From NCBI GenBank assembly GCA_030141605.1, contig JAQGDQ010000128.1:434001-498000 (forward strand): a stretch of DNA of 64,000 nt. Direction: 5' to 3'. A program made the translations under genes and the position numbers. The notes beneath the pieces are model-generated. The model saw only the letters and a list, made by a program, of their open reading frames with translations, had not been told where the DNA came from and did not search any database. Below are positions 1 through 64,000 of the stretch, piece after piece; positions within the stretch are counted from its first letter, which is position 1, and each line of letters begins with the position of its first letter. The DNA is from Tubiluchus corallicola. Its lineage: Eukaryota > Animalia > Priapulida.

Positions 1-1309
1 GTAAGTGAGGTCTATGCATTTAACGTCTGCTTTTGCAGTTTTATCTTCGAGACCGATGAAGTTTATGGCTTTTTGCAAACCAACCTTACTAAGTGTTTAC
101 TTTAAAGACAATGACAGCTCATGTGACATGAATATGGTGTACCAATTGTACAAAAATTTTTAACGGAGTGCCAAAAACTGAAAATGTGTGTATAGCGAAT
201 ATGTGTATTGGCTATTATTATGTGCTTGTGTTTTCATTTGTTTTGTTATTGATTGTGGAGTTTTGAATGTGTGAGTTAAGTCATTGTCAAAGTAACTGGA
301 GACAAAAGCTGCAAACTCGTACGAAAACTAGGAGCAAATTTTAATGTTATTCATATACGCACTGAATTTGTGGCATGCTGATCCTCTTAGTCATAGTATC
401 ATAGCTAACTAAAATATTCTGTTATGTCAGTCAAATCATGTGAAATTAAGGCCTTCAACAAGGGTAGAACAATGTACAGGACAATTATAAAAAAATTAAT
501 ATGAGATATCTAGAAATTGTGGCACAACAGCCTCAGCCTCCATCACATGCTAATTTATGTTTTTACAGCATCACAGATCTTTAGCTGATTTAATGCTCGT
601 GCCGTTCTTACTGCATACAATTACCCATTGCATAAAAACTCCAATTGTTTAATATACTATATACTCTAATATTTTTAGCAAGCCTGTAAATATAGTGATG
701 CAACAACACTTCCTGCTTATTATAATAAACTGCTATTGCATTAGTGTTATTGTCCTCATGAGGCAAATTGTATGTTGTGTCTTCTGAATTAGCTGAAATG
801 AATATGTAATTATGCATTATTTTCATGTGCTATCGAACAAAGTCTTTGTTAATTAAATTTTTGTATGCTTTACTGTAAAGCTTAATTTTGTACGTTTTGT
901 AAAAATTCCTAGAAAACGTGTTTAGGGCATTTTCCCTAAGCACATTATGTTTGTCATTAATGCTAAAATCAACGCTATCTTATTATGCAGTCATATGCCG
1001 TGTATGTGCGACGAAGTAAAACATTCAGGTTATCATGTAGTGGAAATTGTGATTATTAAGTTTACATTTGAATTATAATGTACATACATTGTACGACTCC
1101 AACTTGAAAACTTCTAATTTATTCCTCCCTTTTTGCATTAGTTCTAAATCGATGTTCATTGTTTTTTATGCATAATATTTCACGTATGAAATATAAATTA
1201 ATGTACCTACCATTTTACAGTGCAAAATAAATCGAGATTATTATTATCATCTCTTATTTTTTGTGCTTGTACTGTTGAAAATATATAAGAGTATTTCACA
1301 GGTTATCAT

Positions 1310-1713
1310 TAGGGGTGAGCATCGAACGTTCGAATTGAATTCGAACGCTCGAATTCGATTCGAACGAGTTTTTTTTAGTTCGAACTCGATTCGAATCCAA
1401 AACTATAGATTCGAATAAATCAGCACTTCAAAAACACATGCTCTTTATCACTAAAACGATTGAAACATCATGAAATTAGCACAATTTAGCTGTGATTTCT
1501 GCGCACAATTTTAAAGAAATTACTAGTCGTTTTATTGCAGAACAAAATCTAGTGATATGCACGATCTTTGTAAGACAAATGTTTGCTGGTGGTTCGAAAA
1601 TCTTTCGATCTCAATTCGAATTCGAAACACTGAAGTTCGGTTCGATTCGAATTCGAAAGTCACAAATTCGGTTCGATTCGAATTCGCTTTCTGGTAGAGA
1701 ATGCTCACCCCTA
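1310..1713. mobile_element. Non-autonomous hAT-like DNA transposon (MITE), 404 bp
   Basis: 13-bp TIRs TAGGGGTGAGCAT...ATGCTCACCCCTA. Perfect 8-bp TSD GTTATCAT at 1302-1309 and 1714-1721. Dense subterminal TTCGAA/TTCGA repeats at both ends. An 8-bp TSD is typical of hAT elements. Confidence 0.9.
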
Positions 1714-1739
1714 GTTATCATGAGTTTCAGTTTATGATC

Positions 1740-3924
1740 ATGGAACAAATATCGTGTTCAACGAAACAAGGTCACAGCCTTGAAAAGGCAGGCCATTACA
1801 AACTATTTTATTGAAAGGTGTACCGGGGGGCCGAAATCAAAGGACTTTTGGCCAACCATCAAACCTTTCTTGAGTAAAAATTCAAAATCTGGGCAGGATA
1901 TTTGCCTCCTGGAAAATGATTCTGTCGTATCTGACCCTATTCGTTCTGCGATTTGCTCTATGATCATTTCTCTAAAGTAGCAAAGGACATCGGTAGAGAA
2001 CTATCAGACGACGACATTCAGCATCATCCAAGTGTTCTGAAAATTAGAGAAAACTTGAAAGACACTGAAAATTTTGATTTCAAGCCTGTTTCACAGGATC
2101 AGGTAAATAAGTACCTCAGTGCCATTGGTAACAAAAAGGCGACTGGCCTTGACAATATTCCTGTAAAAATTCTGAAACTAGTCAAAGAGGCCTTTCTGCC
2201 TCAATTAACTGGTCTCATAAATCAGATGTTTGACTGTTCAGTTTTTCCAGATGAATTTAAGCATGCTCGCGTCACCCCAGTGTTCAAAAAAGATGATGCG
2301 TTGAACAAGAAAAACTACCGTCCTGTCAGTGTTCTTCCTATAGCTTCAAAGGTGTTTGAGAGAGCCATGGTGGACCAGCTTGGCGACCATATGTCCCGAC
2401 ACTTTCACCCACTCTTGTCAGCCTACCGTAGAGGATACAGCTGCCAGTCGGCACTGTTAGGGTTAACCGAAGAGTGGAGGAAGGGACTGGAGGCCGGTAA
2501 CTATGTTGGTGCCATCCTGATGGATCTTTCAAAGGCGTTTGACAGCCTTCCACACAATTTATTGTTGGAAAAGTTAAGGTGCTATAATTTATCAGAAAAT
2601 GCTGTAAATTTGATCAAAAGCTACCTTACTGACAGAAAACAACTTGTTCAGATCGGGAACGTCCAGAGCTCATCCCTTCCTATGGATAAAGGCGTTCCTC
2701 AGGGATCCTTAACTGGACCTGTACTTTTTCATTGTTTTATTAATGATATCTTCCATTTTGTCAGTAAATCCACCTTGTACAACTATGCTGATGATAATAC
2801 TGTTTCCTACTCCAGTAAATCATTTAATGATATGAAACAAACCTTAGAAGTTGAAAGTAACGCACTGGTCGACTGGTTTGCTTCCAACCAGATGGAAGCA
2901 AATCCGGGGAAGTTTCAGGGGATTGCTGTGGGCAAAATTACACACGACCTGAAACCTACTTTCAACATCAAAGGAGCGGATATTGAATGTACAGATGAGG
3001 TGAAACTTCTTGGTGTAAATATAGACTATCGCCTGAATTTTGACTCGCACATTTCAGCCCTGTGCAAAAAAGCAGCTAAACAGATTAATGTTCTACGCCG
3101 TATTGGGCGAAACCTGTCGGTAAAATGTCGAAAACTCATCTACCTTTCGTTTGTCAAGTCGAATTTTAATTTCTGCCCCGTAATCTGGCATTTCTGTAGT
3201 ACATCAAATAGCCAGAAGTTAGAGCGTTTGAATTTCAGAGCGCTCCATCTAGTTTATAATGATTTCGAAAGTACCTACGAAAATCTATTGTTTAAAGACA
3301 ATTTTGTGTCTCTTCAACTTCAGAGACAACGTCTGATTGCTATCGAAGTATTCAAGATTTTGTCCAAAAACTGCCCGTCCTATCTCTATGGACTGATAGA
3401 GGAACGAAAGCAAAACCGCTACTTCCTCAGAAAAATGAACACTGCAGAACACCCTACATATGATGGTGTTACATACGGAAAGAAAAGTTTCTCCTATTAT
3501 GGAGCCACATTGTGGAATGAATTACCAAACTGTCTCCGAATGGCCGAAAATCTTGGGGAATTTAAACGTCTAATTAACTCATGGACTGGTGCGTCATGTA
3601 AATGTGCCATTTGTAAATTCAGCGAACTTCCCAATTTTATTAAGTCTTAATTAAATGCTGAATGTGTTGGCAGGAAAATTTTTTATTGACCATAGCTTTT
3701 TGTGTAAATTTTAGAAAATGTCACTGCCTAAATTTTTACTGTCTCAAATTTTTACTGTCTTCATGTAGGTGGCATCTAAAAGATTTTAAGAAGTACATAT
3801 TATTACCATGTTGTCGCTCATATACATTATGTTTGATATCGGTTTACGAGCTTTAAGCTCATGTTTTACAAATATGTACTGTTTTATATCATACCGATGA
3901 AAATAAATATTATCTTATCTTATC
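1740..3924 (+). mobile_element. 5'-truncated non-LTR retrotransposon of the CR1 group (CR1/L2/Crack/Daphne-like)
   Basis: Begins mid-ORF2 (WNKYRVQRNKVTALKR). Ends with AATAAA then a (TTATC)n tail at 3910-3924. Flanked by the direct repeat TTATGATC at 1732-1739 and 3925-3932. Clade assignment is approximate. Confidence 0.88.
1741..3650 (+). pseudogene. LINE ORF2 reverse transcriptase, no endonuclease domain, one frameshift near 1945-1952
   Basis: RT motifs NYRPVSVLP, MDLSKAFD, GVPQGS, YADD and KLLGV, plus C-terminal CKCAIC. ORFs 1780-1980 and 1953-3650 join by a 1-nt frameshift (SDPIR/xCDLLYDHF). Confidence 0.9.
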
Positions 3925-4585
3925 TTATGATCCATAATGATAATAATAATGGGGTATGGTATCATTAAGGATAAAAATTGATGGTAATATAACTAACAGC
4001 AAAATTAATAAAGGAAAATTGTAAATGTTGACTTAGTTATACTCGGTGTCGTTATGCGTTGAGTGATATATAATGTATGCTCCTGTCCTCGGCGTTCTGG
4101 CAACTTGGCAAGTGAGAATGACAAGTTGTACCACACAAGACAGGAAGGTAACAGCAAAGTGTAAAAAGAGGGAGTGACGAAACACTTATTGTTACGTATT
4201 TCGTTTTTGCGATTAGCGGCTGTGCTGGCGGCATCAAACGGCGAATGATTAAAAACTTTTGAGTCGCGCATTGACTGTAATAATAATATTCTTAATTACA
4301 CCAGTAGTGTAGGCATACGTGCAATTTTGATAAGCCAAAAACACTTTTGCGTTTTTGATAAAAGAAGAATATCTCAAACAAAAGCAATTATTAGCTTTAT
4401 AAAACTAAAAACACATCATGAAAACGAAAAACAGTTGTAGCAATAAGTTTGTATTATGTACTTGCAAATACTTCTCCAGTTTCCTTGTAAGTAAAATTTT
4501 ATTGTTCTTCCTGAGGAAAGAGGCTAGCTGACTGCGTGATGGGCTGTCTACTTTGTAAAAAAGTAATGCATTTTTTATTGATTTT

Positions 4586-4690
4586 TCTCTCCCTCCCTCT
4601 CTTAGAGGGAAAGAGAGGGAGGGAGGGAGAGAGACAGACACACAGAGAGAGGGAGGGAGGGAGAGAGACAGACAAACAGAGAGAGAGAGA
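4586..4690. repeat. CT-rich then GA-rich polypurine/polypyrimidine microsatellite
   Basis: tctctccctccctctct followed by (GA)n/(GGGA)n/GACA tracts. Confidence 0.85.
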
Positions 4691-4699
4691 TCCTTCTTT

Positions 4700-4760
4700 T
4701 ACTTTTGTTGAAGGTTCCGCCATTTGTTTCTTGGTCGTTGTACTCCAATGCGAGGTGGCA
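4700..4760 (+). promoter_or_regulatory. Candidate ZDHHC16 promoter or first non-coding exon
   Basis: YY1-like CCGCCATTTG at 4717-4726 next to the GA tract. The ZDHHC16 coding exon starts with an acceptor, so an upstream exon is required. The location is inferred only. Confidence 0.3.
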
Positions 4761-7700
4761 GATTTGGCACATTAAAAATTGCACCCATTTACGTGCTCTA
4801 CAATTAAGCTATAAGCTATATAATTACACATATATTATATTGTAGGTTTGTATATAAATTATGTGCACATGCATGCACGCACCCAACAAGTAATTGCATA
4901 TGGTGCTTCATATACATGTATGATGTATGCATTCTATGAAGAGAACCTATATATAGCGTATATATTTAACAATATAAATTGATTGCCCCTAGCACCAAGG
5001 CCTATATAAAATCACTTAATTTAAGCCTATCACTAAATAAATTATTTATCAAGACTTGTCTGTGGATTTAGGTGTCAGGTGTTTTATTAGTACGCTTATA
5101 CTAATATGCTTATACAAGCATATATTTGCACATGAACAGACTGTATTTAACGAGCATTTATTGGGACACAAACCTAACTGAATCTTAAAAAAAATAGGCT
5201 AAATATAAGTGATGTCTACACATGACCCGCCTACAGATTCTAATTTATTGTGCCAGGTTGGCTTCTCACCTGAATTCTGTAACTTGATTTTGACCTAGTT
5301 AGTTAGTCATTATAGAGGTGGAAGTAATGTCGGCTGTTTAGGATGACAGCTTTGATGTTTCGTTTTGTTATTTTTTGTTCACTGGCAATAAAAAATAGGA
5401 GTAATGTCGTAAATGCATCTCCGTTTGTTCAACGGGATTTTATAGTCAACTCCAACTCATAACAAAGGCCAATGTATGATTATATGCTTTTTAAACATCT
5501 TTTAACTTGGAATTAACAAACCATACAGATGCCTATATTAAGTTTTGTTCTGGAAAAATTATTTGCTCTTCTGAAAAGATCGATTTTTTTTCTATGAAAG
5601 GTATTACACATGAAAGTCAGGCCTAATATTTCTTCAATATATATTTCCTGATAAAAACATATTAAATGGGATGTTTTTAGAAAAATTATTTCTCCAAAAA
5701 TAGACATGAGCCAGGTATTTGCAAACTTTCTTTATGGTCAACTTTTTTAACTTCTTTTGCAAATAAGTCTATTAATTTTCATGAGATATGAATATAATAG
5801 TTTTTATTTTAACTACTAATTATTCTTAGGGCCTTATGCTTGCTTTAAATAATATTCAAAAATATAACAGCTGCTATAAATTGCCAAAGACAGATGTAGG
5901 CCTTGCAGTCTTTGCCTAGCGTACAAATATTTAACTTGTAACAAAAGTTACAAAACGGTGTTATAATGAACATTTTGTTATAATTACCTGGCTGCCGCCT
6001 CGAGAAATTTAAAAAGATTTCATTTATGTTTTTGCAACTCACTGCAGAGCAATTTATGAGCACCTGTCGACTAGCCTGGCTTTGGTGGTCTCAGCAATTC
6101 ATCTGCTGCAGTACACACCCGTGTGCCTATTGTGAACAGTTTGCGCTATAGCGTACCTGACAACAACAGTCTGTACTGCTGTGTCGCTAGGGCGACACTA
6201 ACTGCTCGAACTGCTGTGCTGTGTAGTATATATCTAATTCATGTAGTCCGTATTCTTTGGTAACAGCTGGTTGTCGCTTTGATTTCTGGTATTGCTTGTA
6301 GTCATCCCTGTCTGGTTGCTAGTTACTTGATGCACAACATACCCTAAAATCACATTTTCGCTTTTTATAATCTAGTTCCGTGGGTGTTAGAAGAAAACGT
6401 TGTGCTGTGCCTATAAAAAGGCAAAGCACATACGGGCTTGGAGCACCACAACGGGGTGTGGCTGTAGCAACAGGCGGAATGGTAATCACGATAATCGTTA
6501 TTTTTTACTAGTAATACTCTATGTGTATTACTATAAGTTTGTTCCCAAACGAGACTGCAAATTAGGCATTTTCTTCCATTGGAAATGACGACAAGCAGCC
6601 GAAAAATCTGGCTGCTCCCACGAAATTTGCATGTCTCATTTTCATCGATGCGTAAAGAATCCTGTACTATGCTATAGTATAGCATACTATATAGGAGTGT
6701 AGCAATATAAATTACAACATTAATGTTGTACAGCAATTTTACAACTTCACATATTTTTCCATGTACACGTACTTGAGTTTATTGTGTTTAATATGTATTT
6801 AACAGTAAATTCCAAATTCAAGTCATTTTCATAAAAACTCCCAAATGACACTGTTCTTATAGTTCGGTTACTATGCTAACTGTCGCATGTTATATGACTG
6901 ATAAGTAATTGTATCCAACAGCATCATAAAAAGTGAATATAACAGTGTCTTTATCAAGCAAAAACCATCGTCCGTGCTGAATTTTGTGCATTAAAAATTT
7001 CGAAATTCCAACCTGCAAAAACCATTCTCCGTGTTGAATTTTGTACACATACTAGAAAATATCAAATTACCAACCCATGTGCATTTAATTAAATACATTT
7101 GTAATTCAACTGTTTCCTTTCCTGTCATATTTGTGCCTTTTTATAATAATGCATTTGGTACACGTATAAGTGAAGCAGTTCAAATCTATCAAGCACCAGC
7201 GAGAATGTCATTAACATGGTGTCATGTTCATAGTAACACAGGAGTGAAAACTTTTTGTGATTTAGATACATCCTAGACAACCACATTAATTTAAATTATG
7301 CTGTAAATGTAAATGGGCCATTGCTAGCTGCATATGTCCACTCAGAAAATTTACAAAGTTTCATTAATACGGAGATGTAGTAAACATGGCAATCTTATTT
7401 ACTGGCCATGGAGGACCGATATGCAGATAACTTCTGCCTTCCACAATAGCAGGCCAATTTACTAGAATTTCCAGGAGGACTGATGTTAAATTTGTGCCCT
7501 GGTTAGTTACGTGTTAATCTATTTCTGATTGCTTGAAATTGAAAATTATCTGAGACATCTTATAGGTTCAGCATCTCACCTTAAAGGATTATCACTAACT
7601 AGATACATTCCTGGTTCCTATCATTCAATGGGTGCCACTGCATTCCAGCTTGCAGAATGCAAGACTGTATAAAAGACTAATCATTACGTGAAATTTTTTT

Positions 7701-8233
7701 CAACCGCTAGCCAAAGTTATCGATTAGGCCCATCACAGTTAAGTTATTTTATTAATATTTGACTAATCTGCAATCTACAGGATTCATGTGTTCTGACCAC
7801 AAATTTGGCAAATTTACTTTCAATTTTGTAAAGCGTATAATTTATTCAAAAGGAAGAAATATAGATTAGACGATGTATGTAGAGAGGCATTTGTCTTGAA
7901 CTATGCAAACAGCCGAACTTGCAAACTATTGCCATGCATAAAACAATTTTTTACTTTATTTAAATAAAATATTTAGAAGAAAACTTTGATACACCTGCAT
8001 AAAAAAGTTGTTATGAAATTTATAGAAAGACAAAAACTGTTTTAATATGCAGTCCTAGAACAAAAAGTTAATCACTCTTATTATAGTTATTAAAAGTATT
8101 ATAGCTGTCACTGAGATACTTCTAGTTTTGTTTTTATGTAACTTTTAAATGAAGCTGGCATATAGCCAAGTAGGAGCTGTAACCTAGCTGACTACAATTC
8201 TTTGTTTCACAAAACTGATGTTAGATTACATTG

Positions 8234-8277
8234 ATTAGAATAGATTAGAGTAGAGTAGAGTAGATTAGATTAGATTA
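8234..8277. repeat. (TAGAT/TAGAG)n pentanucleotide microsatellite
   Basis: attagaatagattagagtagagtagagtagattagattagatta. Confidence 0.8.
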
Positions 8278-8846
8278 CAAAAGACTACGTAAATGCATTA
8301 CTAAAATTTGCATGCAATTTTTGTTTATAATATAACAAAATGAGGAACTTGACTGAATAACCACCTCTAAATCTGTCCTTATTTAATCTCTCTAGCTTTT
8401 GCAATCATTGTGAGGAGGCTTAATAAAGTTGCAATGTACAATATCTTTGGCACTGCATGTTTTAGCAAAAATGATGGTAATTTTTCTCCTGACCTAAGTG
8501 ATGTCCGAGCAGGTATACAAGGTTATGAACACTTACAGAAAAACTTCATGCCTGGCTGAAAAATGCACGCTTTAATTAAATTAACCCAATATTATGGTGA
8601 TGAATACCTTTTCTGATGATCTGCGGTTGGTTAATGTTTCCATACGTACTGTAGAAAATTCTTATTTATAATATTAGGTCAAGTTCAATGAAATTAGGTT
8701 TTACACATTAGATTCTGTGATTCCCAAAAAAGTTGAGGCTTTTACTTCATTATATCATTAATTAAAACAATTTTTATTTTTCAGGATATGAGCTCATGCT
8801 GAAAACTGTTACATGTGTTGCCTGAAGCAACAACACTCATTGAACA

Positions 8847-9998
8847 ATGAGGCGGTTCTTCTTTGCATGGCACAGGCTATGCAGTAGCTTCATGCCACTC
8901 AGACTGCAGACATATATGAGAGGAGAGTGGGACATTGCCAAAATTGCTTTCTGGTCTTTATTTTACAATGCATTTACAAATCGAAACACTGTGATTGATT
9001 TAGGAATGGAACCAATATTTTGGTTTGTTGACCACTTTGCCAAGTACTTGGGACCAGCCATGGTGTTTATGGTCATCTGCCTGACACTTACAGTTGTTAT
9101 TATATTTTATCTGATAATCATGCCTTTCACAATGCTACAAAGTTTTTACCTAACCTGCTTTCATCTAGTATTTGGACACTGGTTGCTATTAATGATAGTG
9201 TTCAATTACCTAATGGGGGTTTTAACACATCCGGGTCGACCACCACCAGGCGAAATCCCGGAAGCTGTTACCATATGTAAGAAGTGCATTGCTCCAAAAC
9301 CTCCAAGAACGCACCATTGCAGTGTATGTAACTATTGTGTGCTAAAAATGGACCATCATTGTCCATGGGTTAACAACTGCATTGGCCATTACAACCATCG
9401 GTATTTCTTTATGTTTTGCATTTACATGTGGGCCGGAACTTTGTATGTTGTTATTACCACTTATCCTCTCTTTTATGATCAGTTTTTCAGGAATGAACCC
9501 CAATTTCAGCCCCTGAAATTCTGGATAGTAAATCTAAGTTTAGATATCAGTCTTATTGAACCTTACCTGATGCACCAGTCAGAGCCGCAACTTTTAACGG
9601 ATTTTTCTACTGATTCATCAGAAAAACCATTTTTAAAGAAGCTGACATACAACTGTGTCGTTTATGAGTTTTTAATATGCAGTGGTGTATTTATTGCTTT
9701 AGGCTTACTGATTTTGTGGCATTATAAATTAATTGATAGAGGTGAAACCAGCATTGAACATCACATCAATAAATCGGAAGCCGAACGTCTAAAAAAAGAG
9801 GGTAAAGTGTTTCATAACCCATATTATTATGGTAAGAAGGAAACATGGAGGATATTTTTGGGACTTGAGGAAGGAAGAACTGTTTGGCGGCACTTACTCC
9901 TACCATCGATGCATAAGCCTGGTGGAAATGGTCTTACTTGGAAAACGTCAACTTACAGCCTAGATTATTCAAATTCAAGAGATCCAAAGAACGTGTAA
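8847..9998 (+). CDS. ZDHHC16: Palmitoyltransferase ZDHHC16-like, 383 aa, single coding exon
   Basis: DHHC-CRD CKKCIAPKPPRTHHCSVCNYCVLKMDHHCPWVNNCIGHYNHRYF. Subfamily-type segments EPIFWFVD, GETSIE, NPYYYG and LLPSMHKPGGNGLTW. Four hydrophobic segments. Splice acceptor (tttttcag) ends at 8784. AATAAA near 10675. Confidence 0.92.
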   Translation: MRRFFFAWHRLCSSFMPLRLQTYMRGEWDIAKIAFWSLFYNAFTNRNTVIDLGMEPIFWFVDHFAKYLGPAMVFMVICLTLTVVIIFYLIIMPFTMLQSFYLTCFHLVFGHWLLLMIVFNYLMGVLTHPGRPPPGEIPEAVTICKKCIAPKPPRTHHCSVCNYCVLKMDHHCPWVNNCIGHYNHRYFFMFCIYMWAGTLYVVITTYPLFYDQFFRNEPQFQPLKFWIVNLSLDISLIEPYLMHQSEPQLLTDFSTDSSEKPFLKKLTYNCVVYEFLICSGVFIALGLLILWHYKLIDRGETSIEHHINKSEAERLKKEGKVFHNPYYYGKKETWRIFLGLEEGRTVWRHLLLPSMHKPGGNGLTWKTSTYSLDYSNSRDPKNV

Positions 9999-10372
9999 GA
10001 AGTAATCACGAACTTATCATTAAATACCTTCATTTATTAACTTCCAAAAGTTTCTTGTCAAATTTATTAATTTGATGTATGAAAAACACCATGAAAGACT
10101 ACATTGCTATAAAACAGAGGTATTGATTATCTTTTTTAACTAGGGAAAACTCTGTTCTGGAAGAAGATTAATATAAATTTAATTAACCTATTATTATACA
10201 GCCATTTACAATAATTGTGACTTTTTCAAATTTGCAAGTATCAATAATTTTTGAAAAACAGTTCCTGTTAAATTTTTGTCTTGTTATTAATTATTTTTTA
10301 TTTGCTATTCTATTTTACATTACATAAAATAGGCCCATTTGCATATCAATGTTCATATTCACATATAATCAT

Positions 10373-10465
10373 TAGGGGGTGAGCATCGAATGTTTGAGTT
10401 CGAATCGAATTGGAATGTTTGAATTCGATTCAAATTTGCTTTCTGGTAGATAATGCTCACCCTTA
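10373..10465. mobile_element. 93-bp internally deleted copy of the 1310-1713 hAT-like MITE, in the presumed ZDHHC16 3'UTR
   Basis: TAGGGGGTGAGCATCGAA...TTCTGGTAGATAATGCTCACCCTTA matches both ends of the first copy. It has its own 8-bp TSD ATAATCAT at 10365-10372 and 10466-10473. Confidence 0.85.
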
Positions 10466-10700
10466 ATAATCATTGCAATTCATAGTAATTCTTATGACTG
10501 ATTGGTTATTTTAGTTATTCTATTTTTGGGGGGAAATTACAATTATATGTCGATTTATCTTCTAGAATTTAGTAACAAAACTAATGATCAATATTTGACT
10601 GTTTTATTCACTTCTAAAATTAAGTATAAAGATTTTTTATATTCGACTTTATGCTAAACTCTAATTTATTGACCAATAAAACAGTTTGGGGAAACTCAAC

Positions 10701-10790
10701 ATACTAATAATAATAATAACAACAACATCAAAAATACTACTAATAATGATTGTTATTATTATTATTACTATTATTATTATTATTATTAAT
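10701..10790. repeat. (AAT/AAC)n followed by (ATT)n trinucleotide microsatellite in inverted arrangement
   Basis: taataataataataacaacaac ... tgttattattattattactattattatt. Confidence 0.8.
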
Positions 10791-10919
10791 TAGACAACAA
10801 GGGCAAGATTTCAATTGAATCAGCTAGTTCACTTCGTTGTAGTAGAATTCTATTAGAATAAAAACTATGTTTGAGTTGAATTGCCATATAATTTTTATTT
10901 TCAGTTTGTTGCGCTTGGA

Positions 10920-10955
10920 CATAGTCACGTGATAGTGCCGCGAGATTTCAAAGTA
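10920..10955 (+). promoter_or_regulatory. Candidate BUB1 promoter: E-box plus CDE/CHR-like (DREAM/MuvB) element
   Basis: CACGTG at 10926-10931. GCCGCG-AGAT-TTCAAA at 10937-10952 is a GC element, a 4-nt spacer and a TTYRAA motif, upstream of a G2/M gene. Confidence 0.5.
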
Positions 10956-11244
10956 CACCCAAAAATTTTACTTTTTTGTAAACAGCTGTTTTTGGTTTTA
11001 GTTTAGCGATTTTGTGTATAACAGGTGATCGTAGTGCAAAACTTTATTGTTACTTATTACTGCAATTTTTAGATATAACGGTGTTAGCACATAGACTATT
11101 CAACTTAATAACAAAAAATCCCACAATAAAGAAATTACAATATGTGTTAAACGTAATTATAGTCATTGAATTTATATAACAAATAAACGCTTACTAGAGC
11201 GTGAATTCTATAAAGCAGTAGCAGTCGGTATGAAGGGAAATACC

Positions 11245-12052
11245 TAATTAATTTTATAGAGAACGGCCAGCTGTGATAACTTGCGACATTGCGATTGCGA
11301 TACTCGACTCTCTCCACCTTTTAGAGGCAGGCACCTTTATAGGGTACCAAGTCTATTCTTCTATATCTATAACGCTGATCTTTTTGTTGTCTTTTCCAAG
11401 TTTAATGTCTTTATTTGTCTTTATCCTGTATTACATACATTCGTTCACTAGATTTCTAATTTCTAGCAATCCTTCCTTTTCACTGTTCATTAATACATCT
11501 GAGTTCAAAATTTTTTTCCATTCTCCATATCTGTAAGATCTAAGCATATGTTGAGTAGTGTCATCATCTTCCTCACACACTGGGCATAATAACTGATTCT
11601 TAAACTCATTCTTGTAGTTCCCTTTAACTTTAATCATATTCAGTCTTATTTTCAATATATCTTTAACCTCTTCTGGCTTGCATGTGTATATGTAATTTTG
11701 TCGTTTCCACTCGGTATGCCTTAAAAATCTTAATTTAGTGCTGCTCCTGCATTTTTCTGCACATTCATTCTTTATACAACATTCAATCTTATTCTTTACT
11801 TCTTTCTTCCATTCAGACTTTTTCATGACCTTCACCCTTTCTTTATTAGCATCTATGGTATATTTTTTTGCTGCCTCAACTACTTCATTATACCATGACC
11901 TTTTATGTGCACTGTTTATTTGCATTTCGAGTACCTCTGATGCTAATCTCTTTGGTTTACTAATCAGTAAATTCCAATAGAACATCAATCTCCTATAATT
12001 TCTTTATGTTTTAGAGGCCATATGCCTATTTCAGTTAATTTCAGTAGGTGTA
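11245..12052 (-). mobile_element. Decayed 3' fragment of a non-LTR retrotransposon
   Basis: ORF 11431-11988 with upstream frameshifted TEIGIWPL...RRLMFYW. LKIRLNMIKVKGNYK...CPVCEEDDDTTQHML resembles a LINE C-terminal zinc knuckle with the last Cys missing. Ends are approximate. Confidence 0.7.
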
Positions 12053-13389
12053 CATTTAAAATTGTGACATTACTGTCTATACAAACTACGTTTTGCGGTA
12101 TTTAGTAGGATACTACTCCCAAAATTAGATGAAAAATGTATAACGATTGCTGTATCTTAAAGGACAATCTACACCTGCCAACTCTCACGCATCTGGCATT
12201 TGTCACACTTTTTTCGCACGGGCAACAAATTACAGTTCTCATGCACTCTGCAACTTCACACACAAATTTGCAAATCACCTGGCTTGCTTTGCCATCAGGA
12301 CCAACCCTGACACAATTTGTTGTACTCTCAATAATACGGTAGGGTTCATGAAGCGCACGGTAGATATTATACTAAAGGGTATTGCAATTATTAAAAATGA
12401 AGCACTTTTGGATGCTTTGAGCACAAAAGAACGTATTTATAATTAAAGCATAGTAAACTACAATAACAGCGTTAATACGCAAAAATTACCTAATTGCTTT
12501 TATTTTTTGCCTTAATTGTTTGATGATTTGATTTTGATACCCAGAAATTTAAGTAAAAATTTCTGGGGCATCATTTCTCCCCCTTCCCTGTTTTAGAGGA
12601 ATCTTGCACTTGCTTGAGACAATACCAATATTTTACAATGGGATCTCAATTATAAACAGTTCTAACAGGTCAAAAAAATCTGGATAATCAAGAAACTCTA
12701 GATAAACAGCCTTACCCAGAATTGCTTCTGATAAAATGCCATATTTGTAATATCATATGCAGAACAAGTAAAAGTATATGTAAGCTGTACTTCTAGGTAT
12801 AAACATTACCCTCTATTTAGTTTACTAGTGATTCTAGCTGTGATAATTCTGAAGTTATTTATTTACTTTGTAATGTATTCTAGACATCATTTAGGAAAAT
12901 ATTGTGCTCATTTACGGAAATTTATTTAATTTTGGAATGTGCTGTTTCGAGTCGCATTTTCTAATTGTCAACAAAATAATTGGCAAGATATGCTAATGAT
13001 GTATGCGGTGAACTGTCATATTATTCACACTATTGCAGTTAAATGTTACAGTTGCTGCAGTTATTGTAATTATGACATTATTAATTAATTTTTGAGTAAA
13101 AAAAGTAAAATGGCTGTTCTGCAAAACAAAAGAAGCAAGAGAGATGTGCATGTGTAATACACTTTTGCATCAGTATAGTATTAAGGAAAAATGGATAAAA
13201 ACTGTGACTTGTAATTTTTGTTGTCCATTCTGGACAATGCAATATTATGGATTATCAGGGTCCAGGTAAGTAGGATGTTACTGCATCATACAGACACAAT
13301 AAATAGGTTGTATCATTGCAATTTTACATAACTTTATTATGATTTATGTTTGAGGTTTTTTTAGTTGAATACTGACACTGAGCAAACTA

Positions 13390-16300
13390 ATGGCTGAGAC
13401 TCTGTCATCGGAGAATGTAGACGGTAAACACGAAGTTTCAGCTGTCATGGATCAGTGGGAAATGAGCAAGGAAAATGTTCAACCGTTAAAGCAGGGAAGA
13501 ATTGCTAATCTCGCACCGCAATTGTGTGATGGCAACCAGGCTCGGTTGAAGCAAGAAAGACAGTCAGTTATTTTAGTATATACTCTCGTTTGCCTGTGCA
13601 AATATAATGACATGTATATTTTTCATATGTTACACTAACTAACAACTTGGTAGTCATCAAAACTGACACTGAGGCTTCAACATTTTGTTTTGACTTATGG
13701 CTAATTTGCTGTTGGTTTAATAGATGACCTATAATAATTATTTGAAATCAGACTTCTAAAGACAGAACTTGGTTAAATTTATGAGCTTCTTTACTGCTTT
13801 TTTTTGTCTTTTGTTTTATCTGGATAAAGAGCTTTCACTTGCTACAAAACTGTGGTATTAAATGAGTTCAAATCTATCACTGAAAAAGCAGTGTTGTATT
13901 ATAGTCATCTCTAGTTATCCTGTAAAAGCTCAATTCTTTGCTAAAATTACTACATGGTAGATGTATTTTTAAATGTATTTTACTGAAACTAGAAGAATTT
14001 GTTGATAGGTAACACTGAAATTTTTTACCTTTAAATTATCAAATAAACACAGTTCATATTATATTGTTGACCTGGTAAACATGATTGTATTATTCTCACT
14101 AATGTACATATTTAATTGTCAATCTTTAGTATTGTTTGCCTTCAGAAACTATTATTTTTTAATTAAGCTATAGACCAGTCACCATTGTGCCTAAAATTGA
14201 CATTTATTAGATGTAAAAACATACAGCACTTTAAATGTATAGGCAACACTCTATAGTAGATCAAGTTTAATTTGATAGACTTTATTCAGTAATTATAGTA
14301 TGTTATCGTTTTTTGACTTTCAGAGAATTTGAAACTTTGCTTCGTACTTATGAAGGGGATGATCCATTTACAGTTTGGAACAAGTAAGTAAATTATACCT
14401 TGATGATTATTAGTCAGTTTTGATATTCAGTTGCAGTAATCAGTATGAAAAAAAATTTCCGTAGTTTTGCTTCTTCACATTAAGTGACTGAACATTAATT
14501 AACTGAGTGGATACTAGACAAGCTTACATAATATTTACACTGGTTAAGAATTATGTCAGATGAGTAATTTTATTGATCACACGTACCAGCTCTCATAAAA
14601 ATTTCCACCCTCTAGCTCTGGGTTTTGTTGATGCAAGTGTTGTGGTTTTTGTAGCATGAAACAATGTCAATAGTTTATATTATGTGTACTTAATTGTTTT
14701 CCAGTTATATTAAATGGACGTTGCAAAATTTCCCAAGTTGTGGCAAAGGCAGTAATTTGCAGCCATTGTTGGAGCGATGCCTTAGTTTGTTTCAGCGTGA
14801 CGAAAGATACAAAAATGATCGACGTTACATTTCAGCGTGGATCACCTATGTATGATATACTGTTCCTTCTTTGGAGTAACCACTTAAATTGTTGTTATAT
14901 TAAGGATGTTAAAAATCAAGCATGTAATTTCAATAATTATTTGAAAAAACTGGAAGTGATGGCTAATTCTTAGATCATGATATAATTTAACGGCTGTTTA
15001 TGCTTTAAGATCACAGTTTAGATTCTTCTTTGGTTATCTGCATTTGTTTGTACCGTCATGAATTTTTTTATTGTGAATCTAATTCTATCTTTATCTGAAA
15101 CGAGTGTCACTGAATTGTTTTCACAGGTGGAACCAGAAATTTAATTTTCCTAAAAATTGCAACTAACCTAACTTCGAAAACTTTGTGATTTTCAAATTGC
15201 TTTTTTATTTGAAATCATTTTACTGCCATTAAACTGCACCAAAATTAATAGTTTGCAAGTAGTAGATGTGTTTCTTGAGAAATTCATTTTTGTTTACTAT
15301 GTTAATTATCTAAGTCAAATATTATTTGCAGGCTAGCATGTGTGATTACCCTCTGGAGGTTTATGATTTCTTGTATGATCAGGAACTTGGCATGCTTGTT
15401 GCTGACACATATTCGTCTTGGAGCAGTGAGTTGGAAATGTCTGGAGATTTGAAGAAAGCGAATGCGGTTCTTGAAAATGGAATAAAGCTTGGAGCTGAGC
15501 CAACGGAGAAACTGAAAATGTGCAAAAAGTAAGTTTGATAACTTATATAGGATAAAGTTTGACTAATTGACTACTTATTAATTTGAGTGGAAATTATTTC
15601 TTCAATTGCAATGTGTTGCTCGAGCAGGCATTTTACTGTTGAAATACATGTGATAAATGCGCATGTTGCCTATTGTTTAATGATTTTGTACTGTATATTG
15701 GGTATTCGAAAACTTTCATAAAAGAATGCCGATTCAATGATTGCATGCTAGATCAGTTTAGATAGCAACAGGTGTTAGATGTTACAGTTTTGTTATTAGT
15801 CTTTTTAAAGCTGAGGCATCATTATTTCTGGTTTAAAAACTTCTACAATGTCATAACCAACTAAACTAAATCTTTTCAAAGTAGTTTAAATTTGCTATTA
15901 AAAACTGTATCTTGGGAAAGTTTCTTGGTTTAATATCTGTATCATACAAAAGGCAATGATTAATATTATTCTGTAGTACAAAGTAAATGAATAGAGAATT
16001 TGGTTTATTGCACTTTTTAGAGCTACTATATTGTCTTTTTTATGACCAAAGACTTGTAATTGGTCAAGCTAAAAATACCATGCTTATGTATGATTCTGAC
16101 ATCTAGTTTTTTTCATTAGAAATCTTGAGCTTAGAGTTGGGCGAAAGGTTATGCAGGAAATAGCAGAAGCAGGAGACGAAGCTGAACCATTACCAGGCGA
16201 ACAACGGATGGCATTAAATGCACTGACTGGACAAGGCAAGAGGAAAGACAAAATGCCAGTACTCAGAGCAGGCACTATACGAAAGCAATGTATGGATACT

Positions 16301-19300
16301 TTTTTATAATATAGCATTTGGTTATACTCGAAATACATTTTCAGTTATTTCTACTGCTTTGGTATAGGTAAACCCAGCATGCAGCTGTTGGTTAGAACAA
16401 TATGACTAATCAAACTGAAGTAACAAACTTAACCATTGAAAGGGTTAGCTATCTGTATGTCTGCATTTGTGCATATTTTTGCTCGTTGGAAATAGCTGCA
16501 TAAATATCAGGTACTTCCTAATAGTCGATAATCCCTAATAGTTAACTAGGTTCTGACCAACTGCAATCAATTGCACGGCAGTAGCAGGCTGTACACCGAG
16601 TAAACTTTGGTTTGAAGTGAGTCTGTTTTACGAAAGGTGACTCTTTTAGATGAAATCCTGAAGTGGCCACATTCAGATGTTACCATATTATGTTTGTCAC
16701 TCTGTGAGATAAACAACCAAAGGCTGTATGGAAGATGAAAGCCCAAAGGCGATTTTTGCAGTCACACATCAATGATTAACCAGGCGCAGCATTGCCTTAA
16801 TTTCATTGTCAAGCGTACACCATGATCACTCAACTATTTTAACCAATTTAATGTGTTATTGTAAGTTGGTTGGTTTCGCCTTGTGCTTATTTTTATACCA
16901 AATTATGTGTACACTTATATACACGTACATACATAGTTATATGGGAAATGTGCACTATGCTTTTATGTTCAATAAACATTACATTATATTATATTTGTTT
17001 CATATCGTATCACAGCATGTCAGTTCAAATTATGCTACATTACAATGATTATATTAGATTACATAATTTTATATTTGTTTTATATACATTAAGAGCTTAA
17101 AAAAATAGGATACCGTATAAAATGGCAAACAGCATTGCTCAGAAATTACAGAATTGTTAATTAGAGTCTTATTTTCATGTGCTGCAATCTTGAAAATTGT
17201 TTTTGTTACAGCTGGGTTATCTGCTAGTCATTCTACAGAAACTAAGAACACGTCTGAAACCTTTAAGATATTTTGCGATGATCAGCCATCTGAAAACAAT
17301 GCTCCAGTACAGACTGGTGAGTGGCGTAAACTGGCATCAAATACGGAGTCGAAGAAAGAGAATGTGAAAGCTCCAGGGCCATGGAATAAAAATAAGGTTA
17401 TGGTTTTTCTTTTTTTCATAGAATTAGCTGATGAATAATGTGCTGTGTGGAAATGCAAATCCCGCCGTGTTTTGTAATTTTTGTTGATAGTGGCTGACAA
17501 TTATAGGTTGGATGTTCAATGTTGCAGCTGCTGTTATGCAAATTACATATTATTGAAAACAAATCTTTATTCGTGTAAATATTCTGTTAAAATGAATATT
17601 ATTTTACAGCTTGGGCATAAAAGTTTAGGAGTGGCAGCTGTAACAGGTTTTGGTGAAAAGCCAACTTTTTCCGTACATGAGGATTCAGATACAGAAAATG
17701 AAGCAAGGTATTTATCTGATATTTTTTTAATGATTTTTCATTTTCAAATGCTAGCCTATGAGTTGCACTGACAAGTGTTTGCCTGCAATATATAGAACTG
17801 TGATAATGTATTACCAAATAATTTCTTGTCTGTTAATACTCTGATTCATGAGTTGGGAATACTGATGGAAGAAAGGGCCAAGAAATCTAAATGAATGAGT
17901 GAGTTCTGTTTTCAAATATCTGCTTTGTGTTATTAAATCTTCTTTGCCATTGAATGCATTTTGCTTTGTTATCAAAAAAACTACCTTAATTGAAATATGT
18001 TTCGTTCTTTTTTTTGGTGTGTTCTGTTTTTTTGGGGGGGGAAGCAAAAGAACAAATTGAAATTTTGCAGAATTTTTTTCCAAAAATAAGAAATGAAACG
18101 GATTAGTGGAGTTTGCAGTTATACTTGAAACTGGTTTGTGCTTGAGTGAGATGACATTTTTAGGGCACCAAGAGCACCTTTAGATGCCAAGGTACTTAGT
18201 ACCAAGAAGGAGCCACCACCACCAAATTTTTTGTACAACTTGAATCATGCTGACAGAGGCCCAAGAAATTTAAATGAACGGGTGAGTTCTGTTTTTCATT
18301 CTTTCTTTTACACAATATGCATGATCCTCATCGTCTCATTGCTATTAAATCACCTTTGCTGTCGTATGTATCTTGCTTGTATAAGTAAAATTACACATAA
18401 ATGATATAGTTATAACCTATAATGCTTATTTAGCCGATGTATGCGAAGAGCAAGGTGTATGGTGGCATAGAAGAATTTTCCTTTGAGGAGCTTAAAGCGC
18501 TCAAATTGCAAAGCAAAAAACAAGCCTTAGACAGGTAATGTACTACTGATTGACCTATTCTAATATTATTTCTCTTACTTAAAATTTTATATAATGGCAT
18601 GAACTTGCTACCATGAACTAGCAACGAACTAGCATAAGCTTAATACCATGGTTTTGTAAACGGAATGAGTGATTGTAAAGTCTGGTATTTCACTTCGGAT
18701 TATGTATTGGTGGTATACAGTTGCAGTGCACGAAGTGTTGATCAGGGTTCTCACGGTCAGGGAAAATCCTGGAAAATCCTTGAAAATACAGACTATCCTG
18801 GAAAGTCAGGGGAAAAGATAATTTGATAAAAAGTTAGGGAAAATGATGAAAATGAGGCAAAAGTCAGGGAAATTGGAAAGGGTTGAATCAATATTTTCTA
18901 AGCATACTTTTCAGCGATTTGTGTTCAAATAAAATTTTGCTCTGGCAGGCTCCCAGTTTCGATTTCTGTTCCAAAAATAACGATTGGCCGACACATTATA
19001 TATCAATATATGTATGAATGTACATACACAAAAATGTATGAGTGTGTATACTGGTCATGCAACCTTTGCTTATCTTGGTCAGGGAAAGGTCAGGAAAATT
19101 TATTTTAAAATTCTGTGGGAACCCTGGCTGATTTACTGATTCGTGCTGGCGGTGTTTAATGAATGTTTGTTAACTGCAGCGAGTGATGTGATTTTCATTT
19201 GCACAATAACACACTCATCCTTTGCAGTTGCTGAACTCGTAAATAATAAAAATGTACCAAATTCAAAAGTTTTTTTGTAATTGTCTTATGTTTTAGATGG

Positions 19301-22300
19301 CAACAAGAGAAGTTAAAGAAGGATATGGAAGAGAAAATAAGGATGGAAATGGAAGAAAAAATCAAACAACAGGTGTGTTACTTTTTTCTCTGCCAGAACA
19401 TTTATTAATTGCAATTGCATAGGTTATATATTGTTTTAAAACTTTTTGTTAATTATAATAAAAGGCAACCTTTTAATGCTTTGATTTATTTTATTATTCT
19501 TGAGTTGACATAAACAGAAATAAATTGTTTTTGTGCTCTTGCTAAGAAAAGCACAAGAAAAACAGTGCAGCATTTCTTTCTTGGGACTTAGACTTATAAG
19601 TGTTATTTGTGTCATTCAGACACACAAACGTTTCCAAACAGAAGATACTTGTCTATATGTGTGCTTAATCATTTGGTATCAGATGGTATTAAAACGTAAT
19701 ATTAAGATCTGATGGCAAAAAATTCTTTCTAAAACTAAATTCGGCACAGCAATGCAGCCATTAAGCAATGAGTTATCATTAATCTTCTATATCTAAAATT
19801 TAGGAATGATTGAATTCTACTTGCACACTAATTTTCAGATTCATTTTCTGGAATAACCTTTCAAAGTTTCTTGTACTGTAATTTAAGAACCAATAAAAGG
19901 GTAATGGTTACAAGTTGTTGTTCAGTTGCTTCAACTAAAAAACTACAACTAATTCAACTAAAATTATTAACTTTTTGGTCCGAGCTATGAAATATTTATC
20001 ACCTGTTCTTACAATAGCAGTATGCTTTTTTATCTGTTTAGTGGGCAATGAAATTAAGTAAGTCTTGAACGAAATTAGTACTTATATTGATGAGAAATAT
20101 TGTAATTTTATAAATTTGTAATTTACCTTTTACAAATTAGTTTGTTGTGTTTTTTATTGCTAGGTAGCAGAACAGGTGAGGCAGCTACAGTTGCAAGCAC
20201 CACATTTGGCAAGGAATCAATATTCAGAATCTGAATCTGTAAGAGCTGCTATGTCTATTTTACTCTAATGCATAGTTCTCTTGCTTTTTTGTCAGTTTTT
20301 ATCTGCTCAAAAGAAGGTAACACAGGTTAAGCCCAGTATGTGGCATCTTGAATAAAAAGTTGTAACTATAACAAAATTCAGGTCATGTTATTATATCATA
20401 CATATACAGTAGGTGCCATTTATTAGACTCACATTTAATAGAAGCTTAATTGACTCAGAAATGTCTGGTATGACCGCTCCTATTCAAATGTATATAAAAA
20501 CTGTCATTAATTGACTCAAATAACTCCCCATAAGTGACTCTATATTTTTGTAGCTTCTGTACTCTAGCTTCAATAAGACACTTGTGTGTGACCAAATTAG
20601 TTTTATTGTTTTTACGTTACTTTTGTACACCATAAAATACCTAGAAACAGTCTTGTTAAGTACAGCTTTGTTTTGTAAGCAGGCAGTTTTATTTAGCATA
20701 GCGGTGTTGCTTTGAATCTGTCACCCCCTTGTCGCTGCAGTTAACCTCGTTGCTTCTAGAAGCTAAACGATCAATAACTTGCGTAGCAGTTTGCTTTTGA
20801 AGCTCCCGCTGCTTTTCGCCACACAAGGTCATCACCAACTGCATCTTATGCACTAGGTGGACCAGGTGTTTTGCTTGAACATGTACAGCATACAGCAACA
20901 GATTTTCAACATTTTTATCATTATGAGGATTTCATAAATCAACTTCTACATGAAGAAATGAAGCAAGCAACCTTGCACGAATTTTTATAAATTTTCGTGG
21001 ATATAAACGCTTATATAAATTAGTATGCTTAAATAATTCCACATAGGAATTTTGTATTAATTCGTTTCTAAAATTCATTTAAAGCCTTTGCAACTCATGC
21101 TAAGATGACGAGTGATGACTCATACTTCTATAATAGTAATGCTACACCCATTGGCTAATTTATTCAGTTGGTTAATTGGGTCAAAACACTTTCATCCTGA
21201 AGTGAGTCTGTGAAGTGGCCCCTACTGTATACGATATGCTGAAATGAAGTGGCCCCTACTGTATACGATATGCTGTGTGCTTTTTAGCAATGAAGGAAGG
21301 ATGATGATAGCTAATGTAAATACCTACATCTTTTCTTAGAAAAGCAATACCAAAACAGCACACAGATCTTCGACATTGGACTCCAACAGTAGCACTTACA
21401 GCAATGTCAAACAAACTCCTGAAAGCAACAGTGATGAAATTGGCCTCAGTAAAAAGGATCAACTGATGCAGGGCTGTTTTTCTAAAGAGGAATGCTCAAA
21501 CGAGACAGAAAATTCCGGGAGGTAGATACATATAACAGAAAGTTTGAAAATAAAGTGCTAAAGAGAATTTTGATCTCATATATTGAAGAAAAGTGGCAAC
21601 ATTTTATAAGCCAAAAAAACAAAATGTTTGTGAAACACCAATACAGAGCTATCTGGATTTGTTTTAGATTTAGTCAGCCAAAAAAGTAAATTATGCTTAG
21701 TGTAAATAAAGTTAAATTATTATATTTGAGTGCAGTTATATTCATACATTGTTTTACATATAGGATCACTGAAACAATCAAAAGTACCACTTCATTTGAT
21801 GATCCAGCTAGGGACATTGGATCGATGCCAGAACCTCAGAATTCATCCTGTGAAAAGCTATCAAGTGTGAAACCAAAAACAAATCTTGTAAAGCCTATAC
21901 CACAGAAAGTTGCTCTCAGTGGCATCCCACGGCCTACACTTTCAAAAAGTGCAATACCAACTGTCAGTTCAAGGGCTGATCAAAAAAGAAACATTAAGCG
22001 TGTGCCCCTCGCGCCAAAGAGCGAGCAATCTGTTACAGGTAGCAGCGACACACCAGATGTTTTTGGAAATGTTGTGGAGAGATCAGACAGGTATTTACAT
22101 ACACCATTCTTTTTTGTATATTAGATCATTTTATTGGTCATGTAGCAATCTTTTAATGCTTTGCACTACTTCATATAATTATTTTCTTTGACAGGGATCT
22201 TTTAGAAAGGGATCGGACACAAACTGCAGTCCCTTCAAAAGTCACGGAGAGTCAGTCGAGTTTGGACCATTCTAACATACCACATAGTGGTACATCTTTG

Positions 22301-25300
22301 GCTGCTAGTTCAGAATTTTATGCTGACTTGGCAGTCTCATCAGCAGAGAATCAAAACTCTTTCATCACAGTGCATAGTGCTAAGATTGGCAACAATATTG
22401 GGTTTTCTGGACAAAAGTCTAGGTCATCTGGTTCAACTGTGACCGAAAACAAAACTACTATTCAAGATTTTGAATCTGACTCTGGAATTTTGCATGCAGC
22501 TTCAAATAAAATTCCTGAAGGACGTATTACAATCTCCGATTCGGGTGCAACCACACAAAGACCACTAAACGCATCGAATTCAAACCTTACTTGTCCCATT
22601 AAAGTTCATTCAGATGACATATCCGAAAAGCCTGTAGTTCAATCTGGTTATGAAAATGGGATGCACGATTCTTTTGTTTGTAATTTGAGTAAAAGGTATG
22701 ATGATTACAACATTTATTTGGTGTATAATGAGAATTTACTTCTGCTCCTGTAGAAATTTTTTTAAATTTCTGAGCTTAAATTTCTGGGAAAATAAAAATC
22801 TTTTTGTAGATAGATCGTAAGTAAGTAGCAGTTCTCAAAATTTCTGGTTGATCCGCTTTGACCAATGCTCTAAAGTGCTTTTGCACTCATGATATGACTT
22901 CCCCTGCTGCAGGTATAAGAAGCTGTTTACATCAAATTGTATCAGTATTTTTAGTGTGGCAAAATCCATATTCATACTTGAACTTTTTTCGTTTTTTTGT
23001 GTTTTAAATAGCTGTTATTGAGCAATAACTAACTATGTCTATAATCTTTTACAATTCTAGTGACACCGCAACCTCAAAAGACAATGCACACCAAATCTTA
23101 TCAGGCATGTCATTTCTGCAAAGGACCACACCATCTACTTCAACGAATCATTCAGTATCCAATCGCACACCGATCACCGGTGGCCGCTCACTCCTTATAG
23201 GTCCTTCCCCAACTGTGAATACGAAAGAAGCAATGGGATTGGTGATGGGAATGTTCAACATGACGCTAGGTATTAATAACGACCTTGATCCGGTTGATTC
23301 CACTGCAGATGATTGTGCATTTGAAGCAGCATTTACCAAAGGTATTGTATTTGAGCATAAAACAAACATTTTGCTGTTTACAAACCCTTTATTCCTTTTA
23401 AAACTTTGTCATCTTCAATACCTATTTGTAAATCCACACCTATATTCCTGTAAATACTGTAAAGGTAACTAAACGCTACATTGCACTGTATTTACCAAAA
23501 GCTATAAAGACAATGACTACTAAAGTTGCAATGGCACAGTCTTTCCGGTGCTGCAGGTTGCCGACAGTCATAGAGCATACTACACATGAGGCTGTAGTCA
23601 GGTTTTCAATTTTGACTTTGCCTATTAAACATTAACTCTCATCGAGTAGTGGATTTTTTACTACTGCTTGGGATTTGCACCCACCATTTGCATACTAAAG
23701 ACTTTATTTAGCTGCACAAAGTTTTTTATTTTACTAAAGTACAGCCGATCAAAAATTGCGCAATACTATAAAATTATACTAAAATACATAAGTACTAAGT
23801 AATTACATACTGCTGTTTTTTTACACTGTCAACTATTGAGATATCTGTGGAATGAAAGAAAATACACAGTAAAAATATATGGCAAATAAACAACAAGGAA
23901 CAGTTTTACATTTGAAAGCCTTGATTATTTATTGTGTCATCAACATGATTTAAAATACCAAAATTTTGAATTGTTGGACGTAGTAAAAACGGTTGTGCCC
24001 TAGAATCAATCACTAAAATATCTGAAATGTAGAAAAAGTTTTTGACAGAGCATTTAAGTCTTATTTTATGATTTATTTGCACCAATGTATTATAAAGTAT
24101 ATGTACTAGTACTTTGTAAAATATATTTTGCAGCAAATGCAGACAATGGCCCAAAAACGACTTTTGCTACCAAACCGCTTACTGCGAAATTCTCTGTATA
24201 TTCAGATAATTCAGTTGCACGTGACAGCAATGATGTCGGGTAAGTTTTTAAAAAGCAAGCATTAAATAATGGCTGAATGATTGCAAGTATTTTACTTATT
24301 AGTGTCTTATGCGTTATTATCTTCTGAATGAAATAATAAATGTTATGTTTTTGAGCAGTGGCCAACTTATTGTGCCACCAGGATAAGCTGAACTATTTTG
24401 TACTTTTTGCATGAGCTGAGCTCTTTTCTTTTGTGGGCAATGATTTTGGCAATAACAATGTGTTTTGAGTGTGTTGTATGCTTTGCTGATTTTGTGTTTC
24501 TTCCATTGATGTCTAAGTACTACTATAATTTGCATACGCACACAGTTAATAAAGAGTAATACGCACTGACTTTAATCACACAATTACAGCCACATACAAA
24601 TTTATAATTACAGTTTTAGCAGCAAAATTTATAAACAGACTACTAATGATCTACTCAACAAAGCAGGACTTGTGGCATAACTATACTATATCTATACGGT
24701 CTAAAATCCACCGGTCAATCAGTAAATTACAGATGATAATTTATGAAGGCATATTTACATTGAGAACTACTACTTTGACACTAAAACTATCACACAAGCA
24801 GTGACGAGGTATACACAACTAAAGCAACATGAACTACACTTTTTATTCTAATGCTTAATTACCTGAAAGACATTAGTACCTTGTTGCTTCTTATAAATTA
24901 TATAAATTCCACACATGTGCATGTCTTTTTCCATACAGAGTTACAGAAAGTGAGCACATATGGCAGAGCCAATTACAGCAACAAACTATTCCAAGAACTG
25001 GAAGTGTACCATCTACAGTATACCCTGCTGGAGAAACACAGAATGATCACTTTGTAAAACCAGCTGATGTAGTAGCCACAGCAACTTCTGCACCATTTCA
25101 AATTTACTCGGATGCAGAAACAGGCAATGATCCTAATCAGGAAAATCTGTAAGTAGTGCTGCTCCTCTATTCCAAAGGAAAACTCTGTGCTACAGTTATT
25201 TATTGATTTTTCTGTAAATAAGCACAAGGCTACATGTGTAGTTTGGTGCATACTATATGGTGCTGAGTTAATATTATAGTGTAATATAACTTTAGACTGA

Positions 25301-28300
25301 AACGCTGTAAATGTTTGTGCCATTTGGAAAAGCTGATTTATGAAGAATGAAAAATATTAGAATTATGTGGGAGTGAGTAAGGGGTACCAATGTCAGAATT
25401 AAACATAACACAAACAATAATCTAGTAGAGACACATGCAATTACATCTAGTAACAGTTTTCAATATTGTACCAATACAAAATCATATCCAAAGAAATGCT
25501 CATTAACAATTTATTGTTGGTCATTAAACTGTTTTATCGCCCTATTTAAAGTTGTTTTCAAACACGTTCTTTGCTATTTCTAATCTAATCACGGGGAAGT
25601 GATAAGGAATATACATGATATAAAACAACAGTGTAACGTAGGTTATATATTTCTAATAATATTTCACAATTACAGCCACATACAAATTTATAATTACAGT
25701 TTTAGCAGCAAAATTTATAAACAGACTACTAATGATCTACTCAACAAAGCAGGACTTGTGGCATAACTATACTATATCTATACGGTCTAAAATCCACCGG
25801 TCAATCAGTAAATTACAGATGATAATTTACGAAGGCATATTTACATTGAGAACTACTACTTTGACACTAAAACTATCACACAAGCAGTGACGAGGTATAC
25901 ACAACTAAAGCAACATGAACTACACTTTTTATTCTAATGCTTAATTACCTGAAAGACATTAGTACCTTGTTGCTTCTTATAAATTATATAAATTCCACAC
26001 ATGTGCATGTCTTTTTCCATACAGAGTTACAGAAAGTGAGCACATATGGCAGAGCCAATTACAGCAACAAACTATTCCAAGAACTGGAAGTGTACCATCT
26101 ACAGTATACCCTGCTGGAGAAACACAGAATGATCACTTTGTAAAACCAGCTGATGTAGTAGCCACAGCAACTTCTGCACCATTTCAAATTTACTCGGATG
26201 CAGAAACAGGCAATGATCCTAATCAGGAAAATCTGTAAGTAGTGCTGCTCCTCTATTCCAAAGGAAAACTCTGTGCTACAGTTATTTATTGATTTTTCTG
26301 TAAATAAGCACAAGGCTACATGTGTAGTTTGGTGCATACTATATGGTGCTGAGTTAATATTATAGTGTAATATAACTTTAGACTGAAACGCTGTAAATGT
26401 TTGTGCCATTTGGAAAAGCTGATTTATGAAGAATGAAAAATATTAGAATTATGTGGGAGTGAGTAAGGGGTACCAATGTCAGAATTAAACATAACACAAA
26501 CAATAATCTAGTAGAGACACATGCAATTACATCTAGTAACAGTTTTCAATATTGTACCAATACAAAATCATATCCAAAGAAATGCTCATTATCAATTTAT
26601 TGTTGGTCATTAAACTGTTTTATCGCCCTATTTAAAGTTGTTTTCAAACACATTCTTTGCTATTTCTAATCTAATCACGGGGAAGTGATAAGGAATATAC
26701 ATGATATAAAACAACAGTGTAACGTAGGTTATATATTTCTAACATTTTATTCCTTAAAAAATATGTTAATGAGAGTTCAAAAATGGTGTGTCCCAAGTAA
26801 AGGTTAAAAGACAGGAAAACACTTCATAAATAAAGCTTTAAAAATTCCTCTTGAAATTTCATGTCACTTAGATGTTGTCTTATTGCATATAGGGCTTGTG
26901 ATACAGTAACTCTGCATAAAGCTTGTAAACTTAAAATCCTGCGGTAACTATTAGGCTATACTTTAAATTCTCTTTTCTCCCCCTTTAACTGATCAGTAAC
27001 TCAGTAAAGACCTATAATTATTATTTATACGTTAAAGGACTTCAAAATGCCTTTCGTAATATTAAAATTTTCATTCATCTCCAGTTACCCATAATTACAT
27101 TGTGAAATTTGAGAAATTTAGATTACTGATTCTTGCTAAACATCGCGCTTTGTGAGCTATCTTAATACCATTTTTCTAGCCTTTATTTTTACTATTGTCA
27201 AGTTGGTACAGTTGTCAATCTTTAGAAAAACATTATTTCATATTTTATATTCCAATTGTAGCAATTGTTATACTGAAAATAAACCTAAGGTACACATTCA
27301 TTTTTACAATATGGTGTGTAGTTTGCACAGTTGTTTGGACACGAGAATTTAAGTGAAACATCCAGTTTATTTGACATAAAATAATGTAATGTACTCCTGA
27401 TATGAACTGCCACTGAATTACATAAAGCCTTTCTTGATAATCACCTTGTACTTGTGATCAATAAATTACATATTACAAATGGTAATTTAGAACTGTGTAG
27501 ATGGTCTTCTGTTTACTTTGTAGAGTTAACTAACACAATTAGAGTTGTATGTTACAGCACTGAAATATGAATAGCGACAATAGTAGTTTGATAGCTTACG
27601 TAATTTCAGGCCTCCTCAAGGCTATTCCCAGCCCAATGTAGTTAGACGTGGACTTGCCGTTCTACAAGAGGTGCCTATTGACCCAACTGATTATTGCCAA
27701 GAAGACCAGGTAATCATAATTTCTTGTATCTGTACTTAGTTACACTTTAAGTCAAAATTTCAAAAAAATGTGCATTTTTTACAAAAGCTTGTGTCAAGTA
27801 AATGGTTAACCGTTTCAGGCTATCTAATCATGCACTTGTTTTTGACGCAGGTTTGCGATGATGTCGATGATGACGATTACGAAACAACGGGCTTGATAAA
27901 TGGCGTCAGATTTCTGGCTCCGGATTGCGAACTGAACATTGATGAAACTTTTGCACCTTCATCGTCATCTACTAGACGATTCAACGTCACTAATGCGTGC
28001 ATTCCAAGTGGCCAGTCTGGAGGTTTCAGTGCATATAACTGTGGCAAACTTACAGGAGATCCTGGTAAACTTCTTGTGTCTACCTATCAGTCTGTCTATC
28101 ATTAGTCTGTCTATTTGTCAGTAAAGCATCGGACAGGTACACTGTACTTTATGCATGTGTGTATATAGCAAAACTTCATTTACGTGAGTAGTTTGCATCA
28201 GCAAAATATGTACTTAAATGAATTAAAGACAGTTAGGAACTAATGTAAATCTTCGAAAATGCATCTCCTTTGATAGTTAACTGAGAAATTAATACTTGGG

Positions 28301-31300
28301 TCAAATAATAATCAAATTCATTATGTGCTTGTGATTTTTAGTGTGTTTTAATTATACTTTTTTCCATTAAAATTCATTATCGTTCCTGTGGAGTCTTCTG
28401 TTTTTTCACTAGCCACATATGCATCACATTTAACTAGAATGGTTGTTAGCAAAATTAGTTATTAATCCCTACATGTATGCCATTTTGTCATTGCGTGTGT
28501 ATTAATTTATTATGCACCAGTGATAAACCAAATCAAGTTAGCTAGATTGACATGTATATGCCACATCGCCTGAAAATACTAACAGTTAACTTCATTACGA
28601 TGGATTTATTTTAGTGAATAGAGCTTCGTTAGCCAAGGACATACCACACTTGCATACATGTAATCGTACATCAAGACTTGCTTATTTTTTCAGACACTGC
28701 CAAGGAGATCAAACAGGTTTGTCCCACACCGGATCAAAGCACAGACGTCGCTTCAAGCCATCAGTTTCAGCATATTCGTGTGGACGTCGTAGGGCCAGCA
28801 ATGCGTGTTCAGTCCGAGCCTCAACTATACAACACAACAGAGCCGGCAGCCGATCTTAGGTTAGTAGTAATTCATAAGAATTTGTAGGCTGTCACCCGCT
28901 GTGCAAACCTGTACTGGCCAAAATGAAATTAATAAATATTTAAATTTGACTTCCTTAATTCGGCATACTGGGTGTTTCCTATGTCAAACTGACAGCTCTG
29001 TGTATTTTTCATTAAGCATGGGACGATATAGAAGGAACTCAAATTGCAAATTTCCATCTATTTACAGAAACATGATTGTTTCATGACAATAGCCTACCAA
29101 TAAACTGATGAACATTATTAAAAATGAAGGTACAGCTCAATGTATCAATGGCATTTCTGCACTGACAGTTATCGTTAAATGTAATACTTATTCACATTTG
29201 TGATAAACGAAGTAATCTATAAACTTTGCAATGAAAACCATAGTTTTCGTGTACATCATAGAGATTATAGCAGCTTCAGCAAACACTATTAATAATATGA
29301 AGGAAAAATCTGAATATTTTTTGTTCTGAAACGTTTTTGTAATGAAATGGAAAGCTAATGACGTTCAAAAGAATTTAACCAAGTTTCTTGAAGGAGTTTG
29401 TATATAGGCTATAGAAACATTTTTTTATTCTGAATTTGGATGTGAGACCTTCCTGTAGCTGTCGTGTTGCTGCGCTGTCATTCTATGAAGATGACAGTTG
29501 TTGTTAAACTTATTCCTTGCTAATTGCGATTCGTAATCAAGCAAATTTTTGCACCTTAATTCAAAGTTATTTTTAAACATGTTCTTTTCTATTTCTAGTC
29601 CTATCATGGAGACGAGTAGAGAATACATGAAATCTTCTAGCAGCAGTAGTAGCAGTTGTGCATCCGCTATGTCGACACGGTCACGTCATTGTTCTCGTGG
29701 AAATTCTGCAACAGGTCACTCACTCAATGCACGCACACCTGGCATACGAGCTGAACTTACTGTCGATGAAGAAGTTCGACGAAGATTAGCAAATGTTTCG
29801 CTAGAAGATGCCAATCAAGAAAGGTAGTGACTATAGTAATCTAAACATCGTTTTTGAAGTGTGATGACTGAGGTGTTTGAAAATTGGCTTTTCCTGTAGA
29901 GTTTCTAGCTAAAAATTATGTTTTACAGAAAGCTGAAGCTTGTAAGTAAATTTCTTTGTGAATTTCACTTCTGGCACAGGATTTCATCGCTTAAATACCA
30001 AACGGATTGTTTGAGCGAATGTTAACTATGCTCATGTTGTGCGGGAATCTCAGCTTTGGTAAACAACATGATAAACATGCCTACTAGTGTTTACTTAGAA
30101 TTGTTTCTGTTTCTACTATCTATATTCAGACTATCATTAATGGTCAATCGTAATCTACAAATGAATAAAACAAATAGATTAAAACAGCATATTAGCACAC
30201 AGTTAGAATACATATTAACAAACAGAATGTGTAGTTAAATATTTATATTAACACACAAAATTGGAAAGTTGCAAAGGATATTCCTAATTTCTGAGTGTTA
30301 AATATGCAGATTTAATCTGTTTGTTTGTTCATTTGTAGATTTTGATTGAAAAATAAACATTGGGGGATAGTCGAAAAATCTCCTAAGCAATTGCCTGTAG
30401 ACATGTTTATCACATTGTTTCTGATTCTGTTTTTGTTATGTGTTAACTAGTATATAAGTTTGCACTAGAGTCAGAAGTAGTTTTTGTAGACTTGTACACG
30501 ACATTCTCAGCTGAAAAAACTCAGTAACGCAAGTACAAAACCCCTTGTGACTGTTTTTGTTGCTGATCTTTCTCCACAAATGCTGCCAAACAAATTAAGG
30601 ACCCCTTATTTTTTTTCAGATCAGTCAACTCTCCTTAGGTAGAGGTAACAAACGATCAACCAAGCATTTTTTTTACTAATTTTCATAGTTTTTTGTCTGT
30701 TGTGAGAGTTTCGTCTTTTGCATTTTAACTAACTTACTGGGCCATTTGTAATTTTACTATCCCTTTTATTTTTGTTAGGCAAAATGGTCATAATGTCTCA
30801 CTAGAGAGAAATGAGGTTTCCCTTAGACTGGTGACCGATACAGAGAATGCTGACATTTCAAATGGAGAAACGTATTCTGATCCATTTAGTTTGGATCTAG
30901 TGAGGCAGTTTTTAAATCATTTGACTCCTCCACTATCTTCTTATAACAACTACACGTACATCGATAAACCTATGGGAAACTTTAAAGCAGGCTTTGAGGT
31001 TGATTTAGGTAATTTCTTGTATTTTACCTTCTTTTGGTTTGCAATATGACTGTTTTATCTGCATATATTAAACTTCTACTTTTAAATTTTAGGTTTATCA
31101 GCACACAACTGAGATATTGTGACATTGTAAAACTCAGCCCTTATAATAATTGGTGTTAATATAAATGTGATATTTGATATTTGTAGGCATACCATTTTTT
31201 GTGACATATATTGCATATACACGTGACCTGATGTTGTTATGTAACTTGTGCTACTTGCAGGTATCGGAGATTACCAGCTAGTCAAGTGCATTGGTGATGG

Positions 31301-34101
31301 AGCTTATGCTCGCATCTATCAGGCCCGCAAAAGCAATGCTGATAAAGAAAAGGATGTTGTTTTAAAGGTAAAAGTTGTGTTTTTTTTGCCCAGTGATTAC
31401 CAGCACCAAAAATTTTGTAACGTTTATATTTACATAAAAACATTCGGAAAATAAACTGTTAATTTTAATAATTACATTATATAATAGTGTGAATGGTGCA
31501 CTATGCTTCTTCATGACACGTTCAATCCAACTATCCTTATTTACGATTGCTCATAACAGTTTCTGTAACTGCCAACATTTTCATAAGTAGGCATATGTTG
31601 TCTTTGTAGGAAAACTTTTGTAGCTGCAATTGCTGTTGCTACAGTGGCAAAACACTTCGTACTAATTGTAATGTGAATCTTTGTTTTTGTGTATTTTTTG
31701 CAGTTGCAAAAGCCAGCTTGGCCATGGGAGTTTTACATTTGTAGTACACTCAACGAGAAGCTTGCAAAGCTACCCATGCCTGTAGATATTCGACCGTCAA
31801 TAATGTCAATTGATGAAGCCATTATCTTCCTGGATGGTAGTTGCCTCATCAATGAATATCATCCAAATGGATCCCTGCTGGTAGGAACGGATAAGCGTTA
31901 GCTTTCATACAGTCACTTTTAGACTTACCAAATTAAGTCAGTCGACTTGGACTAGACTCAGTATTCTTTTAACGACTGTGCTTCTTGTTGTGCCATTAAT
32001 TGGCAGATACCTCACTGAGACTTGAAATTAAATACTCGAGTTTTGAAACCAGTAATTTGAAACAATCCTGATCATTTTATACAGGCAGTAGGCTTTGGGG
32101 TGTTAGTACATTGGTGGCCAAACCTTGTCACTCATTAAAAATCGTAAGCATGGTATAGTCACTTAGTCAATCAACAAAAATTGAATATTGTCATCAATCC
32201 AGCTAATGTCACCAATTTCTTTTAATGTTAATTAAGAATGTCCCACTCTTCGATAAAAATTTTATTATGTAAAGCATATTGTAGTCACACCAACACAGTC
32301 TGCCTCCTACAGTGCATTGTTAAAAGTATTTTCAAGGTTGGTTAAGCATTACACTAAACTGTATTACTGGGTCCAAAAACCTCATAGTTTTACTAAAAGC
32401 ATTATCACATTTTTTTCGCTCATCCGAAATTGCTGTAAACCGTTAGCTTATGTTACAGGATTTAGTAAACATTCACAAGATGACTATGACAAAGGGTCAG
32501 GCAAAACCATGTCTAGATGAATTTTTGGCAGCTTACCTAACAATACAGATGCTCTATATTATGGAAAGTATGCATGCGTGCGAGATCATACATTGCGATG
32601 TGAAACCTGATAACTTTGTCTGTACGGGCTTGTAAGTATCGTGCTGTACTTATTTATATGTACAGGTTTTATCATTTTGTCACAAATGATCGTTCACATT
32701 GCACTAAGGTTACATATCTTTTTTATGACATAGCATAGTCAATCGATGATACAAGATTGTTATTACTACTAGCCAAACCTTATAAAAGAAGCATATAAAT
32801 ATATACCACACACAACACTACCAACTGCAATGGTAGCGAAGATAGCAACAACAGCACAACAGCAAAGGCAGCAGCCCAGTGAAACCTGCATTTTGCACAT
32901 AGTCGAAGATGTGAAATTACAAACGCTCTTAGACCCATTTACTGATGATCATTAATGCACAAACATTCCATATAGTCTTTACAAACCTGTCCTGCATATT
33001 ATTGCATTTCGTTTTAGTACCTGAAAACGTTGTAAATTCACATAAAAATGTCTCTGTTCTTTTTTCTACAGTGTACTGCTTGATGAAAACTGCACAGATC
33101 CTGACAAACTTTTTGGATTAGTTACAACATCACTGAAGCTGATTGATTTTGGTCGTTCTCTCAACATGTCGCTATTTCCTGTTGGCACTAGTTTCTATCA
33201 CAAGGTGGCCACTGACTGTTTTCAGTGTACAGAAATGTTAGAAGGAAAGCCCTGGACTTATCAAGTACGTCTATCAATAAACTTTTTATTCACCAAATTT
33301 TACGTATGTGGTGTTAGATTGCACTGTGGAAACTATATTGTGGTCATCAAGAACATTTCAACATGGCATGTTCTTTGTTCTGCATTGCACTATTTTTTTT
33401 GTTTGCAACTGTATTTGTCAATAAAATTGTGCAAATTTTTCATGTTTATTTTCAAGACTGACTTATTTGGAATGGCTGCATGCGTGAACTGCATGCTGAG
33501 TGGGGATTATATGAATCCATATCATGAGAATGGTGTATGGAAAATTACAACCAACATTAAAAGGTAACATTTTTAACAATATTGTAATTCTGCAAGTGAA
33601 TATGCCGAGGATATTTATTATATTACGTTCAAGTTATACCACTTAAACCTCAGTTGCTGTCCATTTTGTCAAGATTTAAATAGCAAAATCTAATTAAGTA
33701 GATTAGAAGCTCTACACTAAAAATACCACCTATCAACTAGTGAAGGGCATACTGTGATTTGTTTTTCAAAACTTGAAACCTAACGTGCATAAATGTCACT
33801 TAGATGCTTTTGTGTGGTAGTGTTTGTGTTTGCATTAGCAGACCATTGTCTAAAGGTTTACCTAAGTTCATTTTGTGCTCAAGTTGTTTTACGCACCGCT
33901 ATTTCATTATATTCAAAATTTTGCAGGAACTGGGCCTTTAGGAATTTTTGGAAGTCTTTTTTCCATGTTTTATTAAACATACCAAGCTGTACTGAGTTAC
34001 CTGACTTGAGAGCGATGCGACGTGAACTGCAACTACAATTTACAAACCTCAACAACGTCAGGGCCTACAACAACGCTGTATTGAACTTGTCAACTTCATG
34101 A
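13390..34101 (+). CDS. BUB1: Mitotic checkpoint kinase BUB1/BUBR1 (undivided MadBub), about 1623 aa (1693 aa if both duplicated exons are used)
   Basis: Exons: 13390-13562, 14324-14383, 14705-14849, 15332-15528, 16120-16289, 17212-17396, 17610-17707, 18164-18281, 18434-18534, 19297-19372, 20164-20238, 21340-21521, 21764-22090, 22195-22695, 23061-23341, 24134-24239, 24939-25148, (copy 26025-26234), 27610-27709, 27851-28064, 28694-28859, 29599-29823, 30779-31008, 31261-31367, 31704-31880, 32459-32631, 33072-33264, 33457-33563, 33927-34101. All introns are GT-AG with continuous frame. Motifs: WEMSKENVQP, GDDP/YKNDRRY (TPR), GLEBS EEFSFEELKA, CD1 PSPTVNTKEAM, KARD LSPIME, kinase GDGAYA, WEFY, HCDVKPDN, DFG. 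Confidence 0.93.
18743..19126. mobile_element. hAT-like MITE in BUB1 intron 9
   Basis: TIRs CAGGGTTCTCACGG / CTGTGGGAACCCTG (12/14). Many subterminal TCAGGGAAA/CCTGGAAAA repeats. TSD is degenerate. Confidence 0.75.
20407..21227. mobile_element. Tc1/mariner (pogo/Tigger-like) MITE in BUB1 intron 11
   Basis: TA-flanked imperfect 26-bp TIRs: CAGTAGGTGCCATTTATTAGACTCAC versus reverse complement CAGTAGGGGCCACTTCACAGACTCAC. Confidence 0.7.
21211..21275. repeat. 31-bp direct tandem duplication with AAA spacer
   Basis: TGAAGTGGCCCCTACTGTATACGATATGCTG at 21211-21241 and 21245-21275. Confidence 0.9.
24579..26742 (+). repeat. 1,078-bp tandem duplication containing a complete BUB1 exon
   Basis: Copies at 24579-25656 and 25665-26742 (offset 1086), joined by TAATATTT. 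Three substitutions spotted (24744/25830, 25506/26592, 25566/26652). Identical ORF pairs appear in the ORF track. Confidence 0.95.
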
Positions 34102-35549
34102 GAGTAAACCTGTGTTTAACAGATAGCATTATTTTTACCTGTTCTGTAAAACGTTTACTTATTGATTTTTTGTGCATGTTATGGTAAACTTTATTTTTCA
34201 CATAGCATCTTCTTATGAGTTATTAAGCAGATTGACTCTACTGAAAGAAAGCAATATGTTCATTTACTGAATGTTGTATTGAGGGTAGCTTTGTGCTCTT
34301 GTACTATGTAATATAGTTATATAAAATTGTTTAAAATTAGCCTGTTATGATTTTATAAGCACATTTGGCATTCGTTTAATGTTTCATGTTTTAACTAAAC
34401 TATTGTTACAGCTTAAAATTCTTAAGTGAACTGATTCTTGCAATTGTTTTCTATTTTTAGCTTGTGCACTTCTTTTCTTCTTTCCTTCTTTGTCATCTTT
34501 CCACTCATTGCAACTTGCCACATTGTAACTGATATGCTTGTATGTGTCATGTGTTATATAAAAGTGCTTGTATGTCGTAAGTTAAACTGAAATGGCTTAT
34601 TTAAACCACTCATGTACAGTCTGATAAGGCCAAAGATGTATGATGTGTTCTCAAAATGTCAAACAATTACTGTTATCTAATGCACGTAGTTTATATAGAT
34701 GTTCTTCTTTTGTTGAATAGAAAAGTTTATGTAGCATATTAATGAGCAACATTATCTAACTTAAATTTTTACTGTTTATGAATAACTAACTAACTTAAAC
34801 ATGGCATGTATTATATTCTCTGATACTGTTTAAAAATAAAGAGTTAAATGTCAACTTCTCTATCTGAATTGCTTTTGTAGTTGCTAATGCTGAAATACTA
34901 TTTTTGAAACATTAAAATTAAATGACAGTGATTTATGTCCTGTTAATGGAAGTTGTATACATGGAATTTTATTAGTATTATTTTATTTTTTTGGAAACAA
35001 AACAAAGTTCATGGCGAAATACAACAAAATAAGGCCTATTTTCTAATTCAGTGCCTACAATTAAAAATAACTACATGTATGCCATATCTTTGAATTTTAT
35101 AAAGTTTGTTGCATTTAAAAAATACCAATGTTTCTGCCGCTGACCACAGTTTCTGAGGACACAGAAAATAGCAACACAAGCGGTTGCACATTTTATAAAA
35201 AGAAGCAAGCCGGTAAAGCACACCACAAATGGTCCATAATTATTTGTGGGCTTTAAATGGTGAATTTGCAAAACCACATTGTTTTATAATTTTTCACAAA
35301 ATTATGTAATTCTAAAAGTTTTTTTTTACACTTCAGTATGGTTGTGTGGGGGAGTGTTTTATTTAAAATAACTTCGAGCAGTTTGGAAGTGTCATGTAGT
35401 CGTTACTGTACCAAACCCTCGACGGGATAACGATTGATCTGCTTTTTCGGCACAGCGTTAATAAGAGGCTCAAAAGCGTCCCTAGAAAGTACAAAGCATA
35501 AAACTGAGTCTGCCACAGTGCCTCGACCACATCTTGCCAGTCAATTAAC

Positions 35550-35662
35550 AGATGGCGGGAGAAGCAAGTTGTTTACATGACGTAAGTGACGTTCGGCTTT
35601 TTGATTTGCTGCAATGAGTTAAAAGGCGTGGTTTAAGTCTAGCAAACCATCTCCCGCCATAA
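35550..35662 (+). promoter_or_regulatory. E2F7/8 promoter: inverted pair of E2F sites around CRE/ATF-like and GC-box-like motifs
   Basis: ATGGCGGGAGA at 35552-35562 and TCTCCCGCCAT at 35650-35660. TGACGTAA at 35578-35585 and AGGCGTGG near 35625. CpG-enriched patch upstream of the CDS. Confidence 0.65.
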
Positions 35663-36265
35663 GAAGGACGCTATCAGTTTGAGTAATTATGACCGGTATA
35701 CTTTGATAATTATTAGGTTTTTGTTCTTTCTTTGTCGTTTGCGTCTTTATATATACGTACTTATTTCGGGCAGAAACGCTATCATCAATAGGTCTGTTAC
35801 AGAATGTTCCAATCTGCTATTACAAAAAGACTTTAAAGGCACCGCCGGTTAACGTATGTAAATAAGATTAATTAACCTTTTATGAAATCTCTTGAATAAT
35901 AGTTAATGTGTTGCCTACAAGTGAAGTAAGCTTTTGCTTTTAATGCAAATCTATAACACGTGTGGCGACTAATTTATCGACAAAGTCATCACGCAGATGC
36001 TGTAATCAACACAAAAGGAAAATTTATCACAACGGAAAAGTTAATAATAGTCTAATTTTGCAGGGTAACAATATGTGAACAGTAACAATAACGAAAATGT
36101 GAGCAACAACGAAAGAATATCATAACTATAAATATGTTTATATACAGTGTGAATGTTATTCTATTACTCGTATTATTGTTATTAACATTATACATTTTTC
36201 AGATATGATAAACTCAAAATCAAAATTGAAAATAATAATTACAGCTACATTTAATATAACTTGCA

Positions 36266-39200
36266 ATGGAGGATTCTGTTATCCTACGACTGTCTTTTCT
36301 TCCACCGGAATGTGATGGCTCAGTTTCACCTGTCTTGCATGCTGATGAAAACAATCACGATTCCAGTTTGCCTCTGCCATTTTCTTCATTAACCTGTGAA
36401 CCTGAGGAAGTTTTAGCAAGAGACATTCCTCAACTTGTGAATGATCCTGTTCTGTTTTCTGCAGAAACTTATCAATCAGCAGCAACAAGTAAGCATAAAG
36501 GTGATGATAAAGAGGCACTTTCTACGCATGAACAAGTTGTGTTTCACACTCCGTACAGCCCAAGTCCAAAACATGCTGCTCATTTGCAGAGCACCCAGAA
36601 CAGAGAAAACTTTATGTCAGGGAAAACAAAGGGTAAATTTGTTGGCCGTAAACGGCCATTGCAGGATTCTACAAACATTGAAAGTAAAAGAGTGAACCAT
36701 TTGGATGTTACAACGCCAAAGAAATTATCAGCGATCAAGCAAGAGCCTCTGACACCAACAGCAAACTTGAAACTTTTATTCAGCGCTGCTAGCCCTGAGA
36801 TACGTATCAGAGAGACAAAGAAGAAACAGCTTTTTGATGAGGGAAGTAGGGATAGAGATGTAAGTATATTTCATTTTACTAACTATATCTATGTCTAATA
36901 ATAATAAAACTAAAGTTTTACTTTTTGAACTGTGAAATGTCTTGAATAAATATAGGCATCCATACCACTATTTTTATGAAAAATATCTTATTCGTGATGT
37001 TTTGATCCTATTGGATCATTATCAAACGTATCTGTAAAAAAGTGATATTTTAATTGAAATGCTATATAGACTACAATATATCTAGTGCACATACATGTAT
37101 GTGCAATGAATGATAACTACTATACTGTCAAAGTTAATAGCCTTTTTGTAGTATAATAACTTGCCTACTAGGCCTACTAAGTTCTCTAAACTTAAATTTA
37201 ACATTTGATATCTGTTAGTTTGTTAAAGTTAAAACTGTTATTCAAGGAATTGGTTCCTGTGAATGTAGTCGATACAAATTTTGAAAGCCATGCTGAAGGA
37301 GTTGACCGCAGTGAGAGCAGTAGCATAGACGTTAATTTTATGGGCAATTTCTGTACGGATCAACAGACGAGTGCTGAATATTGTCCTAGCGGAGATGTGA
37401 TTATTGACCAAATTTTAGATGTGGAGGTTGAAACGTATAAGCCTAGCCGCAAAGAAAAGTCATTAGGATTGCTATGCAAGAGGTATTGATGCTAATTGTT
37501 GCATTTACAAGTGAAACAACTTCTTGGTTTGTTTGCTGTCTCATTCTATATCTCTGATGTTTGCTGCACATTACATTCTTACTGCTGATAGGAAACAGAC
37601 AGGTATAATTGTTAACATTGCAGATTATAGTTACCCTTTTCTGCAACACAAAGTAAAAGGTTAATACCTATGTTGATGCTGATTATATAGCTTTCTAGCT
37701 CACAATACTATTTAGTCTATAAGTCACAATAAAGTCAAATCCTTTTGAACGTACTTGTTATCTAATAGTCTTATATAATTAAAGCTTGCCTGTGAATAAT
37801 TATTTTAAGCTTTTTACTTTCAAAGAGCTGTTTCTTCATTTGTGCAGATTTTTAGATTTACTGCCAGATTTACCACCAAGTACGGAACCTGTGCCACTAT
37901 GCCTAGATGAGATTGCCAAGGAACTTAGTGAGTAACGATTAATGATAAATACTTGCTGATTAAATATCATTTGACAGTTTTTACTAAATATTGTAATCGT
38001 AATAAACTCTAGAGTTGGAAGACATAATAAATTGTTTTGAAAGAAATCATCAGGCGGTGTAATCTGTGATTGTCTGATCTGTTGAAATCTTTGAGTGTGT
38101 TAAAATTATCTGTTAGCTTATTGGTTTAGTAAGGTTTACTGTTCAACATGCTTTATATAGACACGGCGAGATGCTTGTGATGTGAAGCTGAGCATTGTGT
38201 TGTTCTTGATTTTGCTAACCGAAAAACTTGAACTATTACATTATTTTAAAAATATCCATGAGACTTTGTCTTGTTTAATAAACTTCTTTATAGATACAGA
38301 ACGAAGAAGGATATATGATATTGTGAATGTCCTTGAAGCTCTCGAGATGGTGCACCGTCTAGCAAAAAATAGATACTCTTGGTATGGAAAAACCAATTTG
38401 ACCAACACTCTTAGTCGTTTACAGGTTAGACAGTTTACTTTATCAGAATATCTCATTTGTTATTTGATGAAATTACGCTACTAAAGCATTTTCAAAGCTT
38501 CGCTAACAGCATAATAATCTACATAATTGCTTTAATTGGTCCAATGAAATCATGTTTAATAATTAGCCCAGTAGTTAATTCAGTTCTCTGATAAGTGTTA
38601 AAAGACAACACAAACATTCAAATGTAAATGGAATGCTATTCGTATACAGATTTTTGCCTGTGCAGGTTGCATGAAGAATGTTCCCCAGCTTACCAGCATT
38701 TAATTACAGGAACTTTATCATACTCCATGTTGCATTATATTTTGTGCCCTCAACACCATTTGCTTCTGCTGTTCATCACTTTAATTTCACTTTTGCACGG
38801 GTGAACATGTAAATACAAATACAGGCTAACAATTCCTGGCTGTTAATCAGCTTGTTACTCTTCTAGGTGGTTCAGTTAATTGCCACATAAATTAGGACGA
38901 ATTGCGACTCATTTTCAGTTAATCACACGTTGTGATTGAAATACCACCTGTGACCATGCAAGATAATCAATAGCGCACGCGTAAATTGATATTCGATTTG
39001 GAATTGCTGAATATTCAGGTCTCGGAATGCGATCTTTGGTTCAGTTTGGCAGAAACATAAATTCTGCCTTCAATGCCCCTTTATACTAATGCGATGGTGG
39101 TAGAAGAAGCAACAGCGGCATTGACGGCAATTATTTAAATGGCTTCAGTGACGATAATAAAAATTAAAGGAGCGTAAGCCCTGCTTATATTGTTATAACA

Positions 39201-42200
39201 TATTTTTTCACAGTACATAGCTGAACAAAATTGCTATCAAGATAAGTTGGAAGCTGCATCTAAAAGTGGATTTGATCTGTCACCGACTGCTCCGAGGCAT
39301 TCACAGGATTTCGTCAAGTTAAACAATGCAGACAGTGCTTTGTCGGGATTTGGGTTGGAAGTGTCAAAATGTAAGTACTGAAATATGTACAGCACGTTGT
39401 CAGTTACCCGAGAATGTATGACTTCTAGCTTAGAATGTCTAAAATATTATGGAAAATGGTTGGATTCGGACAATGTGCAGTTTCCCAAAGCGTTAAAATT
39501 TTATTAGCACACTGATACTACTTTGTTGTACGACTTATGTATAGTATAATGTTTGTGTTTTTACATACCAATGACATGCTCGGCAAACATTGTGTTGTTC
39601 AGTAAGTGTACTGTTCCATTTTTTTAAGCTTATGCTATCAATTTTTGGCAGTACTGGTGTACACCAGTTGCTAGCCTGTGTTGGAGGGACCACATACATC
39701 ATTTAGCTATGAATTTACTTTTCATTGGAAAGTTGAGTACTTGGTGTTTTTTCAATACAGAAACTTAAATAATTGTAAAAGTGCATCAAGCAGCTGTGTC
39801 TGCGTAAAGACTATTTGTTAGACATGTTAACGTGACTGGCATAAGTTGTTAATCTTACTAACTTTGCTTTACCATTACCTTTGCTTACCTTTACAGGCAA
39901 TAGAAAAGACAAATCACTTGGAATTCTGAGCCAAAAATTTCTTATGCTGTTCCTTTCATCTAAGGTACCATTTTTGTGTACATATTTAGTACGTAAAAAT
40001 GTTGTAAAAAACCTAAATGTTACGGGTCTTTCAAATCAGATTTTTCTGTTGGATTGTGGTTAAAATCTTAATAGCATTTTGATACTAAAGTTTAAGGACA
40101 TTTAGTTTATGATGTACATTTAGTAACTTAAATTGTCATACAAGGTGATTTCATAGACTGCAAACTTAACCAGTCTTTATTTTATTTTCAGACGTCTTCT
40201 GTCAATTTAGATGTAGCAGCATGGATTTTGATGGGTAATGAGCTTCCAGAAGACATGACACAATCTAAATATAAAAGTAAGTTTTCATTGTAAGTCTGTA
40301 AGAGATCATCTCTTTTCTAGATATTACAGTACTTAACCTTTACCTAGCTGTTTATGTCTCGGAAAACTTCAAAAGCTCCTTTGTGCAACACCTTGTTCTG
40401 GTGTCCTAGCTTATGCAGCATCATTCTGCCACCCAGTCACACTTGCTTTTATTTTAAGTGGTATTTGTGGGTATGATGAGTTACACAAAGTTTACAGTTT
40501 GTTTGCTACAGCAGATAAAACAAAGTCATTGTTTAAAGAGTTTCAACGTCGTTGTTAAGAAGAAGAATTGTTTTTATTTTATGGTAGTCTACATATTTCG
40601 ACCAAATCTGCTGTCATATAAAATATAAAACCTTTACACAAACCGTTACTACATTTTTTTATATGTATACTTACTAACTTCTTCATCATGACTCTGTCGT
40701 TTTGCTTCTGGTCCTATCTAAAGAGTTTCAAAATATACTTCCTTGTCTTTGTATGTCTTATTCTGAAAGTAGGTTATTAGTGTGTTACATTTTCTAGCCC
40801 TAGTTAGGAATACTGTCTCCGTGATATAGCGTTTGAAAGTTCTTCATTGTAGAAATGTATTTTGTTGTGCAGCTAAAGTCAGGAGATTGTATGATATTGC
40901 GAACATTTTTACAACTCTTGGACTCATTGCTAAGACTTCCATACCTACCAGCAGTGGTCGTAAACCTGGATTCAAATACATTGGGCCGAAGATTTCAAAC
41001 GGTGATTCTCGAGGTAAACTATTAAGTATTTTAGTCAAGCAATTACCAATATTTTTAAAAAAACAGAATTTGCCATTTTTTTATTCATTAATGATAAAGC
41101 AATTATATATCTTCTCCTAAAATAATTAAAATCAAATTTAAAATCATTTTGTGACAAAACTGTCTTTCTGTTTATTTTATGATTGTCTATATATTGTACA
41201 AGTCATCATAACGTAGTGTGGTTTGCTAAAGTATTTTGCAAAAATTCATGTGCTGAATGCAGTGATGTTCTTGCAGTCCAATGCTAATTTTTTTACTATT
41301 GAAGCTTTAAAATATGCTGTTTAAAGCACTTGAAATTTTATCAAATTTGTTCTACTAAATAATTTTTAGTGGAGTAAAGCCGCTTTTTTTTTCAGGGGAA
41401 AGATGTTTGGCAAGGCGATCTCGATCGGTGTCAAAACATTCTTTGTTAGACACTATTCCTGAACCATCACCATGTCATACTGTCAGTAAAGAGTCACACT
41501 GTAGTGCAGCATTGTCTGATGTTAATTGTATTGAACCTGAACTTAAACAGGGAGCAACCTCCAACTTTGACTTGATTGCTGACTCACATTCAAATGTGGA
41601 AGTTATGTCAAGTTGTTATGAAATGCTACCAGCTGACAGTGTCGGTGTAGAACCCATCTACACAAATATAGAGTTTCCTACCACAGGATTTTTGCTTTCT
41701 GGAAGTGGACAATCCAATCTTTTAACTAGTAATGAAGAAGTTATTATTGATAGTTTTGACGTGGGCATCGTGTCATCTGGACAACAGGGTCATCATGATG
41801 TCAGTCTTGTTTCCAACAACAATGATCGACGGAGTCGTGGTAGAAAACCAGGTACAGGTGAGTCTGTCAAAAATATGGTAGGCCTAAAATTTTGAAAATA
41901 GACCTTCACTTTGAAAAGCAAGGATTTGTGCTGTTGTCGTTAAATCTTTATCCAATGGATATTTACCAGATTTTTCATCCATAACTTTTTTCAAACGGCT
42001 TTTTCTAGGTGATACCTGTCACTGAGTTGGCAGGTAGGTCAGCAAAAAGTCAATCTCCCAATATAAATACAAAAACAAAGTTTTAGTGGCATCAAACTGG
42101 TTTACTTAATTTTGTTATCTAACCTATCACTTCACTAACTATCTATCTATCATTAACTAATCTATCACTTCAGAAGAGACACAAAATATTACAGGAGGTC

Positions 42201-45200
42201 GCATGTTATCCTTAATCTAGGTCATTAACTTAATAATTGAATGTATTTTCTTTAGAGTGAGGCACATCATTGCAATGTTCCAAGTATCAGAAGCATGTAA
42301 GAGACCTCTTGTCATGTTTGAGCTCAGAGGTCACGCAAAGTCATCACCTAAAGTATGAAGCATAGAAAGAACTGTGGCTTAATGCTATAGTGGGTCACAG
42401 ATAGAAACAGCAACAAAATGTCTCAAGTCAGTTACACTGTATATGTGCAGTAGACAAAGTGTCTGGGGATTTTCTTTGATGTTGCTGTTTTTTCTTTAAT
42501 TGCAGTTAAGCGTGGAGGTGGGACATGTAAATCCAAGAGCAAAACAGGTGGACAAATAGCTAAACTGTCTCGACACTCATCTTTCCAAGAAATATGTCTT
42601 GTAGCAGAAGAAGAACGAAATAAAATGTTGTCTGCATCAGCACCAGTTTCCCCTGTTAAATTAGGTAATCTTTTTTCAATCTCATTTTTCTTGTTTTCAT
42701 CACAAAATTTATGTTTTGCGCAAATTGCCCTTACATGTGGGCTGAGAAATATTAGCTGAGTTTAGTTTCATTTATAAACGCTTTTAGAAAAACTGTTGTC
42801 AAATACCAATCTCATAGTGACATATCTAATACTCTTAAACAGTTTAAAAATGATGCAGAGCTGGTTTTGTTGTGCTGCAGTCTTTCTTACTTTGATCTAT
42901 GTATCTTTTACAGTAAGTTTTGCATCTGAAGAAAAAGAATCACGTTGCCTTTTGGCATATTTAGGGTAATAAAATTGCAAATGAAGTAGTTTGGTTGTTT
43001 TAAATGGTAAACACTGAAAACCCTATACTCTCTAGGAAATACAAATGTGCAGGGAAATTAGTGCAGTGCTTTCCAGACACGTGTAACTAGCGTTGCACTT
43101 AGCCAGATAATATATTTAAACAGTTGCACATCTTGTCTCATATGTATTTCTTATAGATATCAGAAATAACACATTTTGGAACAGTATTCTATTTTGATAT
43201 TTTCTTTTCAGATATGCCAAGTAGGATTAAACATGAGTTACTCTCATCAGAACTAACCAAATCAGCTCGCTCTTTAGAAAACACTAGTTTAAACAAACAG
43301 GAAAGAATATCTGGGAAGACAAGTCTTACTACAACTTCTGAGTTTCACATTGGAACAAACTCTTTCAATGAGAGACCGACTATAAAACAGTTACAACCAA
43401 ATAAAGATTTACATGTTACAATTTCAATAGACAATAATCGGGAGCAAGTGGAGCAGAACCTTGCTGCTCGTGTGATTACTAATCTCAAAACTTACAGCAA
43501 AAAAGCATCAGTTCAAAAAAGAAATCAATTTGCTAATGGCAATCGCATGAAACCGCCTACCCAGGCTGTGACGGCTGCTAAACGAATTGTACTAGCAAAA
43601 GAAGACAGCTTAAGAATAACTGAAGCTATAAAGACCGCTCAAGCGCAAAGGCAAAGAGACTTGAGAACAAATGAACAAGGAATGTCACAAAAAAGCTGTG
43701 AACAGCAATGTAATTCATCGGGGAGTTACAGAAGTGTCTATAATTTCAGCAAAAAGTCATTTTCTACTTGCTATGTTAATGGTCAGAAAGTCCAAATTAT
43801 TACCATTCCTCCAGTGAAAACATCTTTGGCTAAAAAAGCCGCAACCTTAAAGGGGCTGGCCAAAAATGTAGTTTCGCCTTCGCTGGGAACCTGCGATCAA
43901 AGTAATGTTAATTATGAAATGACTGACTCTAATTGTAAAGACTGTAGTGAACATGATATCAGTGATGAAATAGTTCACACTGTTAGCACTTCTAACGATG
44001 GTTCTCCGTCTCACAAAAACTTTTTGCCAGAAGCCTCTGTTTGTAAGCCTGCTGCAGATGGTACTTTGCATGGTAGTCAATGTCTAGATATAGATCAGCA
44101 TACCAAGGGCAAACCAAACACATTTAAATCGACTCTTCGTCAATCCTCTGATCCAGTTTTTACTACTAGCAGTAACACTGAACCATTGCATAAAGGAAGA
44201 CAAGAAGAGTCAGCATCTTTAGAGTTGCCTCGCCCAGATTCTACCAGCAGCATGTTGGAATTAGCTTCCATCTTCGATGAAGAAAGTCACAGCATCGATG
44301 CACCTGCTGACAGAATAGAAATTCCTCGGTTTCCATCTTTCGGGTTTTCCCGTTTTCCGTCTTTCAATTGCGACTTGCTTCCTTCTGCCCTGGAACCACT
44401 CGCAGAGCAGCCTGCAGGGTTTACAGGAAACAGTTTTACTTCGCTAACTTCTTCTTGCCGCCAGACGGGACAATTTGATAAAAATCAGACTGAATCAGAG
44501 TTACCTACAACATTTCCCAGTTTTAGCAGTTTGAACCATATGGGTACACTCAGTACAGAAGCAAACGTTACTATAGACAACTCTGATTTGTGTCCATATG
44601 GCACAAAGTTCACCAATCGTCAGGCTGAAGACATGTTGTCATTTGTGCTTGCTGAATTTGAAAATCATATGGCGAAACTGAAAGAACTTGAAGTTGATCA
44701 AACTAAAGCTGAAAACGTAACAAAAGCACCAATTGCTGATGAAAGTTCTCACATTAGCAGCAACAGACAAGCTGATGACGGATTTTCTGGAAGCTCTCCA
44801 ACTGTATCTCCGCGTTCTGTTTATTCGGAGAGTGGTGATCTTTCGCGATGTTCCTTGTCGAGTGCAAGCTCAAACTCCTCATCTCTTCAGGATATACCGC
44901 AACAACAGGGCCAACCTGTTACATTTTCTGATGAATTCAGAAGTTTTGTGTCAACCCGCACACCACAAAAATCGTTACCCGATAACAGCAACCCTGTGAG
45001 TAGACATTCTGAATAATATATTGTCTTACATGCTTACATTTTCATTAAAAGTTCACAAGTTAATATTTCACTATGAGACTCACATATATGAAATTAATAT
45101 CCGTTGCACTCATTACAAATTGTGATCAACCAAATTTAGGAATTTAGTCAAACTGAATCATAGAATACACAATATGTTTTGATACTATGGATAAAATGCT

Positions 45201-47131
45201 TCTCATTGTAATAAATTTATATTTATGTAGTGCAACTATTTCTATTCAACTGTTCCCATGCCCATATTTATATCTTTCTGGAGTAGTTAGCATTGTATTT
45301 TAAAAGTGCTCTTTCTAATGCTGCCTGGTTTATGCTCATAAAAAGTTTTGTTGCACGTGCAAATCAATTATGAGCGTCCTATTAGCTGCCAATCTGGTCC
45401 TTTATAAGGTTTTTTCCAAAATCTTGATAGGCTGATATTGGCCAGCTGACCCCAGTCTCAACGTAGTCTCTTGCAGCTATCATATGAGGATAAACAAAAA
45501 TGCACATTACTGTAGACATTTTAGAAGTGCAAGATACATGAGCAGTTGAGCAGTAACAGTACTCTTCTATCCACGTCCATGGATTATATCTACTCTAGTG
45601 ACTAGCCAATTGTGGTCAGTCAGTAGCGAGTGTTTATTTTGGTTGGTAATCTTTTCTCATATCTATGTGCAACCCAACGTTTGTGCAGTGCATTTGATAT
45701 TACTTGTGACTTTATGTTTCTTTTTTATTCTGAAGAACGATAAGTTTTTACCAACCAGAATTCCCAGTACACCCTTGAGGACTACCCCACCAGCAGATTG
45801 GAATGGTTTATTTCATGGAAACACTGGAGCAAGTTGCCGCGATTCACCTCTAAATCCCACTACGCCCAGCCGTGCTTTGCAGCTACATAGTAAGCATTGT
45901 TTTTGGAATACACTATTCTGGTACCTTTATTGTAAATTTAATTTCAAAGTGAAAATAATTTTTTGTATTTTGCACAATTTAGGACTGTGCAAAACTAAAT
46001 CCAATTTTTGTCTGGAGCAGCAGTACAAGTATGACAGAACTTAGTACCAAACTCGTTTAAGGCCAACTTTTTTGCATTCTCAAAGTAGACAGTATAAATA
46101 TATTTGATTGTATGTTCTTGATATCTGAAAACAAGAAAGCTTCAACCACAGGATTTCTATATTACTCAAGCTGCTACAGTACTGTACACAGTACAGAGCA
46201 AAATAGGTGTGCTTAACAACCTATCTTGAGCAACACTGGACTTGGTTAGTAAATAGATGTGTAATCGATCACCACCAGGATAATTCTTTCTCGGTCTCTT
46301 CCTGTCGTTTTATGACTCGCTCCATGTGCCGAGGTGTATAAAAGAACATTAACAGTACAGTCACCGCCGTTTTTACCTACAGATCCATTTAATAAATTTT
46401 TTAGTTTTCTAATACTGCCAATTTACTAGCAATTCTAATTTTTGCATATATTTTATCTACTAATAATACTGTAGCTTTCAATTATCAACAATAGAAATGT
46501 TAATACAGCACTTTAGTGTTGCTCAAGAACATAAAGCAATTTGATTTTGCACCAAAACAAGGTGAAGGATAAAATTTGTTTATTGTGATTGAATTTATAA
46601 TTGATATTACCTATTACACTCAATGCAGAATCTTAAATTTTAGATATAAATTGATTTATTTATTTAGATTTATTTAAATTCTTTAGATTTAAAATACTTA
46701 TAGCACTTTGCTGTATACCAAAAAGATTACTGACTCTGCTTTGTGTCAGCTTGTACTGGTTCATGCTCTTGTGTTTCATTTGGCAGTGCAGCAACAACAG
46801 ATACTGCATTTTTCCTTGGATAAAGTTATTGCCACTTTACATGGTTAGTCCATGTGCTTTACTTGTTTACCGAGAGCTTGTAATGTCAAGTGTGTTACAT
46901 GGGCTTAATTTGGTTTAATTTGGAGAAGCCCAACTAAAGACGTTGTATTTCAGCATTATATTTACATGCTGGTATCACATTTTTTAGTTAAAATCTTGTC
47001 ATGTGTTTTATTCAGGAAATGAGCCAACCACTCCTCAACATTCTGAAGTAACAGATGAAGATTTATCAAACAAAGATTGCTATGTGAAGCCTATGAACCA
47101 CAGCTGGTCAACTTTCCTTAAAGGTGAATAA
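36266..47131 (+). CDS. E2F7/8: Atypical E2F repressor (E2F7/E2F8 family) with two DNA-binding domains, about 1390 aa
   Basis: Exons: 36266-36859, 37247-37482, 37848-37927, 38294-38424, 39214-39370, 39897-39964, 40192-40276, 40873-41013, 41396-41857, 42506-42664, 43212-44995, 45736-45889, 47016-47131. The last two are less certain. Motifs: [18 protein letters not shown]; DBD1 [11 protein letters not shown]...[11 protein letters not shown]; DBD2 [13 protein letters not shown]...RRLYDIAN; SRHSSF...SAPVSPVK. Confidence 0.9.
46227..46268 (+). pseudogene. Degenerate 5S rRNA-like fragment (possible 5S-derived SINE relic) in an E2F7/8 intron
   Basis: GAGCAACACTGGACTTGGTTAGTAAATAGATGTGTAATCG resembles the 5S internal control region AAGCA..TCGGGCCTGGTTAGTACTTGGATGGG.GACCG. 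The match is short and diverged. Confidence 0.35.
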
Positions 47132-47206
47132 TTTATTTTTAAAAAAGTAGCTCGTTGGCTTCTTACCACATCTGTTGTAGGTACTGAGCTGTTCGATTAT
47201 AGGTAA

Positions 47207-47319
47207 ATCATTGCCATACACAAACGACACACTGGGTTTTCAGTTTCTTTGTGTCATTAGATATCATTGCCATACACAAACGACTCACTGGGTTTTCAGT
47301 TTCTTTGTGTCATTTAGAT
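47207..47319. repeat. 56/57-bp direct tandem duplication
   Basis: ATCATTGCCATACACAAACGAC(A/T)CACTGGGTTTTCAGTTTCTTTGTGTCATT(T)AGAT twice. Confidence 0.9.
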
Positions 47320-48722
47320 CCACAGATGTTTATGATCTTCAGCTTACAAAGTAAACACTGAGTTATTCTGAAAATTTGCACGTGCCATAAACAACTATGA
47401 AATTAACTTTTTGCTTCGAAAGTCAAAAGCCTTTTGGAAAAATAACACTACATTATGAAGAGATCAGCTGGCTTTGCAACACACGCAGTTAATTATACTA
47501 TCGACACATTTCATTCCACCCGTTTTTTCCAGACATACCACAAAATGTTAATGCATGTGAGACACCAGTGCAAATGAGATCCGATGATATCATTGGTAAG
47601 AGAGCATGTCTCTTTGCGGGCAAGGAACTATAGGATGTTTGTGTCATTGGAAAGCTGTCAGAAATGGTTTATCGACAGATTATTTGATTTACTTGTTAAA
47701 GTGTGAATAGGATGGCAGTACTTCTGCAAACTGTTGTGTTCCACTTCTCTTTTAAACTAATGGTCATTGGCATTGTCTCGCAAATTTGCACATTTACAAG
47801 TGGAAATTGCAAGCTAACATTTTGCCTGCATAATTGTGGGCTATTATGAAATCAACTTGTAGTTGTTCAGCAGTAGTGAACGTGTGCTTGTTTTATGTAG
47901 AAATGTCATTTCTAATTATTACATAATTAAATGTAATTTCATTAGCACATGTAGTATAAAATTTTTTTTAGGAATTGTGTTTGAGAACTGAAAAGTGATA
48001 GTGTTGTAGCTCATTAGTGGTTTACAAAACAGTGCTTTCTCAGTTTTCCTACTTTCCTTGTTGAGAACGTTAATTAGTACTATAATATGTTAGTAACTAG
48101 TAAGAAAAAGTTAATGGCTTGTTTTTATTGATAGTTCTTTTTATTGTAATTTAAAACTTCATTATCACAGATTTGTAAACATGTTGTCCTTATATGTTAA
48201 TGTGTAGTGCATATTATATGATAGCATAAGTATGAGAAGTGAAAACTGAATAATTCTATTTTTTAGCGAAACACTGTGCAGCGAATACATAAAAGACTGC
48301 AAAAGCGAAGAGTAGATTGCCATGCATTTTGTTTGAATCTGATATACATCACCAGCTACATGGTGTGCGGCTGTTACATTTACAAAACTGTTCAATAAGA
48401 AACAATTTTCTTAGTTTTATTACATTTATTAGCGTTTCCTTGATCTGACAATATACATTAATATTCCCCTCCTAAATACACTTCACTGAATGTAATCTAC
48501 ATTCTTAAGTTATTTCACATTATCACTCTCTTCACAGTTCTGCAGAATGAAGAATATTTCATTTCCATAGTATGAATTCCTGAACTGATTCTCTATTAAT
48601 GAAATACACCACAACCATCGCTGCATTAACCATCAGCATGAAAACATGATAATAGGAGTTATGCACAGAAAGTACATAATTTCTCAATAACTAACAAAGA
48701 AATTTGATAAATTAGCCCAACA

Positions 48723-51700
48723 TCAATAATTATATTTCAGCTTCCTTGGCTTGAAATATTCCTTTACCACATCGTCTGTAACTTTCGCGCGAAGTTCTTG
48801 ATGCTTTCCAACTACGTCATGTAGAATTCCTATAAGTTCTTTCTTTAGATGACCAGTTAGAAGTTCTCCACTAGTATAATCCTGAAATAATGAACAGTGC
48901 GTGCATCATCAGATATATCTAGTGTAAGGGATACATTACATTTATTAAGGAGTCCCTTCACAAGTACTGTATGGAAATCTTCGAAGCACCAAGCATGTTA
49001 GAGTAGTGATTACAAGATGAAGTTAACAAGCTTGGTAAAGTTTAAATTATCAAGCACAGCAGCAAATAACCAAGCAATTAGATTTCAGTTCAGAAAATGT
49101 GCCTAAAAAATATTGCTCAACAAAATTTTGTCAATTTACTCTTTCCATCTGCCATACGAAGAAAATAAGCCAATTCAAAATCTCTACAAAATGTAGTATA
49201 TTTCAATCGAAACACAATTTTACATTAAAGACGTGAAAAGCTCCCTGCAATTTTAATCGTCACGAATTGTTGGAAAAGCATCGAATATTTGGAAGTCTTC
49301 AAAAAGAACTTCTTAAGCATTTGATTAAGTCAGGTAATCTTATAGTGGTGGATTCTTGTTCTATTCCCACAGATTGCTGTCTCACTATCTAGCTTTGCCT
49401 TGCTACATGTCATAAAGTGTGCAGCTGTTTTGTTTAAGAAGTTGCAACCTATTCGTTTTCAGAAACTACTATCATTTATTGTTTGCAAACATCTTTCACA
49501 TGTTTAACCCTACTTTATATTATATAAACGGTAAAAATACCTTCATAGCACTTTAAAGTACTTACGCATGTTTAAAAAATTTCATAAATTATTTATATAT
49601 CATTTGTTTAATTCGAGAGAGATACACGCTGCATGTAGTGACATCTATTGGTAGGAAAGATGTAGCACTATAAGCTGGTGTTCTCTTAAGACTATTTAAG
49701 TCATGATTTACTTACCACTCGAATCTTTTCTAACTTATCATCATCTTCAAGGAAGAATGTCAGGTACTGGTAAGAAATGTCAACATCACATTTACCTCCA
49801 AGACGTCGGTGTTCTTCCACCGTTGCTTGGCCACCAGAGAACGCATATTTGTTTATCTGTTAATAATATATTTAAACCTTTATTCCACCAAAATCGTTAT
49901 GGCTGTGACACGGTTTAGCATTGAGCACAGTTGAATATAATGTGCACAACTTTCACACAATACGAGGCTGATAAGACTATAGAAATCCACTACACGTTTA
50001 CTTCACATTTTTAGATGGCCATTTTGTAGGTGATGCATATGATCTACCTTTAGCAGTTAATCCATCGCCTCCTGGACCATGACAACTTTTATTAATACAA
50101 AATAAATTATGAAAAGCCTGTACTGAAAATCTAGTTATAACAAGTCTGTTTGCCCAGCATTTTTCCAGTTATATAGAGGCATAGCGAAATTGCCTGTTAA
50201 AAACTGATTATCCAACTCTTCTACCTCCTTTCTATATTACTTAAGTGCTCATTAAGAGCCACTGTTCCACGTAATGACAGAAAGTGATTTTTCTTGGCAC
50301 ATAAGAAGTACTTTCACACAAGACTTTTGAATCTTGCAAAAAAAATTAATGGTAAACTATTGTTAATAACAGGAATTATCTTCATCTTAAATAATTTTGC
50401 AGCAGTAAAAGTTTATCTGTCAGTAAAAAGCAATAATTCATTATTTGCAAGCTTAAGAACAGCATTATTTCAGAAATGAGTTCTAAAAACAGCTTTTCAA
50501 AAACAATTTCATTTTTGCTAAATTGTAATTTAGTGGAGGATCATATGAACACTAGGTGTTTGTTACTCATTCTCTACAAAATCAGCCACAGACAAGCCAA
50601 TGCAACATTTATCGAACATTTGTCTATGAAACTGCAATGACAACTGATCCAATAAATGGTATGGAATGAACCAGTTTTGGGCTCGTTTTTCATTAAGCAT
50701 TTTCACTGAAAGATGTTGAAAATGAAAAAAATCTTATAACAAGAAAAGCTTATTATAAAAAGACAGTTCTCAAATCCACCATGAGTTCAATGCCGGACAG
50801 TCTGATGTTTTTACTTACAGCACTGCTGCTGCTAAAAGTACTGGTATCATTAATTAAACAAAATCCTGTATTTGCTAAAAAATGCATTCCAGTCTTGTTT
50901 TTTTCAAACATGATGTTAATTCCCACCTATCAATTCATTAAGAATTTTCCTTTTAAAAGAAACTGCATGTACCTTGGTCTTAATCTGTTGCTTAGTGTCA
51001 GTTAAAAATACTGAAGAGTTTGGTTCACTAGCACTCATTTTCGTCATTGCACCTTGTAGAGCTGGGATGAAAGTAGAATGAATTAATGACGGTTTGGGAT
51101 AACCAAGCCTAGGTGCCACATCCCTTGTGATTCTAAAGTAAGGGTCCTGAAACAGCATTAAAACCATGTTAATGTGAAACAAACACCCAGATTTACAAAA
51201 CAATGTTTTATAGAATATCAGCAAAAAATCTCAGTCACTACAAACGTTTTGCAGATAAAATGAAAAACCAACAAACTATTGCAAAAAAGGCCACACCAGA
51301 AACTGTCGAATGAAAGATTAATGTAAGTGTACAAGCAAAAAAGGGTGACACAAAGTATTCAGTGTTTTAGATAGCTGATAACATTTTTTGTTTAAATTCT
51401 CTTTCTGCTTTACAATTAATTATATCTTTCCTAAGGGATACAGTAAACTCTGCATAACTCAAATCCAACCGGATGAAAAAACTTTGAGTTAGGCGATGTT
51501 GACCATTCTCCAGCATAGAAACTCTAAACCTCTCCATCATCAGACGGCGAGCTATTTAGAAGGCAAAAGGTCAATCCTTCTATACATAAACAACGAGACA
51601 TGATGACAATTACATAAAGAATAACAAATTATGTAGTGAGACAACGATTTTTTTAGTGTTACAGAGACAGAGAATTCGAACAGACAATGACAATAGAGTG

Positions 51701-54700
51701 ATTGTTTTCACGTCGCTCACTGAGACTTTCCCCGGAAAGATCAATCCCGGAGAAAATAATCTGGGGGCGCGACTTGAAAAAAACATCAGAATTGTCCCAG
51801 AAGACGATGCCATTTTTGAGTTGTGCAAACTTTTTATTTTTCTAGAATATAAATTGCACTTTTGAGTTAGGCAAAGTAAATTACATGTATTTTGATTAAA
51901 TGGACCATAATTTTTTATCTGAGTTGGGCAAAATTTTGAGTTACGCAATGTTTTTTGTGGGAAAAACAAAGGATTTCATCTGTTCTGCTGAAATCTTTTG
52001 AGTTGGAGGAAAATTTGAGTTATGCAATTTTGAATTAAGCGGAGATTACTATATTTCGCAGTTGGATTCTTTATGCCAAAGTTGAGCTAACTGTGGTGTA
52101 GAATTTTTCAAATAAAATGATAGTAACAAATTTCTTGCAATAACTTTTATGAAACTCACAAGCATAAGGCAAAATGCACTAATTAAAACTAACCTGGTCA
52201 ATAGCACACGGAATGAGACACGGAATATCTGTCTTATCTCCAAATATTTGTGGAAATGAGTTGCTAAATGAGGTGACTGCTTGTATTGCAGGAAAACTGA
52301 TCTTGCCAATGCAATCACTTTCAGTAAATCCAAAGCACCCTTTGACTTGATTGAATGTGACACACTTTTGGAATCGTATCATGTTACGATAAAATGCCTG
52401 TGATGACCTATTATTAAACACAAAACAAATAATAGTATGATTAGACCAATTAGAAACACATATTCAAGGAATCATTGAAAAGTACGGTGAAAATCTGCTA
52501 GCCAAAAGCAAAGTTAGCCAGGTACAGATATATTAGCCAAACTACATTACCATTTACCATTTACTTATTGCATTAGAGAATTTAATTTCGTGTATTTTTT
52601 TTTAAATTTCTTTAGATTCATTGAAAAGTAGCCAGCAGTTTTCACTTTCGTATTACGTTAGCTCTTGCAGTGGAATGCAACCGTCATTTTTACACTACAC
52701 CCTAGCAACACTAATTTAAAAGTAACAGATGCTTATAAAAATAAAATTTTGTTTAACTGTTAAAAATTAACAGTTTGTGTATGCAACGCATTTAGTACTT
52801 TCAAAAAAATGATGTTATCACTTCAAATGTTCAAAAACTGTTGTACATAGAATGTGAGAAACTATGGCTATGTTGAAATTCAAACAATCCCATACCCTAT
52901 ATATTCCATGTCACTAAAAATGAATGTTTTCTCTACATCAAATCCGATGGCTATTATGTCTTTAGCATTTTCTACAGCCAGCCTATAAGCCTCATCAACA
53001 GTCAGGTCTCTCCACAGAAACTTCTCGTCATCAGTTAGCTGAATGATCAAAGGTACATCGAAGACATCTTGCAACCATCTAAATGAAACCAAAACTACAC
53101 CATCAGCAGCACTCTAATAAAAAATGATTACACAAAAAGCAATGCACAATATTATGAAATCACAAACACAAAGCTTGAGTTAGGTTACAAATTAATCAGA
53201 TTCTAAAATTCTGCTATGAGAGTACGTACTGTACACATGAGCTGTAAAAATTTTGGCCAGCCATAGGCTCTCCTAAGTACAAAGTCAAATTAAGTGTCAT
53301 AATGACTTAACGCTACTGGTGTACATACTGTATATAATGCAAAGTGTTCGAAAAATAAAAGACGCCAACGATCTTCATGGTTAATATCAGGTTAAAGTGT
53401 GTCACGGTATGAAGCGTACCAAGTTTAATTTGCATTGTATAAAGCCATCGAGGCCAAACTTTAAATACGCCAACATAGGGATTGTCTTGTATAATGAATA
53501 AACCTTTAAAGTCGAAGTCCTTTCCCTAATTGATATGTGCATTTCTTAGTCAACCACATCAATGGCAAACTGAAGAAAAGCAGGTTTAACTAAGGCTGCA
53601 GTGCTGCTGGGTCTCACACCGGAGCACCTCTGTAATTTTGGATAAGATTTATTGATTTTTGGAATGCTAAGTGGTTAACTTGGCCTTGTTTCTGCAGTGA
53701 TGTAACAATACTAGCTGCAATATAGTTCTAAAATTCTCCTCCTTAACAAAAGAATGCATTAAGATGGTTCTGCGATGCTCACATGTTTTTACAATGTATT
53801 TTCATTAAATTAATTTTACATGTTCTAATTCTTCAGCATGAGTAAATTTTCCACTTCATATAAGGTTTAAAAGATTTCTACTCCTACCAAAAAGTTATGC
53901 ACAATCGCGTACTATTTGGGTCTTTATTCTGATGCCATTATTTTATGCTGCAACTCCCGAAGACCAAATATAAGTCATACAACTTTTATAAGCTGAAAGC
54001 TGCCTTGATGCTGTCACGGTAAAGTTCTCCAAATACAGATCTAGAACTTGTGCCTCCACATTGTTATTCTCAAGTCATTATGCAAAAATGTGGCTATGAT
54101 CCTAAGTGCTGGTGTAGCTATACCAAAAATGTTCCACTTCACATGGTTTATCATTCTGACGTTTTAATACATTCAAATGTGTTTGCCATTGACACGTAAT
54201 GTGCACAGTTTTACGTAAACATGTGCTAAATAAATAATTTATAAAGCAATTGCCACCTAATTTTTGTAGCTTAAGTAATCTTCTTTCTGTGGCGTTACTT
54301 TTTATTAGTATGTATGTGAATGTCTAATTTTATGGCAATAAATGAAGCGATATAGTGAAAACAGGAATGTACATATATATATATATATATATATATAACT
54401 AATATAACAAATACATCATACGTGAAAAGACCAATTTTATGGTACAGAAACAGAGTAGGTCAGTACAATTCAATGTCTAGTGCAAGCACAGCACTTTAAT
54501 GCATAACAAATTAATAGTCACATTATTTTGGAATCAGTAAGTGGCACAAAATTAACAAAAGCACACACGAATATGTTTTTGTGATAGTGTTAAGCTGCTG
54601 AATTGTTAAGACAGCTTATTAAGCATAATGCAACTTACTTAGTAAACATAAATGGAATCAAGTGTCCCAGATGCATGGCACCGGATGAAGGACCTCGGCC

Positions 54701-56870
54701 AGTATACAAAAAGAACGGCTTCTTCTCTTCATACCTGGTTAAAATCCTATTCAGATCTCTGTAATAAACCAAATAATTTTAAATGTAAAATTTGGAATTA
54801 ATTACTTTTAGGCACCATATTAGAATGATCATTTCAACAGTAAAGATCTATTGCATCAAATATGTATTAATTAACTAGTATTACAAATAGAAACACCACA
54901 ATTTAAATATGTTCATAAAAACTTTGTTGTCATTGTTTCAATTTGCAATACAGCATTCCTAAACATACTGAAGATCCAGCTAAAACGTAGAAAGTTCATA
55001 AAAAAAGTAGCTTGTCACACGATAACTTATACAATATACATGTTAGTCATATATCAATGTAGCTCGTTTTACAGTAGCCTGGATGATAAAATGGCGGTAC
55101 TAGCATGATTATGTAGGTTTGCATGTATTATTACTATGTGTACGAGTTTATACTGTGTAAATTAAATTGCATAGTAGTAAACTTGCTAACCCACACACTT
55201 TGGAATAAATTCAACAATCTCAACAAATTTATCTGTAAGCTTTTGTGCTAAACTAAACTTGTACAGACAATCGTAAACTTATAACCTACATAGCAGAAGT
55301 CTGACTGACGTGGCGTAGCTAACGAGGCAAAGGGGGCGGTCCAGCATGGGTGGCACTATCATCAAATGCACTGAAAAAATTGATTCTGTCGGAACAGTAA
55401 AAAGGCAAAACATCTGACAAGTAAATTTTCCATGGAAACCCTGTACATTCTGTAGATTGGGACAAAGGAAGAGGATAATTAGTAATTTAACATGTATTTG
55501 TTGTTGTATTCTATAAATCCGAAGAGTCCAGTTCAAGTTTATAACATTTAATTATATAAACAACACGTAAAAGCTTAGTAACAAGCGGCTGCCAAGATCC
55601 AATCACATGGTCAAAAGTATAGCTACTCCAAAGAGACTATATAAATGTAAAACTTCTATAAGTTAAAAGATTCATATCCTAAACAACATGTATCACATGT
55701 TGTTTAGGTTATGAACACTGCTATATCTGTCACATAGTTTTTTGTTGCTTTCAAAATTTCTGCACAGTAACTGTGATATACATTTAAATTAAATAATCAT
55801 GCTCTTTTCTACTTGAAAAAAGCCTTTGAGCATCATAACTTTAAAAGCATGTAGGGTGAATTTATTTCTTCACTAACAATTTTTTCCATTACTATAAGAC
55901 CTCAATTATCCGGACACCTGCTATCTGGACCAACATATCTGGACTAGATAAGAAAAACTGCTATTGACAGTTTTTATCCATTTTAGCCTAAAAGGTTAAG
56001 GTTAACCTATGGACAGACCAGGTGTTCTGATCTGGGAACAGGACTTTGATCCCGATAATCGAGGGGTCAAACTCAAGTCCAGCTCCAGGTGCCGCAAGCT
56101 CTAGCTATGCCACTGAGATCGGCTTCACAAACGTTATGACTTAAGGATGACGTACAATTACATATAGAGGTCTGACTTCCATCCAAACTGCCTTATCATC
56201 ACCATTCAGTTCAGAACCAAATGTGACCGTACCTTGACAACTGGTCATACTTAACTGAATGATGTCACCGAACAGCTAACATACTTTAAAGGCATTGAAG
56301 GGCATTTTCAGTACAGACAAAATGAAATAACACAACTTACCGATGTGAGAAAAAGATTCCACGTCTGAGTAAATGATGAGCTTTTTGCCCAGTAACTGTT
56401 TCAAATCTTCGTATGAGTTCATCATCAATTTTTGAGCTACCAAATCTCTCTGTTAATAAAGCAAGCAACAAAAAATTTCAGCAATACTAACCCAAAATAA
56501 AAACCCCAGCCCTGGAACTTTGCTAGCATTAAAAACAATGACGAAAAATTCCCTCACACAATTCACTCTCAAAGTTATCAGCATTCTACTCAGTCAACTT
56601 GAAATATGCTTGAACTGAGTAGCTCCACCCAAAACAAACACTCGAGAAAGACACTCACTGCATGAATAACAAGTAATAATTTACTCCCTGGAAGTAAAGG
56701 CCCATCATATCCCATCAAAAAACTGCGAAAATGAACATACTTATCAGTTTGTCATAATCAACGCCTTTCTCCGACGAAGCATGAACCTCCCACGGGCTTA
56801 CAAAATCTTCATCTTGGTCATCGGCATTTAGCGACATTTGATTCAATGATTCATGAACCTCATTAGCCAT
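48723..56870 (-). CDS. WARS1: Tryptophan--tRNA ligase, cytoplasmic, 409 aa, no N-terminal WHEP domain
   Basis: Minus-strand exons: 56870-56741, 56449-56341, 54758-54639, 53078-52896, 52407-52194, 51146-50973, 49856-49716, 48881-48723, summing to 1230 nt. Motifs [56 protein letters not shown]. Confidence 0.95.
51441..52051. mobile_element. Tc1/mariner (Tigger-like) MITE in a WARS1 intron
   Basis: TA-flanked imperfect TIRs CAGTAAACTCTGCATAACTCAAA versus reverse complement TAGTAATCTCCGCTTAATTCAAA. Repeated TTTGAGTT subterminal motifs. Confidence 0.7.
54374..54397. repeat. (TA)n microsatellite
   Basis: About 12 TA units. Confidence 0.9.
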
Positions 56871-57454
56871 ATCAGTTATTTAAACTACCTGTAAATGACA
56901 AATGATATCGCCACTCGCTCCATATTGTAGACGAATTTAATCTCTGCTTATAAACCATTCTGCTCGCAAAAACATTACTTGCAAATTCTTATTTTAGAAC
57001 TAACTGAAACTGGTAAATACGCTATCATGAATTCTATTTTTTCTGGCATTAAAAAGCTATGACAATTTAGTTGCCCGCTGCAGAAGAAAAAGTTCTCTCA
57101 TTAGAATATACCACTCTGAAGTGATAAACAGTGAAGCATATAAACATTATACAAGTGCTACACTGTTTTGATTTGGAAAATCAGCACAAGTCTAATATTG
57201 TTATTATTAACAAAATCTTTAGTATTACGAAAAGCACGTGCATGAATTATACAGCACCATTTTTGTACACTGTGAGATTTGCATTTCTAGTTAACATATA
57301 AAAATGCAGAAGTATTTATGATAGGTAGGCTGATGTATACAGAAAAAAATCTGCATAAATCTTAATTCTGATAAACAAAAAACTGATTCAAAAAGTGCAA
57401 GAACACCCAGAATTTGAAATGCAATGTCAACACACCTACATGACTGAACAGAAA

Positions 57455-57492
57455 ACAATTCAAACACCAAAGTGTTGTAAGTTTATTGTACA
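57455..57492 (-). terminator. WBP11 polyadenylation signal
   Basis: Minus strand reads TGTAC-AATAAA (57487-57482) followed by GT/T-rich TTTGGTGTTTGAATTGTTTT, about 400 nt after the stop codon. Confidence 0.6.
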
Positions 57493-57888
57493 TAGTACTG
57501 CATGTGGCATATCACGTTTGCATAAATAGCATTTACTAATACTAATACTTATATTTCAGTTACTCTGTCATCTGTCAGTTATCGTGGTACAATAAAAAAA
57601 CGCTATGGACCAAAGTATTTTTTAAAACAAACCTTCTGCAATCATTCGTGTTTCATGAAATCGTGTACTAACTACAGCATACACAAAAACACTGCTTAGG
57701 GTTATAAATAACAGAAGCTCTTAAATGCTACTCCAGTAAATTTCAAAACGACACTGTAATGCTAAATCATTATTGTAAAGTACTGTTTACAAGCAACCAA
57801 ACATCTAGTACTGAAAAATAATATTTACAAAAATTTACATCGAAAATCAATAATTAGAACTTTAATTTCATCATTTTATATTTCATTT

Positions 57889-59544
57889 TTACAAGAAGCT
57901 TTCCATTTCTTTCATAAATGTATCATAAGCATCGTCCTTTGTTTTCACATTAGCTGGTGTTTGACGCATAGCAGTCACACCTCTAGTTTCCTCAAGTCCT
58001 AAAGCAGAAGGTTTCTGGGGCTTTTTGGTGGATTTCGCATCTCGCTTGACTTTTAAAGCTGTGGGTGTGAACCTTGTCACATCTTGTATTGAACTACGAA
58101 TTTGAGGTTTAGCTTCAATAGTTGCTGAGCTTTCATCTTCTTTTTGTTTTGGTCTGCTAATCAGACTAGGTGGTGCGGATAATATATTAGGATTTGAAGT
58201 TGAAGGTGGCATCATATGTGGAGGTATGATACCAGGAGGAAGTACGGGGGGTGGGCGCATCATGCGAGGTAGTGGCAATCCAGGAGGACGAAGAGGGGGT
58301 GGGCGCAGACTTGTTGGCAAGCCTGGAGGTGGACCAGGTGGCATACCAGCAGGCCGTCCAGGTGGAGGCCCTGGAGGAAGCAAGCGTGGAGCAATCCCCG
58401 GTCGCAGTGGAGGTGGCCGATTAAACATAGGTGGCAAAGGAATTCCAGGAGGGAGACCAGGGGGTGGCCCTGGAATTTCACCCTCAATAACATCAACTCC
58501 TGGAGGTCTCAATGACTCCTCTTTAGGTGTCTTTTCTTCATCAACAGGAATCATTGGAACTTGTTGCCCTGCCATTTTTAACATTTTTGCTTGCAATGAA
58601 CCTACAGCTGGTTTAAATTTAACTCTTGTGTCCTTTTCTTCATCCTCTGGATTCCAGCTGTCATCATCTGCAAACCGGATAGTCCTTCCTTTAGCGACAG
58701 TATTTTCATTAACATTTTCTTTTCCAATATCTTCTTTGGCAGCACTCTGTTGTTTTAGCAACATAGCTGTAGCTTGCTGACGCTCTTCTAACAAGCGCTC
58801 ATACTCCTTAACAGGGTCATATGCTTCGTCATCATCATCTTCAATTAAATTCTCATCAGGCCCACTAACTCTATCTTCTTCCTCGTCATCATCATCAGTT
58901 GAATAATCACTAAGTTCTGGAGGCATGCCAGGTGGCGCACCTGGTGGTTGTCGTTTTTTTGCTTTCTCAATTACATTTTGGGGAACAGGTCCTGACGGAG
59001 GGCCAGGAATACTGCTCGTCTTTTTAAGTATACCATGCGGCTGCAGAGCTGGCAAAGGAATATCTCCTGGGAAAAGATGTGCATTGGATGCCTGAAGATC
59101 AAGTGCAGTGCTGTCAATAGGCAGAGGAATCTCCTCCAGCTGTACCCGTTGTGCTGATTTTACGGCCTCATAATAAGTTATAAGTTCATTGCGTTTTTTA
59201 TTGTAGTCTCCTTCGAGGCGTCTCAGCACAACATACATGTCAGGATCTTCTTTCTCATAGAGTCTAAGAACTCGATCAAACGTTTCCTTAACCTTCCTCC
59301 TCTTGTCCTTCAAAACTTTCTCATTCAAAACAGGTGGATTATTTGGATCATATTCCATTGCATCAAGTTTTTCCAATTCTACAATCAAAGCTTGTGGATC
59401 TTTGCCTTTAAGAACTGCAGTTCTAACAAGCTGTCGCTGTTTCTTATTCTTTTTCAATTCTTTCTTTCGAGCTTCCTTGCGAGCTTGGTCAGTTGGATTC
59501 ATAAATTTACCACTTTTAGTGGTATTAATTGATCGTCTGCCCAT
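57889..59544 (-). CDS. WBP11: WW domain-binding protein 11 (NpwBP/SIPP1), splicing factor, 551 aa, single coding exon
   Basis: Conserved start MGRRSINTTKSGKFMNPTDQARKEARKKELKKNKKQR. ILKK motif, RTIRF/RVKF PP1-docking-like motifs, proline-rich PPGPPPG tracts and C-terminal TKDDAYDTFMKEMESFL. The true ATG is at 59544; the ORF track starts at an upstream GTG. Confidence 0.95.
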   Translation of the reverse strand: MGRRSINTTKSGKFMNPTDQARKEARKKELKKNKKQRQLVRTAVLKGKDPQALIVELEKLDAMEYDPNNPPVLNEKVLKDKRRKVKETFDRVLRLYEKEDPDMYVVLRRLEGDYNKKRNELITYYEAVKSAQRVQLEEIPLPIDSTALDLQASNAHLFPGDIPLPALQPHGILKKTSSIPGPPSGPVPQNVIEKAKKRQPPGAPPGMPPELSDYSTDDDDEEEDRVSGPDENLIEDDDDEAYDPVKEYERLLEERQQATAMLLKQQSAAKEDIGKENVNENTVAKGRTIRFADDDSWNPEDEEKDTRVKFKPAVGSLQAKMLKMAGQQVPMIPVDEEKTPKEESLRPPGVDVIEGEIPGPPPGLPPGIPLPPMFNRPPPLRPGIAPRLLPPGPPPGRPAGMPPGPPPGLPTSLRPPPLRPPGLPLPRMMRPPPVLPPGIIPPHMMPPSTSNPNILSAPPSLISRPKQKEDESSATIEAKPQIRSSIQDVTRFTPTALKVKRDAKSTKKPQKPSALGLEETRGVTAMRQTPANVKTKDDAYDTFMKEMESFL

Positions 59545-59589
59545 TTTTACGTGTTCCTCCCAATAACAATTACCTCTACTCAGTCTCAC

Positions 59590-59626
59590 CTTTTCTCTAC
59601 TGCAGCTTTTCACTTCTTAACTCTTC
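59590..59626 (-). other. 37-nt purine-rich non-coding exon segment, possibly shared by WBP11 and WARS1
   Basis: ttgtttgttttcag|GAAGAGTTAAGAAGTGAAAAGCTGCAGTAGAGAAAAG|gtgagact has a strong acceptor, a strong donor and no ATG. Confidence 0.6.
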
Positions 59627-60679
59627 CTGAAAACAAACAAAAAGGTCTCAACAGACCAATACACTTACTTTATTATAACAGATATTTGTTGCCCACACTT
59701 TGGTTAACAAGAATTTCAAAAGTCTCACAACTACCGTTACAATTTTGCAGCAAACCCATATACATAAATAACAAAGCTCAGAACTTACTCGTGCCAAGTT
59801 TTCACTGTTAAATGCAAAATCTTTTCGCTGTCTTCAAATAACAATGCATGCATAATGAAAGAATATCAATTGATTTCAATTATGCAAACTAACCATTTTA
59901 CCCCACAAAGCTACCAGAGATATTAAAGGACAAGCTGTCGTTGACAAAACATGTACTTCCATTAAAGACCATAATGGCTTTTTCACACTCTCTTCAGTAA
60001 TTATGTGCATGTTGATGACTGGTGCAACACGAAATCAATGATTGGTTTATAATTATTGACAGTATCATAAAATTTAAGCTACACACTACATCTGTTAACT
60101 CGGATAAAAATACATCAATGACTTGATGTCAAAGAACTCTCAAACTGTGCAAAAGTTTCTTGTACTTTTTGTGGTTGAGCTACCGGAAAACAAAGATCTC
60201 ATCATCTCTGTACAGATTCCAACACAGTTGCAGTGTGGGTAATTATTAAAGTAATTGTATCCAGTAGAAAGTAACCACTGCAGTGCTTTTTAACTTTTAG
60301 AAAAAATATTAACAACTCTTCATGCAGATTTCATGTATATTAATTAGCACTTTACTAAGTGAGGATGCATGCTCGGATAAACTCTATCTATCTGTCTATG
60401 ATCATGTAATGGCACTCTCCTACTCAGTGTGCCATTAGCAACACCTTCACAGAGCCTTGAGCAATGATGGACAGCTCCACTTTGAGCATGCTCAGTAATT
60501 GCTGACTGTACAATTGTATTCATTTACATAATCAGCAACCTATCTAAGAAAGCTAGCAGTGTATCAGTTACTGCCAACACCACTGCATTTGTACATAACC
60601 ATATTGTTATGTCAATAAAGTGTTCATTTTAGTACACACCTTGGTATTTGTGCAACTCAAATTACACTCATTGTCAAGA

Positions 60680-61512
60680 GCGGAGTAGGACACTAGCCGA
60701 AATAGGACAATTGCCGTACATGGGCTAGCCCAAGTAGGGCGCGTTGTACACGAGCTGCCCAAGCAAGACACAGAGAGGGTTCACGCATTGAGTTGTTAAC
60801 TGTAGTGGCAGCATCCGTTGTCCTTGTTTATCATATATATTAATTTCGGTGGTATATTATATATATATATAACCGTCGAGGCTACAGCTCTGACGACGGC
60901 ACCATTTTCGGCGATCTATACATCAAACGAAAGGTCCGGACTCACAGATTTGCCTTAGGAATTTAATAATAACAATGGAAAGTGTCAATACATCATACAA
61001 TTCATTACACATCTAATAAAATAAAAGAATCGTATCCTGAGTTAGTCAAACGAGCAATATTAAATTTGGCTTTAAGATCAATCTTTTTGAAGTGAAATAA
61101 GCTGCTTTTTAGGCGATTCCAACATCTGGTTAAGGTATATCATTTTTATTTTGTCTCGCTTCACAGACAGGTGATCCATTTCACTATGTGAACAAAACGC
61201 ATGTTTTTGATCTTGCAAACTGGCCCTTTTTATTGATGCCAGCTTGCTTGCTGATTTGGTGAATCGTGTGTATCCGCGCTATGAGACCAAGCTGACAGCA
61301 ACTCAGCCAACTAACACAATTTTTATTAAAATGAAGAAACTTTCACAAAATTTTTAAAAATTTGACAAAATTCTCAATTCTCTAAAGTTAAAAGACTGAG
61401 AGAAATCGCCAGTGCCCTACTTGGGTTGCCTACGCACCACACTGTTTTTTTTGCAAATTTACAGCATGCGTTTTAGTGCAAGTGTTTTACTTCGGCTAGT
61501 GGCGTACTCCAC
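60680..61512. mobile_element. Degenerate TIR element (MITE, superfamily unclear)
   Basis: GCGGAGTAGGACACTAGCCGAAATAGGACAATTGC matches the reverse complement of the right end, GTGGAGTACGCCACTAGCCGAAGTAAAACACTTGC. A second inverted pair is CCCAAGTAGGGC/GCCCTACTTGGG. No clear TSD. Confidence 0.55.
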
Positions 61513-61947
61513 GTCCTTTACTATAATACCGTGGTACAATTAAGAATCTTTTCAGTGTTTTAGACAGGCTGAACCTTGTCTAATTCTTTACTTAGTCATT
61601 CAAAGTTTTTCGCTGTCAATTACTCTGATTTGCGCTTCTCTAATGCCTGCTTATGTCGGACAAAATTTAAGCCAAATGCTGCCATCTGGCAACGAAAATA
61701 ATATGAAAACAATTTACACTTCCTTTAAACATGGACTTCAAAAATGAGTTTTTTCTTCTAAACAAGAGACTTTCGCTGAAACATTTTGATAAAAAATATT
61801 TCCATCATGATGTATCACACCGATTTGAAAACTGAAGTCTATATTTTGTCAAACCCATGCTAAAGTAAAAAGACGATTACTGTGTATTTCAACCACTCTC
61901 TTAACTGAAGACCGAGACATCATATTAAGCTTTAACTAATTACTCAC

Positions 61948-62100
61948 TTGTACACAGGAGGGCAGTAAAAACGGTTTTTGAATTACCCAAATCAAATAAT
62001 TAATACTTAAGTAAGTAAAAGCACATGGAACTCCTTACTTTTAGTAGCAAGAGCATTTCAACATGGCTGCGTTTACAGCGGCTATGATTGGATGACTGGG
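61948..62100 (-). promoter_or_regulatory. Candidate promoter and first non-coding exon for the WBP11 (and WARS1) transcript
   Basis: Minus-strand CCAAT at 62091-62087 and YY1-like GCAGCCATGTTG at 62070-62059. Donors follow: AAA|GTAAGG (exon end 62039) and CAA|GTGAGT (exon end 61948). Confidence 0.5.
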
Positions 62101-64000
62101 ACTTGGAGTGAAAATTCAATTCGTGTCCGCTTTATTTAAGCCGTCATTTCCATCATGTGGTTAACTGGTTACTGGTCCGCTGGTTAGTGGTTACCCTTTT
62201 CATTACATTTCTGTGTTGCATTATTCTAACTTTTATCGTCGTTACCTTGGTTTTGGGCATTCAAAAACAATAAAAAAAAGGACTGCACCATAATACAAAG
62301 TGTAATACAACGTTTTGCTAGGGGCATAGTAGAAAACATTAAGCTACAATTAAAGGACTGCAGCATAATTCAAAGATTATAAAGGAGAATTGCCAGTGAT
62401 ACAAAAATAAAAACACAAAACAATTTCTTATAACGAAATGTTCACTGATAAATGATTAGAGAAACTATCTTCCTCTCACTTAAGTTCATGGAAGCCGTGA
62501 TCGTGCATCAGAGTGACTCACAAAACTTGCAATCTTGAAGGGTACGTTAGAGATTAAAATAACTTGTGGTCAAAGCCACTATTTATCGACAGATGTCTCT
62601 CAAGAGTGCCTGTTGAATATTGATCAATGGTATGTTCTTGAGTCATCGTAACCTCCACTTAGTCATTTACAACTCCAATGGTTTTGGCCGTGTAGCAGAC
62701 AAATTGGACATCTGGGTGATTTCCAGGCCATTTTGGTCTGCTCAATTCATACTCCTCAAGACTGCAAGCTGTGTGAGACGCACGAGTTTATGCATCTACA
62801 TTAAATTCTGAGGGCATGATAGCTAATTTTAAAACATTGATTTGGTATCATTTTGATGTAATATTTCTTTTGTACTGTTGCTTGTCATTTTTGGAACCTC
62901 TCCGGGGCTAGCAGAAAGCTACATTACAATGATGACACTTATAATTACGATGCAGTTTGTGTGACGAAGTCTGGAATAGAGTTATCATTAAATTAGCCAT
63001 CTATATCCTTGTGCGATTATGCATATGGTGCCAATTTCCCCAAGCAAGTTCCTATACGTAGCTGGGCCCAAATTGGCTGCTGTCAGGATGTCTTTAGTTT
63101 GAAGCTGTGGCTTGTATTTGTTTATTCATATGAAGAAAAAACAAGCACCAAAAATCCTAAGCTCACCCAGATAGACAGCGACCACTGAAAAAGCAATCCT
63201 CAGTATAGTCTTATGATGACTTGTCTGCCAGCTAGCTAGTTAATTCTTTGATGAGATGAGTACAAATATTTTTGATGAGCAACCTAAGAGAAACGACTCT
63301 TATTTTTTGTGCTTTTCTTACTGCGTTCTCTTATGTAAACTAACATGAGCATGCTTTATAACATAACCTATGCAAAAGTGAACTTCACTGTAGCAACTGA
63401 AATGTACTGCCACACATTACTTTGAGAACAAAAACAGAAGAAAAGTGAATAAAAGGAATCCCCTATGCAGCTAAAAGATTTGAAATCTCAATACAGATGT
63501 TGTGCAACTGTTTTACAGTTCACATTTTGTATGCTAGGGAGGATACAAATTGATGAATCTCATTTTAAGGCCAGTACGACTGACAGACATGGCATTAGAG
63601 TGTGGGAGCTGGAGTGACCAACCAAGAGTACAATCATAAGAGGTGTCTGCCATTGTGAAAGGCAACAGCAGTAGGAACAAATCAGCAGTTAGCAGCAGAA
63701 ATGTTTTAATAATTTCTGTTGAAACGCATTTGATTGCATTGGTCATTTTTCAAATGGCATAATTATTTTGGTCTCCAATTTCCGAATTTGTCACTGAATC
63801 CCTTAAAAGATGATAGCACTTCAAATTTCTATGGTTGATTAATGGCAAATTTAAGAGCCTTTCAAGTAAAAAGCAGAAACTTCGGCTGTTGTACAAGAAT
63901 GTAATAACAAGCAGTGTATGTCATTAATATCTGAGAGCTGCCACCAAATTAACAAACGAAGTACAAACAGCCATAATTGAATATGATCCTAAACTTACGA

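What the first reader, a model, noticed from the sequence alone, without database searches (positions are those of the whole stretch)
56870..62100. WBP11 appears nested in a WARS1 5'UTR intron: one transcript, splice-versus-polyadenylate choice between two unrelated proteins
Seen (minus strand): an acceptor opens an exon at 59626. After 37 purine-rich nt there is a near-consensus donor AAG|GTGAGA (GT at 59589), with a second GAG|GTAATT at 59573. The WBP11 ATG is only 45 nt past the first donor, with no usable acceptor between. The intronless WBP11 CDS, its AATAAA (57487) and the WARS1 acceptor tttacag|G (56888, 18 nt before the WARS1 ATG) follow. Joining 59590 to 56888 removes 2.7 kb containing all of WBP11 and adds no upstream ATG. 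Known: WBP11 is a spliceosome-associated factor, U1 binding at a 5' splice site suppresses intronic polyadenylation, and ChAT/VAChT is a precedent for a nested gene sharing 5' exons. Inference: the two mRNAs are mutually exclusive products of one promoter near 62.05 kb, which could give WBP11 a feedback loop in which more splicing means less WBP11 and more TrpRS.
Basis: partly seen in the sequence, partly recalled or inferred. Interest (0 to 1): 0.85.

Follow-up and report, generated by a model that had tools for sequence, protein, structure and literature searches.

The report
Two housekeeping genes in tight tandem
In this animal, likely a priapulan worm, an intron-free splicing-factor gene (WBP11) stops about one kilobase before the tryptophan-tRNA ligase gene (WARS1) starts, and although a strong splice signal could join the two, WARS1 likely has its own promoter, which would make this an ordinary neighbouring gene pair.

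Summary
The anatomy is as described: acceptor before 59626, donor at 59589, intronless WBP11 CDS (59544-57889), AATAAA at 57487, and an acceptor-like site 18 nt before the WARS1 ATG. The donor is strong: it outscores all 7 WARS1 donors, and 823 of 10,000 composition-matched shuffles reach it. The WARS1-side acceptor is ordinary (1.7 look-alikes per kb of intron). No data I could reach showed the 59590->56888 junction, and the two runs laid could not test it. Against a shared promoter as the main source: the 260 nt around the WARS1 ATG keep CpG (observed/expected 1.23), which 0 of 158 gene-body windows reach, as expected of a promoter in a methylated genome. The pairing is absent in Priapulus caudatus and in 14 of 15 species compared. 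Human WBP11 favours short introns with weak donors, the opposite of this 2.7-kb, strong-donor intron. Best reading: tandem genes with separate promoters (0.6). Some shared-exon WARS1 mRNA remains possible (about 0.3) but would be a known kind (RBM12/CPNE1; 130 Drosophila genes). Feedback loop about 0.04.

The parts
61948..62250 (-). Candidate WBP11 promoter and non-coding first exon; donors at 62038 (score 7.7) and 61947 (9.5); CCAAT-like site at 62091, YY1-like site near 62060-62068 (motifs recalled)
   Evidence: inferred, no start site shown; CpG o/e only 0.80-0.90
60682..61510 (.). Repeat with 33-nt terminal inverted repeats (MITE-like) inside the presumed WBP11 5'UTR intron
   Evidence: inverted repeat I1; many contigs pile up here
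59590..59626 (-). 37-nt purine-rich start of the WBP11 last exon, after the acceptor ending at 59627; the proposed shared exon
   Evidence: acceptor matched by only 1 site in 6.6 kb of WARS1 introns
59568..59592 (-). Two donor-like sites inside the WBP11 5'UTR (GT at 59589, score 10.8; GT at 59573, score 7.2); use not shown
57889..59544 (-). WBP11 coding sequence, intronless, 551 aa
57440..57487 (-). AATAAA at 57487 with downstream G/T-rich tract: likely WBP11 poly(A) site near 57465
   Evidence: cleavage site inferred
56871..57000 (-). CpG-retaining stretch before the WARS1 ATG: likely WARS1 promoter or first exon; holds a YY1-like AATATGGAGCG at 56926 (motif recalled), a weak donor at 56978 and the acceptor-like site at 56889
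   Evidence: inferred
56741..56870 (-). WARS1 first coding exon (CpG o/e 1.15)
48723..56449 (-). WARS1 coding exons 2-8: 56449-56341, 54758-54639, 53078-52896, 52407-52194, 51146-50973, 49856-49716, 48881-48723; AATAAA at 48430 and 48421 downstream

Best explanation
WBP11 (one coding exon) and WARS1 (eight coding exons) lie head to tail on the minus strand and are likely transcribed separately, WBP11 likely from a promoter near 62.1 kb and WARS1 likely from its own promoter within about 150 nt of its start codon. Shown: the gene structures, the splice-like sites, the poly(A) signal and the CpG pattern. Inferred: WBP11 mRNA is made by splicing a short first exon (donor 62038 or 61947) to 59626 and cleaving near 57465; WARS1 starts at about 56.9-57.0 kb, either unspliced or through a 90-nt 5'UTR intron (56978-56889). 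The donor at 59589 would be a latent site, used rarely if at all, because cleavage near 57465 removes the downstream acceptor from most transcripts. The intronless WBP11 is likely a lineage-specific insertion or intron-loss product next to WARS1 (untested).
For: CpG o/e is 0.55 for the window and 0.52 for WBP11 plus internal WARS1 exons, but 1.23 (10 CpG) at 56741-57000, Poisson P about 0.011; 0 of 158 non-overlapping and 10 of 2024 sliding 260-nt gene-body windows reach it. The other 4 start-codon regions in the window, each behind an acceptor-like site, give 0.11-0.64, while a motif-rich promoter-like stretch before the E2F7/8-like gene gives 1.36. P. caudatus is predicted to have all DNMTs and methylation (PMC8821070, passages); hypomethylated promoters beside methylated gene bodies are measured in annelids and Ciona (PMC11292947, PMC3827831, passages). 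A strong poly(A) signal and about 580 nt of spacer leave room for a promoter. A similar ~100-nt 5'UTR intron precedes the BUB1-like ATG. The pair is on different scaffolds in P. caudatus (114,257 and 828,292 bp) and in 14 of 15 species; 0 of 79 WBP11 loci held a WARS match (most loci short).
Against: The 59589 donor is the best of all GT sites in 62250-56889 and better than all 7 real WARS1 donors; none of the other 4 start-codon regions in the window has a donor above 6.6 in its last 90 nt. The CpG signal rests on 10 sites, methylation was not measured, single WARS1 internal exons reach 0.82-1.03, and the presumed WBP11 promoter itself shows only 0.84, so the marker is imperfect. Only 7.7% and 14.1% of unmethylated regions are promoters in two annelids. 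Lack of synteny does not exclude a young shared-promoter arrangement.
Confidence: 0.6

Rival explanations
1. WARS1 has its own promoter, and in addition a real minor WARS1 isoform starts at the WBP11 promoter and splices from 59589 (or from the 62-kb exon) to 56888, skipping WBP11.
For: Accounts for both signals: the strong donor and the CpG patch. FlyBase notes pairs in which one or both genes also use unshared promoters (PMC4528330, passage).
Against: No junction evidence; the donor is reached by 8% of composition-matched shuffles; a site noticed after scanning a window is subject to selection of the most striking feature.
Confidence: 0.17
2. One reading: one promoter near 62.1 kb serves both genes; splicing 59590->56888 gives WARS1 mRNA, cleavage near 57465 gives WBP11 mRNA, so WBP11 is nested in a WARS1 5'UTR intron, as RBM12 is in CPNE1.
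For: Strong donor 45 nt before the WBP11 ATG with no acceptor to rescue WBP11; an acceptor-like site 18 nt before the WARS1 ATG; all 4 other genes in the window appear to have 5'UTR introns; the layout matches RBM12/CPNE1 (PMC2568002).
Against: The WARS1 start region keeps CpG although it would lie 5 kb inside a CpG-poor transcription unit (intron 59627-60600 0.27, WBP11 CDS 0.47, spacer 0.36). The 56889 acceptor is ordinary and three equally good pseudo-acceptors lie before it in the spacer. No conservation of gene order.
Confidence: 0.15
3. The two genes form an operon resolved by spliced-leader trans-splicing at the 56889 acceptor (and possibly 59627).
For: Poly(A) signal followed within 600 nt by an acceptor close to the next ATG; trans-spliced leaders can mimic shared first exons (PMC8527503, passage on a ctenophore).
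Against: Good cis donors lie upstream (62038, 61947). A search for priapulid + trans-splicing + spliced leader listed 3 papers, none on priapulan leaders by title and abstract start. The CpG patch is not explained.
Confidence: 0.05

Closest known systems
RBM12/CPNE1 promoter-sharing pair (PMC2568002; parts 1-2 of 7 and passages read)
   Same: If the junction is used: an RNA-processing protein encoded in one large last exon, upstream of an unrelated multi-exon gene, sharing promoter and 5' non-coding exons; the authors already proposed that polyadenylation versus splicing decides the product.
   Different: There the shared exons are shown by cDNA and RT-PCR and conserved from zebrafish to human; here no junction is shown, the order is not conserved, and the downstream gene has a promoter-like CpG patch.
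Drosophila genes sharing a promoter and 5' non-coding exons (FlyBase, 130 genes, e.g. Ip259/RpS27A, CG2911/Spec2; PMC4528330, passages read)
   Same: Same class if any shared-exon WARS1 isoform exists, including mixed cases with unshared promoters.
   Different: Membership needs transcript evidence, which is lacking here.
Cholinergic locus, VAChT in the first intron of ChAT (recalled, not read)
   Different: Those two proteins work in one pathway and the layout is deeply conserved; WBP11 and TrpRS have no known link (3 papers hold both names, 1-2 mentions each, all omics studies by title).
Ordinary head-to-tail housekeeping gene pair with an intronless upstream gene
   Same: Separate poly(A) signal, spacer and CpG-retaining start region; a second such layout (intronless ZDHHC16-like gene before the BUB1-like gene) lies in the same window.
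   Different: Only the unusually strong donor in the WBP11 5'UTR sets this pair apart.

Membership tests
Promoter- and 5'-exon-sharing nested pair (RBM12/CPNE1 type) | Upstream CDS confined to one terminal exon with its own poly(A) signal | tested here: met
Promoter- and 5'-exon-sharing nested pair (RBM12/CPNE1 type) | Donor upstream of that CDS and acceptor before the downstream ATG that join without touching either CDS | tested here: met
   sites present; donor strong, acceptor at background level
Promoter- and 5'-exon-sharing nested pair (RBM12/CPNE1 type) | Transcripts of both genes carry the same 5' exon (junction reads) | tested here: inconclusive
   contigs of two runs, no joint at these sites, neither run able to decide
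Promoter- and 5'-exon-sharing nested pair (RBM12/CPNE1 type) | Downstream gene lacks a promoter of its own (obligate form only) | tested here: inconclusive
   CpG retention suggests a WARS1 promoter; start sites not measurable
Promoter- and 5'-exon-sharing nested pair (RBM12/CPNE1 type) | Arrangement conserved in relatives (supporting, not required) | tested here: not met
Splicing-factor autoregulatory switch | Isoform ratio responds to the factor's level | not testable with these tools
   needs knockdown or expression data
Splicing-factor autoregulatory switch | Regulated intron resembles the factor's known targets | tested here: not met
   human WBP11 targets are short introns with weak 5' sites (PMC7039186); this intron is 2701 nt with the strongest donor in the region
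Spliced-leader operon | Non-genomic leader on the downstream mRNA | not testable with these tools
   no 5' end of WARS1 mRNA was reachable
WBP11 (SIPP1/Npw38BP) orthologue | N-terminal Wbp11 domain, proline-rich region, conserved C-terminal motifs | tested here: met
   PF09429 E 1.9e-18; alignment A1
Cytoplasmic tryptophanyl-tRNA synthetase (WARS1) | Class I tRNA-synt_1b domain, named WARS1 relatives over full length | tested here: met
   relative P0123 is 78% identical to P. caudatus WARS

The most novel reading that the evidence does not exclude
A young, lineage-specific insertion of an intronless WBP11 into the WARS1 5' region created a splice-versus-polyadenylate switch that WBP11 itself controls: more WBP11 favours the 59589 donor, removes the whole WBP11 CDS and yields TrpRS mRNA, tying spliceosome supply to tRNA charging.
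Probability: 0.04. Interest if true: 0.7.

Novelty: already known. Interest (0 to 1): 0.22.

Why it matters
On the best reading it does not: two neighbouring housekeeping genes. If junction reads turn up, it becomes one more promoter-sharing nested pair, a class with more than 20 human pairs and 130 fly genes, of modest interest as a young example in a little-studied phylum. Only a demonstrated response of the isoform ratio to WBP11 level would be surprising, because the 'unproductive' product of the splicing factor's autoregulation would be another essential mRNA instead of a decay target. I found no such report for WBP11 (listings; passages of one paper).

Tried and rejected
Sequencing runs: no RNA holder listed; two runs, X1 (kind unknown, 0.63 of words) and X2 (RNA guessed, 0.03), both contigs only. 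Laying them on 50000-63000 and 56200-60300 gave no joint at 59590, 59574, 61948, 62039 or 56888 and no cover at 56885-57295; these blanks are not used as evidence. One X1 contig (2302 nt, 11 differences) runs unbroken from 59620 to 57342, across the donor with 31 letters on its 5' side, and ends in an Illumina-adapter-like tail (identity recalled) rather than an upstream exon or leader; as X1 may be DNA and also holds unspliced exon-intron pieces, this shows no transcript form. No whole genome is held. An exact 25-nt pattern from the WARS1 start found 0 stretches in metagenome contigs. Contig lengths behind the relative's proteins (2391 nt for P0001, 1542 nt for P0123) fit both models; P0001 starting at the second Met is uninformative (15 of 34 such records do). 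The donor region has no unusual fold (z -0.38); Rfam found 0 matches in 45000-64000. An internal donor as a general WBP11 feature was rejected: 1 of 23 loci inspected (23 of the 79, chosen for having upstream sequence) had a donor of 10.8 or more within 150 nt of the ATG, and it belongs to a short ordinary UTR intron. An N-terminal WARS1 extension through the junction was rejected: an in-frame stop lies 12 nt before the ATG. Earlier findings on this genome, this sequence or these gene names: none.
Full report
Observation. On the minus strand a T-rich acceptor opens an exon at 59626; 37 nt later comes AAG|GTGAGA (GT at 59589), then GAG|GTAATT (59573), then the ATG at 59544 of a 551-aa open frame with the Pfam Wbp11 domain. 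The only AATAAA before the next gene is at 57487. WARS1 starts at 56870; its eight coding exons sum to 1230 nt and match a 409-aa relative, P0123, at 89-100% per exon. The best named hit for both genes is Priapulus caudatus (59% for WBP11; 78% for P0123), and P0123 groups with it in a tree of 18 WARS proteins with moderate support (89/82), so the animal is likely a priapulan.

Are the splice signals more than chance? On a generic donor matrix (frequencies recalled and approximate) the 59589 site scores 10.8; the seven real WARS1 donors score 3.5-9.7; it is the top GT site in 62250-56889; 12 sites in 128 kb of both strands match it; none lies in 6.6 kb of WARS1 introns. The 82-nt UTR piece is very purine-rich, however, and 823 of 10,000 dinucleotide shuffles give a donor as good, 227 both donors. 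The acceptor at 56889 carries no weight: 11 sites as good lie in the WARS1 introns and three in the spacer ahead of it. It can also pair with the weak donor at 56978 (4.1, within the range of real WARS1 donors) as a 90-nt intron; the BUB1-like gene in the window has a similar ~100-nt donor-acceptor pair before its ATG.

Transcript data. Two runs could be laid, both as contigs. They neither show nor exclude the junction; details are under Tried and rejected.

Does WARS1 have its own promoter? The window is CpG-depleted (o/e 0.55). P. caudatus is predicted to have all DNMTs and methylation (PMC8821070, passages), and measured invertebrate methylomes show methylated gene bodies with hypomethylated promoters (PMC11292947 and PMC3827831, passages). 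If WARS1's first coding exon lay 5 kb inside a unit starting at 62.1 kb it should be depleted like the stretch before it (intron 59627-60600 0.27, WBP11 CDS 0.47, spacer 0.36). Instead 56741-57000 holds 10 CpG (o/e 1.23; P about 0.011 against a body rate of 0.52). None of 158 non-overlapping gene-body windows and 10 of 2024 sliding ones reach this. The four other start-codon regions in the window give 0.11, 0.64, 0.62 and 0.64, and a promoter-like stretch before the E2F7/8-like gene gives 1.36 (the BUB1 and E2F labels are recalled from sequence motifs, Pfam did not name those pieces). A YY1-like word sits at 56926 (motif recalled). Limits: ten sites, no measured methylation, WARS1 internal exons range 0.28-1.03, the WBP11 3'UTR gives 0.82, the presumed 62-kb promoter only 0.84, and most unmethylated regions in annelids are not promoters. 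I read this as favouring a WARS1 promoter, not proving it, and it does not forbid an added shared-exon isoform.

Conservation. Using the contig lengths listed with protein hits, 15 species had values for both genes (two more lacked one value and were left out; only the top 120 hits per search were seen). Fourteen differ, including P. caudatus (114,257 versus 828,292 bp). The exception, Neocloeon, has both on a 20-Mb sequence with accession numbers about 2,860 apart, so probably not adjacent. None of 79 WBP11 loci from metagenome contigs held a WARS match, though most are short or look like transcripts. In several of these loci the N-terminal WBP11 match is split, as by introns, and in others it is unbroken, so an intron-free CDS is not peculiar to this genome; a second intronless housekeeping gene (DHHC domain) lies at 8847-9998. 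The pairing looks lineage-specific. That removes conservation as support for a regulatory design, but a young shared-promoter arrangement is not excluded.

The feedback idea. [quoted passage not shown] The proposed intron is long with the strongest donor nearby, a poor fit. The only 'autoregulat' hit in that paper is a reference title on another protein. U1 suppression of intronic polyadenylation and the ChAT/VAChT precedent are recalled, not checked. Searches for a WBP11-TrpRS link (3 listings), WBP11 autoregulation (5 listings) and intronless WBP11 (6 listings) showed nothing on this arrangement by title and abstract start.

Comparison with known systems. If the junction is used, the locus works like RBM12/CPNE1, where an RNA-binding protein encoded in one last exon shares promoter and 5' exons with an unrelated gene and the authors already proposed a polyadenylation-versus-splicing choice (PMC2568002, parts 1-2 and passages). 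FlyBase lists 130 genes sharing a promoter and 5' non-coding exons, some also with unshared promoters (PMC4528330, passages). Earlier notes of this scan describe several similar invertebrate loci (unchecked leads). The defining test, shared-exon transcripts, is inconclusive here, so I do not file the locus in that class.

Verdict. Separate promoters with a latent donor 0.6; own promoter plus a minor shared-exon isoform 0.17; obligate shared promoter 0.15; trans-spliced operon 0.05. WBP11-driven feedback about 0.04. Interest 0.22: a cheap, decisive check exists, but even a positive result is a new member of a known kind.

Noticed in passing
window 8786-10700 (+): A second intronless housekeeping gene: DHHC palmitoyltransferase (ZDHHC16-like, label recalled), CDS 8847-9998, with an acceptor about 60 nt before the ATG and no strong donor in that UTR piece; AATAAA at about 10675 and 10857, followed by a CpG-retaining stretch at 10880-11140.
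   Followed up: partly
window 35540-35860 (+): Promoter-like CpG-rich stretch before an E2F7/8-like gene, with two E2F-site-like words in opposite orientation and two TGACGT words (motifs and gene label recalled); used as a positive control.
   Followed up: partly
window 60682-61510: MITE-like repeat with 33-nt terminal inverted repeats in the presumed WBP11 5'UTR intron; many contigs of X1 and X2 match parts of it.
   Followed up: partly
window 24973-25356 and 26059-26442: Two identical 127-codon frames about 1086 nt apart inside the BUB1-like gene: a recent tandem duplication or an assembly duplication.
   Followed up: no
window 1935-3650 (+) and 11431-12003 (-): A reverse transcriptase frame (PF00078) and a further frame that looks like a retroelement remnant (no Pfam hit).
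   Followed up: no
P0002 (P. caudatus WBP11): The model lacks a proline-rich stretch and the conserved C-terminal end seen in the 11 other aligned proteins, which suggests missed exons and so a multi-exon gene in P. caudatus.
   Followed up: no
window 56665-56857: An X1 piece over WARS1 exon 1 and intron 1 has 6 differences and an 8-nt insertion in 201 nt, far more than the 11 in about 2,280 nt of the WBP11 contig: a divergent allele, second individual or related species in that run.
   Followed up: no
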